From NCBI GenBank assembly GCA_016700135.1, contig CP065004.1, positions 840,001-872,000 of the forward strand: 32,000 nucleotides of DNA, in the 5' to 3' direction. The translations under genes and the position numbers were made by a program. Below, piece by piece: positions 1 to 32,000 of the stretch. How positions within the stretch are numbered: position 1 is the first letter of the stretch; each line of letters opens with the position of its first letter. The notes under the pieces were generated by a model. That model was given only the letters and a program-made list of their open reading frames with translations. It did not search any database and was not told where the DNA came from. The DNA is from Candidatus Saccharimonadota bacterium. GTDB taxonomy: Bacteria > Patescibacteriota > Microgenomatia > UBA1406 > GWC2-37-13.

Positions 1-159
1 ATCTCGCCGTCTCTTCCTCCATCGAAACAATGTCCTTCGTGATATCCCATATGCATCAACTGCAGCTTGTATCCCGTACTTCTCTGCAAATGTCAGAACA
101 TCGTTTCGATTGTGCTACATCTGACTGATTGTAGTCTGATAGAGATCGTATCTTTTCAT
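1..159 (-). pseudogene. Partial transposase/integrase N-terminus (HTH) running off the window start, with an in-frame TAG
   Basis: The minus strand from ATG 159-157 reads MKRYDLYQTTISQM*HNRNDVLTFAEKYGIQAAVDAYGISRRTLFRWRKRRRD... The GISRRTLFRWRKR helix-turn-helix is typical of IS481/IS3-type transposase N-termini. The TAG at 115-117 is in frame. Confidence 0.35.
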
Positions 160-274
160 AAGATCTCTATTGTACTGCCAGTCATAACTCCTAATTACTC
201 AAGCTGATCTCTCCCATTTACTCATAGATGTTAGTTCCCTATGAGTGCCATATCTTTCGTAACTTATTCAGATG

Positions 275-303
275 TTGACAAATTTCAGAGCAGCAGTTAT
301 TAT
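275..303 (+). promoter_or_regulatory. Sigma70-like promoter upstream of the csoR remnant (TTGACA-N17-TATTAT)
   Basis: TTGACA at 275-280, a 17-nt spacer, TATTAT at 298-303, about 40 nt upstream of ATG 343. Confidence 0.4.
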
Positions 304-342
304 GTTTTAACCTATTAGGATTAATAAAAATAACATTTGAAT

Positions 343-605
343 ATGGTTAAAATAAAAATAATAAACACAGGGTGCTTCATCGTTTGAAGATTGTCCGGGA
401 CATCTGGAAAAATTATTGAAATGGTTGAGAAAGATACCTACTGCATTGAGATTCTTCACCAATCACTGGCGGTACAGAAGGCTTTGAAATCTCTTGATTC
501 AACGATCATGGAAGAACATTTAGGGACGTGCGCTATTGATCAGGTGAAAAAGGTCAGAAGGATCAATTCGTGAAAGAACTTGTAGAAATTTATAAATATA
601 AATGA
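343..605 (+). pseudogene. csoR: CsoR/RcnR-family (DUF156) copper-sensing repressor, broken by about four frameshifts
   Basis: Pieces in three frames together spell a CsoR. They are MVK.. (from 343), NKHRVLHRLKIVR (frame of 363), GTSGKIIEMVEKDTYCIEILHQSLAVQKALKSLDSTIMEEHLGTCAIDQ (ORF 391-573) and GEKGQKDQFVKELVEIYKYK* (ending at 605). The frame changes sit at short A or G runs. Confidence 0.7.
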
Positions 606-660
606 CAGTGCGTTGAAAAGAACACTGTCATCCCGGACATAGATCCGGAATCCAAAGCTT

Positions 661-2025
661 ATGAAAACAGCTACCTGCACTTATTTTGTTTCAGGAATGC
701 ATTGCGGATCTTGTGAGGTACTCCTGCAAAAGATCTCCAAACTCAAAGGAGTTTCGGATGTAAAAGCTTCTTTACAGGACGGATCGGTACAGATCTCTTA
801 CCATAAAGGTCACAAACCGCAGGTTTCTGAATTGAATGATGAATTCTCGGAACTGGGTTACTTTTCTCCAAACAGGAAACAGTACCGGACAGACACAAAA
901 CACCTGGACTCAGGCAATTGTGTTTATGGTGCTTTTCGGTATTTTGTACATTATCGTTGAGGATACAAAAATATTTGCCAGGTTTACTCTGGATGAGAGT
1001 TCCTCTCTCCCGCCTTTTTCGGTTTGGGAGTTATTGCCAGTCTGTCCAGTTGTGCCGCGTTAGTGGGCGGGTACTCCTTGCAATGTCAAAACAGTGGAAT
1101 GAGCTCTATGGCGGTGTTGATGAGGGAAAGCGGTTAACACCGTTTGTTCTCTTCAACGTCGGGAGACTTGTTTCTTTTGCGGTACTCGGAGGACTCCTGG
1201 GAGTCATCGGCTCATTTTTCAGTTGTCATTACAGTTTACTGCCGTACTTATCATTGTCGTTTCTTTGGTAATGGGGCTTGTAGGACTGCAGATGCTGGGG
1301 ATTTCCCTGGGCGAAGAAGAGAATACGTCTTGGCTTCCCTCGATTTATTTCCGGGTATGCATCTGATGAACGGAATTTCAAAGGGAAATACATGCCCTTT
1401 GTCTCCGGAGCCTTAACCTTCTTTTGCCGTGCGGTTTTACCCTGATGGCACAAAGTATTGCGCTTACCTCCGGCAATTTCTGACCAGTTCGGTGATGATG
1501 TCAGCATTTGCAATCGGTACTCTCCCCGTCCTTGCGGGGATCAGTTTCTCGAGTTTTAAACTGCAGAAAAGTTCATCATTCGGCGGGACGTTCAATCTTA
1601 TTGCCGGTCTTTTTATTCTACTTTTCGGGTTTTACAACATCAATGCCCAGTTCAACGTGCTCGGACTGCCGAGTATGAGTGATGTTTTTGCCCGAACATC
1701 ATCCGATTCTCCAGCAGGTACTTCGCTCGGGGTGACCATGAAAGGTGAAGGCGAAAATCAGTATCAGGAACTGACCATGATGGCAAAAGAATTCGAGTAT
1801 TTTCCGAAAACGATCAAACTCAAGGCGGGTGTTCCGACAAAGTTGACAGTCCTGAATAACAATGTGGTCGGTTGCGCCCAGGCAATGTGGCTGGGAGGGT
1901 TGTACGATGAGGTGATCTATTTAAACAAACCAAGATCCGAAGCTGAGTTTACCCCGGAAAAAGGAACATACAAAATCAGTTGTACGATGGGCATGGTTCC
2001 CCCCGTCATGGTACGTGTAGAGTAA
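661..2025 (+). pseudogene. HMA domain + TauE/SafE(DsbD)-like membrane core + C-terminal cupredoxin-like domain; multiply frameshifted
   Basis: 661-960 starts with a GMHCGSC heavy-metal-associated domain. ORFs 836-1063, 918-1271, 1144-1416 and 1429-2025, in different frames, carry consecutive parts of one protein: FGLGVIASLSSCAALVGG, FNVGRLVSFAVLGGLLGVIG, PCGFTLMAQSIALTSGNF and AFAIGTLPVLAGISF. The intact tail reads EFEYFPKTIKLKAGVPTKLTVLNNNVVGC...ISCTMGM. There are at least six frame changes between ~840 and ~1490. Confidence 0.7.
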
Positions 2026-2046
2026 GTTACTAATTCATCCCTTTTT

Positions 2047-4443
2047 ATGATTAAAAAAATATTTCCGATAGTCGGCATGCATTGTGCATCCTGTAAAGCC
2101 CTCATTGAAGATGTAGTGAGCGATGTAGACGGAGTAACTGATGTGAAGGTCAACTATGCTGCAGAAAAAATGACTGTCTCATATGATGAAGCGAAAGTAA
2201 GCATTGAGGATTTGAAAAAAGCAGTTGCCAGCGCCGGAACCTATCAACTGGTAGACAATACCGAAGGGAAAACGGTACTTGCTTCTCCACCCGAAGCGAA
2301 AAAGATAGAAGAAGACAAAAACCATATGAATATGCACGAGGGACATGATATGGGCGGTCATCATGATCATGGGGTGCCGCTTGATGAGCAGATGAGACAT
2401 GATATGTATCAAAATCTGAAGAAAAGAGTCGTGCTGATCGGTTTGGGAGCACTTCCGTTTTTAGGAATCATGTTCTGGATGCTGTTCGGAATGGATCTCG
2501 GGCTGCCCGATCCGATGATGGTTTTCGGAGATATTTCTCTCGAAAATGCCGAAATATCAATTCCGTTATTCAATCTGTTACAGTTTTTTCTTGCAACTCC
2601 AATTCTTTTTATCGGAGGGCGTGAGATTTTCCAAAGTGCGATAAGCGCGGCCAAAATAAAAGCTACCAATATGGATACTCTTATTGCAATCGGGACTTTT
2701 GCTGCGTGGTTGTATTCGACGGTAGTGACGTTTTATCCTGCTGCATTCGCCGGAATTGAAGGAGGGACGGAGGCCTACTATGAAGCCGCGGTATTTATTA
2801 TTTTCTTTATCATGCTCGGCCGGCTGCTTGAGATGAGATCGAAAGGACAGGCAGCTGATGCCATTAAAGCCCTACTTCACCTGCAGGCAAAAGAAGCAAC
2901 CGTCATCCGTGACGGCCGGGAACTGATAATCCCGGTAGAGCAAGTCATGACCGGAGATATCATCATCGTCAAACCGGGACAGAAACTGCCGGTAGACGGC
3001 GTGATTGTTGAAGGCTCCTCATCAATAGATGAATCGATGGTGACCGGTGAGTCTCTCCCGGTTGAAAAGAAGATCGATGATGAAGTCATCGGTGCCACGA
3101 TCAACAAATCGGGAACATTCAGATATAAAGCGACAAAAGTAGGCTCAGAAACACTTCTTTCACAGATTATCCAGATGGTCGAAGAAGCACAGGCCACCGA
3201 AGCTCCTATCCAAAAACTTGCCGACAAAGTAGCTTCAGTATTCGTACCGATTGTCATGGTAATAGCAGCACTGGCATGGGTATTCTGGTACTTCATTGCC
3301 CCACAGTTCGGACTGATCGCAGATGCCAACACGTTTCAGCTTGCAACATACATCGCCATAACAGTCCTTATCATTGCCTGTCCCTGTGCTCTGGGCCTTG
3401 CCACACCGACAGCCGTCATGGTCGGTACGGGACATGCAGCTCAACAGGGAATCCTCGTCAAGGATGCTCAGGCACTTGAGATTGCACACAAGCTTGAAAT
3501 CATTGTTTTTGATAAAACCGGAACTCTGACTAAGGGAGCTCCAGAAGTTCAGACGCTCGAACTTACTGATGAATCATATGCTTCACTCCTCTACTCTATT
3601 GAAAAAGAGTCTCATCATCCTCTTGCAGAGGCAGTCGTCCGGTATTTTGAAGACAAAAAAAATGTTTCCGTGATGAAAGTGGATCATTTTGACGACATAT
3701 CCGGAAAAGGAATTGAAGCGCAGATACAAGGCAAAAAAATACTAGTCGGAACGGAACGCCTTATGAAGGAAAAGTCCGTCACTATTTCTGCTGACGATAA
3801 AAAACTGGCTGAGTCGCTTCGCTCGAAAGCTCAGACCGTTTCGTTTTTTTCAGTCGACGGCACGGTTAGCGGTGTTATCGGAATTGCCGATACTATCAAA
3901 GAAGATGCAAAAGCTGCGGTAGCGCGTCTGCATGATATGGGTTTGAGGACGGTCATGATAACCGGCGACAATACCGTGACAGCTCAGGCTGTGGCAAAAG
4001 AACTGGGTATAGATGAGGTTCTTGCTGAAGTGCTTCCGGGCGATAAAGCCGCAAAGATAAAGGAATTACAAAAAAACGGCTCGCTCGTCGCCATGGTGGG
4101 AGACGGTATAAACGATGCTCCGGCTCTTGCGCAGGCTGATGTCGGCATCGCGATGGGAACCGGTACTGATGTGGCGATCGCAACTGGAGATATTGTGCTT
4201 GTAAAAGGCACGCTTGAAAAAGTAGTCGAATCAATTGATGTTTCAAAAAAGACCTTGCGCATTATCAAACAAAATCTGTTTTGGGCGTTCGGATACAATG
4301 TCGTCGGAATACCGGTTGCGGCTGGAGTTCTTTTTGTACCGTTCGGGTTGCTTCTCTCCCCGATTATTGCCAGTATTGCAATGGCATTCAGTTCGATATC
4401 AGTTGTTTCAAACAGCTTACGTTTAAGGTATTTAGTTCGATAA
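2047..4443 (+). CDS. copA: Copper-translocating P1B-type ATPase
   Basis: 798-aa ORF. It has an N-terminal GMHCASC HMA domain, a His-rich linker ([17 protein letters not shown]), the CPC motif ([13 protein letters not shown]), the DKTGTLT phosphorylation site and the GDGINDAP hinge. Confidence 0.95.
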
Positions 4444-4906
4444 TTTACACGTTCCTCACATTCAATACGTATACTTTCTTAATTGTTAATTGAGTTTAGT
4501 ATATGAATATTAATGAGGTGAAATCATTCGTACAGGAACATGACTGGAGAATTCTCATGACTTCCCTAGGACTGGCGGTAATCGCAACGTTGTCTCCTGA
4601 TTACGAGACCGAAGTTGTATATGAAGTATGTGCCGATCACGCAATACAGTCACCCGCTTCACCGGTACCTATTTTTTCTTCGGTATCTGCAGATACACAA
4701 TGATTGCAAGGAGGAGAAAGATCAGAAACGGCAGGATCTGAATAAAGGTAAGACTCAGTAAAGCCAAAACGGCAAAAGCGATCAGCAGACTTTTAAGCGG
4801 CTTCTGTTCTCCAAGTGCTTTATTGATAGCATCAAGAACTGTTTGCATATGTGTATATTGTATCAGGTATGATCGGTTTGAGACAGTTTATGGCATACTA
4901 TCCCGT

Positions 4907-5611
4907 TCAAATTGTATATAAAAAGTACGGCATCGCATTTTTTTTCTGAAGGAGAACCTGTTGGGAAACATTAAAAACCGGGACTTTTTCATTTAGCATA
5001 CCTTTCGGACTTCCGTGATGGGCATGGCCATGGAAAACTACAGCTGCACCGTATCTGTTTATCGGGCTTGCCAAACGTGAACAGCCCAGATACGGAAAGA
5101 TTTCAGGCGGCTCTCCTTTGACGGTCGCTGAAATCGGTGCATAGTGCATGAGTACGACTTTTTTTTCCGTTGAAAGTCTCGAAAGAGCTTTCTCGAGGAG
5201 TATTGATTCGTCCAGGCTCTCCTGGACAAAATCCTTAATTATTTTTTCTCCCCAGGGAGTGAGCATATAATTATCAAAACCGCCGCAGAATCCCTTGATC
5301 CCGGCAAAGCCCACATCCTGTATGATTGTGGAATCACCGTCTAGAACGGTCACGTGTGTTTGCTGTAAAGCTTCTTTCAGCTTGTTACCCTGCCCGCTTT
5401 CTACATCATGATTTCCGAAAACGGCAACGGTCGGAATAGTGCAGGCTTCAAGATCTTCAATCAGAATTGAAAGTTCACTTTCGAGTCCGCGATCTGTAAG
5501 GTCACCGCACAACAGGAGTACATCTGCTTTGGATGAAATTTCCTGGAAAAGTGGCCGGTATTCTCCGCGTATTTCTCTGACGTGAAGATCTGCGGTTGCA
5601 GCAATTTTCAT
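4907..5611 (-). CDS. Calcineurin-like metallophosphoesterase
   Basis: Motifs DLH, GDLTDRG, GNHD and GHAHHG occur in canonical order. The start overlaps the stop of the upstream gene by 4 nt (ATGA at 5608-5611). Confidence 0.85.
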   Translation of the reverse strand: MKIAATADLHVREIRGEYRPLFQEISSKADVLLLCGDLTDRGLESELSILIEDLEACTIPTVAVFGNHDVESGQGNKLKEALQQTHVTVLDGDSTIIQDVGFAGIKGFCGGFDNYMLTPWGEKIIKDFVQESLDESILLEKALSRLSTEKKVVLMHYAPISATVKGEPPEIFPYLGCSRLASPINRYGAAVVFHGHAHHGSPKGMLNEKVPVFNVSQQVLLQKKNAMPYFLYTI

Positions 5612-6366
5612 GATTTACGTTCAAAAAACTGAGTAATATCTTTATAACCCCAGTCGGTGTAAGCGATTTCATATTGTCTGTGGGAAAGGATAGATCCGCG
5701 ACAGACCTTATCTTCAGGAGGCGGTATTGCCATCTGATGCTTTACCCGGGATAGAAGTTCTTTCATAATCCATTCGGGAACTATGTGGCGATCCGCAGGA
5801 TAGGTAAACCTGAAAAGCAGAAGCTGTATAAGCAGTACTTCCCAATACGGTTCCATGTGTGTCAGAATGCGCTTCCAATCAAGAGTATCCCCGCACCGAA
5901 GTATCAAATGCGTGACATCCGCTCCGTCAAACTGACTTCTGCCCATGCGATAGGCTTTACTTACGATTAGTTCTTCCGGTGGTGTGATACGGATAGACAA
6001 CCCCAGCACGTTTCCTGTCGGTGCCCGGCTGAACCATCCGTCAGTAATAGGCCACATGCTGGGAATTGAGCCGAAGATAATATCGGCAAAATAATGTCCC
6101 TGATAGACCTTTGCCAGCCAGCGATCATCCTTAATTGATACCTTGAATCCCTTATCCTGAAATTTTTTTAAAATGCGCGGATAATCACCGGCTTTACAGA
6201 AAATATCAATATCTTTGGTCGGGCGGTCAATATCTGTATAGTATTTGACGGCATATGTTCCCCCGATTACAAAAGGAATTTTAAATCCTGATAATGTTTC
6301 AAGGAAGACCCGATAAAACTTTTCGGCTTTTTTTTCATACTCAGGAGTAATTCCGATACTGGTCAT
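5608..6366 (-). CDS. Pol-beta-fold nucleotidyltransferase family protein
   Basis: IGGTYAVKYYTDIDRPTKDIDIF fits the G[GS]..DxD NTase signature. The start was placed at ATG 6366 (MTSIGITPEY...) because the longer ORF to 6585 overlaps nadD and the divergent intergenic region. Confidence 0.6.
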   Translation of the reverse strand: MTSIGITPEYEKKAEKFYRVFLETLSGFKIPFVIGGTYAVKYYTDIDRPTKDIDIFCKAGDYPRILKKFQDKGFKVSIKDDRWLAKVYQGHYFADIIFGSIPSMWPITDGWFSRAPTGNVLGLSIRITPPEELIVSKAYRMGRSQFDGADVTHLILRCGDTLDWKRILTHMEPYWEVLLIQLLLFRFTYPADRHIVPEWIMKELLSRVKHQMAIPPPEDKVCRGSILSHRQYEIAYTDWGYKDITQFFERKS

Positions 6367-6462
6367 GAGGTGATAATAGGCAGAGATTGTGAAGATTACC
6401 GTTGGAAATAGATGAATATTCTGTAAATTAGTTCTTTTTTTCCGTGATAGAATAATAACGAT

Positions 6463-7059
6463 ATGAAAATCGGTATTCTGGGAGGTACATTTGATCCTCC
6501 GCATGTCGGCCATCTGATTGCTGCAAGCCAAATCAAAGAACGCATGAAGTTTGATCAGATGTGGCTGATGCCTGTAGCTTCCCATGCCTTTGATAAAAAA
6601 CTTTCATCTGCCAAACACAGGTTGAAAATGACTGAAATTGTCTCGTATGACGGTATCCTTGCTTCTGACTATGAAATTAAGCTCGGCGGTGTAAGTTCGA
6701 CATATCACACGATGAAGTATCTCCACGAAGAGCATCCGGATGATACTTTTTATTTTTGTATGGGGTCAGACTTGCTGGCGGACTTTCATAAATGGAATGA
6801 TTGGGAGGCACTTGTTGAGGAAAATAATTTTGTGATTTATCCGCGGGGTCGTGACTATGAATATCTTGAAAAAAAGGTTCAGGATGTCATGGGAGCAAAC
6901 AGAATGTCACATATCACGATCATCGCCGGACAGGACGTCGTTATAACCAATGTATCCTCTACTCTGGTGAGAAGCCGGCTCAAAAAAAAACAGTCGGTCA
7001 AGTATCTTGTTCCTGAAGAAGTCATTTCGTATATTACAACTCATAACCTTTATAAATGA
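6463..7059 (+). CDS. nadD: Nicotinate-nucleotide adenylyltransferase
   Basis: GGTFDPPHVGH (HxGH) and SSTLVRSR (ISSTxxR-like) motifs. An in-frame A9 run at 6982-6990 is intact. Confidence 0.9.
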   Translation: MKIGILGGTFDPPHVGHLIAASQIKERMKFDQMWLMPVASHAFDKKLSSAKHRLKMTEIVSYDGILASDYEIKLGGVSSTYHTMKYLHEEHPDDTFYFCMGSDLLADFHKWNDWEALVEENNFVIYPRGRDYEYLEKKVQDVMGANRMSHITIIAGQDVVITNVSSTLVRSRLKKKQSVKYLVPEEVISYITTHNLYK

Positions 7060-7823
7060 ATAGTATTCCTTCAATCCAAACCACTTCCGAAGTAGCACTT
7101 GCGAAGGCCTTTATACAAACAACGCTCAAGGACACAAAACGTGAAAATGTTATCATAGCTGTTTCTGGAGGCATTGATTCCGCGACGTCGTTATATCTTT
7201 TGAATGAGGCTCTTGATAAAAGAAATATATTTGTCGTTCATCTGTATTATTTTAAAAAGTCGATTGAGGCATTCCATGCGGTGGTAGATCCTATGAAACT
7301 GCCGAAGGAAAACATACTTCTCTACTCTATTAAAAACGTCGTTGACGCGATTGTGCAAAATGTTTCGGCAGAAAATGATCCCGTTCGAACCGGCAATATT
7401 ATGGCAAGGGTTCGCATGCTACACCTGTTTGATCTGGCAAAAAAACATACAGCTTTGGTTTGCGGTACTGAAAACCGTTCGGAATATCACCTGGGATATT
7501 TTACCCGTTTCGGTGATGCAGCTTCTGATTTTGAACTTATCAATCATTTGTATAAAACCCAGGTACGGCAGCTTGCTTCATATCTTCAAGTTCCTCAACC
7601 GATTCTTGATGCTGAGCCGTCAGCCGGGCTTTGGGAAGGTCAGACTGACGAAAAGGAACTGGGGTTTACCTATGAAGAAGCCGATCAGATATTGTATCTT
7701 CATTTTGAGGAAGGAAAGTCAGCGGTTGAGATCAGTGAGCAAGGATTTGAGAATACGGACGCTGTCTTGAGCGTTGTTGAGAAGAACAGTTTTAAGCACA
7801 AAGTGCCGTATGTGATGGGATAA
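7056..7823 (+). CDS. nadE: NH3-dependent NAD+ synthetase
   Basis: SGGIDS ATP-pyrophosphatase motif, a length of ~255 aa, and a 4-nt overlap with nadD. Confidence 0.9.
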   Translation: MNSIPSIQTTSEVALAKAFIQTTLKDTKRENVIIAVSGGIDSATSLYLLNEALDKRNIFVVHLYYFKKSIEAFHAVVDPMKLPKENILLYSIKNVVDAIVQNVSAENDPVRTGNIMARVRMLHLFDLAKKHTALVCGTENRSEYHLGYFTRFGDAASDFELINHLYKTQVRQLASYLQVPQPILDAEPSAGLWEGQTDEKELGFTYEEADQILYLHFEEGKSAVEISEQGFENTDAVLSVVEKNSFKHKVPYVMG

Positions 7824-7844
7824 GATGTATGGCATACTGTACAT

Positions 7845-8444
7845 ATGGAAACCGGAAATCTGGGATTTATGATACCTTCGATATACGACATCATCGAGTT
7901 TATGGTTTTTAGAGCGATTCCGGTAACAACCTTAGCACTGCTTGCCCTTTCAGGAGGAATACGATATAAAACCCACGATAAGACAAATCCTTTATATTAT
8001 GCAAACGGAGTTGTCGCATTAATACTTATCTCTCTTTATGCTTCAGTTTCCGGATTCAATTTTGTATCCGGTTTATTATTTGTAGCAATATTCATTGTTA
8101 TTTTTCTCACTGTCTGTAGTTTTTTTGTTAAGATTTTTTATCTACTGTATGACCGGAAAAAATCGTATGCGTTAACGTATATCTTGATTATTATTGCACT
8201 TTATGTATTCTTCTATCCGAAAGATCAGAACTGGTATCGTAACGAAGAAGAGCGGCTTGTTCCTGCAGTATCATGTGAATGTATCGGATTTTCAGAAGAA
8301 GGAATATACTCATCAGAATACGGTTTTTTTGAAGCCCGGTGTTTCGGAATTCCTGTCCAGTGCCGTGAAAGTATGAAGGATCGCTGCCCGTTCTTGCCTC
8401 CCGATGAAGATTGTATTACAGTTGATGCTTCCGATTTGTCTTAA
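7845..8444 (+). CDS. Hypothetical polytopic membrane protein with a Cys-rich C-terminal tail
   Basis: 199-aa ORF with several hydrophobic helices, followed by CECIGF...CFGIPVQCRESMKDRCPFLPPDEDC. No family recognised. Confidence 0.55.
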   Translation: METGNLGFMIPSIYDIIEFMVFRAIPVTTLALLALSGGIRYKTHDKTNPLYYANGVVALILISLYASVSGFNFVSGLLFVAIFIVIFLTVCSFFVKIFYLLYDRKKSYALTYILIIIALYVFFYPKDQNWYRNEEERLVPAVSCECIGFSEEGIYSSEYGFFEARCFGIPVQCRESMKDRCPFLPPDEDCITVDASDLS

Positions 8445-9553
8445 TATCTTACCATATCACCGATTTTATCCTTTAGTTCCTCAATCCCCTCTCCTGTTAC
8501 GGCTGAAAGAAAATGATACTCCTGGCCTTCAATATTGGAAATGATCTCCTGCTTGTGCTGATTTGAAATCTTATCTGTTTTATTGAAAACGTATAGCTGC
8601 TTTTTGTCACCGATCTCCAATTCCTCAAGTATGTTGTTCACTACGCTGATTTTTTCATACATTTTCGGATCAGAAGCATCAATCACATGCATCAACAGAT
8701 CGGCATGAACTGATTCCATAAGGGTTGATTTGAAGGCATCTATAAGCGAAGGCGGTAAATTTTGGATAAAACCGATCGTATCGGACACCATAATCTCCTG
8801 GCGGAGCAACGGAAGATACAGCTTGCCGACAGTGCTGTCTAGCGTTGCAAACAGTACATCTTTTGCAAGTTTTTCCTTTTTAGCAAGTCTGTTAAATAAT
8901 GTTGTTTTTCCTGCATTTGTGTAACCGACGATAGAAACTGTTTTAAATCCTATCTGTTTGCGACGCTCCAGTTGCCTTTCGCGATTATTGACCAGCTCAG
9001 CCAGTTTATCCCGTGTTGATTTGATGCCGTCACGCCAGTGTCGTTTCATAAGCTCAACATTGGTTTCTCCGGCTCCTCTTGTACCGATGCCGCCTGCCTG
9101 TCGGCCGAGTTCTTCTGACAATCCATACATACGTGGTCCCATATGGTGCATTTGTGCGAGCTGGATCTGCAGCTTTGCTTCAGTGGTACGTGCATGTTTT
9201 GCAAAAATATGCAGGATGAGGTCTACACGATCCCAGACTTCAATATTCGGGTTTACTTTCCAGTATCGCTGTAGTAGTTTGTATTGTTGAGTTGATGTTG
9301 CGATGCCGTTTATGATGACTATATCAATTTTATATTTTGCAATCAGTACGGCCACTTCTTCCGCCTTTCCTGATCCGATATACGTCCCCGGATGAGGATT
9401 TGCGCGTCTTTGAATTATTTCCACAATCTTTCCTCCTCCGAGTGTACCGATCAAAGATACCATTTCATCAAGATCCTGCTTTGCGTCTTCTCTCCTCACG
9501 GTTGGCGGGACCACATCAATCAAAATATATTTTTTTTCCTGATCGTTATGCAT
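8441..9553 (-). CDS. hflX: GTPase HflX
   Basis: HflX N-terminal domain plus GYTNAGKTTLFN (G1), DTIGF (G3) and NKTD (G4). Confidence 0.9.
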   Translation of the reverse strand: MHNDQEKKYILIDVVPPTVRREDAKQDLDEMVSLIGTLGGGKIVEIIQRRANPHPGTYIGSGKAEEVAVLIAKYKIDIVIINGIATSTQQYKLLQRYWKVNPNIEVWDRVDLILHIFAKHARTTEAKLQIQLAQMHHMGPRMYGLSEELGRQAGGIGTRGAGETNVELMKRHWRDGIKSTRDKLAELVNNRERQLERRKQIGFKTVSIVGYTNAGKTTLFNRLAKKEKLAKDVLFATLDSTVGKLYLPLLRQEIMVSDTIGFIQNLPPSLIDAFKSTLMESVHADLLMHVIDASDPKMYEKISVVNNILEELEIGDKKQLYVFNKTDKISNQHKQEIISNIEGQEYHFLSAVTGEGIEELKDKIGDMVRY

Positions 9554-9599
9554 GGTGTAATTATATGATACGTTTCATTGTTGTGGGCATGAATAGCGC

Positions 9600-10127
9600 A
9601 TGGTAAAATATTTTCAAGAAATGCCAATACAAACCGATATTGCCAGGCTTCTTTCCTACAAAGCCGGCGAACATCTTGCTCTCGCAAAAAAAGCTTCAGA
9701 AGAAGTCCATGAACAGATCGAAATCGAACAAAGCATTCAGGCAGTGATTCTTTTTCAGACAGCAATGGAAGCGATTATTAATGAAGAGGTTTATAATCAC
9801 CCGCTTCTCGAAGAGGTCAAACTGGAAGAATATGAACTGAATAAGCGTTATAAATCGCTGTCTTTTAAAAATAAATGGAGGAAGGCCTATGAATCGCTGC
9901 AGATTAAAGATACGGAGCATATTGAAGAGTATCTCCAATTTTACTCAAAATATCGAAGTCCGATCTCTCATCCCCGGAGCAGATACCAGTCACTCGATAA
10001 ATATACTTACAAACATGTCCTGGAAGGAATTGAATCAGGATGGTATGCGGCACAGCTCTTATTTGCCATTCTCGGAAAAGAACTTACTTCATGGAATGAA
10101 TATGCGAAACGTATCGGAATAAAATAA
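9600..10127 (+). CDS. Hypothetical all-alpha protein, possibly HEPN-like
   Basis: 175-aa ORF. It contains an R-x4-H motif (YRSPISH) in a helical context. The assignment is tentative. Confidence 0.45.
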   Translation: MVKYFQEMPIQTDIARLLSYKAGEHLALAKKASEEVHEQIEIEQSIQAVILFQTAMEAIINEEVYNHPLLEEVKLEEYELNKRYKSLSFKNKWRKAYESLQIKDTEHIEEYLQFYSKYRSPISHPRSRYQSLDKYTYKHVLEGIESGWYAAQLLFAILGKELTSWNEYAKRIGIK

Positions 10128-10204
10128 CGGGTTATGCAGTTCTTCTTACAAGTATTTGACCGGCCTATAACACTGCTTTGTACTCCTTCTCTTATTCTTA
10201 AAGC

Positions 10205-10534
10205 ATGAGAAGAAATAATATACTGAAAAACTCAATACAATCAGGTTTTGAGCTTCTGATAAAATCAGACCTGAGAAACAACGTATTACTGCTTTTTGCA
10301 CTATTTTACGGGATATATTTCGGATTTTTTAAAGGATTGCCTCTCATGCTGGATGTATCATACATAGCTGCTACGGTTTGGCTCATGATTCTGGGTCTGT
10401 TGGCATTGATTGCCGTTCTGAAGATCATTATGATGAGTGTCATCGAAACCAGAAACATTGTATCGTCGATCTATAGCAAAGTAAAAGAGTCACTTCAGCC
10501 TTCTGTCTGGAAGGTCCAATCGGCTCATTCCTGA
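10205..10534 (+). CDS. Hypothetical small membrane protein
   Basis: 109-aa ORF with 2-3 hydrophobic helices. Its stop abuts the stop of the convergent gene at 10535. Confidence 0.5.
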   Translation: MRRNNILKNSIQSGFELLIKSDLRNNVLLLFALFYGIYFGFFKGLPLMLDVSYIAATVWLMILGLLALIAVLKIIMMSVIETRNIVSSIYSKVKESLQPSVWKVQSAHS

Positions 10535-11380
10535 TTAGCGCGTGACGGGAAGACCAGTAGGAAGTTCGTATGCAATACCGTTTACGACAATCCGGTGTGC
10601 ATCACCTTCAAGCGGTGAAACATGAGGTGTGGCGGCAAGAATCTGATTTCTTCTGGACCATGACTTTGCAAATCCGGGAATATGCCAACCTTGGTGATAG
10701 TACGTAAAAGTAACCGGACGGATTTTCGGGTCAATCCCCGATTCCTCACATGAAGCGGCGATCATTCCCGGTGTGATCAGTCCTGCAGTATCAAACGGCC
10801 GTTCCGTTTGTCCGTCAAAATGACTCGGCGCCGGATTCACGAATCGTCTTTCGACAATATTGTCTCCATCTGCCAGATAGGTATAACTCTTCTTAGCAGC
10901 TTTTTTTAATGCTTCATCAGTGAGTGCCAGCTCGTCCTGTGTAAGGACAATATCCCCCCGGAAAAGCGGCATATGGGTGTCTCCGTCAAGATCAATCTCG
11001 CGGACATATTTCCCTGCCATTACCCTGGCAGGTCCTCCCTGTGGTCTTTGGAGGCCGGCAATATGCAGGCCGTCATGCCAGGCTATCACGGTACCCAATG
11101 CTCTTGCAATATCAGGATCATCACTATCTGTCGGTTCTGTGCCGAACATAAGCGCTACTTCATTCAGCGGCCAGCGTACTACTCTCCAGCTGAGGCGGTC
11201 AAACTGCAGGTCAGGAAGCTCAACCGGGTATCCGAGTTCTTCACACAACAACGCTGTCATTTGTTCAGGATCCATTTGGCCATACTCAACCGGAGACTCA
11301 GAAGGAAGGCAATGGTCAAATACTTCCAGATCAGTGGTTTTTCCGAAATCATTTGCATGTCGTGCGAGATATTCACTCAT
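10535..11380 (-). CDS. Hypothetical acidic cytoplasmic protein (GC-rich orphan)
   Basis: 281-aa ORF. Hand counts on lines 10741 and 11041 give ~53% and ~58% GC, against ~32% on line 10261 next door. Upstream on the minus strand lies TTGCTA-N17-TATAAT, 9 nt before the ATG. No family recognised. Confidence 0.6.
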   Translation of the reverse strand: MSEYLARHANDFGKTTDLEVFDHCLPSESPVEYGQMDPEQMTALLCEELGYPVELPDLQFDRLSWRVVRWPLNEVALMFGTEPTDSDDPDIARALGTVIAWHDGLHIAGLQRPQGGPARVMAGKYVREIDLDGDTHMPLFRGDIVLTQDELALTDEALKKAAKKSYTYLADGDNIVERRFVNPAPSHFDGQTERPFDTAGLITPGMIAASCEESGIDPKIRPVTFTYYHQGWHIPGFAKSWSRRNQILAATPHVSPLEGDAHRIVVNGIAYELPTGLPVTR

Positions 11381-11507
11381 ATTGGCTGCATTATAATGTT
11401 CATTATAAGAAATAGCAACGATCAGGCGTTTTTTTTACGCATTTGATAAGTCAAAACCTCCTGTGGTTGTACAGTTAAATTGGAAAGACATAATGCGGTT
11501 GGTTATA

Positions 11508-12443
11508 TCATTCTTTCTCGGTAGGTATCTTCTTTTTAAAACTAATGAGAATAATCGATGTCACCAAAATGATGATCCCGATTATATTTGCCAAACTCAG
11601 TTGCTGCGGTGCGCCGTACGGGTTAAGCGGAGTTACTGCAATCAGGATACTTACGACCGGAAACATCAGCTCGGCAATCGTTGAAATTTTTGCTTCAGTC
11701 GCCTGAAGTCCCTTGTAATACAGATACACCGCAAATGCTCCACCCGTCAGCCCTGCGATGACAATAAATCTCCAGATTTGATCGTAATTGAGATTCATAA
11801 CATTGTATGTTTCTCCCAGGAAAAGCGAAAAGATGTATGCTACCGGTACGGCAAGCAGGAACCGAAGTGCAGATACCGCAGGATACGGCAGTTTATTAAG
11901 GGAGTGTTTGCTGAGGACTGTCCCCGACCCCCATGCAGCAGCTGCCCCTATTGCCAAAAGGAAAACGAGTTCTTTCCCGATAAACTGCAGTTTTACGGGT
12001 TCAAATCCGAAGCTGATCAGGTAACTTCCGAACAATGCACACGCGGCAAGCGCAATAAAGCGTGATGAAATTTTCTCTTTTAAAAAAATTGCGGAAAACA
12101 CAATGACAAAAATCGGCTGAAGTTTTTGCAACAGAATCGGAGTTACAAAGTCAAATTCAGCAAAACTTTTTGCAAGAGCCTCCGTGAAAAGAATGGTCCC
12201 TGCAACGCTGCTGACTACGGTCATCATGAGAAGTATCCCCCATTCTTTCGTCTTCAGCGATTTGATTTTACTGAGATATTTGAAAAAGAATGGACTCAAA
12301 AATAGGAAACCAATCGCATGTTCGATCATGACAATGCTTGCAGGAGGGATAGTAAAGGTAAGCTGAGTACGGAATATCGCATCTATTGCCCAGAGTGATG
12401 CGGCAATCATGATAAATACGGGCGCGATTCGGGATTGAGACAT
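11508..12443 (-). CDS. EamA/DMT-family transporter; candidate riboflavin importer (RibN/ImpX-like) by riboswitch context
   Basis: About 10 TM helices in two EamA-like halves. ATG 12443 (MSQSRIAPVF...) is preferred over TTG 12455. It lies directly downstream of an FMN riboswitch on the same strand. Confidence 0.85.
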   Translation of the reverse strand: MSQSRIAPVFIMIAASLWAIDAIFRTQLTFTIPPASIVMIEHAIGFLFLSPFFFKYLSKIKSLKTKEWGILLMMTVVSSVAGTILFTEALAKSFAEFDFVTPILLQKLQPIFVIVFSAIFLKEKISSRFIALAACALFGSYLISFGFEPVKLQFIGKELVFLLAIGAAAAWGSGTVLSKHSLNKLPYPAVSALRFLLAVPVAYIFSLFLGETYNVMNLNYDQIWRFIVIAGLTGGAFAVYLYYKGLQATEAKISTIAELMFPVVSILIAVTPLNPYGAPQQLSLANIIGIIILVTSIILISFKKKIPTEKE

Positions 12444-12545
12444 AAGAATGTTCAATGAAATTTAATAATGAAGTCCGATCAGGAGATTTTCCACAAAAGA
12501 AGATACTACATAATCTCCAGCCATGGCATAGAGAATGAATAGTTG

Positions 12546-12732
12546 CCTTCTTTCATCCCGATTGTAATCGGGATTGTCACTTTCGTGACATCCGGACTGT
12601 ACCGTCGGCTCCGGAGTTGTCATAAACTCACCGGATCCTGCGTTGATCCGCCGTCTGGCGGGTCGCGGCTCGTGGGCTGTACCACCGATTGGGAATTGTC
12701 TGATTGAAATCGGACTCACCCTACCCTGAAGG
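12546..12732 (-). promoter_or_regulatory. FMN riboswitch (RFN element)
   Basis: The minus strand reads CCTTCAGGGTAGGGTGA[19-nt insert]ATTCCCAATCGGTGGTACAGCCCACGAGCC...CCGCCAGACGGCGG...GGATCCGGTGAGTTTATGACAACTCCGGAGCCGACGGTACAGTCCGGATG[two extra hairpins]AAAGAAGG. It matches the conserved RFN blocks GGGTGAAATTCCC, ACCGGCGGTA, AGCCCGCGAGC, GGTGA..CCGACAGT and AGTCTGGATG. It also has the P1 pairing CCTTC/GAAGG. An extended -10 (TGTATACT) lies at 12742-12749. Confidence 0.85.
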
Positions 12733-12820
12733 AACATCATTAGTATACAGGATAATTGTTCATATGGGATCAACATATCTTGTTTTTGTGTTTAGGTTTC
12801 TGTACTATATGTATATCCCT

Positions 12821-14041
12821 ATGAGGAAACTTCATCTAAACTACAATATTTACGGTGCCTTCTTTGTGTTGGTAATTATGGGCCTGACTGCAGTTACGTA
12901 CCTCACGACGGCCAGTAATCGGGAATCACATACCGTCCAATCACAGGCTGCCGGAACGTGCGGTGCGAACTGTGACAATAAAAGTGTGTGGATCAGTGAT
13001 TGTTTGCGATACAACGGCAGTGACAAAACGGCACAGTGCAATGACTGGTTCAATGCTGAGTGTTCAGCGTGTGGAAATTCCGTCCCTACCACGGCCCCGG
13101 ATACGGGGGGAGGCAATGATACTGGAGACAACACAGTACCGTTTGATCCAACTGCCACAGCAAATGATCCAGCCGTCCAAAATTTGTGCGGGGCAAATCC
13201 CAACGATCCGCGTTGCTGCAGAATCAATGAATGGAAAAATACCAATCTCGGAACAAACTTCAGAGAATGTTCGGGAGGAACAGGAGATAATAATACTCCG
13301 ACTGCCACACCGACAATTATGCCGGGAGGTACAGGAAGTTGTAACAACGGCCAAATACCGAACGGCAGCTGGGCTTGTTTTAGCCGAACCGAGGTGATTC
13401 AGTGTGTGAACGGTTCGTATCAAAATAAAACCAGCTGTACGAGTTGTACCGGTATCAGTGCAAATAAAAGCAGCATTTGTACAGGAGCGGGAAGCTCGCA
13501 ACCTACAAAAACACCATGCGAACAAAACAATCCATCGTATACTGTATGTCCTGCAGCTGGCAACAAATGTATCACCCGCGATGATTGTAACCAGCTTTCA
13601 AAAAATGCTCCTTCAAAAACACCATGCGATCAGGGTAATGCTTCTTACACTATTTGTGCCGTTGCTGGTAATAAATGTATTACCCGTGATGACTGTAATA
13701 CCTTAAGTAGGAATGCAGCTCTTTCTCCTACCCCGACAGTTGTCCAAACCGCAAACCCTGATGCATGCGGCCAGCCAGGAGCAAGCTGCTGCGGTACTGC
13801 TTTCGGAGGATCTGCCTGTGTGACAAACGGATATGAATGTATTGCAGGAAAGTGTCGGGTCGGATACGCGGGGTTTGATGACTCAAGTGTGACGCAAGTT
13901 CAGACTAAATTACTGGAGTGTACAACCGGTTCTTCCGGTGTCCAATGCACCAAGCCTGAAGTCATTACCGTCGATCAGGAGTTAATATTTAACGGATGCT
14001 TTGCGCTCCCCAATAATCAAGGCTTCATGTGCGCTGAATAA
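12821..14041 (+). CDS. Cys-rich secreted/anchored protein with an internal tandem repeat
   Basis: The start was moved to ATG 12821 (MRKLHLNYNIYGAFFVLVIMGLTAV... signal/anchor) because the upstream part of ORF 12704 overlies the riboswitch. Cysteines are numerous throughout. No family recognised. Confidence 0.7.
   Translation: MRKLHLNYNIYGAFFVLVIMGLTAVTYLTTASNRESHTVQSQAAGTCGANCDNKSVWISDCLRYNGSDKTAQCNDWFNAECSACGNSVPTTAPDTGGGNDTGDNTVPFDPTATANDPAVQNLCGANPNDPRCCRINEWKNTNLGTNFRECSGGTGDNNTPTATPTIMPGGTGSCNNGQIPNGSWACFSRTEVIQCVNGSYQNKTSCTSCTGISANKSSICTGAGSSQPTKTPCEQNNPSYTVCPAAGNKCITRDDCNQLSKNAPSKTPCDQGNASYTICAVAGNKCITRDDCNTLSRNAALSPTPTVVQTANPDACGQPGASCCGTAFGGSACVTNGYECIAGKCRVGYAGFDDSSVTQVQTKLLECTTGSSGVQCTKPEVITVDQELIFNGCFALPNNQGFMCAE
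13508..13717 (+). repeat. Tandem 108-bp (36-aa) coding repeat, two diverged copies
   Basis: KTPCEQNNPSYTVCPAAGNKCITRDDCNQLSKNAPS is followed by KTPCDQGNASYTICAVAGNKCITRDDCNTLSRNA. The TGC codons at 13517 and 13625 are 108 nt apart. Confidence 0.8.
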
Positions 14042-14044
14042 CGT

Positions 14045-14449
14045 ATGAACAAACTCAAATTAAAACACAGAATATTTATGTTTATCGCTATTGCGATTGC
14101 ATTAGGTCTGACTACGACAATCTCTCCCCGGTTTTTTATTGCAGATTCTCCCGAGGTAAACACCCAATTTATCGCTGAGCTTCGTGATATTCCGGCCGAC
14201 ACCATAGCATTTATTCAGAATATCGGAGCAAGCCCTGCCGAACGGGAAATCGCGGAACTTGAAAGAAAATCAATTCCCGGTACTCCGGTCGATGCTGAGT
14301 TTCAAGCTATTGCTCCCGGAGTTCATGCTGCCGAGTCGCTGCAGGAGGGGGCCTCCTATATCAAAGTGGATGCAGGTACAAAACTTGAGGTTCGGACGGT
14401 CACTCTCGATGACGGACGTCGTGTCAAAGTTTATATCCCGGTTCAGTAA
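14045..14449 (+). CDS. Hypothetical small secreted/anchored protein
   Basis: 134-aa ORF with an N-terminal hydrophobic signal/anchor (IFMFIAIAIALGLTTT). It starts 3 nt after the preceding gene. Confidence 0.6.
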   Translation: MNKLKLKHRIFMFIAIAIALGLTTTISPRFFIADSPEVNTQFIAELRDIPADTIAFIQNIGASPAEREIAELERKSIPGTPVDAEFQAIAPGVHAAESLQEGASYIKVDAGTKLEVRTVTLDDGRRVKVYIPVQ

Positions 14450-14484
14450 TTTGTCCTTTCTTCTCTCAGCGGCTATAATACGGT

Positions 14485-15249
14485 ATGAAATACAAAATGC
14501 TTGCCCTTGATATCGATGATACTATTGTGACGGAGGCCGGCATGGAAGTCTCACCCGAGGTATATAAAGCGCTTCAAAAGGCATCAGAGAAAGTGACTAT
14601 AACATTTGTCACAGCTCGTGCTATCAATAGATTTCAAGAGTTTCTTGACACCTTAAATCTTCCTAAAGGGTATCATGTGGTAGAAAACGGTGCAAAAGTG
14701 CTTGATCCCCAGGGCAATCTGGAATTTGACCTCTCTCTCCCCCATGAAGAAGTCGAAGAAATACTCAATGCGGCGGAACCTTACTATTTGGAAATGGGTT
14801 TTCTGGTCGACGAATATTGGAAAGATGATATCCTGACAATCGGTCCCGAAAACACCGTGACAGGTGTTTCGTTTACCTGCTCATCCGAAACGCAGGCGCA
14901 GCTTCTTGAAGAAGCCGTACATCAACTCTCCCACGATTACGCACTCTATATCGGTAAACACTGGACCAATCCTGATGAATGGAAAGGCATTCTGGTGTTT
15001 CATAAAGATGCGACAAAAGGGAACGGCATGCGCCATATTCAAGAAAAGCTCGGTATTAAACCCGCAGAAACAATAGCGGTCGGTGACGGTGCCACAGATA
15101 TTCATATGTTTGATGCCGCAGGTGTGAAAGTAGCCATGGGGAATGCGGTTCCTGAGCTAATAAATGCTGCAGATTATGTCGCGCCTGATGTTAAAGAAGA
15201 CGGAATACTTACAGTTCTTGATACGTTTATTTTTGATACCAAGAAATAA
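14485..15249 (+). CDS. HAD-superfamily hydrolase, Cof-like (subfamily IIB)
   Basis: LALDIDDT (DxD nucleophile motif), TARA and GDGATD motifs; ~254 aa. Confidence 0.85.
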   Translation: MKYKMLALDIDDTIVTEAGMEVSPEVYKALQKASEKVTITFVTARAINRFQEFLDTLNLPKGYHVVENGAKVLDPQGNLEFDLSLPHEEVEEILNAAEPYYLEMGFLVDEYWKDDILTIGPENTVTGVSFTCSSETQAQLLEEAVHQLSHDYALYIGKHWTNPDEWKGILVFHKDATKGNGMRHIQEKLGIKPAETIAVGDGATDIHMFDAAGVKVAMGNAVPELINAADYVAPDVKEDGILTVLDTFIFDTKK

Positions 15250-15250
15250 T

Positions 15251-16621
15251 TCAGACCTGCGAAAGATATTGATCGACGTCAAACTTTCTTTTCAAACCGT
15301 TTGCATTCATATATCTGATTTTTCCGTAAATAGAGCGTTCAAACCATGGGCGATCATGGACACCTCCGATCGACCAGGCACAGCCGACATAGCCGTTGGG
15401 ATCTCTCCCGTCAAGCTCGTATTTGTCATTCAAATATACTGCTATTTCCATCGCCTCCTGTGCGGTCTTTGTCCATTCTAGAATTTTTTTTGCCCAGTAC
15501 ATCCGCATATAGCCGTGCATTTTCCCTTTATCGACCATTTCTATCTGTGCCTTATTCCATATCTCGTCATGGGTCTTGCCTTGTTCAAATTCTTTTAACG
15601 TATAGACGTATTCTCTTCTGTCCTTGAGATGTTCGTTCAAACTTTTTTTCGACCAATCCGGAAAGCCACGGTAAGAATCGTATTCTGAATTATAGTTGCA
15701 GTAATTATCCGCGAGCTCTCTTCTGATTATCAGTTCTTCTAAAAATGCTTCCTTGTCCTCATTCGGTGCAATTGATTGTTGTATATTCAGGGATATGTAC
15801 TGTGCTGAGATTTGGCCGAAATGAAGATACGGGGAGAGATTTGACTGTGCATTTAGATTCGGGTTATTGCTTTTTTCGCCGTATCCACGAAGACGCGTTT
15901 CGATAAATTCTTTCATCATATGTTTTGCGGCCTTTTCCCCGGGGTTGAGCCATGTGACAGCTTTTACTTCTCTGTTACACGAGAGCTTATTTGTAACGCC
16001 TTCCCATTCTGTATTGTGAAGCGATATCGAATGAGGTATGTTCTTTCCGACATTCGGAAATGCAGTGAGAAATTGTTTCAACTTTTTCTGAATTTTGGGA
16101 CGTATGGTACGTGCGGCAAACTCCTGTCTGGGAGAGGCTTCCCAAACGGGGACAATATTATGTGCATCAACTTCATAAAAAGGGATAGTCGTGTTTCGAG
16201 CAATGCTTGTTCTCCACTCCCTTCCAATTCTGAGGGGTGAAAAATCAGTCACTAATTCTTTTACATCATATCTGAATGTTAGTTTAGGAATTTCTTCTAT
16301 CGGATCACCGATTTGAAGGATAAACGGGATATAAAGTTTCTTCAGAGAGGTATCAATTTCTTTTAGTCCTTTGAGCATAAAATCATAATGTCTCAATGTT
16401 GCTCCGGGAAAATTCGGAGTAAGTACGAAGAAAACAACAAGAGGCAGATTGTTTTTCTTTGATAGTTCCTGCGCATACAGCAATGCCCAGTTCTCGGACA
16501 CACGCTGATCGCGACTCATCCAGTATGCGATCGCTGAGCCGCTGCTTGTGGTTTGGGTATTGAGCTTTCTGATTCTCTCTTTCTGAATCATATCTATATT
16601 ATAATGGGTTATTACATTCAT
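15251..16621 (-). CDS. phr: Class II CPD photolyase
   Basis: YWMSRDQRVSENWAL, GYMRMYWAKKILEW and DPNGYVGCAWSIGGVHDRPW are class II photolyase hallmarks. An alternative start lies at M11 (16591). Confidence 0.9.
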   Translation of the reverse strand: MNVITHYNIDMIQKERIRKLNTQTTSSGSAIAYWMSRDQRVSENWALLYAQELSKKNNLPLVVFFVLTPNFPGATLRHYDFMLKGLKEIDTSLKKLYIPFILQIGDPIEEIPKLTFRYDVKELVTDFSPLRIGREWRTSIARNTTIPFYEVDAHNIVPVWEASPRQEFAARTIRPKIQKKLKQFLTAFPNVGKNIPHSISLHNTEWEGVTNKLSCNREVKAVTWLNPGEKAAKHMMKEFIETRLRGYGEKSNNPNLNAQSNLSPYLHFGQISAQYISLNIQQSIAPNEDKEAFLEELIIRRELADNYCNYNSEYDSYRGFPDWSKKSLNEHLKDRREYVYTLKEFEQGKTHDEIWNKAQIEMVDKGKMHGYMRMYWAKKILEWTKTAQEAMEIAVYLNDKYELDGRDPNGYVGCAWSIGGVHDRPWFERSIYGKIRYMNANGLKRKFDVDQYLSQV

Positions 16622-16633
16622 TTTCTTAATGTT

Positions 16634-18102
16634 ATGCCCAAAAAAGTAATTATTATCGGTTCCGGTTTTGGTGGCTTGTCGAGTGCTGCGCTTCTTGCGA
16701 AAGCCGGATATGACGTCACCGTTCTTGAAAAAAATAAATCTCCTGGCGGTCGTGCTATGCAGTTTTCAGAAAAAGGATTCACTTTTGATATGGGACCATC
16801 ATGGTATATGATGCCTGAGGTGTTTGATCGATATTTTGCACATTTTGGCAAGACTCCGTCATCATTCTACAAGCTGGTTCACCTTGATCCTCATTATCGC
16901 ATCTTTTTTAGCAAAGATGATGTCCTCGATATGCTTCCAGATAAAGACAAAAACTTTGAAGCATTCGAAAAGATCGAGCCCGGTTCCGTTGAAAAATAAA
17001 ACAATATCTTGAAAAGAGTGAAGAACTGTATGAAATTGCGATGAAGTATTTTGTGTATAAAAATTATGATTCCGTGTTTGATATGTTTGATATGAAGTTT
17101 GCCGGTGTTGCCGCCAAAATGCCGGTGTTCTCTACAATGAATTCATATATTTCCAAGTACGTCACAGATGATAGACTTAAGAAAATTTTGCTCTATACGA
17201 CCGTATTTATCGGCGGTGTCCCTGACAATACTCCAGCTCTTTACACGTTAATGTCTCACATCGACTTCAATGTGGGTGTGTTTTATCCGATGGGTGGAAT
17301 GTACAGTATCGTTCAGGCACTTCAGGATGTGTGTAATGAGCAAAACGTGACGATAAAGCTCGGTACACCTGTTGAGAAGATCAACGTGAAAGCCGGAAAA
17401 GCAGTCTCTGTCACAGCAGGTGGGAAGGAATATGTAGCGGATATTATTCTATCAAATGCAGATATGCCTCATACGGAAATGGCGCTTCTTGATGAAAAAT
17501 ATCAGACTTACCCCAAAAAGTATTGGGAGAAAAAGACAATTGCCCCCTCTGCTTTTATTCTGTACTTAGGTGTAAAAGGAAAAATTAAAAACCTGAAACA
17601 CCATACCCTCTTTTTCACCTATGATTGGGAAAAACATTTTGCTGATATGTACAAAAAGCCGGAGTGGCCTGATGAACCTTCGATGTATATCTGTTGTCCT
17701 TCAAAAACAGATCCGTCTGTTGCACCGATTGGTGATGAGAATCTGTTTATTTTGGTACCGATTGCTCCGGGACTTTCTGACACTCCGGAAATTCGCAGAC
17801 GATATGAAGCGAAAATAATCGATATCTTGGAAGAGACGTTGGATGAATCCATTCAGGATAGATTGATCGTCAAAAAATCTCTCTCAATCAACGACTATAA
17901 ATCTCTCTACAATGCGTATCAGGGAACAGCCCTCGGAATTGCTCCGAACTTCTTTCAAACGGCTTTTTTCAGGCCGAATAATTTCAGTAAGAAGGTAAAA
18001 AATCTGTATTATGTCGGACAGGATACTGTGCCCGGTGTCGGTGTCCCAATGGCACTGATATCTGCTGAGTTAGCAGTTGAACGCATCACAAATGCCGAGT
18101 AA
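16634..18102 (+). pseudogene. crtI: Phytoene desaturase (CrtI family) interrupted by one frameshift at an A5 run
   Basis: MPKKVIIIGSGFGGLSSAALLAKAGYDVTVLEKNKSPGGRA is the FAD fold. Frame 1 ends ...EPGSVEK* at 16997-16999. The -1 frame continues KIKQYLEKSEELYEIAMKYFVYKNY... to ...YYVGQDTVPGVGVPMALISAE. One extra A in the run 16992-16996 would restore a single ORF of ~489 aa. Confidence 0.85.
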
Positions 18103-18902
18103 GCAGGAGATTTTTCGTCAAGGGAGCACAACATATTACTTTTCAAGCATCTTTTTTCCTCCCGATGTCCGAGAAAAAAGTCTTTACGCTCTACGCGTAT
18201 GTCCGTACAGCCGATGATTATGTGGATGCAGTTCCTCAGGATGCCGCAGGTTTTCATCGATTCAAACAAATGACGCTGGATGCTTTGGAGGGCAGAAAAG
18301 TTCCGGATGTTATTATCAGTGAGTTTATTGATTTGGCACGGAAAGAACAGATTAAAAGTGACTGGATTCTTGCTTTTCTCTCTGCTATGGAGCAGGACTT
18401 GACCGTGAAAACATACGAGACATATCAGGATCTTGAAAAATATATGTACGGCTCGGCAGAAGTTGTCGGTCTTGCAATGGCACGTATTCTCAACCTGCCG
18501 GAGAAATCGTTACAAGCCGCACAACTTCAAGGTAAGGCTATGCAGCTTATCAATTTTATAAGAGACATCCGGGAAGATCTTGTATTCGGAAGGGTTTATA
18601 TCCCGCAGGAAGATTTGCAAAAGTTTCATATTACAGAACTGAATGAACACGTTGATCCGGAACAGTTTTCAGCTCTTATTCGATTTGAGACAGAACGGTA
18701 CCTAAGCCTGCAAAAACAAGCTGAGAGCGGATATGCATACATACCCCGTCGGTATAGAATTCCTGTACAGACGGCCTCTGCTATGTATAATTGGACTGCA
18801 AGACAGATTATTCAAAACCCTATGATGATTTTTGAGAAAAAAATTAAACCTCATCCCTTACGAGTGATGAGTACCGTTATGAACTATTTAATAAAAGGAT
18901 GA
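18092..18902 (+). pseudogene. crtB: Phytoene synthase interrupted by one frameshift at an A6 run
   Basis: ATG 18092 overlaps the crtI stop and reads MPSKQEIFRQGSTTYYFSSIFFPPDVREK. The +1 frame (ORF 18165-18902) continues VFTLYAYVRTADDYVD...YMYGSAEVVGLAM...NFIRDIREDL. One A fewer in 18174-18179 restores the frame. Confidence 0.85.
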
Positions 18903-19951
18903 CATTGCAGGATTTTTACAAACAACACCAACCGAAACTGATTGAACATATCTACGAAAATCTTGACCAAACCTATAAAAATTATCCACTTCCTGTAGGA
19001 GCAAAAGGAATTCAAATGGTGCGAAAGTCAGTAGCACAGGGAAAAATGATTAGAGGAATGCTCGTTTTGATGAGCGCTCAGATGCACGGCGTTCAAATTA
19101 CGGATGAGCTCTACGATCTTGCAGCGGCGGTTGAAATTCTTCATACCGGATTTCTGATTCACGATGACATCATGGACAATGATTACAAAAGAAGAAATCA
19201 GGATTCAGTATATTATCAGTACATTAAAGAAGGAAAACGGCGAAAAGCAAATGATCCGGAGCATTACGGTATGTCAATGGCGATGTGTCTCGGAGATATG
19301 ATCTTCTTTCTCGTATTTGAGATTATTTCTAAAAAAATTAAGGATCCTGAGCTTGTGCAATGTATCATCGGATATATCAGCCAGGAAGTTCAGCATATTG
19401 GGCCTGCACAGATGATGGACGCAGCCTATGGGTTGATTACCAAAGATCCCAGTGCGACGGAAATTGACGAAATTTATACTTATAAAACTGCCCATTATAC
19501 ATTCTCACTCCCACTTATTCTCGGTGCTGTTTTTTCTTCATACGTGCGGTTGCCGCTTCTCAAAGATCTCGGATGCCAGATGGGAATTATTTTTCAACTC
19601 AGAGATGATGAACTCGGCATTTTCGGAACTACTAAAGAGATCGGTAAGCTGGTCGGGTCAGACATCCGGGAAAATAAAAAAACATTAATCCGCCATCTTT
19701 TGTGTAAGCGTGCCAATAAAGAGTCTCGGAAAAAATTGACCACAATTTTCGGAAATTCGGATATTTCTCAGGCTGATATTACTTTGGTCAGGAACATGAT
19801 ACACGAATATGGTGTTCTGAGCGAAATCAATAAACAGATACTCAAGCGCAAAAAAAAGATAGAATCTTATCTGGCTGAACTTTCTGAGGACGGGATAGAT
19901 GTCTCTCTGCTTGGTGAACTTCTGATATTTATTATTTCCCGAAAGAAATGA
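18899..19951 (+). CDS. Polyprenyl (geranylgeranyl) diphosphate synthase
   Basis: LIHDDIMDND (first Asp-rich motif) and FQLRDDELG (second motif). ATGA overlap with crtB. Confidence 0.85.
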   Translation: MTLQDFYKQHQPKLIEHIYENLDQTYKNYPLPVGAKGIQMVRKSVAQGKMIRGMLVLMSAQMHGVQITDELYDLAAAVEILHTGFLIHDDIMDNDYKRRNQDSVYYQYIKEGKRRKANDPEHYGMSMAMCLGDMIFFLVFEIISKKIKDPELVQCIIGYISQEVQHIGPAQMMDAAYGLITKDPSATEIDEIYTYKTAHYTFSLPLILGAVFSSYVRLPLLKDLGCQMGIIFQLRDDELGIFGTTKEIGKLVGSDIRENKKTLIRHLLCKRANKESRKKLTTIFGNSDISQADITLVRNMIHEYGVLSEINKQILKRKKKIESYLAELSEDGIDVSLLGELLIFIISRKK

Positions 19952-20766
19952 TAAAAACGATTCTCTTCATCTCCCGGCCCCGTTTTTGGATATATCTTCT
20001 CGGTCCGTTTCTTGTCGGGTTCGTAGCAGCTGCCGGTATTTCGGATGCAGTTGTATCACCCGTTTTTTGGTATGGTTTTTTCTTTTTCCTGTTGCCCGCA
20101 AACGTTTTCTTGTACGGAGTGAATGACTTTTTTGACGGTGATACAGACATACATAATGAGAAAAAGGGTATAAAAGAATCTTTGATGAGAGCTTCTGATA
20201 GAGCTTTTTACATGAGGGTATCTTTAATATCCTTTTTGTTTGCCTTGCCGTTTTTTTTGTTCCTGGATACTCAATCCACATTGCTGCTCGCAGTATTTTT
20301 TTTGCTTGCATTTTTTTACAGTGCTCCTCCGCTTCGATTAAAGGCGAAACCGTTTCTGGATTTTATCAGCAATATTTTGTACATACTTCCCGGAGTCATT
20401 ATTTACCAGCAAATTACTAAAGAAACGGTACCTCTTATACTGCTTATTGCAGCAGGATGTTGGGCAGGAGCGATGCATTTGTATTCTGCCATACCGGACA
20501 TTAAGGCAGACCGAAAAGCGGGATTAATTACAACTGCAGTTTTGCTGGAGAAAAAAAATAGTCTGGTTTTATGTATGATTTTATGGGGAGTAACAGCATT
20601 TATTGTGTCAGGAATATCACCGGTGCTGTCTTTAGCCTGGATATATCCTCTCATTGTTGCAGCCGTTTACGCAGGATATATGTCCCTTAAAAAAACGTAC
20701 TGGTATTTCCCCTGGATTAATTTGTTGTTAGGTTTTTTATTATTTATCTATGTCGCACTGGTATAA
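19948..20766 (+). CDS. UbiA-family prenyltransferase, lycopene-elongase-like (LyeJ/CrtEb-like) by context
   Basis: NDFFDGDTDIHN (NDxxDxxxD), ~8 TM helices, 272 aa. ATGA overlap with the upstream synthase. It sits between carotenoid genes. Confidence 0.7.
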   Translation: MIKTILFISRPRFWIYLLGPFLVGFVAAAGISDAVVSPVFWYGFFFFLLPANVFLYGVNDFFDGDTDIHNEKKGIKESLMRASDRAFYMRVSLISFLFALPFFLFLDTQSTLLLAVFFLLAFFYSAPPLRLKAKPFLDFISNILYILPGVIIYQQITKETVPLILLIAAGCWAGAMHLYSAIPDIKADRKAGLITTAVLLEKKNSLVLCMILWGVTAFIVSGISPVLSLAWIYPLIVAAVYAGYMSLKKTYWYFPWINLLLGFLLFIYVALV

Positions 20767-21481
20767 CTACACAGTTGTTGTGGTGATGCTTTTCTCATTG
20801 TTAGCATCGTTCTTTGTCAGCCGAATCGGAATTGATTCAGAGCTTTGGATTGTCTCATTGATTTTCATGTCTCTTTTCGCACTCCCATCCTTCATCTCAA
20901 TAGTTCGTCTCAATAGAAAGAGAGCCTTTCTGACACTTACTTCCTTAAGCGTTGCGAGCCTGACAATCGAATCGTTTGCCATCAAAACAGGGTTTCCGTA
21001 CGGAGCTTTTTACTATCAGGATAGTTTGGGCCCAAAAATCCTGGGTTTGGCACCGCTTGCGGTACCGCTTGGGTGGATTCCGCTTGTTCTCGGATCATAT
21101 GCCCTTGTCAGACGACTCAGAATACCGTTTACTTACGTAAATACTGCAGTGCTTCTCGTTTTACTTGATATGGTTATCGATCCGGGATCGTTTGCGCTGG
21201 GTATTTGGATCTGGCGAACACCGGGAGCGTTTTACGGCGTACCCTTGCAGAATTTTGTAGGATGGTTTTTTTCCGGTTTGATAGGAGCGTGGATTGCTCA
21301 CTTCTTTATTGGAAAAATTATTCAAAAAGCGCACTACTCAATGATAATCTTAAGTCTCGTCGGACCCGTGAGCTTCTGGACAGGGATTGCGTTTTTCAAG
21401 GCACTGTGGATCCCGGTAATGCTGGGCTGTTGCCTATTGTGGTTAATGTTTTTCTCAGTTAGAGTTCGAAGTCAGCAGTGA
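20750..21481 (+). CDS. Carotenoid biosynthesis membrane protein (DUF422/CruF-like 1,2-hydratase family)
   Basis: ESFAIKTGFPYGAFYY and DMVIDPGSFALGIWIW...GAFYGVPLQNFVGWF resemble the Caroten_synth/CruF family. 17-nt overlap with the upstream gene. Confidence 0.7.
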   Translation: MSHWYNYTVVVVMLFSLLASFFVSRIGIDSELWIVSLIFMSLFALPSFISIVRLNRKRAFLTLTSLSVASLTIESFAIKTGFPYGAFYYQDSLGPKILGLAPLAVPLGWIPLVLGSYALVRRLRIPFTYVNTAVLLVLLDMVIDPGSFALGIWIWRTPGAFYGVPLQNFVGWFFSGLIGAWIAHFFIGKIIQKAHYSMIILSLVGPVSFWTGIAFFKALWIPVMLGCCLLWLMFFSVRVRSQQ

Positions 21482-22265
21482 TTTTTTTGTTTGCCCGCTC
21501 TTTGATGTGAGCTTTGACTTCGATGTATTTTTCAATACCTGAGTTTTTAAGCTTGCTTCTCAAAAGCTGATCAGTTTGGAAAATACCTGCTGAGCTGTTC
21601 ATGTAGATATCAACCACAATCGGTCGTTCTTCCCCTTCACTGACAGTTACTTTATCAATTGCCATAGCTGATATCGAGTGGATTTCCATCCGCCCGGCCT
21701 CAAAAGGAAGTCGCGATCGTCCTTCACTCATATCCAGCGCGTCAGCGACGCGAAGAATTCCGCCTTCAATAGTTGATGGCTTTCCCCCGCTTCGGTGATT
21801 GATAATGGCATGCAAAGTTTCTGCGATGACAATTGTTTTTTCCTCAATCGGCAGGAAATCTATCAGTTCTCTCAGAAGGGTATGTGTCATGAAAAGACTG
21901 AACTCCTCGTGTCCTTCACGGTTTGCTGACATTCCGATATCGTGAAGCAAACTTGCCAACAGCACCACAAGTTCTGCGTGATCCCGGGTAAGTTTAAAAT
22001 CTTTGACGATGGAGGGCTCGATACCGTTTTTGGCAAGAATTCGAAGCAGTCGAAGCGACAGATTCGAAACGATCTGGAAATGAACCGGCCCGTGGTCAGT
22101 CATTTTCAGACGATCAATTGCGTTTGTGTTTATAATATTCCAGAGTGTGCGAATCTCAACATTGGTATTGACCATATCGAGTGCTTTTTCTAAAAGCTTA
22201 TTGTTTTTTGTCGGGACATGTATAGAAATACTGTCCGGCGACGGTTTTTGTGTTACCGTTTTCAT
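21459..22265 (-). CDS. HD-domain phosphohydrolase
   Basis: HGPVHFQIV ... LLHDIGMS (H...HD) motifs; 268 aa. Confidence 0.8.
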   Translation of the reverse strand: MKTVTQKPSPDSISIHVPTKNNKLLEKALDMVNTNVEIRTLWNIINTNAIDRLKMTDHGPVHFQIVSNLSLRLLRILAKNGIEPSIVKDFKLTRDHAELVVLLASLLHDIGMSANREGHEEFSLFMTHTLLRELIDFLPIEEKTIVIAETLHAIINHRSGGKPSTIEGGILRVADALDMSEGRSRLPFEAGRMEIHSISAMAIDKVTVSEGEERPIVVDIYMNSSAGIFQTDQLLRSKLKNSGIEKYIEVKAHIKERANKKITADFEL

Positions 22266-22291
22266 AATAAATAATATGTTAATAATTCAAG

Positions 22292-22432
22292 TTACGGTTC
22301 AATTACTGCGGTCGGAGTTGCGGAGTTTGCGTCCGCTTGTTCTGTGGCCTTGTACTGGATGTACAAATAAAGAGTAAGCAGGAAGATAATAAGTACGGTG
22401 ATCGTAATAACTATACTAGTGAGTATCTTCAT
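22292..22432 (-). CDS. Possible 46-aa single-TM protein
   Basis: MKILTSIVITITVLIIFLLTLYLYIQYKATEQADANSATPTAVIEP*. It is below the ORF-track cutoff and rests only on ORF and hydrophobicity. Confidence 0.3.
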   Translation of the reverse strand: MKILTSIVITITVLIIFLLTLYLYIQYKATEQADANSATPTAVIEP

Positions 22433-22518
22433 GTAGTGATATTATATCACTCACGATTTTCTTAATCAATAAAACTATCTAATACTAGATCAATCCAGTA
22501 GTCAGATAGCTTCAGGGA

Positions 22519-22815
22519 TTAATAGTTTCTTCTTTTGAAAGAACCGCGATCATTACTTCGTTCTTCGCGCGGTCTTGCAATAGTGACGACTATTTTTCGT
22601 CCGTCAATTTCTTTTTCATTCATTTCTTCAATAGCTCTTTGTGCTGATGCATCATCTGCGAATGTGACAAATCCGAAACCCTTTGATCGGTTGGTCTGTC
22701 TGTCCATGATAATGATAGCTTCAGAGATCTCTCCGAACTGTGAAAATAATTCGTTCAGTGACGAATCATTCATTGACCAAGGTAAATTCCCTACGTATAT
22801 TTTATTTTGCTGCAT
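22519..22815 (-). CDS. RRM-domain RNA-binding protein
   Basis: RNP2 IYVGNLPW and RNP1 KGFGFVTF, with a basic RG-type tail. Confidence 0.9.
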   Translation of the reverse strand: MQQNKIYVGNLPWSMNDSSLNELFSQFGEISEAIIIMDRQTNRSKGFGFVTFADDASAQRAIEEMNEKEIDGRKIVVTIARPREERSNDRGSFKRRNY

Positions 22816-22842
22816 TTGTGTATCACCGTCCTTTCTAAGTGC

Positions 22843-23142
22843 TTAACGTCTATTTCTTCGTTGATAATGTGAAAAAAATGTATGACCTTTTCGGTCGACT
22901 GAATGGATTTCCGTAACTCTAATCCTGCTTCCGTTTACTAGTTTATTATTCAATGTTGCTATAGCGTCATTTGCAACCTTGTCTGATGTCATTGTAATAT
23001 ATGCCGTATCATTATTCTGTTTAAAACCGATTTTTCTATTCAGTTCAACAGAGACAACTTCACCTACGGTTGAAAAAAGTGTTTTGAGATTTTCTTCGGT
23101 TGTATCTGCTGAGATTCTTCCGACGTATACGATATTTGACAT
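22843..23142 (-). CDS. Divergent RRM-like RNA-binding protein
   Basis: VYVGRISADTTEENLKTLFSTVGEV resembles RNP2 and helix 1. The canonical RNP1 is absent (NDTAYITM). It lies in tandem with the RRM gene above. Confidence 0.6.
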   Translation of the reverse strand: MSNIVYVGRISADTTEENLKTLFSTVGEVVSVELNRKIGFKQNNDTAYITMTSDKVANDAIATLNNKLVNGSRIRVTEIHSVDRKGHTFFSHYQRRNRR

Positions 23143-23403
23143 GAATTAATGTTCTTCAGAGGAGAAATGGAAGTGCGAGAAATAATGTCTTTAGCTTACA
23201 AGTTCATCCAAGATAAGGATAGTATATCAGTTTGTTTGCCAAATAGCAAAAAAATAATCTTAAGAGCCGAATGTAAAGGCAAAATATGTAAAGTTGCCGT
23301 TAGATAATCTCTATGTCAAGCATCTTTCTATTTTCTTGTCAAATCCTTACTTATTCTGTACGAAAGGTTGACTATTGCTTCATTTTCTCACGATAAACTG
23401 TTA

Positions 23404-24121
23404 GGCTCTAGACTAGCACATTAACAATTTGTAATAGTTCATTGCAAAGGATCGATGGGGATTTGCTCCATCTCCATTCACCTCTTTCAAGTGTAATGGA
23501 AAGTTTTTCTTTACACCATTGAACTTAACGAGACGTCTTTACAAAAGGACCAGAATGACTCTATGCCATTGATATGGACCCCTTTGTATTTGAGAACTCA
23601 TTTTTCTTGTGATTGATTCTCAAATGTTTGTCATACCTGACATCAATACAAGTCCGTTGTATCCGCTCCACGAATCTGAATATACAGTACTGTTCAAGTT
23701 AATCTTTCCCTTCATAACAGCATGTAGCGTTCTTTTCTTTACAGTTTGGAATGATACGAGTAAATACACGTCCTTGACGCTCATATATCCTGGGGCCACT
23801 ACCTGCTTAAAATGACGTCCCACGACCTCTTTACTTGACTTGCCTCTCATCCTTCGAGGTCCAAGTATGATTCATCAATTTCTATCTCACCACCAACATA
23901 TCGTTGCATCTGGTGCACTTGGTGATGATATATGAGTTCGACGAATATTATTGTAATATTTGTTGACTGTATTGCGGTTGAGACCCAAAATACCAGAGGT
24001 CTGTGTAGCACTCAGATCGTGTACAAACACCATAGTATCTTTTTCTCTTGTATTTTGATATCGGCCTATTGTTACAAAACCATACCTCTAGTTTAGCACT
24101 ACTTTCTGCTAGTCTAGAGCC
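23404..24121 (-). mobile_element. Decayed copy of the IS1595-like element (transposase pseudogene)
   Basis: It is the reverse complement of 29608-30322 over its full length and keeps both 15-bp terminal inverted repeats (GGCTCTAGACTAGCA at 23404-23418; its complement at 24107-24121). About a dozen 1-2-nt indels break the transposase frame. ORFs 23609-23815 and 23620-23850 are fragments of it. Confidence 0.9.
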
Positions 24122-25078
24122 TTACTAATAATCCTAATGAGAAATTTCTCTCATGATTCTCTGTTCGCAAGCCAAACTGAAAATGATAATCGAGGCGTTA
24201 ATGTTAAACGGGGCTTACGCAATAAATGCCAGATAGAATTCGTCCAGGTGTTGCACCGATAGGCTATAGAAACGTCTTGAGAGCTAATAGATTTCAACCG
24301 TTGAACAAGACCCGAACGGGCACCAATAATCAAGAAAATATTTGAAAAAGTAGCCTATCAAGGATTCTCAGGACGAATGGTTAAAAAGTGGCTTGATGAT
24401 ATTGATTCACTACCAAGAGTGGATGCAAGATGCCTCTTAGCAAAGTCTATGTAGTACTGCAAACTCCTTTTATTATGGTGAATTTAAGTACGGTGAGAAT
24501 TGGTATAAAGGGACGTAAGAACCACTGATAACCAAGCGCTCTTGAAAGAGTGCAAATTCAACTTCAGGTTGCACCGAGACAGTGGAACAAACAGCTATTC
24601 CCATTCAAGAAAATCTGTATTCATGCGGCTCATGCGGTGAAGTGTCACCGCAGAAATAAAGTATCGAAGAACAAAAGCGAATAAAGTGAATAGCCATATT
24701 TATTACCATTGTAATAGGATTAAAAAGTATGATTGTCCTGAGCCATACATTACTGAGCAAGAATTAATAAACCAATTAATCGGACATCTACCAAAAATAC
24801 GACTTAACACTTCATATTTACTGCAAGAATTCGATGTCGAGGTTAAAAGGCTACAGCATTTAAAAGCAGCAGTAATTGACGGATATACACCAAGAGCTGA
24901 ATTAACACCACATAACAACGGACAGATTGAATTAAAATATGACGAATCAAAAACAGAGATGCTTAAAGAATATTTGCTTCATGTCCTTCAATACGGCACA
25001 CCTGAAGAACGAGTCAAAATATTAAAAGGCGTTAACTCCAGATTTATCCTCGCAGACCGCCAACTTTCACTCCAGTAG
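24122..25078 (+). pseudogene. Large serine recombinase, C-terminal two-thirds (frameshifted); continuation of 30323-30692
   Basis: It reads out of the IS end as TNNPNEKFL.. LMILCSQAKL.. NVKRGLRNK.. RPGVAPIGYRN.. IIKKIFEKVAYQGFSGRMVKKWLDD.. in shifting frames. The intact tail is NSHIYYHCNRIKKYDCPEPYITEQELINQL... (ORF 24686-25078), a zinc-ribbon/coiled-coil region. Confidence 0.75.
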
Positions 25079-25325
25079 TTTTCTTCAATTGCTAACCCTT
25101 ACCAGAATGACAAGATTCGAACGGAAAAAAGTAGTTTTTGTGCTGTTCTGAGCGTTTTTGCTAAAAAGCTTAGAACCGAGTGCATTTCCCTTATAGGTAT
25201 TTTCGGCGATTTTCACCTCTCTAGGATATGTTTGGAGTATTCAATAATTGCAGGCTCTTTTTAGCAAGTAACATCAAGCTAATCGAGCATAGGAGTTAGG
25301 TCTTGAAGCAACTCAAGGCTCTATG

Positions 25326-25411
25326 CGGAGGAGGCGGGATTCGAACCCGCGAGTCCATTGCTGGACGCAGACTTTCCAGGTCTGTGGAATAAACCGCTAT
25401 CCGACTCCTCC
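25326..25411 (-). tRNA. tRNA-Ser (anticodon GGA)
   Basis: GGAGGAGTCGGATAGCGGTTTATTCCACAGACCTGGAAAGTCTGCGTCCAGCAATGGACTCGCGGGTTCGAATCCCGCCTCCTCCG. It has a 7-bp acceptor stem, the CAGAC/GTCTG anticodon stem with loop CTGGAAA, a long variable arm (GTCCA-GCAA-TGGAC) and the GCGGG/CCCGC T stem. No CCA is encoded. Confidence 0.9.
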
Positions 25412-25510
25412 TGAAGTAGTTGTATTGTATCAAATAACACTTCCTAATACAGCGTATTGCTTTAATTACGTAAGAAAAACCCGTGTTCATTTTTGATCTA
25501 TTTCGTCATA

Positions 25511-25539
25511 TTGACTCTGAAACGATCGTTTCATATACT
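25511..25539 (+). promoter_or_regulatory. lexA promoter (TTGACT-N17-TATACT) with a perfect palindrome GAAACGATCGTTTC in the spacer (candidate SOS box)
   Basis: TTGACT at 25511-25516 and TATACT at 25534-25539. The 14-bp palindrome at 25519-25532 resembles the Gram-positive GAAC-N4-GTTC LexA operator. Confidence 0.5.
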
Positions 25540-25575
25540 GATATATATAAATGTTAAAAATTCATATATGGACTT

Positions 25576-26151
25576 ATGGAACAAGATTTATTGACGCCGC
25601 TAAAAAATTTTTACCGTAAAAACAGGCGTTTGCCGTCATACTCGGAAATGCTCAAAATATTCAATGTTGCTTCCAAAAGAACTATCTATGAATATGTCCA
25701 GCAGCTTATTGACGAAGGGTTTATCAAACGGGTAAATAAAAAACTTTCACCGACAAAACGTTTTTTCGCTTTGCCGGTCCTCGGTATGATTCAGGCGGGA
25801 TTTCCGATTCTTGCACAACAAAGCAGAAGCTACCTCACGCTTGATGAATATTTTATTGAGAAACCTGATAATTCTTTTTTACTTAAAGTACACGGTGATT
25901 CGATGATCAATGCCGGGATATTTGAAGGAGATCTCGTCGTAATCGAGCAGAAAGGCGATTTCCGGGCAGGAGATATCGTACTTGCCGAAATTGACAATGA
26001 GTGGACCTTAAAGATTCTGAAAAAAGAAAAAGGGAAAACATTTCTCGAAGCTGCCAATCCGATGTATCCGCCTTTTTATCCGAAACGGGAATTGAAGATC
26101 CATGGAATAGTACGGGCCGTTATGAGAAAACTTGGCGGGATGGCTAACTAA
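25576..26151 (+). CDS. lexA: LexA repressor (S24 peptidase)
   Basis: N-terminal winged-helix domain. GDSMINAGI carries the catalytic Ser and EWTLKILKK the Lys region. Confidence 0.9.
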   Translation: MEQDLLTPLKNFYRKNRRLPSYSEMLKIFNVASKRTIYEYVQQLIDEGFIKRVNKKLSPTKRFFALPVLGMIQAGFPILAQQSRSYLTLDEYFIEKPDNSFLLKVHGDSMINAGIFEGDLVVIEQKGDFRAGDIVLAEIDNEWTLKILKKEKGKTFLEAANPMYPPFYPKRELKIHGIVRAVMRKLGGMAN

Positions 26152-26164
26152 AGAACAGAACTGA

Positions 26165-26193
26165 TTGACAACCTTCTTATAGTTCTATATACT
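26165..26193 (+). promoter_or_regulatory. Near-consensus promoter TTGACA-N17-TATACT abutting the start codon (leaderless-type)
   Basis: TTGACA at 26165-26170 and TATACT at 26188-26193. ATGs at 26197 and 26203 lie 4 and 10 nt after the -10 box. Confidence 0.5.
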
Positions 26194-26196
26194 GAA

Positions 26197-27930
26197 ATGC
26201 ATATGGAACTATTGGGTTTCCTCAGTATTATTCTGTCTCTTGTTGCTCTTTTTAAGGTCAACAGCCTCAGTAAAAAAATCGATTCTCTTACAAATCCTGT
26301 TACATCTCCATCTCAAGCTGAAACACAAGTATCCGCTACACAGAAAGCGCCTCAGGTTTCAACACAAAGTATTCAAAAACCTACAAGAACTCTTCCTGTT
26401 ACTGAAAAAGGACCGGTTGAAAAGTTTTTTGCCTGGTATGCCCATGAATGGCCTCTCAAGACAGGAGCATTTTTCATTCTTCTGGGATTTTTGTGGCTTG
26501 TGACTTATGCCTTCCTCAACAACTGGATCGGGCCTGCAGGGCGGATCACATTCGGGATAATTGCCGGAGCACTGGTACTGCTTTTCGGTGAAAGACGAAT
26601 GCAGAAATTCAAAACCCAGGGAATCACTCTCATCGGACTTGGAGCCGGTATCGTGATTATCACCACATATGCCGCTCAGGAAGTGTACCAAATGTTCCCG
26701 CCGCAGCTGGCACTGACTTTTATGGTACTTACAATGATATATACATCCTTTGTCAGCTTGAGGTATAAGGTACTGTCGCTGGCAGTTTTCAGTCTTTGTA
26801 TCGGTGGAATTGCACCGCTTCTCATCGGTTCCGAAGAAAAAAGCATCGTAGGTCTTTACGGATATCTGCTTGCCGTGGTCATAAGTAATATATGGATTGC
26901 AAGATACGGTAAATGGAAAATCCTGTCATTCCTTTCTGTTGTCCTTATATCACTCTACAGCGTAACCTTTTTTATATCATCTGCAGAAACTCTGAAAACG
27001 ACATTATCTCCGAAAGAATTTCTTGAGATCAGCTTTTTTGCCGTCACATTCTGCAGTCTCTTTTATTTTTCAACCCTTGCATCGATCATTACATCACGCA
27101 AAGCAACTACAATCGACCTCCAGACTGCAGCACTTGTCGGATTTTTTAGTCTTGCATGGATAAATGCACTGACCATGCCGGTTTATAAAAGCGTAGTGGT
27201 CCTGATTGCCACTTTTGCTTATGCAGGCGGCGCGTATATGGTATATCTCCGGACGAAGATCCCTTCGGCTGTGCAGGTGTATACGGTTGTCTCAATGATT
27301 TTACTTGCCGTTGCAACAGCATTTGAATTTGACGGCCCTGCATTGACCATTGCATTTTCTATTGAAGCCCTCATCCTCCCGATCATCTCAAGTCGCCTCC
27401 TTGGTACAACCATGACCAAGTACATGCTGCTGTATCATATCCTGCCGATCGCTCTGGGAATCAACGCCCTTGCCGGTCTAAGCGATATGCACTTTGCCCG
27501 GGAATTTACCATCCTGCTTTTTGTCACGCTTTCTACATTCCTGTCCGGGTGCTATTTTTATTATGCTGACGGAAAAGAAGACCACGATCTTCACAGCGCT
27601 TCAATACTGCTTGTAATTGTAGGTGCAGTTTACGGACTGCTTTTGATCTGGAGGACTACAAGTGAAATCATTCCTATCACGTATTTTGCCCGAGCCGTAG
27701 CGCTGGTCCTTTATACCGTTATCGGACTTTCGAGTTATGTTGTTGCAGGTTTGCAGGATCGTCCCGTACTGAAAAAATTCGGTTTAGGCCTCCTAATTGC
27801 CGTAATTGGAAGACTCTTAGTTGTTGAGATATGGAGCATGGAACTGACCGGACGAATTATTACATTTTTCCTCATCGGACTCCTATTTATCGGATCCGTA
27901 TTGATGGGCAAAACGAAAAAAACAGCATGA
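26197..27930 (+). CDS. Large polytopic membrane protein (DUF2339-like)
   Basis: 577 aa. An N-terminal TM helix is followed by a polar linker and more than 15 TM helices (FFAWYAHEWPLKTGAFFILLGFLWLVTYAF...). The start may be ATG 26203 if the mRNA is leaderless. Confidence 0.75.
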   Translation: MHMELLGFLSIILSLVALFKVNSLSKKIDSLTNPVTSPSQAETQVSATQKAPQVSTQSIQKPTRTLPVTEKGPVEKFFAWYAHEWPLKTGAFFILLGFLWLVTYAFLNNWIGPAGRITFGIIAGALVLLFGERRMQKFKTQGITLIGLGAGIVIITTYAAQEVYQMFPPQLALTFMVLTMIYTSFVSLRYKVLSLAVFSLCIGGIAPLLIGSEEKSIVGLYGYLLAVVISNIWIARYGKWKILSFLSVVLISLYSVTFFISSAETLKTTLSPKEFLEISFFAVTFCSLFYFSTLASIITSRKATTIDLQTAALVGFFSLAWINALTMPVYKSVVVLIATFAYAGGAYMVYLRTKIPSAVQVYTVVSMILLAVATAFEFDGPALTIAFSIEALILPIISSRLLGTTMTKYMLLYHILPIALGINALAGLSDMHFAREFTILLFVTLSTFLSGCYFYYADGKEDHDLHSASILLVIVGAVYGLLLIWRTTSEIIPITYFARAVALVLYTVIGLSSYVVAGLQDRPVLKKFGLGLLIAVIGRLLVVEIWSMELTGRIITFFLIGLLFIGSVLMGKTKKTA

Positions 27931-29153
27931 AAGCATTTTTAAACCCTATAACAACTTCACTTTTCACAATACTGCTTCTCGCTGCCGGAGCAATACATGC
28001 ACAATCCGGATATGAATACACGAGCCCTACACCAAGTGTTGATAGTGTCATTTCGAATTTTCAGTTTATTCAAAATGTTGCACCGAGGGATGAACCTCTG
28101 CCGGTACCTATAGAGATGCCAGTCTCGACAAATCGTCTTTCGGATTATGTGGTTGTAGATACCGGAACCAATACCTTGCAGCCCCGTACCATTGTGACAA
28201 GATCGGAAAATATTCCCGTTACCGTTACAGTTTACAGTTCCACCTCAAGTGCGTCACTGCTCCATGACGGAGAGACATCCACATTTGAGACATATCAGAT
28301 TGATCAAAACCCGGCGGTAACCGGAGCCTCCGTATTTGTCTCTTTGCATTACACCTACGAAAAACCCATCCAAACGAGTAACCTGGTCACGGTTCTTGAC
28401 CGGAATGTGGTCATGCCTCAACGCATTAGTATTCAGTCAAGAAACGGACAAAACGACAACTGGGAATTTATCACTAATAATGCATCGATGAGCAGTACTG
28501 TTTACTTTCCGCAAACTACGGCACGTGAGTTTCTCGTAACTCTTACATACAATCAGCCGCTCCGTATCGCTGAAATGAATTTTGTGCAAAACCCGACGGC
28601 AGAATCGTATTATCTGAGATTTGTAGCAAGACCAAAGACAGCTTATGCAGTGTACAGTATGCCTGAAGGGAATGTTCCTTATATTCCTTATCTGGACAAT
28701 CTGAATCTGACATCCACCACTCTGGAGACGGTCGCATTCAACTCCACCCGTTTACCGAATCCGAAATATGTCCCTCCGGACACTGATAAAGACGGCATTA
28801 TTGACAGCCGGGACAACTGCATCAGCGTTGCAAATGCCGACCAGGCTGACTTGAATAAAAATAATCAGGGGGATGCCTGCGAAGACTCAGATCTGGACGG
28901 CGTCATCAACGCTAATGATAACTGTCCCGATATGCCGAATCCCAATCAGCAGGACGAAGACAGTGACGGAAAAGGGGACCACTGTGACGGAGTAGAGAGC
29001 AGATGGGTAGAACAGCTGTCATTTCTTCCGTGGATCGGTATCGGAGTCGGTTTCATCGTTGTTCTGGCACTTTTCAAGTTTTCACTTTCGAAACAAACTC
29101 CAGAAGAAGCCTCTGAAGTAATGCCACAAAATAAGGAAGACACTAATAAATAA
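27927..29153 (+). CDS. Secreted protein with thrombospondin type-3 Ca-binding repeats and a C-terminal TM anchor
   Basis: ATG 27927 overlaps the upstream stop (ATGA). The signal peptide is MKAFLNPITTSLFTILLLAAGAIHAQS. Repeats are DTDKDGIIDSRDNC, DSDLDGVINANDNCP and DEDSDGKGDHCD. The C-terminal helix is FLPWIGIGVGFIVVLALF. Confidence 0.75.
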   Translation: MKAFLNPITTSLFTILLLAAGAIHAQSGYEYTSPTPSVDSVISNFQFIQNVAPRDEPLPVPIEMPVSTNRLSDYVVVDTGTNTLQPRTIVTRSENIPVTVTVYSSTSSASLLHDGETSTFETYQIDQNPAVTGASVFVSLHYTYEKPIQTSNLVTVLDRNVVMPQRISIQSRNGQNDNWEFITNNASMSSTVYFPQTTAREFLVTLTYNQPLRIAEMNFVQNPTAESYYLRFVARPKTAYAVYSMPEGNVPYIPYLDNLNLTSTTLETVAFNSTRLPNPKYVPPDTDKDGIIDSRDNCISVANADQADLNKNNQGDACEDSDLDGVINANDNCPDMPNPNQQDEDSDGKGDHCDGVESRWVEQLSFLPWIGIGVGFIVVLALFKFSLSKQTPEEASEVMPQNKEDTNK

Positions 29154-29595
29154 CGACTTTCGTTCCTATCGGTGCCCATTCATAAAGCCAGTCGGCTTCA
29201 GCAAGCGATACATTCACGCAACCGTTGCTCATGGGTGTACCGAAGTTGTTGTGCCAATAGGCTCCGTGGATCGCATACCCTTTATAAAAATACATAACAT
29301 CCGTCACTCCGGGATGATCATAGTATCCGTTTACTGAAGAATAGCCCCGCATCCTCTGCACAGGAAGTTTCCAGTAGGTTTTGTATGTACTCTTAACGGT
29401 GGGGGTTTGTGAAAGTCCCGTGGAAACAGGAGTACTCCTCACTATTTTGCCGTCCTCCCAGGCATAGAGCATCTGGTTGGAAGTGTCAACCGTAATCAGC
29501 TTTTCTGTAGTAATAATCTCTTCAGCATGTATGCCAGCAAAGGAAACAAAAAGAAACATGGTGAAAGTAACCAGAACAATTCTGATGTATCTCAT
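29143..29595 (-). CDS. L,D-transpeptidase (YkuD domain)
   Basis: Signal peptide, then ...YAIHGAYWHNNFGTPMSNGCVNV (the HG...S.GC catalytic motif). Its start codon lies 12 nt from the IS end at 29608. Confidence 0.85.
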   Translation of the reverse strand: MRYIRIVLVTFTMFLFVSFAGIHAEEIITTEKLITVDTSNQMLYAWEDGKIVRSTPVSTGLSQTPTVKSTYKTYWKLPVQRMRGYSSVNGYYDHPGVTDVMYFYKGYAIHGAYWHNNFGTPMSNGCVNVSLAEADWLYEWAPIGTKVVIY

Positions 29596-29607
29596 ATGAA
29601 TAACAGT

Positions 29608-30322
29608 GGCTCTAGACTAGCAGAGTAGTGCTAAACTAGAGGTATGGTTTGTAACAATAGGCCGATATCAAAATACAAGAGAAAAAAGATACTATGGTGT
29701 TTTGCACACGATCTGAGTGCTACACAGACCTCTGGTATTTTGGGTCTCAACCGCAATACAGTCAACAAATATTACAATAATATTCGTCAACTCATATATC
29801 ATCACCAAGTGCACCAGATGCAACGATATGTTGGTGGTGAGATAGAAATTGATGAATCATACTTTGGACCTCGAAGGATGAGAGGCAAGTCAAGTAAAAG
29901 AGGTCGTGGGACGTCATTTAAGCAGGTAGTATTTGGGATATATGAGCGTCAAGGACGTGTATTTACTCGTATCATTCCAAACTGTAAAAGAAGAACGCTA
30001 CATGCTGTTATGAAGGGAAAGATTGACTTGAACAGTACTGTATATTCAGATTCGTGGAGCGGATACAACGGACTTGTTGATGTCGGGTATGACAAACATT
30101 TGAGAATCAATCACAAGAAAAATGAGTTCTCAAATACAAAAGGGGTCCATATCAATGGCATAGAGTCATTCTGGTCCTTTTGTAAAAGACGTCTCGTTAA
30201 GTTCAATGGTGTAAAGAAAAACTTTCCATTACACTTGAAAGAGTGTGAATGGAGATGGAGCAAATCCCCATCGATCCTTTACAATGAACTATTACAAATT
30301 GTTAATGTGCTAGTCTAGAGCC
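29608..30322 (+). mobile_element. Intact IS1595-family (ISXO2-like) insertion sequence, 715 bp
   Basis: Perfect 15-bp terminal inverted repeats: GGCTCTAGACTAGCA at 29608-29622 and its complement at 30308-30322. It has a single transposase ORF and is inserted inside a serine recombinase gene. Confidence 0.9.
29644..30318 (+). CDS. IS1595-family DDE transposase (ISXO2-like)
   Basis: N-terminal HTH, then IEIDESYFGPRR..RGRGTSFKQVVFGIYERQGRV..TVYSDSWSGYNGL..HLRINHKKNEF..HINGIESFWSFCKRRL..LHLKECEWRW, the typical ISXO2-like DDE domain. Confidence 0.9.
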   Translation: MVCNNRPISKYKRKKILWCFAHDLSATQTSGILGLNRNTVNKYYNNIRQLIYHHQVHQMQRYVGGEIEIDESYFGPRRMRGKSSKRGRGTSFKQVVFGIYERQGRVFTRIIPNCKRRTLHAVMKGKIDLNSTVYSDSWSGYNGLVDVGYDKHLRINHKKNEFSNTKGVHINGIESFWSFCKRRLVKFNGVKKNFPLHLKECEWRWSKSPSILYNELLQIVNVLV

Positions 30323-30692
30323 TTAGTAAATGATTGAGAGTAGGTTTTAATATGCAATAGTTTCCCTTGATCCATTAAGTCTACAATTCGTCCTAAATCT
30401 CCGGCATTGCGGGATAGTCTATCAGGTGCCCAAGTGAGGATGGCGTTAAATTTTCCTTCTGCCAGTTCTTTCAGAAGCCTGTTAAACTCTGGACGTTGTC
30501 CTGATTCTTTAGCGGAATGGCTTTCAGTAATAACCTCAACGACATTTAACTTCTCCCGCTTTGCCATTAATCTCATTTCCTGAAGCTGCCCGTCAATACC
30601 ATTGCCTGCCGCTCATCAGATTCACTCGATTTTCTCGCATACAAACAGTATCCGATTGCTTCTGTTTTGCCCTTGGTTGTGATCCTTTCCAT
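30323..30692 (-). pseudogene. Large serine recombinase, N-terminal catalytic domain (frameshifted, truncated by the IS)
   Basis: From ATG 30692 it reads MERITTKGKTEAIGYCLYARKSSESDERQAM, shifts frame, then continues IDGQLQEMRLMAKREKLNVVEVITESHSAKESGQRPEFNRLLKELAEGKFNAILTWAPDRLSRNAGDLGRIVDLMDQGKLLHIKTYSQSFT| and runs into the IS end at 30322. Confidence 0.8.
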
Positions 30693-30786
30693 ACAACACA
30701 ATGAATGACGCAACCGTACTATGAAGTCAAGGCGCAAGATACTATACGATTAAAAAGAGAAATTTACTAACATTTATATGAGGAAG

Positions 30787-32000
30787 TTAGGCCGAAGGTG
30801 TCTGTGATTGAGCTTTCCAAGATTTTACTACCTGAGGTTGAGCATCTGGAGACTCTTTATAACTCAATTCTTCTATTAACCCATGTGCTGCATGAGCTAC
30901 TTTTCCTGCCACTGCAAGTTCTTGTGGATTGGTTACCCCTGTAAAAGTAAGTTCTCGTGCGTTATTTACTGCCTCAGTTGCTAGCGTAAGCGCTGCTTTC
31001 TCTGGATCACCATCAGCAGCTTCTAATGCTGCATGTACATCTTGTGTAACAGATGTTCTTTGATCTCTGGGCAATAAGTCAGGGTTTCGCTGAGTAGTTT
31101 TCGGAACTAAATCATGGGTACGAAAATCAAGATGCTGGAATACTTCCACATCTCCAAGCTTTAAGGAACTTGAGTATGAATGAAAACTATCAAACATACG
31201 AAGTGCAACATGTGGGGGAATTTTAGAAAGATCCACATTTTTAAGATCAATTTTATTTCTTCCAACCTCAACTCCTAATGTCTCCTGAAGAGCACGTCCT
31301 GATCTTACAGCTTCCATATCTGTTATTTCTTTTCCTGCTAAATCAACCTCTACATCTTCTGGCGTTTTTGATTCAATTTTGCCCATCATTTCGCCTGTTC
31401 CATCATAAACTACAACTTCTTTTGCAAGCGTATAAGAAATAACTCGATCCATACCAAGACGTGTTGCTGCAAATGCTGCACCTTGAGATAACCACATAGG
31501 AATCCCAGTCATCCGAACTGTATTAACTCCACGTGCTTTAAGTTCTTTCAACTGTGCTGCAACTTCTCGCATATATTCTTGTGCTTTAGTAGGATCAGCC
31601 ATTTGTTGCATCGCTTCAGGATTATCAGCAAAGGTTAATCGAAGATCTACAACGTCTGTTGGAGCATTGGGATCAAGTTTGGAGGGTGGAACTTCAGCAA
31701 GTAATGGTTTGGTCGGATGATCTGGAATATCAGCAGCAAATTCATCAGACCATAATACAACTCTACCTTCACGTCCTGGATTATTGAATGCAAATTCTTT
31801 GACCTTAGAACCAGGTTTACCTGCCTCCGCTGCAACACCCATATAAATATCCATGAGTGTTCCACCTGTTAAATCAAGACTTTTACTATCAAAAACTTTT
31901 TTTGTTCTGGCAACTTTTACATATTCTGCAAGTTGGTATATATCTGCTTTTCCACCTTCGTAGAGGTCTTTACTAACATCAAATACTCGTGGTTCTGATT
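30787..32000 (-). CDS. Large hypothetical protein (5' end outside the window), possibly with a CARF-like Rossmann sensor motif
   Basis: The frame stays open from 30787 to the window end; the listed Met at 31854 is internal. The upstream part reads ...VFDVSKDLYEGGKADIYQLAEYVKVARTKKVFDSKSLDLTGGTLMDIYMGVAAEAG... The remaining ~340 aa has no recognised family. Confidence 0.6.
   Translation of the reverse strand, partial: SEPRVFDVSKDLYEGGKADIYQLAEYVKVARTKKVFDSKSLDLTGGTLMDIYMGVAAEAGKPGSKVKEFAFNNPGREGRVVLWSDEFAADIPDHPTKPLLAEVPPSKLDPNAPTDVVDLRLTFADNPEAMQQMADPTKAQEYMREVAAQLKELKARGVNTVRMTGIPMWLSQGAAFAATRLGMDRVISYTLAKEVVVYDGTGEMMGKIESKTPEDVEVDLAGKEITDMEAVRSGRALQETLGVEVGRNKIDLKNVDLSKIPPHVALRMFDSFHSYSSSLKLGDVEVFQHLDFRTHDLVPKTTQRNPDLLPRDQRTSVTQDVHAALEAADGDPEKAALTLATEAVNNARELTFTGVTNPQELAVAGKVAHAAHGLIEELSYKESPDAQPQVVKSWKAQSQTPSA

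Follow-up and report, generated by a model that had tools for sequence, protein, structure and literature searches.

We sought to establish what is encoded by the structured leader of a transporter gene in a 32,000-nt stretch of bacterial DNA (the window), and how the extra hairpins within that leader are to be understood. The sequence-only reading had placed an unannotated FMN riboswitch here, on the minus strand ahead of an EamA/DMT carrier. FMN riboswitches are among the best-studied riboswitch classes and have been pursued as antibiotic targets. A covariance model search with Rfam family RF00050 bore the assignment out, returning a significant match at 12575-12737 on the minus strand (60.5 bits, E = 2.3e-13, model positions 1-138 of 138), and FMN aptamers were found upstream of relatives of the transporter at 24 further loci. 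The score lies below the RF00050 gathering score of 66.2 bits, and a scan of the whole window at gathering thresholds reported a tRNA only, with the FMN element absent from the output. The aptamer is missed by routine annotation because it scores below this threshold. We attribute the low score to penalties for the inserts and to misplacement of the P1 3' strand rather than to mismatches in the core; standard annotation is blind to the aptamer because a conserved two-hairpin add-on sits in the sensor core. The aptamer comprises the following elements.

12542-12735, minus strand, 194 nt: FMN riboswitch aptamer, P1-P6 plus four extra helical elements (RF00050 match; hand-drawn structure all-canonical)
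12728-12735, minus strand: P1 5' strand GUUCCUUC (helices 1-2 are 93-99% paired, outer pairs compensatory in relatives)
12698-12715, minus strand, 18 nt: L2 T-loop hairpin GUCCGAUUUCAAUCAGAC, between T-loop positions 3 and 4 (UGA[hairpin]AAUU)
12640-12666, minus strand: P4 stem-loop, extended and variable (helices 7-8 covary)
12619-12627, minus strand: L5 T-loop mini-hairpin GUUUAUGAC, matching the L2 insert in position
12575-12590, minus strand: J6/1 hairpin 1, UG-UCAC-GAAA-GUGA-CA, beginning at the U equivalent to bulged U100
12555-12574, minus strand: J6/1 hairpin 2, AUCCCGAU-UACA-AUCGGGAU, directly abutting hairpin 1
12542-12554, minus strand: rest of J6/1, GAAA (12554-12551), and P1 3' strand, GAAGG-C-AAC (12550-12542) (canonical structure, relatives)

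The central junction with P1 and the five hairpins P2-P6 is present, and all helices are canonical in the window. The RF00050 model placed the P1 3' strand wrongly at GAAAGUGA, where 3 of 8 pairs are non-canonical. The true P1 joins GUUCCUUC (12735-12728) to GAAGG-C-AAC with 8 of 8 canonical pairs, as the sequence-only reading had drawn it, and this helix is kept in relatives with compensatory changes. The segment that holds its 3' strand is identical to GAAAGAAGGCAAC of canonical relatives such as L011. Consensus sequence was matched at the GGG of J1/2 (AGGG), the CGG of J2/3, the CGA of J3/4, the GA of J4/5, CCGAC and GGAUG. The FMN-contact bases G10, G11, G32, A48, G62, G84, A85 and A99 (F. 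nucleatum numbering) are all kept, where the mapping comes from the family consensus alignment and the published residue lists (PMC6298564; PMC3201879) and not from a structure of the window RNA. The T-loops, UGA[helix]AAUU in L2 and UGA[helix]AACU in L5, with UACAGU in L6, fit the T-loop consensus (YGNRA)NY (preprint 10.1101/2022.12.26.521914). Two departures from the family consensus, GGGC to GGGU and ACCGG to AUCGG, are clade-specific. The leader fold is more stable than that of shuffled sequence (z = -3.6).

MAFFT could not bring the covarying stems of J6/1 into register and was replaced by a covariance model derived from the window sequence. Across 14 variants, 95.2% of cells were paired over the whole structure, compared with 36-51% in slid controls, and 35 pairs showed double-sided changes, counts that come from an alignment fitted to the model structure. 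Relatives showed 93-100% pairing in P1, P3, P5 and P6, and compensatory changes were seen in P1, P5 and P6. What sets this RNA apart as a variant is J6/1, which in the window is 43 nt long and holds two hairpins (12590-12555), versus the usual single-stranded link of ~6-7 nt between P6 and P1. Both hairpins had been proposed from the sequence and are present. In hairpin 1 (helix 12), compensatory changes occur in 4 of 4 pairs, pairing is 100% over the 14 variants, and the closing pairs themselves covary (UG..CA, UA..UA, CG..CG). In hairpin 2 (helix 13), 7 of 8 pairs show compensatory changes, 94.4% of cells are paired, and 13 of the 14 retain the closing A-U.

This two-hairpin module recurs at 14 loci from several Patescibacteria lineages, where sequences differ and pairing is kept. 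Its layout, A99-[UG..CA][A..U]-GAAA-P1 with two abutting hairpins, is constant across Roizmanbacteria-like, Woesebacteria and Dojkabacteria/WS6 loci and across both gene contexts; module-bearing aptamers precede a complete ribE-ribH-ribB-ribA-ribD operon at L079 and a ribE-EamA operon at L086. In crystal structures, A99 and U100 lie in GGAUG, U100 bulges out into solvent, and FMN is not touched by residues 101-103 (Vicens et al., 2011; PMC3201879). On this mapping, the module takes the place of U100 and leaves A99 untouched, so that the six-helix junction is converted into an eight-helix one. A second GGAUG preceding GAAAGAAGG was considered as a duplicated J6/1 or target-site duplication and rejected, the insert simply beginning and ending with U. 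A metagenome pattern scan yielded only 6 loci; 2 of these proved to be false positives, canonical aptamers accompanied by a terminator and an SD. The scores of relatives follow the architecture: 12 of 14 module-bearing relatives fall below the Rfam threshold and 12 of 12 canonical relatives pass, which leaves riboflavin regulation in Patescibacteria systematically under-annotated. Among the accessible papers, a literature search on FMN riboswitches in CPR bacteria or on insertions in J6/1 found no description.

Judged from sequence and pairing, then, the minus-strand element at 12735-12542 is a real FMN riboswitch of the known kind, with a structural variant for which that search gave no description. 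We put at roughly 0.8 the probability that the EamA mRNA leader would act as a functional FMN riboswitch belonging to an architectural subclass of Microgenomates-group Patescibacteria/CPR and Dojkabacteria.

The hairpin in L2 had been described as a 19-nt, atypical insert and grouped with the J6/1 pair as three unusual extras. The hairpin is there, with a length of 18 nt; its stem covaries (helix 4, double-sided changes in 6 of 6 pairs, 90.9% paired in the 14 variants). It also occurs in canonical relatives, and helix insertions at this position of FMN T-loops are an optional feature already described (Barrick & Breaker, 2007; PMC2258182). What remains unusual is the J6/1 pair, which is conserved and covarying rather than a peculiarity of this locus. 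Two further elements did not figure in that reading, the L5 mini-hairpin (12627-12619; helix 10, double-sided changes in 2 of 3 pairs, 78% paired), which is a fourth insert, and the extended P4 (12666-12640).

Outside the aptamer, the transcription unit contains these elements.

12742-12749, minus strand: extended -10 promoter element TGTATACT (sequence)
12514-12534, minus strand: hairpin UCUCUAUGCCAUGGCUGGAGA, separating the P1 3' strand from the element that competes with it (RNAalifold consensus; some compensatory pairs)
12495-12504, minus strand: anti-P1 (3' strand) element, anti-P1b, AUCUUCUUUU, complementary to GAAAGAAGG (P1 3' strand with GAAA)
12479-12487, minus strand: anti-P1 (5' strand)/J1-2 element, anti-P1a, AUCUCCUGA (CUCCUGA), complementary to UUCAGGG
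12454-12470, minus strand: AU-rich leader segment with a AUUAUUAA-type motif recurrent in relatives, without SD
11508-12443, minus strand: EamA/DMT transporter gene, putative riboflavin importer, 311 aa from ATG 12443 (Pfam EamA)

The extended -10 noted earlier was confirmed. Lacking a -35 match, it escapes a generic promoter scan; relatives share a conserved TATACT/TATAAT box that lies 7-10 nt ahead of P1, and transcription would start at about the first base of P1. We agree with the sequence-only reading that the open reading frame at 12462-12776 on the minus strand and the 5' end (first ~117 nt) of that at 12704 on the plus strand are artefacts; relatives have aptamers whose lengths differ by numbers of nucleotides not divisible by three, and the start of the divergent gene is most likely ATG 12821. 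On the strand of the EamA gene, the aptamer ends 98 nt before the start codon. No intrinsic terminator was found in the window leader, and no SD occurs at normal spacing in any of the 25 window genes (0/25). The impression that the leader has no obvious terminator or SD sequestor was thus correct, and the absence of SD is normal here. An intrinsic terminator and SD sequestration were both rejected as the output, the latter because the organism lacks SD sequences. Terminator-like hairpins followed by U runs are found in some relatives only (L014, L016, L044 and L092).

When the segment 12735-12432 was folded freely (-101.2 kcal/mol), P1 had a probability of 0 and the anti-P1 segments replaced it while all peripheral helices persisted; with P1 enforced the energy was -89.6. 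Pairing between CUUCUUUU and the P1 3' strand had been suggested from the sequence at 12491-12498. The pairing itself held up, since the alternative helix of anti-P1b is predicted in 13 loci, in the RNAalifold consensus fold and in the free leader fold (pairing probability 0.75-1.0), and the position was corrected to 12502-12495. Anti-P1a stands at a fixed distance of -32 to -45 nt from the AUG in at least 14 loci and covaries with J1/2 (UCGGGG with CCCCGA in L011, GGGGCA with UGCCCC in L012); in the window its pairing probability is 0.57, and the window duplex taken by itself is weak and not significant (z = -1.8).

These predictions are consistent with an OFF switch acting on a riboflavin importer. 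Under FMN scarcity the RNA would adopt the alternative fold and the transporter would be made. When FMN is abundant, binding of the ligand during transcription would trap P1 and free both anti-P1 segments, and expression would fall. The output step would most likely be occlusion of the AU-rich initiation region or the start codon by a freed segment, as predicted in several relatives, or alternatively loss of the exposed leader through Rho or RNase. Modelling showed the start codon occluded when the anti-P1a element is free in L007, L008, L009, L079, L087 and L092. In the window, the modelled accessibility of the start codon was equal in the two states (0.46/0.46), with the same AUG hairpin in both, and the test carries a bias, since accessibility can only go up when bases are blocked.

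The sole Pfam match of the protein behind this leader is PF00892 EamA (1.8e-30, two domains), and NCBIfam gave sub-threshold generic DMT matches only (carboxylate/amino acid/amine transporter and, weakly, YddG exporter). Among 478 homologues, P0103 is a fusion of EamA with riboflavin kinase (Flavokinase, 1.1e-35), and five further fusions bring the number to six; at L086 an EamA relative shares an operon with ribE. The family has its centre in Patescibacteria; its only matches from Proteobacteria share 23-28% identity, and no FMN aptamer was found at the distant proteobacterial EamA homologues examined. A scavenging role, drawn in the sequence-only reading from the lack of riboflavin synthesis genes nearby, is more than a 32-kb window can support, and related Microgenomates carry full rib operons. 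Because the aptamers at 24 further loci, the kinase fusions and the ribE operon all point the same way, riboflavin import is the best-supported function and the probable one, in line with the earlier proposal. An FMN aptamer within 1.5 kb was absent at ~30 of 49 orthologous transporter loci, so the inference of substrate rests on context.

If the J6/1 hairpins, like those in L2 and L5, were neutral variable insertions at a solvent-exposed site, then the riboswitch would work just as a canonical one does. Several observations fit this explanation. The inserts vary widely in sequence and in length (~30 to 80 nt), their distribution over the transporter tree is patchy, and close relatives with canonical J6/1 occur in both gene contexts (L006, L007, L009, L011, L016, L088, L090, L093, L094, L096); the module may be without a function of its own because these relatives work without it. 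Long stem-loops without sequence conservation are known to be accommodated at particular sites in riboswitches (PMC2258182). Neutral drift is harder to reconcile with an architecture whose two abutting hairpins, UG..CA and A..U closing pairs and GAAA stay constant across lineages and contexts, or with the 'long' form of the module, in which the internal loop UAAU / AAA is kept while the flanking stems covary. Moreover, 35-80 nt placed between the core and the P1 3' strand would have to delay closure of P1 during transcription, which makes neutrality unlikely for a kinetically driven switch. We regard neutral insertion as possible, at somewhat less than an even chance. The competing proposal is that the module defines a distinct functional subclass confined to Patescibacteria, which may alter folding or binding kinetics or dock onto P1, P6 or a partner, with dual anti-P1 control of translation independent of SD, and with the EamA protein as founder of a CPR-wide family of riboflavin importers, sometimes fused to riboflavin kinase; taken with all its parts, this proposal is put forward tentatively. 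A change of ligand would be a third way to account for the module, the RNA having become a specificity variant that no longer recognises FMN but, for example, riboflavin, some product of flavin breakdown or a different metabolite, as in the rare FMN-variant subtypes found ahead of transporters and efflux pumps. The sub-threshold score, a transporter from an exporter-rich family (EamA, with weak YddG-exporter similarity), the position of the module next to the pocket and the two clade-specific changes could all be read in this way. Yet both changes are common to canonical relatives that score 89-99 bits, the low score stems from insert penalties and the mis-assigned P1 and not from core mismatches, and at L079 the same module type precedes a complete riboflavin biosynthesis operon, a classical FMN-repressed target. 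In published FMN variants the conserved G10, G11, G32, G62 and G84 are changed to A (Atilho et al., 2019; PMC6298564), and the G-to-A changes of variant subtypes 1/2 are absent in the window, where the corresponding positions are G and match the FMN consensus. Loss of FMN sensing is therefore very unlikely, and the module is probably an addition that affects structure or folding kinetics and not the ligand. Finally, the sequence-only reading had remarked on a CCGAUU..AAUCGG core shared by two of the hairpins, and the arms of the L2 hairpin and hairpin 2 are indeed alike in the window. The two hairpins could on this basis be copies of a mobile or repeated palindrome, or of a protein/DNA operator, that landed in the riboswitch, and the 3' strand of hairpin 2 could also pair with gene codons 3-5 (-10.9 kcal/mol, z = -3.0). 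However, the 32-kb window holds 5 matches at up to 2 mismatches where 1.7 +/- 1.4 are expected, at 0-1 mismatch only the two aptamer copies match, and the same two hairpins of relatives have unrelated sequences; a repeated or mobile element CCGATTNNAATCGG was rejected as neither enriched in the window nor conserved in relatives. A cognate versus non-cognate test over the 14 loci likewise led us to reject pairing of AUCGGGAU with the coding start (AAUCCCGA at +7) as a mechanism, this complementarity being absent in the other 13 loci. An origin from such copies is extremely improbable, and the shared core is probably a coincidence.

EamA/DMT proteins are often exporters, and the window protein might export flavin or another metabolite, or carry some other substrate, in which case the riboswitch could be an ON switch. 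Sub-threshold NCBIfam matches to carboxylate/amino acid/amine transporters and YddG, the lack of a riboswitch at most orthologues and a modelled start region that in the window is not more occluded in the P1 state would be compatible with such a role. An exporter is at odds with the fusion to riboflavin kinase in six homologues, which couples uptake to phosphorylation, with the operon shared with ribE, and with the presence of the same aptamer type and a similar downstream platform before rib genes that must be FMN-repressed. Importers under FMN riboswitch control also have precedent in RibN, ImpX, RibU and RibM (PMC4418817). We consider export or another substrate unlikely, and continue with riboflavin import as the probable function.

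A conserved helical module within one strand of the ligand-binding junction indicates that the core is architecturally more permissive than the textbook six-helix model implies, and module-bearing aptamers offer a natural eight-helix version for structural comparison. A model built from module-bearing sequences would recover riboflavin regulation that has been missed. Together, the linked riboswitches, the fusions to the kinase and the operon with ribE give a probable riboflavin substrate to a widespread family labelled only 'DMT family transporter', and this assignment helps to explain vitamin acquisition in the reduced, largely uncultured CPR bacteria. The locus is also a test case for riboswitch regulation in organisms without Shine-Dalgarno sequences.

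Compared with the FMN riboswitch, or RFN element (RF00050; Fusobacterium nucleatum impX, Bacillus subtilis ribD/ypaA), the window RNA shares the P1-P6 layout, the junction sequences, the L2/L5 T-loops with their predicted L6/L3 receptors, and the leader position before genes of riboflavin transport or biosynthesis. Switching in that family pits P1 against an alternative helix, the same as is predicted for the window. In contrast to the family, the window aptamer has two abutting hairpins replacing bulged U100 in an eight-helix junction, helix inserts in both T-loops and a score below the gathering threshold, and its platform has two anti-P1 elements, one of them reaching J1/2, without a terminator or SD.

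RibN is said to have been placed in the EamA/DMT superfamily by Garcia-Angulo et al. in 2013. It is a riboflavin importer of alpha- and gamma-Proteobacteria, with an FMN riboswitch in alpha-Proteobacteria (PMC4418817). Like the window protein it is a two-domain EamA-type carrier behind an FMN riboswitch and is presumed to supply riboflavin; by description the two are set apart, RibN being reported only from Proteobacteria whereas the family of the window protein is centred on Patescibacteria. ImpX, for which riboflavin uptake has been shown by complementation (F. nucleatum, Desulfitobacterium), is reported in Proteobacteria, Firmicutes and Fusobacteria (PMC4418817), and like the window gene it is a monocistronic transporter behind an FMN riboswitch. 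The sequence-only reading had counted ImpX among DMT-type carriers, which does not agree with the published account, where it is a distant homologue of eukaryotic RFT2 and DMT/EamA is never mentioned (Gutierrez-Preciado et al., 2015; PMC4418817). An RFT2-type protein is thereby set apart, again by description, from one whose sole Pfam match is EamA.

The rare FMN variants (Atilho et al., 2019; PMC6298564) resemble the window RNA in being FMN-like aptamers that score low or look atypical and that often precede transporters. Those variants mutate ligand-contact G residues and keep six helices, whereas the window RNA keeps the contacts and changes the architecture, and its aptamer type is also found before a full rib operon. 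The closest parallel to the inserts themselves lies in the described T-loop insertions, as the L2 and L5 inserts of the window similarly interrupt the T-loop G-N-R at the described position (Barrick & Breaker, 2007; PMC2258182). That description is limited to the loops capping P2, P3 and P5, and J6/1, the junction strand that lines the ligand pocket and holds the two-hairpin module, falls outside it.

The transporter leader carries an FMN aptamer at 12735-12542 on the minus strand. A scan of the entire window at Rfam gathering thresholds returned a tRNA only and did not report RF00050; a permissive scan of 12400-12850 covered the entire RF00050 model at 60.5 bits (E 2.3e-13), though this lies below the family cut-off of 66.2 bits. 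The score is low because large inserts are penalised (22 nt in L2 vs 4 in the model and 12 vs 3 in L5, plus additional P4 bases), and because ~35 additional nucleotides before the P1 3' strand are not bridged by the model, which hence pairs the P1 5' strand with the wrong partner, GAAAGUGA, leaving 3/8 pairs non-canonical. The sequence-only reading, which had proposed an FMN riboswitch here, had picked the correct P1: GUUCCUUC (12735-12728) is completely complementary to GAAGG-C-AAC (12550-12542), and GGAUGAAAGAAGGCAAC is the identical end in canonical relatives, that is Patescibacteria (CPR) FMN aptamers with a short J6/1 (e.g. locus L011). It had measured the L2 hairpin as 19 nt where there are 18, placed the CUUCUUUU segment at 12491-12498 instead of 12502-12495, and missed the long P4 and a fourth insert, in L5 (12627-12619). 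The two ORFs over this region, suspected to be artefacts, are indeed artefacts: the most plausible start of the divergent gene is the ATG at 12821, followed by a signal-anchor-like N-terminus, and aptamer lengths in relatives (161-297 nt) differ by non-multiples of three. A -10 box (TATACT/TATAAT) lies 7-10 nt 5' of P1 in the window, where it has an upstream TG, and in relatives; the aptamer therefore begins approximately at the transcript 5' end. Its sequence, structure, covariation and gene context all place the RNA in the FMN riboswitch class, and its two formal departures, a score under the Rfam cut-off and the loss of a short J6/1, both result from a two-hairpin module in J6/1. Overall the finding is real, mostly as originally described.

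The module consists of the following elements.

12590-12575, minus strand: hp1, the first hairpin after GGAUG
12574-12555, minus strand: hp2, the second hairpin, before the P1 3' strand

A pair of hairpins separates GGAUG from GAAAGAAGG in 14 distinct loci (the window, L002, L003, L008, L012, L015, L018, L039, L079, L082, L085, L086, L089 and L092), and GGAUGAAAGAAGG or similar stands at J6/1 in 15 other CPR aptamers. We aligned the 14 variants to a covariance model built from the window's own structure. Compensatory changes were found in 4/4 pairs of hp1 (100% of cells paired), in 7/8 pairs of hp2 (94.4%) and in 35 pairs of the whole aptamer structure (95.2%); slid controls gave 8-14 such pairs with 36-51% of cells paired. 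The observed values were reached in 0/500 shuffles, the alignment itself being fitted to the structure. The L2 helix covaries too, with double-sided changes in 6/6 pairs. Folded alone, all inserts shared one layout, A99-[U G ...hp1... C A][A ...hp2... U]-G A A A-P1, in which hp1 and hp2 directly abut. Covariation extends to the closing pairs, which are CG..CG in L012, UA..UA in L039 and L092, and UG..CA in most loci. A long form of hp1 (L002, L085, L089, L092) retains an internal loop, 5'-(G)UAAU / 5'-(C)AAA(C), between covarying flanking stems, which hints at a tertiary contact or protein-binding site. The hp2 3' strand (12555-12563) is also complementary to transporter codons 3-5 (12428-12437; 7 bp, -10.9 kcal/mol) in the window only; this pairing is present in 0/13 other module-bearing loci and is therefore probably chance.

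U100 of the B. subtilis aptamer is the sole U in its GGAUGGG and so corresponds to the U of GGAUG. In the aptamers of F. nucleatum and B. subtilis, J6/1 comprises residues 98-103; U100 bulges into solvent and residues 101-103 make no ligand contact (Vicens et al., 2011, PMC3201879). By this correspondence, the module occupies the exact place where the canonical RNA directs a base into solvent, the canonical strand resuming at GAAA, so that an eight-helix junction with an intact ligand pocket would be sterically plausible. RF00050 scores fall below the cut-off in 12 of the 14 variants (40.9-63.4 bits), and all 12 canonical relatives score above it (71-114 bits). At L079, a Microgenomates-group locus as judged by RibE relatives, a module-bearing aptamer precedes a complete ribE-ribH-ribB-ribA-ribD operon, which argues that the variant type would still sense FMN. 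Three other Microgenomates-group rib operons have a canonical J6/1, and the distribution of the module is therefore patchy. In rare FMN variants that do not bind FMN, the contact guanines are replaced by adenines (PMC6298564). A change of ligand is unlikely here: the window matches the consensus at those junction positions, and where it deviates twice, with GGGU instead of GGGC and AUCGG instead of ACCGG, canonical relatives scoring 89-99 bits do likewise.

The L2 and L5 inserts are real but already known (PMC2258182). In the window they read UGA[helix]AAUU and UGA[helix]AACU, both T-loops, for which the consensus is (YGNRA)NY (preprint 10.1101/2022.12.26.521914), and the L2 helix is also found in relatives above the Rfam threshold. 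According to a 2022 preprint, L2-L6 interactions never involve a T-loop receptor of the internal-loop type; a Microgenomates rib-operon aptamer with canonical J6/1 (L096:1066-1105), which has a hairpin (GGUCUUCUCUAGGAGACC) inserted in loop L6, may be an exception. What is new here is the conserved J6/1 module, together with the CPR-wide transporter family; the riboswitch class itself is known. No description of a J6/1 insertion was found in the searchable literature, an absence of evidence given that figures and several key papers lie beyond such a search, and a compilation of 11,603 FMN aptamers mentions only a P3 extension (Atilho et al., 2019, PMC6298564).

The order of elements 3' of P1 is conserved among the compared loci.

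12534-12514, minus strand: hairpin, first platform element after P1
12504-12495, minus strand: AUCUUCUUUU, complementary to GAAAGAAGG (P1 3' strand)
12487-12479, minus strand: CUCCUGA, complementary to UUCAGGG of the P1 5' strand and J1/2
3' of CUCCUGA, minus strand: AU-rich tract, then AUG, the last platform part

Thirteen loci are predicted to form the alternative helix of the CUUCUUUU segment with the P1 3' strand, already proposed from the sequence, and RNAalifold gives this helix in the consensus fold of the nearest relatives. In at least 14 loci the second complementary element is placed at -32 to -45 nt relative to the AUG, and it co-varies with J1/2: UCAGGG with CCCUGA in most loci, UCGGGG with CCCCGA in L011, GGGGCA with UGCCCC in L012, and CAGGGUAG with CUGCCCUG in L015 and L018 (duplex -19 kcal/mol, z = -6.5). 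The unconstrained fold of the window leader (12735-12432; -101.2 kcal/mol) gave probabilities of 0 for P1, 0.75-1.0 for the anti-P1 3'-strand helix and 0.57 for the J1/2 pairing, with all peripheral aptamer helices persisting, hp1 and hp2 included; enforcing P1 gave -89.6 kcal/mol. By these predictions the leader is built to abandon P1 unless trapped by ligand binding, tertiary contacts and co-transcriptional timing.

Once freed, the segment is predicted to cover the start codon with a hairpin in L007, L008, L009, L079, L087 and L092; in the window, by an accessibility test that is biased, one and the same small hairpin holds the start codon whether P1 or the alternative helix is formed. Neither a terminator nor a Shine-Dalgarno (SD) sequestor was found in the window leader, as the sequence-only reading had remarked. 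SD motifs at normal spacing were found in 0/25 window genes, so the missing sequestor reflects the organism and not the leader. TATAAT-like boxes lie 7-14 nt 5' of several ATGs (e.g. genes at 14485, 9553 and 11380), and the pattern suggests that leaderless or SD-independent initiation is widespread. With no terminator, no SD and a start codon alike in both states, we settle on an OFF switch. Its conformational step is supported, and we infer its output step: FMN-bound P1 would free the segment, occluding the initiation region and turning expression off, or the exposed leader would be lost through Rho or RNase. An AU-rich motif (AUUAUUAAUUA-like) recurs 15-40 nt 5' of the transporter start codon in many loci (window 12454-12470; equivalent leaders of L003, L006, L007, L009, L012 and L015) and may be where ribosomes land on mRNAs that lack an SD. 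In two close relatives (L085:1400-1500, L089:620-720) the leader has been remodelled, with ~100 nt extra between conserved platform and start codon; the added stretch contains CCUGAAG for a second time and a hairpin resembling CCGAUUAC-GAUCG.

A near-identical record, L001 (CAZDDM010000002.1), encodes an identical transporter protein behind a leader with several single-base changes (e.g. 12665 C vs A in P4, 12529 U vs C in the hairpin). Its title, 'uncultured Gammaproteobacteria bacterium', is probably a mislabel, since the nearest gene relatives are Roizmanbacteria and other Patescibacteria. The 32-kb window encodes no riboflavin synthesis genes, in agreement with the earlier remark; its flavoproteins are a class II photolyase and CrtI, and it also holds a carotenoid cluster, HflX and a Cof-type HAD phosphatase. 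The carotenoid cluster (CrtB 18165-18902, polyprenyl synthase, UbiA prenyltransferase, Caroten_synth) adjoins the photolyase, and such genes are unusual in a Patescibacteria-like genome. Within this cluster, two plus-strand ORFs divide the phytoene desaturase (CrtI/CrtD-type) between them: 16553-16999 encodes the N-terminal FAD-binding part and 17041-18102 the remainder, which matches profile positions 133-478. A frameshift, a pseudogene or an assembly error could account for the split. The Cof-type HAD-IIB phosphatase (14485-15249, plus strand) has a sub-threshold match to a YcsE-related riboflavin-metabolism phosphatase. In several relatives (L090, L091) it shows synteny with the EamA gene and hflX, and it could be linked to flavin metabolism. 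Further features are a LexA-like S24 peptidase (25576-26151, plus strand), an IS1595-family transposase (29644-30318, plus strand) and a tRNA (25326-25411, minus strand) with a long variable arm and an anticodon region reading GGA, probably Ser.

The product of the gene at 12443-11508 (minus strand) is 311 aa long and has two EamA domains (Pfam 1.8e-30); NCBIfam gave generic sub-threshold matches only and none above threshold. Its nearest relatives are from Roizmanbacteria, Woesebacteria, Dojkabacteria, Uhrbacteria and other Patescibacteria, and FMN aptamers lie 5' of transporter relatives in 24 further loci. Six homologues of ~420-428 aa (P0090, P0097, P0103, P0104, P0115, P0118) join EamA to a C-terminal riboflavin kinase (PF01687), confirmed for P0103 (EamA + Flavokinase, 1.1e-35), and such a fusion would trap imported riboflavin as FMN. 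At L086 the transporter gene overlaps a ribE-like (Lum_binding) gene in a single operon behind the aptamer. Riboflavin as the putative substrate, the importer role proposed at first reading, is well supported by this genomic context. Speaking against it, at about 30 of 49 orthologous loci in reference genomes the 1.5 kb upstream of the transporter gene hold no FMN aptamer (L004, L005, L013, L017, L019-L027, L030-L038, L040-L043, L045-L049), and riboswitch control of the family is therefore far from universal; none was found with distant proteobacterial EamA homologues. The window transporter would work like RibN, an EamA-type carrier behind an FMN riboswitch. ImpX, as described in a 2015 paper (PMC4418817), belongs to a different family from the window transporter.

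Follow-up and report, generated by a model that had tools for sequence, protein, structure and literature searches.

A lineage-conserved carotenoid operon beside a class II photolyase gene in Candidatus Roizmanbacteria, with a likely bacterioruberin-type C50 product

Introduction

Bacterioruberin-making Actinobacteria, Arthrobacter agilis and A. bussei, reportedly carry lyeJ- and cruF-type genes backed by experimental pigment data, and their pigment is said to serve membrane fluidity at low temperature. These are free-living hosts with large genomes, unlike the host considered here, and we liken them to it by description, not by sequence. For carotenoids of the CPR, we know of no chemistry. 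In the haloarchaea Haloarcula japonica and Halobacterium salinarum, crtD (C0507), lyeJ and cruF form a cluster, crtB lies separately, and a bifunctional enzyme of the CrtI/CrtD type serves as the desaturase (PMC11946383); a Halobellus locus (L005) represents this cluster in our comparisons. The lyeJ, crtD and cruF genes were reported in Patescibacteria in 2023, from Lake Baikal, with a proposed role for C50 carotenoids in small-cell membranes, although the genes were scattered, with cruF at a distance from lyeJ/crtD or the genes split between reads (PMC9948471).

Here we describe a carotenoid locus in a stretch of 32,000 nucleotides (the window) from a Candidatus Roizmanbacteria (Patescibacteria/CPR) MAG, a streamlined, tiny-genome bacterium whose source record is one single contig of 1,448,136 bp (~1.45 Mb). 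We consider it likely that the locus is a lineage-conserved five-gene operon which, when intact, directs synthesis of a bacterioruberin-type C50 carotenoid, and that the frameshifts present in two of its genes are most likely consensus errors.

Results and Discussion

Organization of the locus

The features of the locus are as follows.

15251..16591, minus strand: phr, class II CPD photolyase, 446 aa (456 aa from an alternative upstream ATG at 16621)
16592..16633, no strand: divergent control region, 42 nt, with an invariant palindrome, ATTATAAT, at 16598-16605
16634..18102, plus strand: crtI, bifunctional phytoene desaturase/3,4-desaturase (CrtID, C0507) type, interrupted
18092..18902, plus strand: crtB, phytoene-synthase-type SQS_PSY, interrupted
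18899..19951, plus strand: short-chain trans-polyprenyl diphosphate synthase (PF00348, 169 bits)
19948..20766, plus strand: lyeJ-type UbiA prenyltransferase, lycopene elongase/1,2-hydratase family (NF009516, 280.3 bits)
20750..21481, plus strand: cruF-type carotenoid hydratase, Caroten_synth family (PF04240, 159.4 bits; alternative start 20825)
21459..22265, minus strand: HD-domain protein (PF01966, 31 bits), convergent with cruF, 23-nt overlap

The five carotenoid genes lie in the listed order on the strand opposite phr, with successive overlaps of 11, 4, 4 and 17 nt. The crtB ATG at 18092 precedes the crtI stop (18100-18102), the crtB/synthase and synthase/lyeJ junctions are ATGA (at 18899 and 19948), and the lyeJ/cruF overlap spans 20750-20766; the overlapping genes may be translationally coupled. 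These coordinates and junctions agree with the first-pass annotation, which had described a photolyase divergent from five carotenoid genes chained by start/stop overlaps in an apparently streamlined bacterium, but two of the five frames, crtI and crtB, are interrupted. Its report of no rhodopsin, cyclase or light-responsive regulator in the window was also borne out, as a search of the remaining window returned no rhodopsin, cyclase or CarH/LitR-type regulator.

The window and the haloarchaeal cluster share the desaturase, LyeJ and CruF families in the same order and an overlap of lyeJ with cruF. They differ in the position of crtB, which haloarchaea carry in divergent orientation, and of the synthase gene, which haloarchaea have at another site; the window places both genes after the desaturase and before lyeJ, and one operon thereby spans the route from GGPP to the end product. 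Identities to the haloarchaeal proteins are only 33-48%, CruF is 60 residues shorter (243 vs 302 aa), and the window operon has a CPR host and is paired with a photolyase gene, while the haloarchaeal cluster is tied to opsin regulation. The Lake Baikal Patescibacteria (PMC9948471) share the phylum-level host group and three gene families, but in the window five genes overlap in one operon, the only desaturase is of the CrtI/D type and a photolyase gene lies divergently alongside. Two operons of DPANN archaea (Woesearchaeota; L007 and L030) have the identical crtI-crtB-polyprenyl synthase-lyeJ-cruF order with tight spacing, and their desaturase also passes the CrtID model (726 bits); they differ in their archaeal hosts, in sequence (31-50% identity) and in having no adjoining photolyase or HD gene.

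Enzyme families and proposed pathway

HMM searches upheld the family calls made earlier, namely class II photolyase, SQS_PSY, polyprenyl_synt, UbiA and Caroten_synth (PF04240). After frame repair, the 489-aa CrtI scored 668.7 bits against NF058655 (cut-off 640) and 503 bits against TIGR02734, placing it by model match in the bifunctional CrtI/CrtD type, a point that the first reading had missed. Because the protein matches a bifunctional phytoene/3,4-desaturase model, the lack of a separate crtD in the operon is accounted for, and the five genes would therefore make up a complete pathway. Repaired CrtB (269 aa; PF00494, 182 bits) carries the motifs DDYVD and DIRED and reached no NCBIfam equivalog cut-off. 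The polyprenyl diphosphate synthase, presumed to be a GGPP synthase in the CrtE role, scored 116-121 bits with GGPPS/IdsA models, under their cut-offs; its first Asp-rich motif is DDIMDND, and its second, DDELG, is conserved across the CPR and DPANN copies of the operon.

The UbiA-family protein, identical to QQS43399.1 and bearing the motifs NDFFDGDTD and DIKAD, exceeded the NF009516 cut-off of 205 bits, the next models (119 and 105 bits) both falling under theirs, and it shares 43-44% identity with LyeJ homologs of haloarchaea, P0104 from a crtD-lyeJ-cruF cluster among them. Several homologs are named '4-hydroxybenzoate polyprenyltransferase' by JGI, as might be expected were the gene a quinone or ether-lipid prenyltransferase merely sitting beside carotenoid genes. 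That reading is hardly credible, since MenA, UbiA, chlorophyll-synthase and related models gave at most 36 bits vs 280 for the LyeJ type, the gene is probably translationally linked between the polyprenyl synthase and cruF, and in 80 related loci it is nearly always beside crtI and/or crtB. The 243-aa CruF-type protein (identical to QQS43400.1) belongs to the Caroten_synth family, its nearest match being the archaeal CruF model; it scored 145.2 bits with TIGR03460, slightly below the cut-off of 154.7, 107.7 with NF041333 (cut-off 300) and 69.9 with the cyanobacterial-type model NF045693. The suggestion of the first-pass annotation that the UbiA and CruF genes correspond to LyeJ-CruF of the bacterioruberin pathway thus stands. 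On the same models, Halobellus scored higher than the window: 779.3 vs 668.7 for CrtID, 450.5 vs 280.3 for LyeJ and 219.4 vs 145.2 for CruF (TIGR03460). Since CruF, CrtB and the synthase fall under NCBIfam equivalog cut-offs, the hydratase specificity of CruF, the C40 versus other chain length and the product length of the synthase are assigned from context only.

As read from these family assignments, the polyprenyl-PP synthase would make GGPP from IPP and DMAPP, and CrtB would join two GGPP into phytoene. The single CrtI/CrtD-type desaturase would convert phytoene to lycopene and later add the 3,4 double bonds, LyeJ would attach a C5 unit at each end and hydrate C-1,2, and CruF would hydrate both added C5 units, giving the predicted C50 end product. 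The genes for IPP/DMAPP supply lie outside the window.

It is also conceivable, although we think it unlikely, that specificities of CPR LyeJ and CruF have diverged and that the operon yields a C45 or non-hydrated C50 intermediate or a C40 hydroxy-carotenoid. The CruF scores below both equivalog cut-offs and the modest identity of LyeJ to the haloarchaeal enzymes are consistent with this, and many CPR clusters have no nearby cruF or have a glycosyltransferase instead (e.g. L006), indicating that end products clearly vary within the family. Against it, none of the three pathway-specific enzymes is missing, CrtEb-like, cyanobacterial CruF and CrtD-only models match them less well than the models of the bacterioruberin pathway do, and the lyeJ/cruF overlap is as in haloarchaea, which favors a bacterioruberin-type product.

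Interrupted reading frames

The first reading treated crtI and crtB largely as ordinary genes; the families were right, but both genes are frame-broken, which it had hinted at only by speaking of a 'frame-repaired operon'. crtI is split into ORFs 16634..16999 and 17041..18102: nucleotide alignments show that the run at 16992-16996 is A5 with one A missing, the best-matching relatives being one base longer, and a premature TAA follows at 16997-16999. crtB is split into ORFs 18092..18217 and 18165..18902 by a 1-nt insertion in the alignments, the run at 18174-18179 being A6 with one A too many, and the ATG frame ends prematurely at 18215-18217. Both genes are intact in five related contigs, and in L001, L002, L003 and L008 they encode 489 and 269 aa.

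These frameshifts are probably residual homopolymer errors of a long-read consensus. They are the sole frame-changing indels relative to L008 across 16634-22265, and both fall in A-runs. Elsewhere in the window, an otherwise well-conserved gene at 661-2025 carries seven frameshifts, and an IS1595 copy differs from its twin by ~15 small indels, mostly homopolymer, vs ~6 substitutions, a ratio usual for consensus error but not for decay. With homopolymer error the most likely explanation, the operon is probably functional in the organism itself.

A genuine recent loss of carotenoid synthesis, by poly-A slippage in crtI and crtB at an early stage of decay in an IS-active genome, strikes us as a less probable but serious alternative. 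Both lesions affect two adjacent first-committed genes while ~15 neighboring syntenic genes are intact, and frameshifted homopolymer runs numbered 2 of 27 in crtI and crtB vs 0 of ~111 in the other genes checked (p ~0.04 if random). The window also contains copies of IS1595, a segment flanked by IS elements that is inverted with respect to the relatives, and the other multiply frameshifted gene; for CrtI the NCBI annotation has just a fragment of 353 aa, and for the crtB ORF at 18165 it has no matching protein; and phr is already gone in the nearest relative, suggesting that the locus is evolutionarily labile. However, purifying selection on frame-corrected crtI and crtB is strong, and the branch leading to the window shows no excess divergence. 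The synthase, lyeJ and cruF genes downstream remain intact, and each lesion changes the length of a homopolymer by one base, as the most frequent type of long-read error does; the ~2:1 indel-to-substitution ratio of the broken IS copy is also rare in natural decay. That ribosomes or RNA polymerase slip on the A-runs in the living cell and so bypass real frameshifts is highly improbable: tRNA-Lys on AAA could re-pair in the needed frame (-1 at GAA AAA/TAA, +1 at GAA AAA A), but efficient slippage usually takes longer runs than 5-6 A, and the genes are in one frame in all five relatives, indicating that there is no conserved recoding signal.

Conservation and origin

The locus occupies the same neighborhood in at least six related contigs, with LyeJ identity falling from 82% to 49%; L010 and L017 are among the loci with this gene order. 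Between the window and L008, dN/dS was 0.064 for crtI, 0.112 for crtB and 0.056, 0.137 and 0.160 for the remaining three genes, with no acceleration in the window lineage; purifying selection thus acts on the whole set of five. GC content is 0.40-0.42 inside the locus and 0.38-0.48 outside. Given the conserved synteny, the dN/dS values of 0.06-0.16 and a GC content matching the flanks, we conclude that the operon is ancestral, and the first-pass suggestion of recent acquisition was not borne out. The LyeJ tree does interleave CPR, DPANN and other phyla, pointing to horizontal transfer at deep levels, and IS elements lie 2-8 kb away. Nevertheless, recent acquisition of the locus as a photoprotection island is very doubtful. 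The flanks (EamA, Cys-rich protein, HAD, HD and two RRM proteins) keep their synteny in L001, L002 and L008, the downstream flank in L003 as well; GC inside is like that outside; and the crt genes have diverged in step with their flanks. The HD-domain gene adjoins cruF in L001-L004, L008, L010 and L017, and its product is 93-99% identical to that of relatives (dN/dS 0.014); it is a constant positional neighbor of the operon in the clade.

LyeJ-type clusters are not an isolated case. A survey of GTDB species genomes confirmed LyeJ relatives in at least 584 stretches, with CPR and DPANN well represented, and, with the Patescibacteria genes already published (PMC9948471), the earlier judgment that such genes would be unusual in a streamlined bacterium was overstated. 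The gene kit is known from many related ultra-small microbes, and the find is solid but ordinary.

The photolyase gene and the divergent control region

The phr product matches TIGR00591 (phr2) with 630.6 bits (cut-off 550), covering model positions 2-452 of 453, and also PF00875. The start at 16591 is favored, as relatives align from residue 1 there and the NCBI protein QQS43396.1 has 446 aa; the gap to the crtI ATG (16634) is then 42 nt, or 12 nt from the start at 16621. A generic promoter scan did not list ATTATAAT, because no matching -35 was found. TATAAT is readable on both strands of the palindrome, which could serve as a -10 box for both the operon and phr, and TATTATAATG is identical in all four sequences aligned (the window and three relatives).

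The first-pass interpretation of the locus is partly supported. A photolyase beside the operon is not obligatory, as the closest relative has deleted phr and kept the crt genes. Association of photolyase and crt genes recurs in CPR genomes in three different gene arrangements, which supports a light-related association. The host may lead a pigmented, light-exposed life, as was proposed, but the Lake Baikal CPR bearing lyeJ, crtD and cruF genes live at 1600 m depth (PMC9948471).

Gene layout of the carotenoid locus

The layout described in the first-pass annotation, a photolyase gene (phr) divergent from five genes chained by start/stop overlaps, was reproduced by ORF listing and translation:

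15251-16591, minus strand: phr, class II photolyase (alternative ATG at 16621)
16634 (ATG) to 18102 (stop), plus strand: crtI, frame interrupted
18092 (ATG) to 18902 (stop), plus strand: crtB, frame interrupted
18899-19951, plus strand: polyprenyl-PP synthase gene
19948-20766, plus strand: UbiA-family, lyeJ-type gene
20750-21481, plus strand: PF04240, cruF-type gene

The locus as first presented is real, and the operon arrangement and its junctions stood, but the reading frames of two of the five genes, crtI and crtB, are broken. The junction overlaps are, in order, 11 nt, ATGA, ATGA and 17 nt, and the five-gene unit spans 4.85 kb. Position 16591 is the phr start both in relatives and in the NCBI annotation, so the gap between phr and crtI is 42 nt.

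Several neighbors of the locus deserve mention. An HD-domain gene (21459-22265, minus strand) shares 23 nt with the 3' end of cruF, is always beside cruF in this clade, and exceeds all other genes of the neighborhood in conservation (99% amino acid identity to L008, the contig of the closest relative; dN/dS 0.014). Two tandem RRM-type RNA-binding proteins of 98 and 99 aa (22519-22815 and 22843-23142, minus strand) are conserved in every relative, where they directly follow the locus. On the upstream side, 12821-14041 (plus strand) encodes a Cys-, Thr- and Asn-rich protein of about 400 aa with an N-terminal membrane segment and internal repeats (...CITRDDCN..., twice), which had no Pfam match and is 61-75% conserved in the relatives.

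A predicted bacterioruberin-type pathway

The proposal that the UbiA and CruF-like proteins form a LyeJ-CruF pair was borne out. The UbiA-family protein scored 280.3 bits on the NCBIfam HMM for LyeJ (NF009516/PRK12875; cut-off 205), a model on which the canonical LyeJ of Halobellus scored 450.5 bits. The next-best models, NF010119 (119.3 bits) and NF009608 (105.1 bits), remained under their own cut-offs, and the MenA, UbiA and ChlG models gave at most 36 bits. The LyeJ-type model thus won over the quinone and chlorophyll types, and this competition among models led us to reject a quinone or ether-lipid prenyltransferase identity. The protein carries the Asp-rich motifs of the UbiA superfamily (NDFFDGDTD at residue 59 and DIKAD at residue 184), and N59, D60, D63, D67, D184 and D188 were invariant among 18 homologs. 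The gene shares its operon with crtI as well as its 17-nt overlap with cruF, and association with cruF and CrtI/CrtD recurred in most of the best 80 related loci. These results support membership in the LyeJ-type lycopene elongase/hydratase family, with C5-prenylation and 1,2-hydration of lycopene as the predicted activities. In PDB sequence searches, the AfUbiA prenyltransferase 4tq3 was the only solved LyeJ-like relative (E = 3.7e-07), and CruF returned no solved relative.

The 243-aa cruF product belongs to the CruF/Caroten_synth family, as had been suggested, matching PF04240 with 159.4 bits (cut-off 25) over model positions 7-207 of 209. It scored below the equivalog cut-offs of TIGR03460, the archaeal CruF model (145.2 vs 154.7 bits), and of NF041333 (107.7 vs 300 bits); the CruF of a Woesearchaeota operon was likewise under the cut-off, at 131 bits. 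The window protein is nearer to TIGR03460 than to the cyanobacterial-type CruF model, gamma-carotene 1'-hydroxylase, on which it scored only 69.9 bits. When CrtI was compared with CrtI and CrtD models after a one-base change in an A-run was undone, the repaired 489-aa protein scored 668.7 bits on NF058655, the bifunctional phytoene desaturase/3,4-desaturase (CrtID) model, exceeding its cut-off of 640; the intact L008 ortholog scored 669.8 bits and the Halobellus enzyme 779.3 bits. Both CrtI and CrtD activities have been shown for the C0507-type desaturase of the haloarchaeal cluster (PMC11946383), so the window would need no separate crtD.

The remaining two enzymes are less specifically assigned. 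CrtB, repaired in the same way, matched SQS_PSY (PF00494) with 182.4 bits and has the Asp-rich motifs DDYVD and DIRED. It scored below the equivalog cut-offs (best CrtB model 98 vs 550 bits; HpnD 132 vs 278.6 bits), of which the CrtB cut-off would separate CrtB from squalene, dehydrosqualene and HpnD synthases, and operon context is the basis for naming it a phytoene synthase. The polyprenyl synthase (PF00348, 169 bits) gave 116-121 bits on GGPPS/IdsA models with cut-offs of 468-500, and is presumed from its operon context to make GGPP. Its second Asp-rich motif is DDELG instead of DDxxD (residues 235-240); DDELG or DDE[LI]G occurs in nearly all of the CPR/DPANN operon synthases (L001-L087), DDILD being found only in L028. 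Finally, the phr product is a class II CPD photolyase, as first annotated, with a full-length match to TIGR00591 phr2 (630.6 bits, cut-off 550.05, model positions 2-452 of 453).

When intact, the five genes would cover all steps from IPP/DMAPP to a bacterioruberin-type C50 carotenoid, with GGPP supplied by the synthase, phytoene by CrtB, and both desaturations by a single CrtI/D. The LyeJ-CruF reading can therefore be sharpened to a full bacterioruberin-type pathway of five genes, in which CrtI/D is bifunctional, a prediction supported by the sequence comparisons.

Conserved neighborhood and ancestry of the operon

Four window proteins have identical counterparts in an NCBI record titled 'MAG: Candidatus Roizmanbacteria bacterium' (a contig of 1,448,136 bp): the LyeJ-like protein (QQS43399), CruF (QQS43400), the synthase (QQS43398) and the phr product (QQS43396). 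The same neighborhood holds the operon in L008 (LyeJ identity 82%; 86% nucleotide) and in the next closest contigs, L001, L002 and L003 (62-66%), with shared flanks upstream (EamA, a Cys-rich protein, a small ORF and a HAD phosphatase) and downstream (the HD protein and two RRM proteins). The order phr(-)/crtI-crtB-synthase-lyeJ-cruF/HD(-) is kept even in the more distant L010 and L017, at about 50% LyeJ identity. The GC content of the operon is that of its flanks. Values of dN/dS between the window and L008 were 0.064 for crtI, 0.112 for crtB, 0.056 for the synthase, 0.137 for lyeJ and 0.160 for cruF, and the window branch was not longer than the L008 branch when measured against L001. The conserved neighborhood, flank-like GC and low dN/dS indicate that selection acts on the operon, which is ancestral to the clade and not newly imported. 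The recent acquisition suggested in the first-pass annotation is contradicted by synteny, GC and purifying selection, and recent horizontal transfer of the locus was rejected on these grounds.

Beyond the shared flanks, a block at 25576-29595 (LexA, DUF2339, a TSP_3 protein and YkuD), lying between two IS1595 copies, is inverted relative to L001, L002, L003 and L008, and a DsbD/thioredoxin gene present in those four is absent from the window at the inverted block. Beside the window's only tRNA gene, tRNA-Ser(GGA) (25325-25411, minus strand), is an orphan ORF of 130 aa (24686-25078, plus strand) for which Pfam gave no hit. This 2.4-kb gene-poor stretch, which also contains a broken IS copy, may be the remnant of an integrated element.

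Frameshifts in crtI and crtB

The crtI frame shifts at the A-run 16992-16996 and meets a premature TAA at 16997-16999, leaving GSGFGG, the FAD-binding GxGxxG motif, in a 121-aa N-terminal piece and the remainder in a separate frame. In crtB, the shift is at the A-run 18174-18179, and the ATG frame stops at 18215. Adding one A to the crtI run gives 489 aa and removing one A from the crtB run gives 269 aa, exactly as in four related contigs where both orthologs are intact, and nucleotide alignments have a single-base gap at each site. These frameshifts are probably consensus artefacts, because both lesions are single-base changes in homopolymer length, because the corrected genes show no relaxed selection and the downstream genes are intact, and because the signature of consensus error occurs elsewhere in the window.

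For example, the heavy-metal-associated (HMA)/DsbD_2-like/cupredoxin gene at 661-2025 (plus strand), upstream of a Cu-ATPase (2047-4443), required seven frame corrections (at about 896, 1009, 1071, 1214, 1305, 1424 and 1477), after which its alignment to the intact 465-aa homolog P0122 ran the full length with zero in-frame stops; this gene is either a local consensus-error patch or a young pseudogene. Of two inverted IS1595-family copies, one (29644-30318, plus strand; 224 aa, PF12762) is intact and the other (23400-24030, minus strand) is broken, differing from it by about 15 indels of one or two bases, most of which lie in short homopolymers, and by about six substitutions. That the MAG contig is a single piece of 1.45 Mb implies the use of long reads, and the QQS accessions and IPM65 locus tag suggest that the record may belong to a Danish activated-sludge Nanopore+Illumina MAG set. 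The pipeline of that set has been described (PMC8012365).

A genuine, recent inactivation of crtI and crtB would account for the clustering of the lesions, which affect 2 of the 27 homopolymer runs in the two genes vs none of about 111 in the other genes compared with relatives, and would suit an IS-active, rearranged genome; however, selection on the frame-corrected genes is not relaxed, and we regard this explanation as unlikely. Bypass of the frameshifts by slippage (programmed frameshifting) is very improbable, as all orthologs of both genes are in frame and give it no support. Exact-protein look-ups with LyeJ, phr and CruF found no independent contigs of the same strain on record, and JGI metagenome contigs gave zero matches in two scans with patterns that spanned the frameshift sites and accepted both lengths of each A-run. 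A practical lesson for genome scanning is that the record carries local clusters of homopolymer indels, and that apparent pseudogenes in it need read-level confirmation.

The photolyase link and the divergent spacer

Within the 42-nt spacer, TATTATAATG is identical in all four aligned genomes. The core, ATTATAAT (16598-16605), is palindromic, so that TATAAT appears whichever strand is read, and it precedes the crtI ATG by about 30 nt and the phr ATG by about 7 nt. It is plausible that this core acts as a shared, overlapping -10 box for both genes, and that the phr transcript is leaderless, although we infer this only from the sequence. A generic sigma-70/terminator scan gave 12 promoter-like hits vs 17.2 in shuffles, and nothing usable in the spacer.

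The phr gene is found beside crt genes in three arrangements: divergent in the window clade, co-directional as phr-crtB-lyeJ (L029 3-2937 and L041 3777-6795), and downstream of lyeJ (L062 6001-8844). Three different arrangements argue for a functional association, and those in the Patescibacteria L029, L041 and L062 suggest that the pairing arose repeatedly. L008 has lost about 1.15 kb of phr (L008 3315-3355 vs window 15402-16553), of which both ends remain, and its five carotenoid genes are intact, which speaks against a strict dependence of the operon on phr. A search of gene content found no rhodopsin, cyclase or CarH/LitR-type regulator within the window, in agreement with the first reading.

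Distribution and significance

Such a gene set was at first considered unusual for an apparently streamlined bacterium. This view is not supported by a LyeJ scan of one genome per GTDB species, in which at least 600 stretches matched and at least 584 relatives were confirmed, or by published lyeJ, crtD and cruF genes from Lake Baikal Patescibacteria, reported without clustering (PMC9948471). Saccharimonas MAGs, too, have been reported to contain carotenoid genes (PMC11484240). The best 80 of the at least 584 relatives include Roizman-, Davies-, Magasanik-, Levyi- and Gracilibacteria, unnamed Patescibacteria, DPANN (Woesearchaeota, Micrarchaeota and Nanosalina), Asgard archaea, Armatimonadota, Chloroflexota and Halobacteria. 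Gene-order profiling of these 80 gave crtI-crtB-(synthase)-lyeJ as the commonest CPR order, with cruF downstream, upstream or missing. Halobacteria and Asgard archaea have crtI-lyeJ-cruF with crtB on the opposite strand, and the Halobellus locus has the textbook haloarchaeal crtD-lyeJ-cruF with a divergent crtB, its three proteins scoring 779, 450 and 448/219 bits on the models applied to the window proteins. Two Woesearchaeota loci, L007 (2669-7564) and L030, have the same five-gene order as the CPR operon at 31-50% identity, which could reflect an old cross-domain transfer or mis-binning. In a neighbor-joining distance tree of 85 LyeJ homologs, which is unrooted in style, without support values and descriptive only, the window LyeJ falls inside a CPR-dominated bush apart from Halobacteria, with DPANN interleaved. 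The locus is a well-organized instance of a gene set already known and widespread.

Ultra-small episymbionts such as CPR and DPANN are otherwise thought to scavenge lipids. It is possible, if somewhat doubtful, that they share a self-sufficient five-gene operon (CrtI/D, CrtB, DDELG synthase, LyeJ and CruF) with which they would themselves produce a bacterioruberin-type C50 carotenoid for their membranes, and that in Roizmanbacteria a single palindromic -10 element controls both this operon and a class II photolyase. A functional operon would be one of the few pathways in CPR bacteria that encode the whole synthesis of a membrane component, and would bear on how such small cells, dependent on a host, construct and protect their envelopes, through rigidity, cold tolerance, or antioxidant or UV protection. 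The self-contained 4.85-kb unit is a handy cassette for heterologous bacterioruberin production, and a direct test of whether one CrtI/D suffices for both desaturation roles outside haloarchaea. Above all, the locus offers a clean case in which to test C50 carotenoid synthesis in CPR, together with a warning about the indel clusters of this assembly.

Contig titles among the relatives require caution. Among low-GC contigs, many with the title 'uncultured Gammaproteobacteria' carry the wrong label (L009 and L003 are one contig, as are L013 and L006), and the titles 'uncultured Gammaproteobacteria', 'Limisphaerales' and 'Gammaproteobacteria bacterium' on L009/L003, L013/L006, L010 and L017 are unreliable. 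All of these are low-GC contigs with Roizmanbacteria- or Woesebacteria-type synteny, and the L006/L013 protein is named Woesebacteria by NCBI.

What the first reader, a model, noticed from the sequence alone, without database searches (positions are those of the whole stretch)
23404..30692. IS-mediated inversion of a 5.5-kb chromosomal block, shown by swapped 7-bp target duplications and a bisected serine recombinase gene
Two copies of one ~715-bp IS, each with perfect 15-bp TIRs (GGCTCTAGACTAGCA), lie inverted at 23404-24121 and 29608-30322. The 7-bp flanks are ACTGTTA (left) and TTACTAA (right) for copy 1, and TAACAGT (left) and TTAGTAA (right) for copy 2. Neither copy has its own direct repeat. 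Instead, copy 1 left is the reverse complement of copy 2 left, and copy 1 right is the reverse complement of copy 2 right. That is the expected signature if each IS once had a 7-bp TSD (ACTGTTA and TTAGTAA) and recombination between the copies then flipped 24122-29607. A second line of evidence agrees. The N-terminal part of a large serine recombinase reads on the minus strand into 30323 (...KTYSQSFT). Its continuation (NNPNEKFL...VKRGLR...PIGYRN...zinc ribbon) reads on the plus strand out of 24122. Undoing the inversion rejoins the gene across a single IS. The flipped block carries lexA, tRNA-Ser, the DUF2339-like/TSP3 operon and ldt. IS1595 elements are usually reported with 8-bp duplications, so 7 bp is itself worth noting.
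Basis: seen in the sequence. Interest (0 to 1): 0.7.

Follow-up and report, generated by a model that had tools for sequence, protein, structure and literature searches.

The report
Insertion-sequence-bounded 5.5-kb chromosomal inversion
Two inverted copies of a small IS1016-type insertion sequence bracket a 5.5-kb block that is flipped relative to two related genomes; this is a real but ordinary kind of bacterial rearrangement.

Summary
Two copies of a 715-bp IS1016-group (IS1595 family) element lie inverted at 23404-24121 and 29608-30322, each with perfect 15-bp terminal repeats. Their 7-bp flanks are swapped reverse complements, and flipping 24122-29607 in silico restores both direct repeats. 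It also rejoins a large serine recombinase in frame, giving ...SQSFT|NNPNEKF..., the peptide found in intact homologues. Two related genomes (92% and 78% nt identity) lack the IS and carry the block in the restored orientation. One of them has a single-copy empty site, TAACAGT. The inversion is therefore derived in this lineage and IS-bounded.

Three corrections apply:
- **Route not settled.** The swapped-duplication pattern is also what a single intramolecular replicative transposition produces, so recombination between two independent insertions is not proven.
- **7 bp is normal.** Sixteen related copies have perfect 7-bp duplications, and the literature gives 7-9 bp for IS1016 elements.
- **Suspect tract.** Positions ~23445-24640 (copy 1 plus about 520 nt of recombinase) carry about 25 one-base indels with no excess substitutions. 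That spectrum is unlike natural divergence here and looks like low-quality sequence. The apparent decay of copy 1 cannot be trusted, and reads are needed.

A close published precedent exists (ISApl4). Interest is low.

The parts
23404..24121 (-). IS copy 1 (718 bp, IS1016 group of the IS1595 family). The transposase frame is broken by 14 indels relative to copy 2.
   Evidence: Alignment to copy 2 gives 10 mismatches and 14 gap openings. At all 27 differing columns copy 1 carries the derived state, judged against 9 outgroup IS copies.
29608..30322 (+). IS copy 2 (715 bp) with an intact 224-aa transposase ORF at 29644-30318.
   Evidence: Pfam DDE_Tnp_IS1595, E=1.7e-27, with no Zn-finger domain hit. 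ORF listed.
23404..23418 (.). Terminal inverted repeat, 15 bp perfect. The other three are at 24107-24121, 29608-29622 and 30308-30322.
   Evidence: 4 exact matches against 0.39 expected.
23397..23403 (.). Target duplication X, outer copy (ACTGTTA). Its partner TAACAGT is at 29601-29607.
   Evidence: The relative L001 carries TAACAGT once at the unoccupied site.
24122..24128 (.). Target duplication Y, inner copy (TTACTAA). Its partner TTAGTAA is at 30323-30329.
   Evidence: It fits the clade's target preference TTANWWA.
24122..29607 (.). The inverted 5,486-bp block.
   Evidence: Its orientation is opposite to that in L001 and L002 relative to the RRM/HD flank.
24122..25078 (+). Large serine recombinase, C-terminal fragment (residues ~118-437 of homologues).
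   Evidence: tblastn and frameshift-aware alignment to P0121, P0125 and P0133. There are 10 frameshifts and 1 stop, all between ~24150 and ~24640.
30323..30692 (-). Large serine recombinase, N-terminal fragment (residues 1-117, catalytic YARKSS motif). It carries one frameshift near 30591.
25325..25411 (-). tRNA-Ser (GGA). Homology to relative L001 begins exactly at its 3' end.
   Evidence: ARAGORN; blastn.
25576..29153 (+). lexA-like S24 peptidase (25576-26151), DUF2339 membrane protein (26197-27930) and TSP3-repeat protein (27831-29153).
   Evidence: Pfam. The proteins are 93-99% identical to L001 and full length.
29143..29595 (-). L,D-transpeptidase (YkuD). Its start codon lies 12 nt from the end of IS copy 2.
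   Evidence: Pfam; sequence.
23445..24640 (.). Indel-dense tract, about 25 mostly 1-nt indels in 1.2 kb with no excess substitutions. It is probably low-quality sequence, and it spans junction 24121/24122.

Best explanation
**What it is.** This is a genuine IS-bounded inversion in a Patescibacteria (CPR) chromosome.

**Inferred ancestral order.** HD - RRM1 - RRM2 - [ACTGTTA] - ldt - TSP3 - DUF2339 - lexA - tRNA-Ser - serine recombinase - further genes. The recombinase belongs to foreign DNA that abuts the 3' end of tRNA-Ser.

**Proposed steps.**
- An IS1016-group element inserted into the recombinase gene at TTAGTAA.
- A second copy, in the opposite orientation, came to lie at ACTGTTA, 12 nt upstream of ldt.
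- Homologous (RecA-type) recombination between the two 715-bp inverted copies then flipped everything between them.

Each IS end stays attached to its own flank. Each copy therefore ends up with one half of each duplication, and the two recombinase halves now sit 6.2 kb apart on opposite strands.

**Shown.** The flank pattern, the restored repeats, recombinase colinearity, the ancestral orientation in two relatives, and the empty site.

**Inferred.** Two independent insertions came first, and host recombination rather than the transposase did the flipping.
For: - **Flanks.** Swapped 7-bp flanks, and direct repeats restored by the in-silico flip.
- **Recombinase.** The Resolvase domain is continuous across the rejoined junction. 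Intact homologues P0125 and P0133 read SQSFTNNPNEKF exactly there.
- **Relatives.** L001 (92% nt) and L002 (78% nt) have lexA+, DUF2339+, TSP3+, ldt-, then RRM2+, RRM1+, HD+. This is the block in the restored orientation, with no IS.
- **Empty site.** The L001 sequence is colinear with the reconstructed empty site and carries TAACAGT once.
- **IS activity.** This IS clade makes 7-bp duplications: 15 perfect cases among 51 copies with both ends and flanks readable, plus L088. A 97.9%-identical sister strain has a further copy at window-equivalent position 19205, so independent insertions are plausible.
- **Precedent.** An inversion between two closely spaced ISApl4 (IS1016 subgroup) copies that lack their own direct repeats has been published (PMC12561309).
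Against: - The flank pattern cannot separate this route from one-step intramolecular replicative transposition.
- No relative was found with an IS at only one of the two sites.
- No relative carries the intact recombinase next to tRNA-Ser, so the right breakpoint rests on protein colinearity alone.
- If copy 1's differences are real, every one is derived in copy 1. A crossover would then have to fall in the last 41 nt or the first 16 nt of the IS, which is awkward for RecA-type recombination. If they are sequencing errors, this objection disappears, but so does any evidence that the copies have separate histories.
- No reads were available to verify the four junctions.
Confidence: 0.5

Rival explanations
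1. One-step intramolecular replicative transposition ('in trans'). A single resident IS, with a normal 7-bp duplication, attacked a second site about 5.5 kb away on the same chromosome. Replication through the strand-transfer intermediate duplicated the IS in inverted orientation. The same step inverted the intervening DNA and split the new target duplication between the two copies.
For: - It produces the observed pattern exactly: X[IS]rc(T) ... rc(X)[IS]T. He et al. 2015 describe this for IS26 and Tn4401 (PMC4471558).
- It needs two events rather than three, and it explains why the copies are close together and inverted.
- If the indels in copy 1 are sequencing errors, the two copies may in truth be identical, as this model predicts.
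- 31 of 51 related copies in metagenome contigs lack a duplication. IS26-like replicative elements show the same thing.
Against: - No evidence was found that IS1595/IS1016 elements transpose replicatively.
- Their eukaryotic relatives (Merlin) belong to the TIR DNA transposons, whose transposition is described as excision by double-strand breaks followed by reinsertion (PMC8101967).
- 35 of 39 ISApl4 copies carry ordinary direct repeats.
- Taken at face value, the copies differ at 27 alignment columns, all derived in copy 1. That asymmetry would be very improbable for twins made in one event.
- Missing duplications in metagenome contigs can also come from chimeric assembly at repeats.
Confidence: 0.3
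2. Assembly artefact. The real genome has the un-inverted order with two (near-)identical inverted IS copies, and the assembler oriented the unique 5.5-kb segment between them the wrong way.
For: - Orientation between inverted repeats longer than the read or insert length is ambiguous. A wrong choice gives exactly this swapped-flank pattern.
- One junction (24121/24122) lies inside a 1.2-kb tract whose indel spectrum looks technical, so this part of the assembly had a different data history.
- Close relatives are metagenome-assembled genomes.
Against: - As given, the copies differ every 84 nt or less. Only the terminal 41 nt and 16 nt are shared, so ordinary short reads would link each flank to its own copy.
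- If those differences are instead long-read or gap-fill errors, then a single molecule spanning left flank - IS - recombinase fragment was presumably sequenced. That supports the inverted order directly.
- Either way, a wrong join is not favoured.
Confidence: 0.1
3. Transposase-mediated conservative exchange at the IS ends, analogous to the targeted conservative reaction of IS26. A related possibility is replication template-switching between the inverted terminal repeats. Either would swap flanks without a crossover inside the IS.
For: If copy 1's differences are real, both copies are 'pure'. Copy 1 is derived along its whole length and copy 2 nowhere. The exchange point must then lie within 41 nt or 16 nt of an IS end.
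Against: - The premise probably fails, because the differences look like sequence errors.
- No such reaction is known for the IS1595 family.
Confidence: 0.04

Closest known systems
ISApl4 (IS1016 subgroup, IS1595 family) and the cpxRA inversion in Actinobacillus pleuropneumoniae AP_123 (PMC12561309)
   Same: - The IS is of the same size class (712 bp against 715 bp), with a single DDE_Tnp_IS1595 transposase of about 220 aa and no zinc finger.
- It shares short perfect TIRs, an A/T-rich target and the same catalytic motifs (DESYFG ... HINGIE.FWS ... KECE.R).
- Two closely spaced copies bound an inverted segment, and those copies lack their own direct repeats.
   Different: - ISApl4 makes 8-bp duplications; this clade makes 7-bp ones.
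- The host is a Patescibacteria genome rather than a Pasteurellaceae pathogen.
- Here the inversion also separates the halves of a gene already split by one of the copies.
IS26 / Tn4401 intramolecular replicative transposition in trans (He et al. 2015, PMC4471558)
   Same: The final structure is identical: an inverted segment bracketed by two inverted IS copies, with each duplication split between the copies in inverted orientation.
   Different: - It is a different IS family (IS6/Tn3, where cointegrate formation has been demonstrated).
- Replicative transposition has not been shown for IS1595/IS1016 elements.
- Here the structure could equally come from host recombination.
Recombination-driven inversions between inverted IS copies, well known in bacterial genomes (own knowledge)
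   Same: Two inverted homologous repeats of about 0.7 kb, with an exchange inside the repeat that leaves each flank attached to its own IS end.
   Different: Nothing essential. This is a small (5.5 kb) example in an uncultured CPR lineage.

Membership tests
IS1595 family, IS1016 subgroup | Single transposase with the DDE_Tnp_IS1595 catalytic domain | tested here: met
   Pfam PF12762, E=1.7e-27, residues 64-205 of the 224-aa ORF of copy 2. The motifs DESYFG / HINGIESFWS / KECEWRW match those quoted for IS1016 transposases.
IS1595 family, IS1016 subgroup | No N-terminal Zn_Tnp_IS1595 zinc finger; other subgroups have one (PMC8101967) | tested here: met
   Pfam at E<=0.01 gave only DDE_Tnp_IS1595 and a weak HTH_23 hit. 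Literature criterion.
IS1595 family, IS1016 subgroup | Length about 700-745 bp with terminal inverted repeats starting GG | tested here: met
   Lengths 715 and 718 bp. Perfect 15-bp TIR GGCTCTAGACTAGCA. The GGCTCTAGAC ends are conserved in related loci. The size range is from my own recollection of ISfinder.
IS1595 family, IS1016 subgroup | Target duplication of 7-9 bp (8 bp in the rest of the family) | tested here: met
   The flip restores 7-bp repeats. Of 51 related copies with both ends and flanks readable, 15 have perfect 7-bp duplications, and L088 adds another. The 7-9 bp range is quoted in PMC12561309.
Large serine recombinase (phage-type integrase) | Resolvase catalytic domain, then Recombinase domain, then zinc beta-ribbon | tested here: met
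   The stitched 447-aa product has PF00239 (E=2.4e-19), PF07508 (E=1.2e-11) and PF13408 (E=2.7e-5, just under its curated cut-off). It also hits PHROG 95, integrase, E=6.6e-49. It is 75-79% identical to intact ~435-aa Patescibacteria proteins.
Large serine recombinase (phage-type integrase) | Intact, expressible gene | tested here: not met
   The gene is split by the IS and the inversion. It also carries at least 11 frameshifts and 1 stop as sequenced, though most lie in the suspect tract and may be errors.
Inversion by intramolecular replicative transposition | The two IS copies were identical when formed, and the IS family transposes through a replicative (cointegrate) pathway | tested here: inconclusive
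   As sequenced, the copies differ by 10 mismatches and 14 gap openings, but the spectrum suggests errors. The pathway of the family cannot be tested with these tools.
Inversion by homologous recombination between independent insertions | Existence, in the lineage, of the intermediate with two un-inverted copies, each with its own direct repeat | not testable with these tools
   No same-species assembly covering the locus could be retrieved. Exact-protein look-ups for window genes found only L001 and two short contigs.

The most novel reading that the evidence does not exclude
The structure is the direct product of a single intramolecular replicative transposition. IS1016-group elements would then be able to transpose by a copy-in (cointegrate-type) pathway, which has not been shown for the IS1595 family. 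The high share of relatives without duplications (31 of 51) would reflect frequent self-inflicted inversions and deletions in small CPR genomes.
Probability: 0.3. Interest if true: 0.35.

Novelty: new member of a known kind. Interest (0 to 1): 0.2.

Why it matters
This is a clean, well-documented example of an insertion sequence reshaping gene order in an uncultured Patescibacteria genome.

- **Local effects.** The inversion flips lexA, a tRNA and a cell-envelope operon. It leaves an IS end 12 nt from the ldt start codon. It also permanently separates the two halves of an integrase-type recombinase, which would immobilise the adjoining foreign DNA.
- **Limits.** It teaches nothing new about mechanism unless the one-step replicative route can be shown.
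- **Practical value.** It flags a probable low-quality stretch in the source assembly, and it shows that 7-bp duplications are the norm for this IS clade.

Tried and rejected
- **Exact-protein look-ups.** I queried the transposase, DUF2339, lexA, ldt, RRM2 and the 355-aa protein to find the source or same-species assemblies. None was on record. Only RRM1 hit, returning L001 again and two short contigs.
- **GC skew.** I tested GC and GC3 skew as an internal sign of recent inversion. The two large block genes have the opposite sign to the left flank, but lexA and ldt do not, so the signal is too noisy to use.
- **Copy differences as evidence.** All 27 differing columns are derived in copy 1. I first read this as an old decayed copy plus a young intact one, which would argue against the one-step model. 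I withdrew the argument once the indel spectrum looked technical:
  - Copy 1 against copy 2 gives 14 gap openings and 10 mismatches.
  - A natural IS relative gives 0 gap openings and 33 mismatches, and an intergenic comparison with L001 gives 1 gap opening and 16 mismatches.
  - The frameshift-corrected recombinase is 88-91% identical to homologues inside the tract, no lower than outside it.
- **Uniform pseudogene decay.** I rejected this for the recombinase. Eleven of 12 disruptions fall in 520 of 1310 nt, which has a probability of about 3e-4 under uniformity (my calculation).
- **Junction searches.** I considered searching public data for orientation-specific junctions. I dropped the idea because each flank stays joined to the same IS end in both orientations, so only reads longer than the IS can discriminate.
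- **Synteny of recombinase homologues.** I looked for an intact recombinase next to tRNA-Ser. The homologues sit in unrelated contexts.
- **The 355-aa ORFs.** The window and L001 each have a 355-aa ORF on the far side of tRNA-Ser (the window's lies beyond the recombinase), but the two are unrelated.
- **The 2.78-kb deletion.** I checked the deletion near copy 1 for an IS scar and found none.
Full report
**1. What is in the sequence**

Two copies of one short element lie in inverted orientation at 23404-24121 (718 bp) and 29608-30322 (715 bp). Each ends in the perfect 15-bp inverted repeat GGCTCTAGACTAGCA. The window holds exactly four matches to that 15-mer even at three mismatches, against 0.39 expected by chance.

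Copy 2 carries an intact 224-aa ORF (29644-30318, plus strand). The ORF has a DDE_Tnp_IS1595 domain (E=1.7e-27) and no zinc-finger hit. Size, GG ends, the missing zinc finger and the catalytic motifs all place it in the IS1016 subgroup of the IS1595 family (criteria from PMC8101967 and PMC12561309).

The 7-bp flanks are ACTGTTA|copy 1|TTACTAA and TAACAGT|copy 2|TTAGTAA. Neither copy has its own direct repeat. Each left flank is the reverse complement of the other left flank, and the same holds for the right flanks. Reverse-complementing 24122-29607 in silico yields ACTGTTA[IS]ACTGTTA and TTAGTAA[IS]TTAGTAA, and neither repeat extends to 8 bp.

**2. The recombinase**

The minus strand from 30692 down to 30323 encodes the N-terminus of a large serine recombinase (YARKSSESDERQ ... 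KTYSQSFT). The plus strand from 24122 to 25078 encodes the remainder.

- After the flip, and after removing one IS and one duplication copy, a single reading frame crosses the junction and aligns to Resolvase profile positions 14-113.
- The stitched product has Resolvase, Recombinase and zinc-ribbon domains and hits the PHROG integrase family 95 at E=6.6e-49.
- Intact homologues of about 435 aa, 75-79% identical, are common in Patescibacteria. Two of them read KTYSQSFTNNPNEKFL at exactly the junction.

The bisection is therefore real and precise.

**3. Comparative evidence**

A scan of representative genomes with the DUF2339 protein returned two close relatives, L001 (92% nt) and L002 (78% nt), and one distant Patescibacteria genome.

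- Both close relatives have the order lexA+, DUF2339+, TSP3+, ldt-, then about 2.8 kb, then RRM2+, RRM1+, HD+. Relative to the RRM/HD flank, ldt is proximal. In the window, lexA, tRNA-Ser and the recombinase fragment are proximal.
- Neither relative has the IS.
- L001 is colinear, base for base, with the empty site reconstructed from the window's two ACTGTTA-bearing flanks, and it carries TAACAGT once.
- L002 is the more distant of the two and agrees with L001, so the inversion is derived in the window's lineage.

The right breakpoint has no syntenic relative. Homology to L001 stops exactly at the 3' end of tRNA-Ser (25325), where L001 has a rhomboid gene and tRNA-Leu instead. The recombinase and what lies beyond 30323 therefore look like foreign DNA abutting tRNA-Ser.

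**4. The 7-bp duplication is normal for this clade**

Eighty related IS loci from metagenomes share the GGCTCTAGAC ends.

- Of 51 copies with both ends and flanks readable, 15 have perfect 7-bp duplications, four more have one mismatch, and one has an ambiguous 8-bp repeat in a T run.
- A further relative, L088, has TTTATAA.
- The target logo is T-T-A-N-W-W-A. TTAGTAA fits it and ACTGTTA does not.
- The literature gives 7-9 bp for IS1016 elements.

**5. Mechanism**

It follows equally from a single intramolecular replicative transposition in trans, where the original IS keeps one old flank and the new target duplication is split in inverted orientation (He et al. 2015). The final structures are identical.

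I tried to separate the two using the differences between the copies. With nine outgroup IS sequences, all 27 differing columns are derived in copy 1 and none in copy 2. Taken at face value, this would argue strongly against twin copies born in one event. It would also force any crossover into the terminal 41 nt or 16 nt of the IS.

**6. Why that argument cannot be trusted**

The differences are 14 gap openings against 10 mismatches. Natural divergence in the same lineage looks very different:

| Comparison | Mismatches | Gap openings |
|---|---|---|
| Copy 1 vs copy 2 | 10 | 14 |
| Copy 2 vs its closest relative (L087) | 33 | 0 |
| Window vs L001, block (25325-29608) | 334 | 0 |
| Window vs L001, left flank (21459-23284) | 187 | 1 |
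| Window vs L001, intergenic | 16 | 1 |

The same pattern continues into the adjoining recombinase.

- Frameshift-aware alignment to three intact homologues finds 10 frameshifts (mostly -1 at runs of 2-4 nt) and one stop, all between ~24150 and ~24640.
- There are none in 24641-25078 and one in the N-terminal fragment.
- After frame correction, the affected stretch is 88-91% identical to the homologues, at least as high as the unaffected parts.

Positions ~23445-24640 thus form a contiguous 1.2-kb tract with about 25 indels and no excess substitutions. The tract ends abruptly in the middle of a dead gene. Neutral decay should be uniform across that gene and rich in substitutions. The most economical reading is a stretch of lower-quality sequence, such as an unpolished long-read or gap-filled region. 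I cannot prove this without reads, and I record it as unexplained.

Consequences:
- The 'decay' of copy 1 and most recombinase frameshifts may be artefacts.
- The two IS copies may really be identical.
- The one-step model stays open.

**7. Could the inversion itself be an assembly error?**

Orientation between identical inverted repeats is ambiguous for short reads, and a wrong choice mimics this signature. Two considerations lean against it.

- As sequenced, the copies differ every 84 nt or less, so reads would link flanks to the correct copy.
- If those differences are long-read errors, then a single molecule spanning flank, IS and recombinase fragment was sequenced, which supports the inverted order.

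I give the artefact about 10%.

**8. Verdict**

The inversion is real and IS-bounded with probability about 0.85-0.9. The route is:

| Route | Probability |
|---|---|
| Homologous recombination between two insertions | ~0.5 |
| One-step replicative transposition | ~0.3 |
| Assembly artefact | ~0.1 |
| Other | remainder |

A sister strain (97.9% nt) carries another copy of the same IS at window-equivalent position 19205, so the element is or recently was active in this species.

A direct precedent exists. [quoted passage not shown] The finding is therefore a new instance of a known kind of event, well supported but of low general interest.

Noticed in passing
window ~23445-24640: A contiguous 1.2-kb tract with about 25 mostly 1-nt indels. 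Fourteen are in IS copy 1, and 10 frameshifts plus 1 stop are in the recombinase. There are no excess substitutions, and the tract ends abruptly inside the recombinase gene. The spectrum is unlike natural divergence in this lineage, so it is probably low-quality sequence in the source assembly.
   Followed up: yes
window 23284 (compare L001 13227-16007 and L002 ~4270-7160): The window lacks 2.78 kb that both relatives carry between ldt and RRM2: two small ORFs and a 581-aa DsbD_TM/AhpC/Thioredoxin_10 fusion gene. It is a clean deletion 120 nt from IS copy 1, with no IS scar, and the genes are not elsewhere in the window.
   Followed up: partly
L085 3934-3960 (window-equivalent ~19205): A contig from run SRR31558899 is 97.9% identical to window 19205-23142. 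It ends in the IRR end of the same IS, at a site that is unoccupied in the window and lies inside the polyprenyl synthase gene (18899-19951). This indicates recent IS activity or multiple copies in a sister strain.
   Followed up: partly
window 25079-25325 and 30323-32000; L001 6816-8916: Homology to L001 stops exactly at the 3' end of tRNA-Ser. The window has the serine recombinase and an unannotatable 355-aa ORF there (no Pfam or PHROG hit, GC3 skew -0.40), whereas L001 has a rhomboid gene and tRNA-Leu. This suggests foreign DNA abutting tRNA-Ser, with its far end beyond the window.
   Followed up: partly
loci L089-L093; proteins P0121-P0240: This ~435-aa large serine recombinase family is very abundant and unusually conserved across Patescibacteria (the 120 best hits listed are 59-79% identical). 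It sits in unrelated chromosomal contexts, including contigs longer than 1 Mb.
   Followed up: no
loci L004-L083: 31 of 51 related IS copies in metagenome contigs with both ends and flanks readable have no recognisable target duplication. This could reflect frequent IS-mediated rearrangement, replicative transposition, or chimeric assembly at repeats.
   Followed up: no
window 29596-29607: The end of IS copy 2 lies only 12 nt upstream of the ldt (YkuD) start codon. The insertion therefore displaced whatever promoter or ribosome-binding region ldt had, and ldt expression may now depend on sequences inside the IS.
   Followed up: no
window 19948-21481: The UbiA prenyltransferase and Caroten_synth-like membrane protein genes are present in the window, L002 and L085 but absent from the closer relative L001. 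This is a gene-content difference next to the polyprenyl synthase gene.
   Followed up: no
window 22519-23142: Two tandem genes for small RRM-domain RNA-binding proteins (98 and 99 aa). One is 100% identical in L001. They are conserved in all close relatives.
   Followed up: no
L001 and L002 record titles: The two closest relatives are deposited as 'uncultured Gammaproteobacteria bacterium'. However, the third relative found with the DUF2339 protein (L003) and the named recombinase homologues are all labelled Patescibacteria, so the label is probably a misclassification.
   Followed up: no
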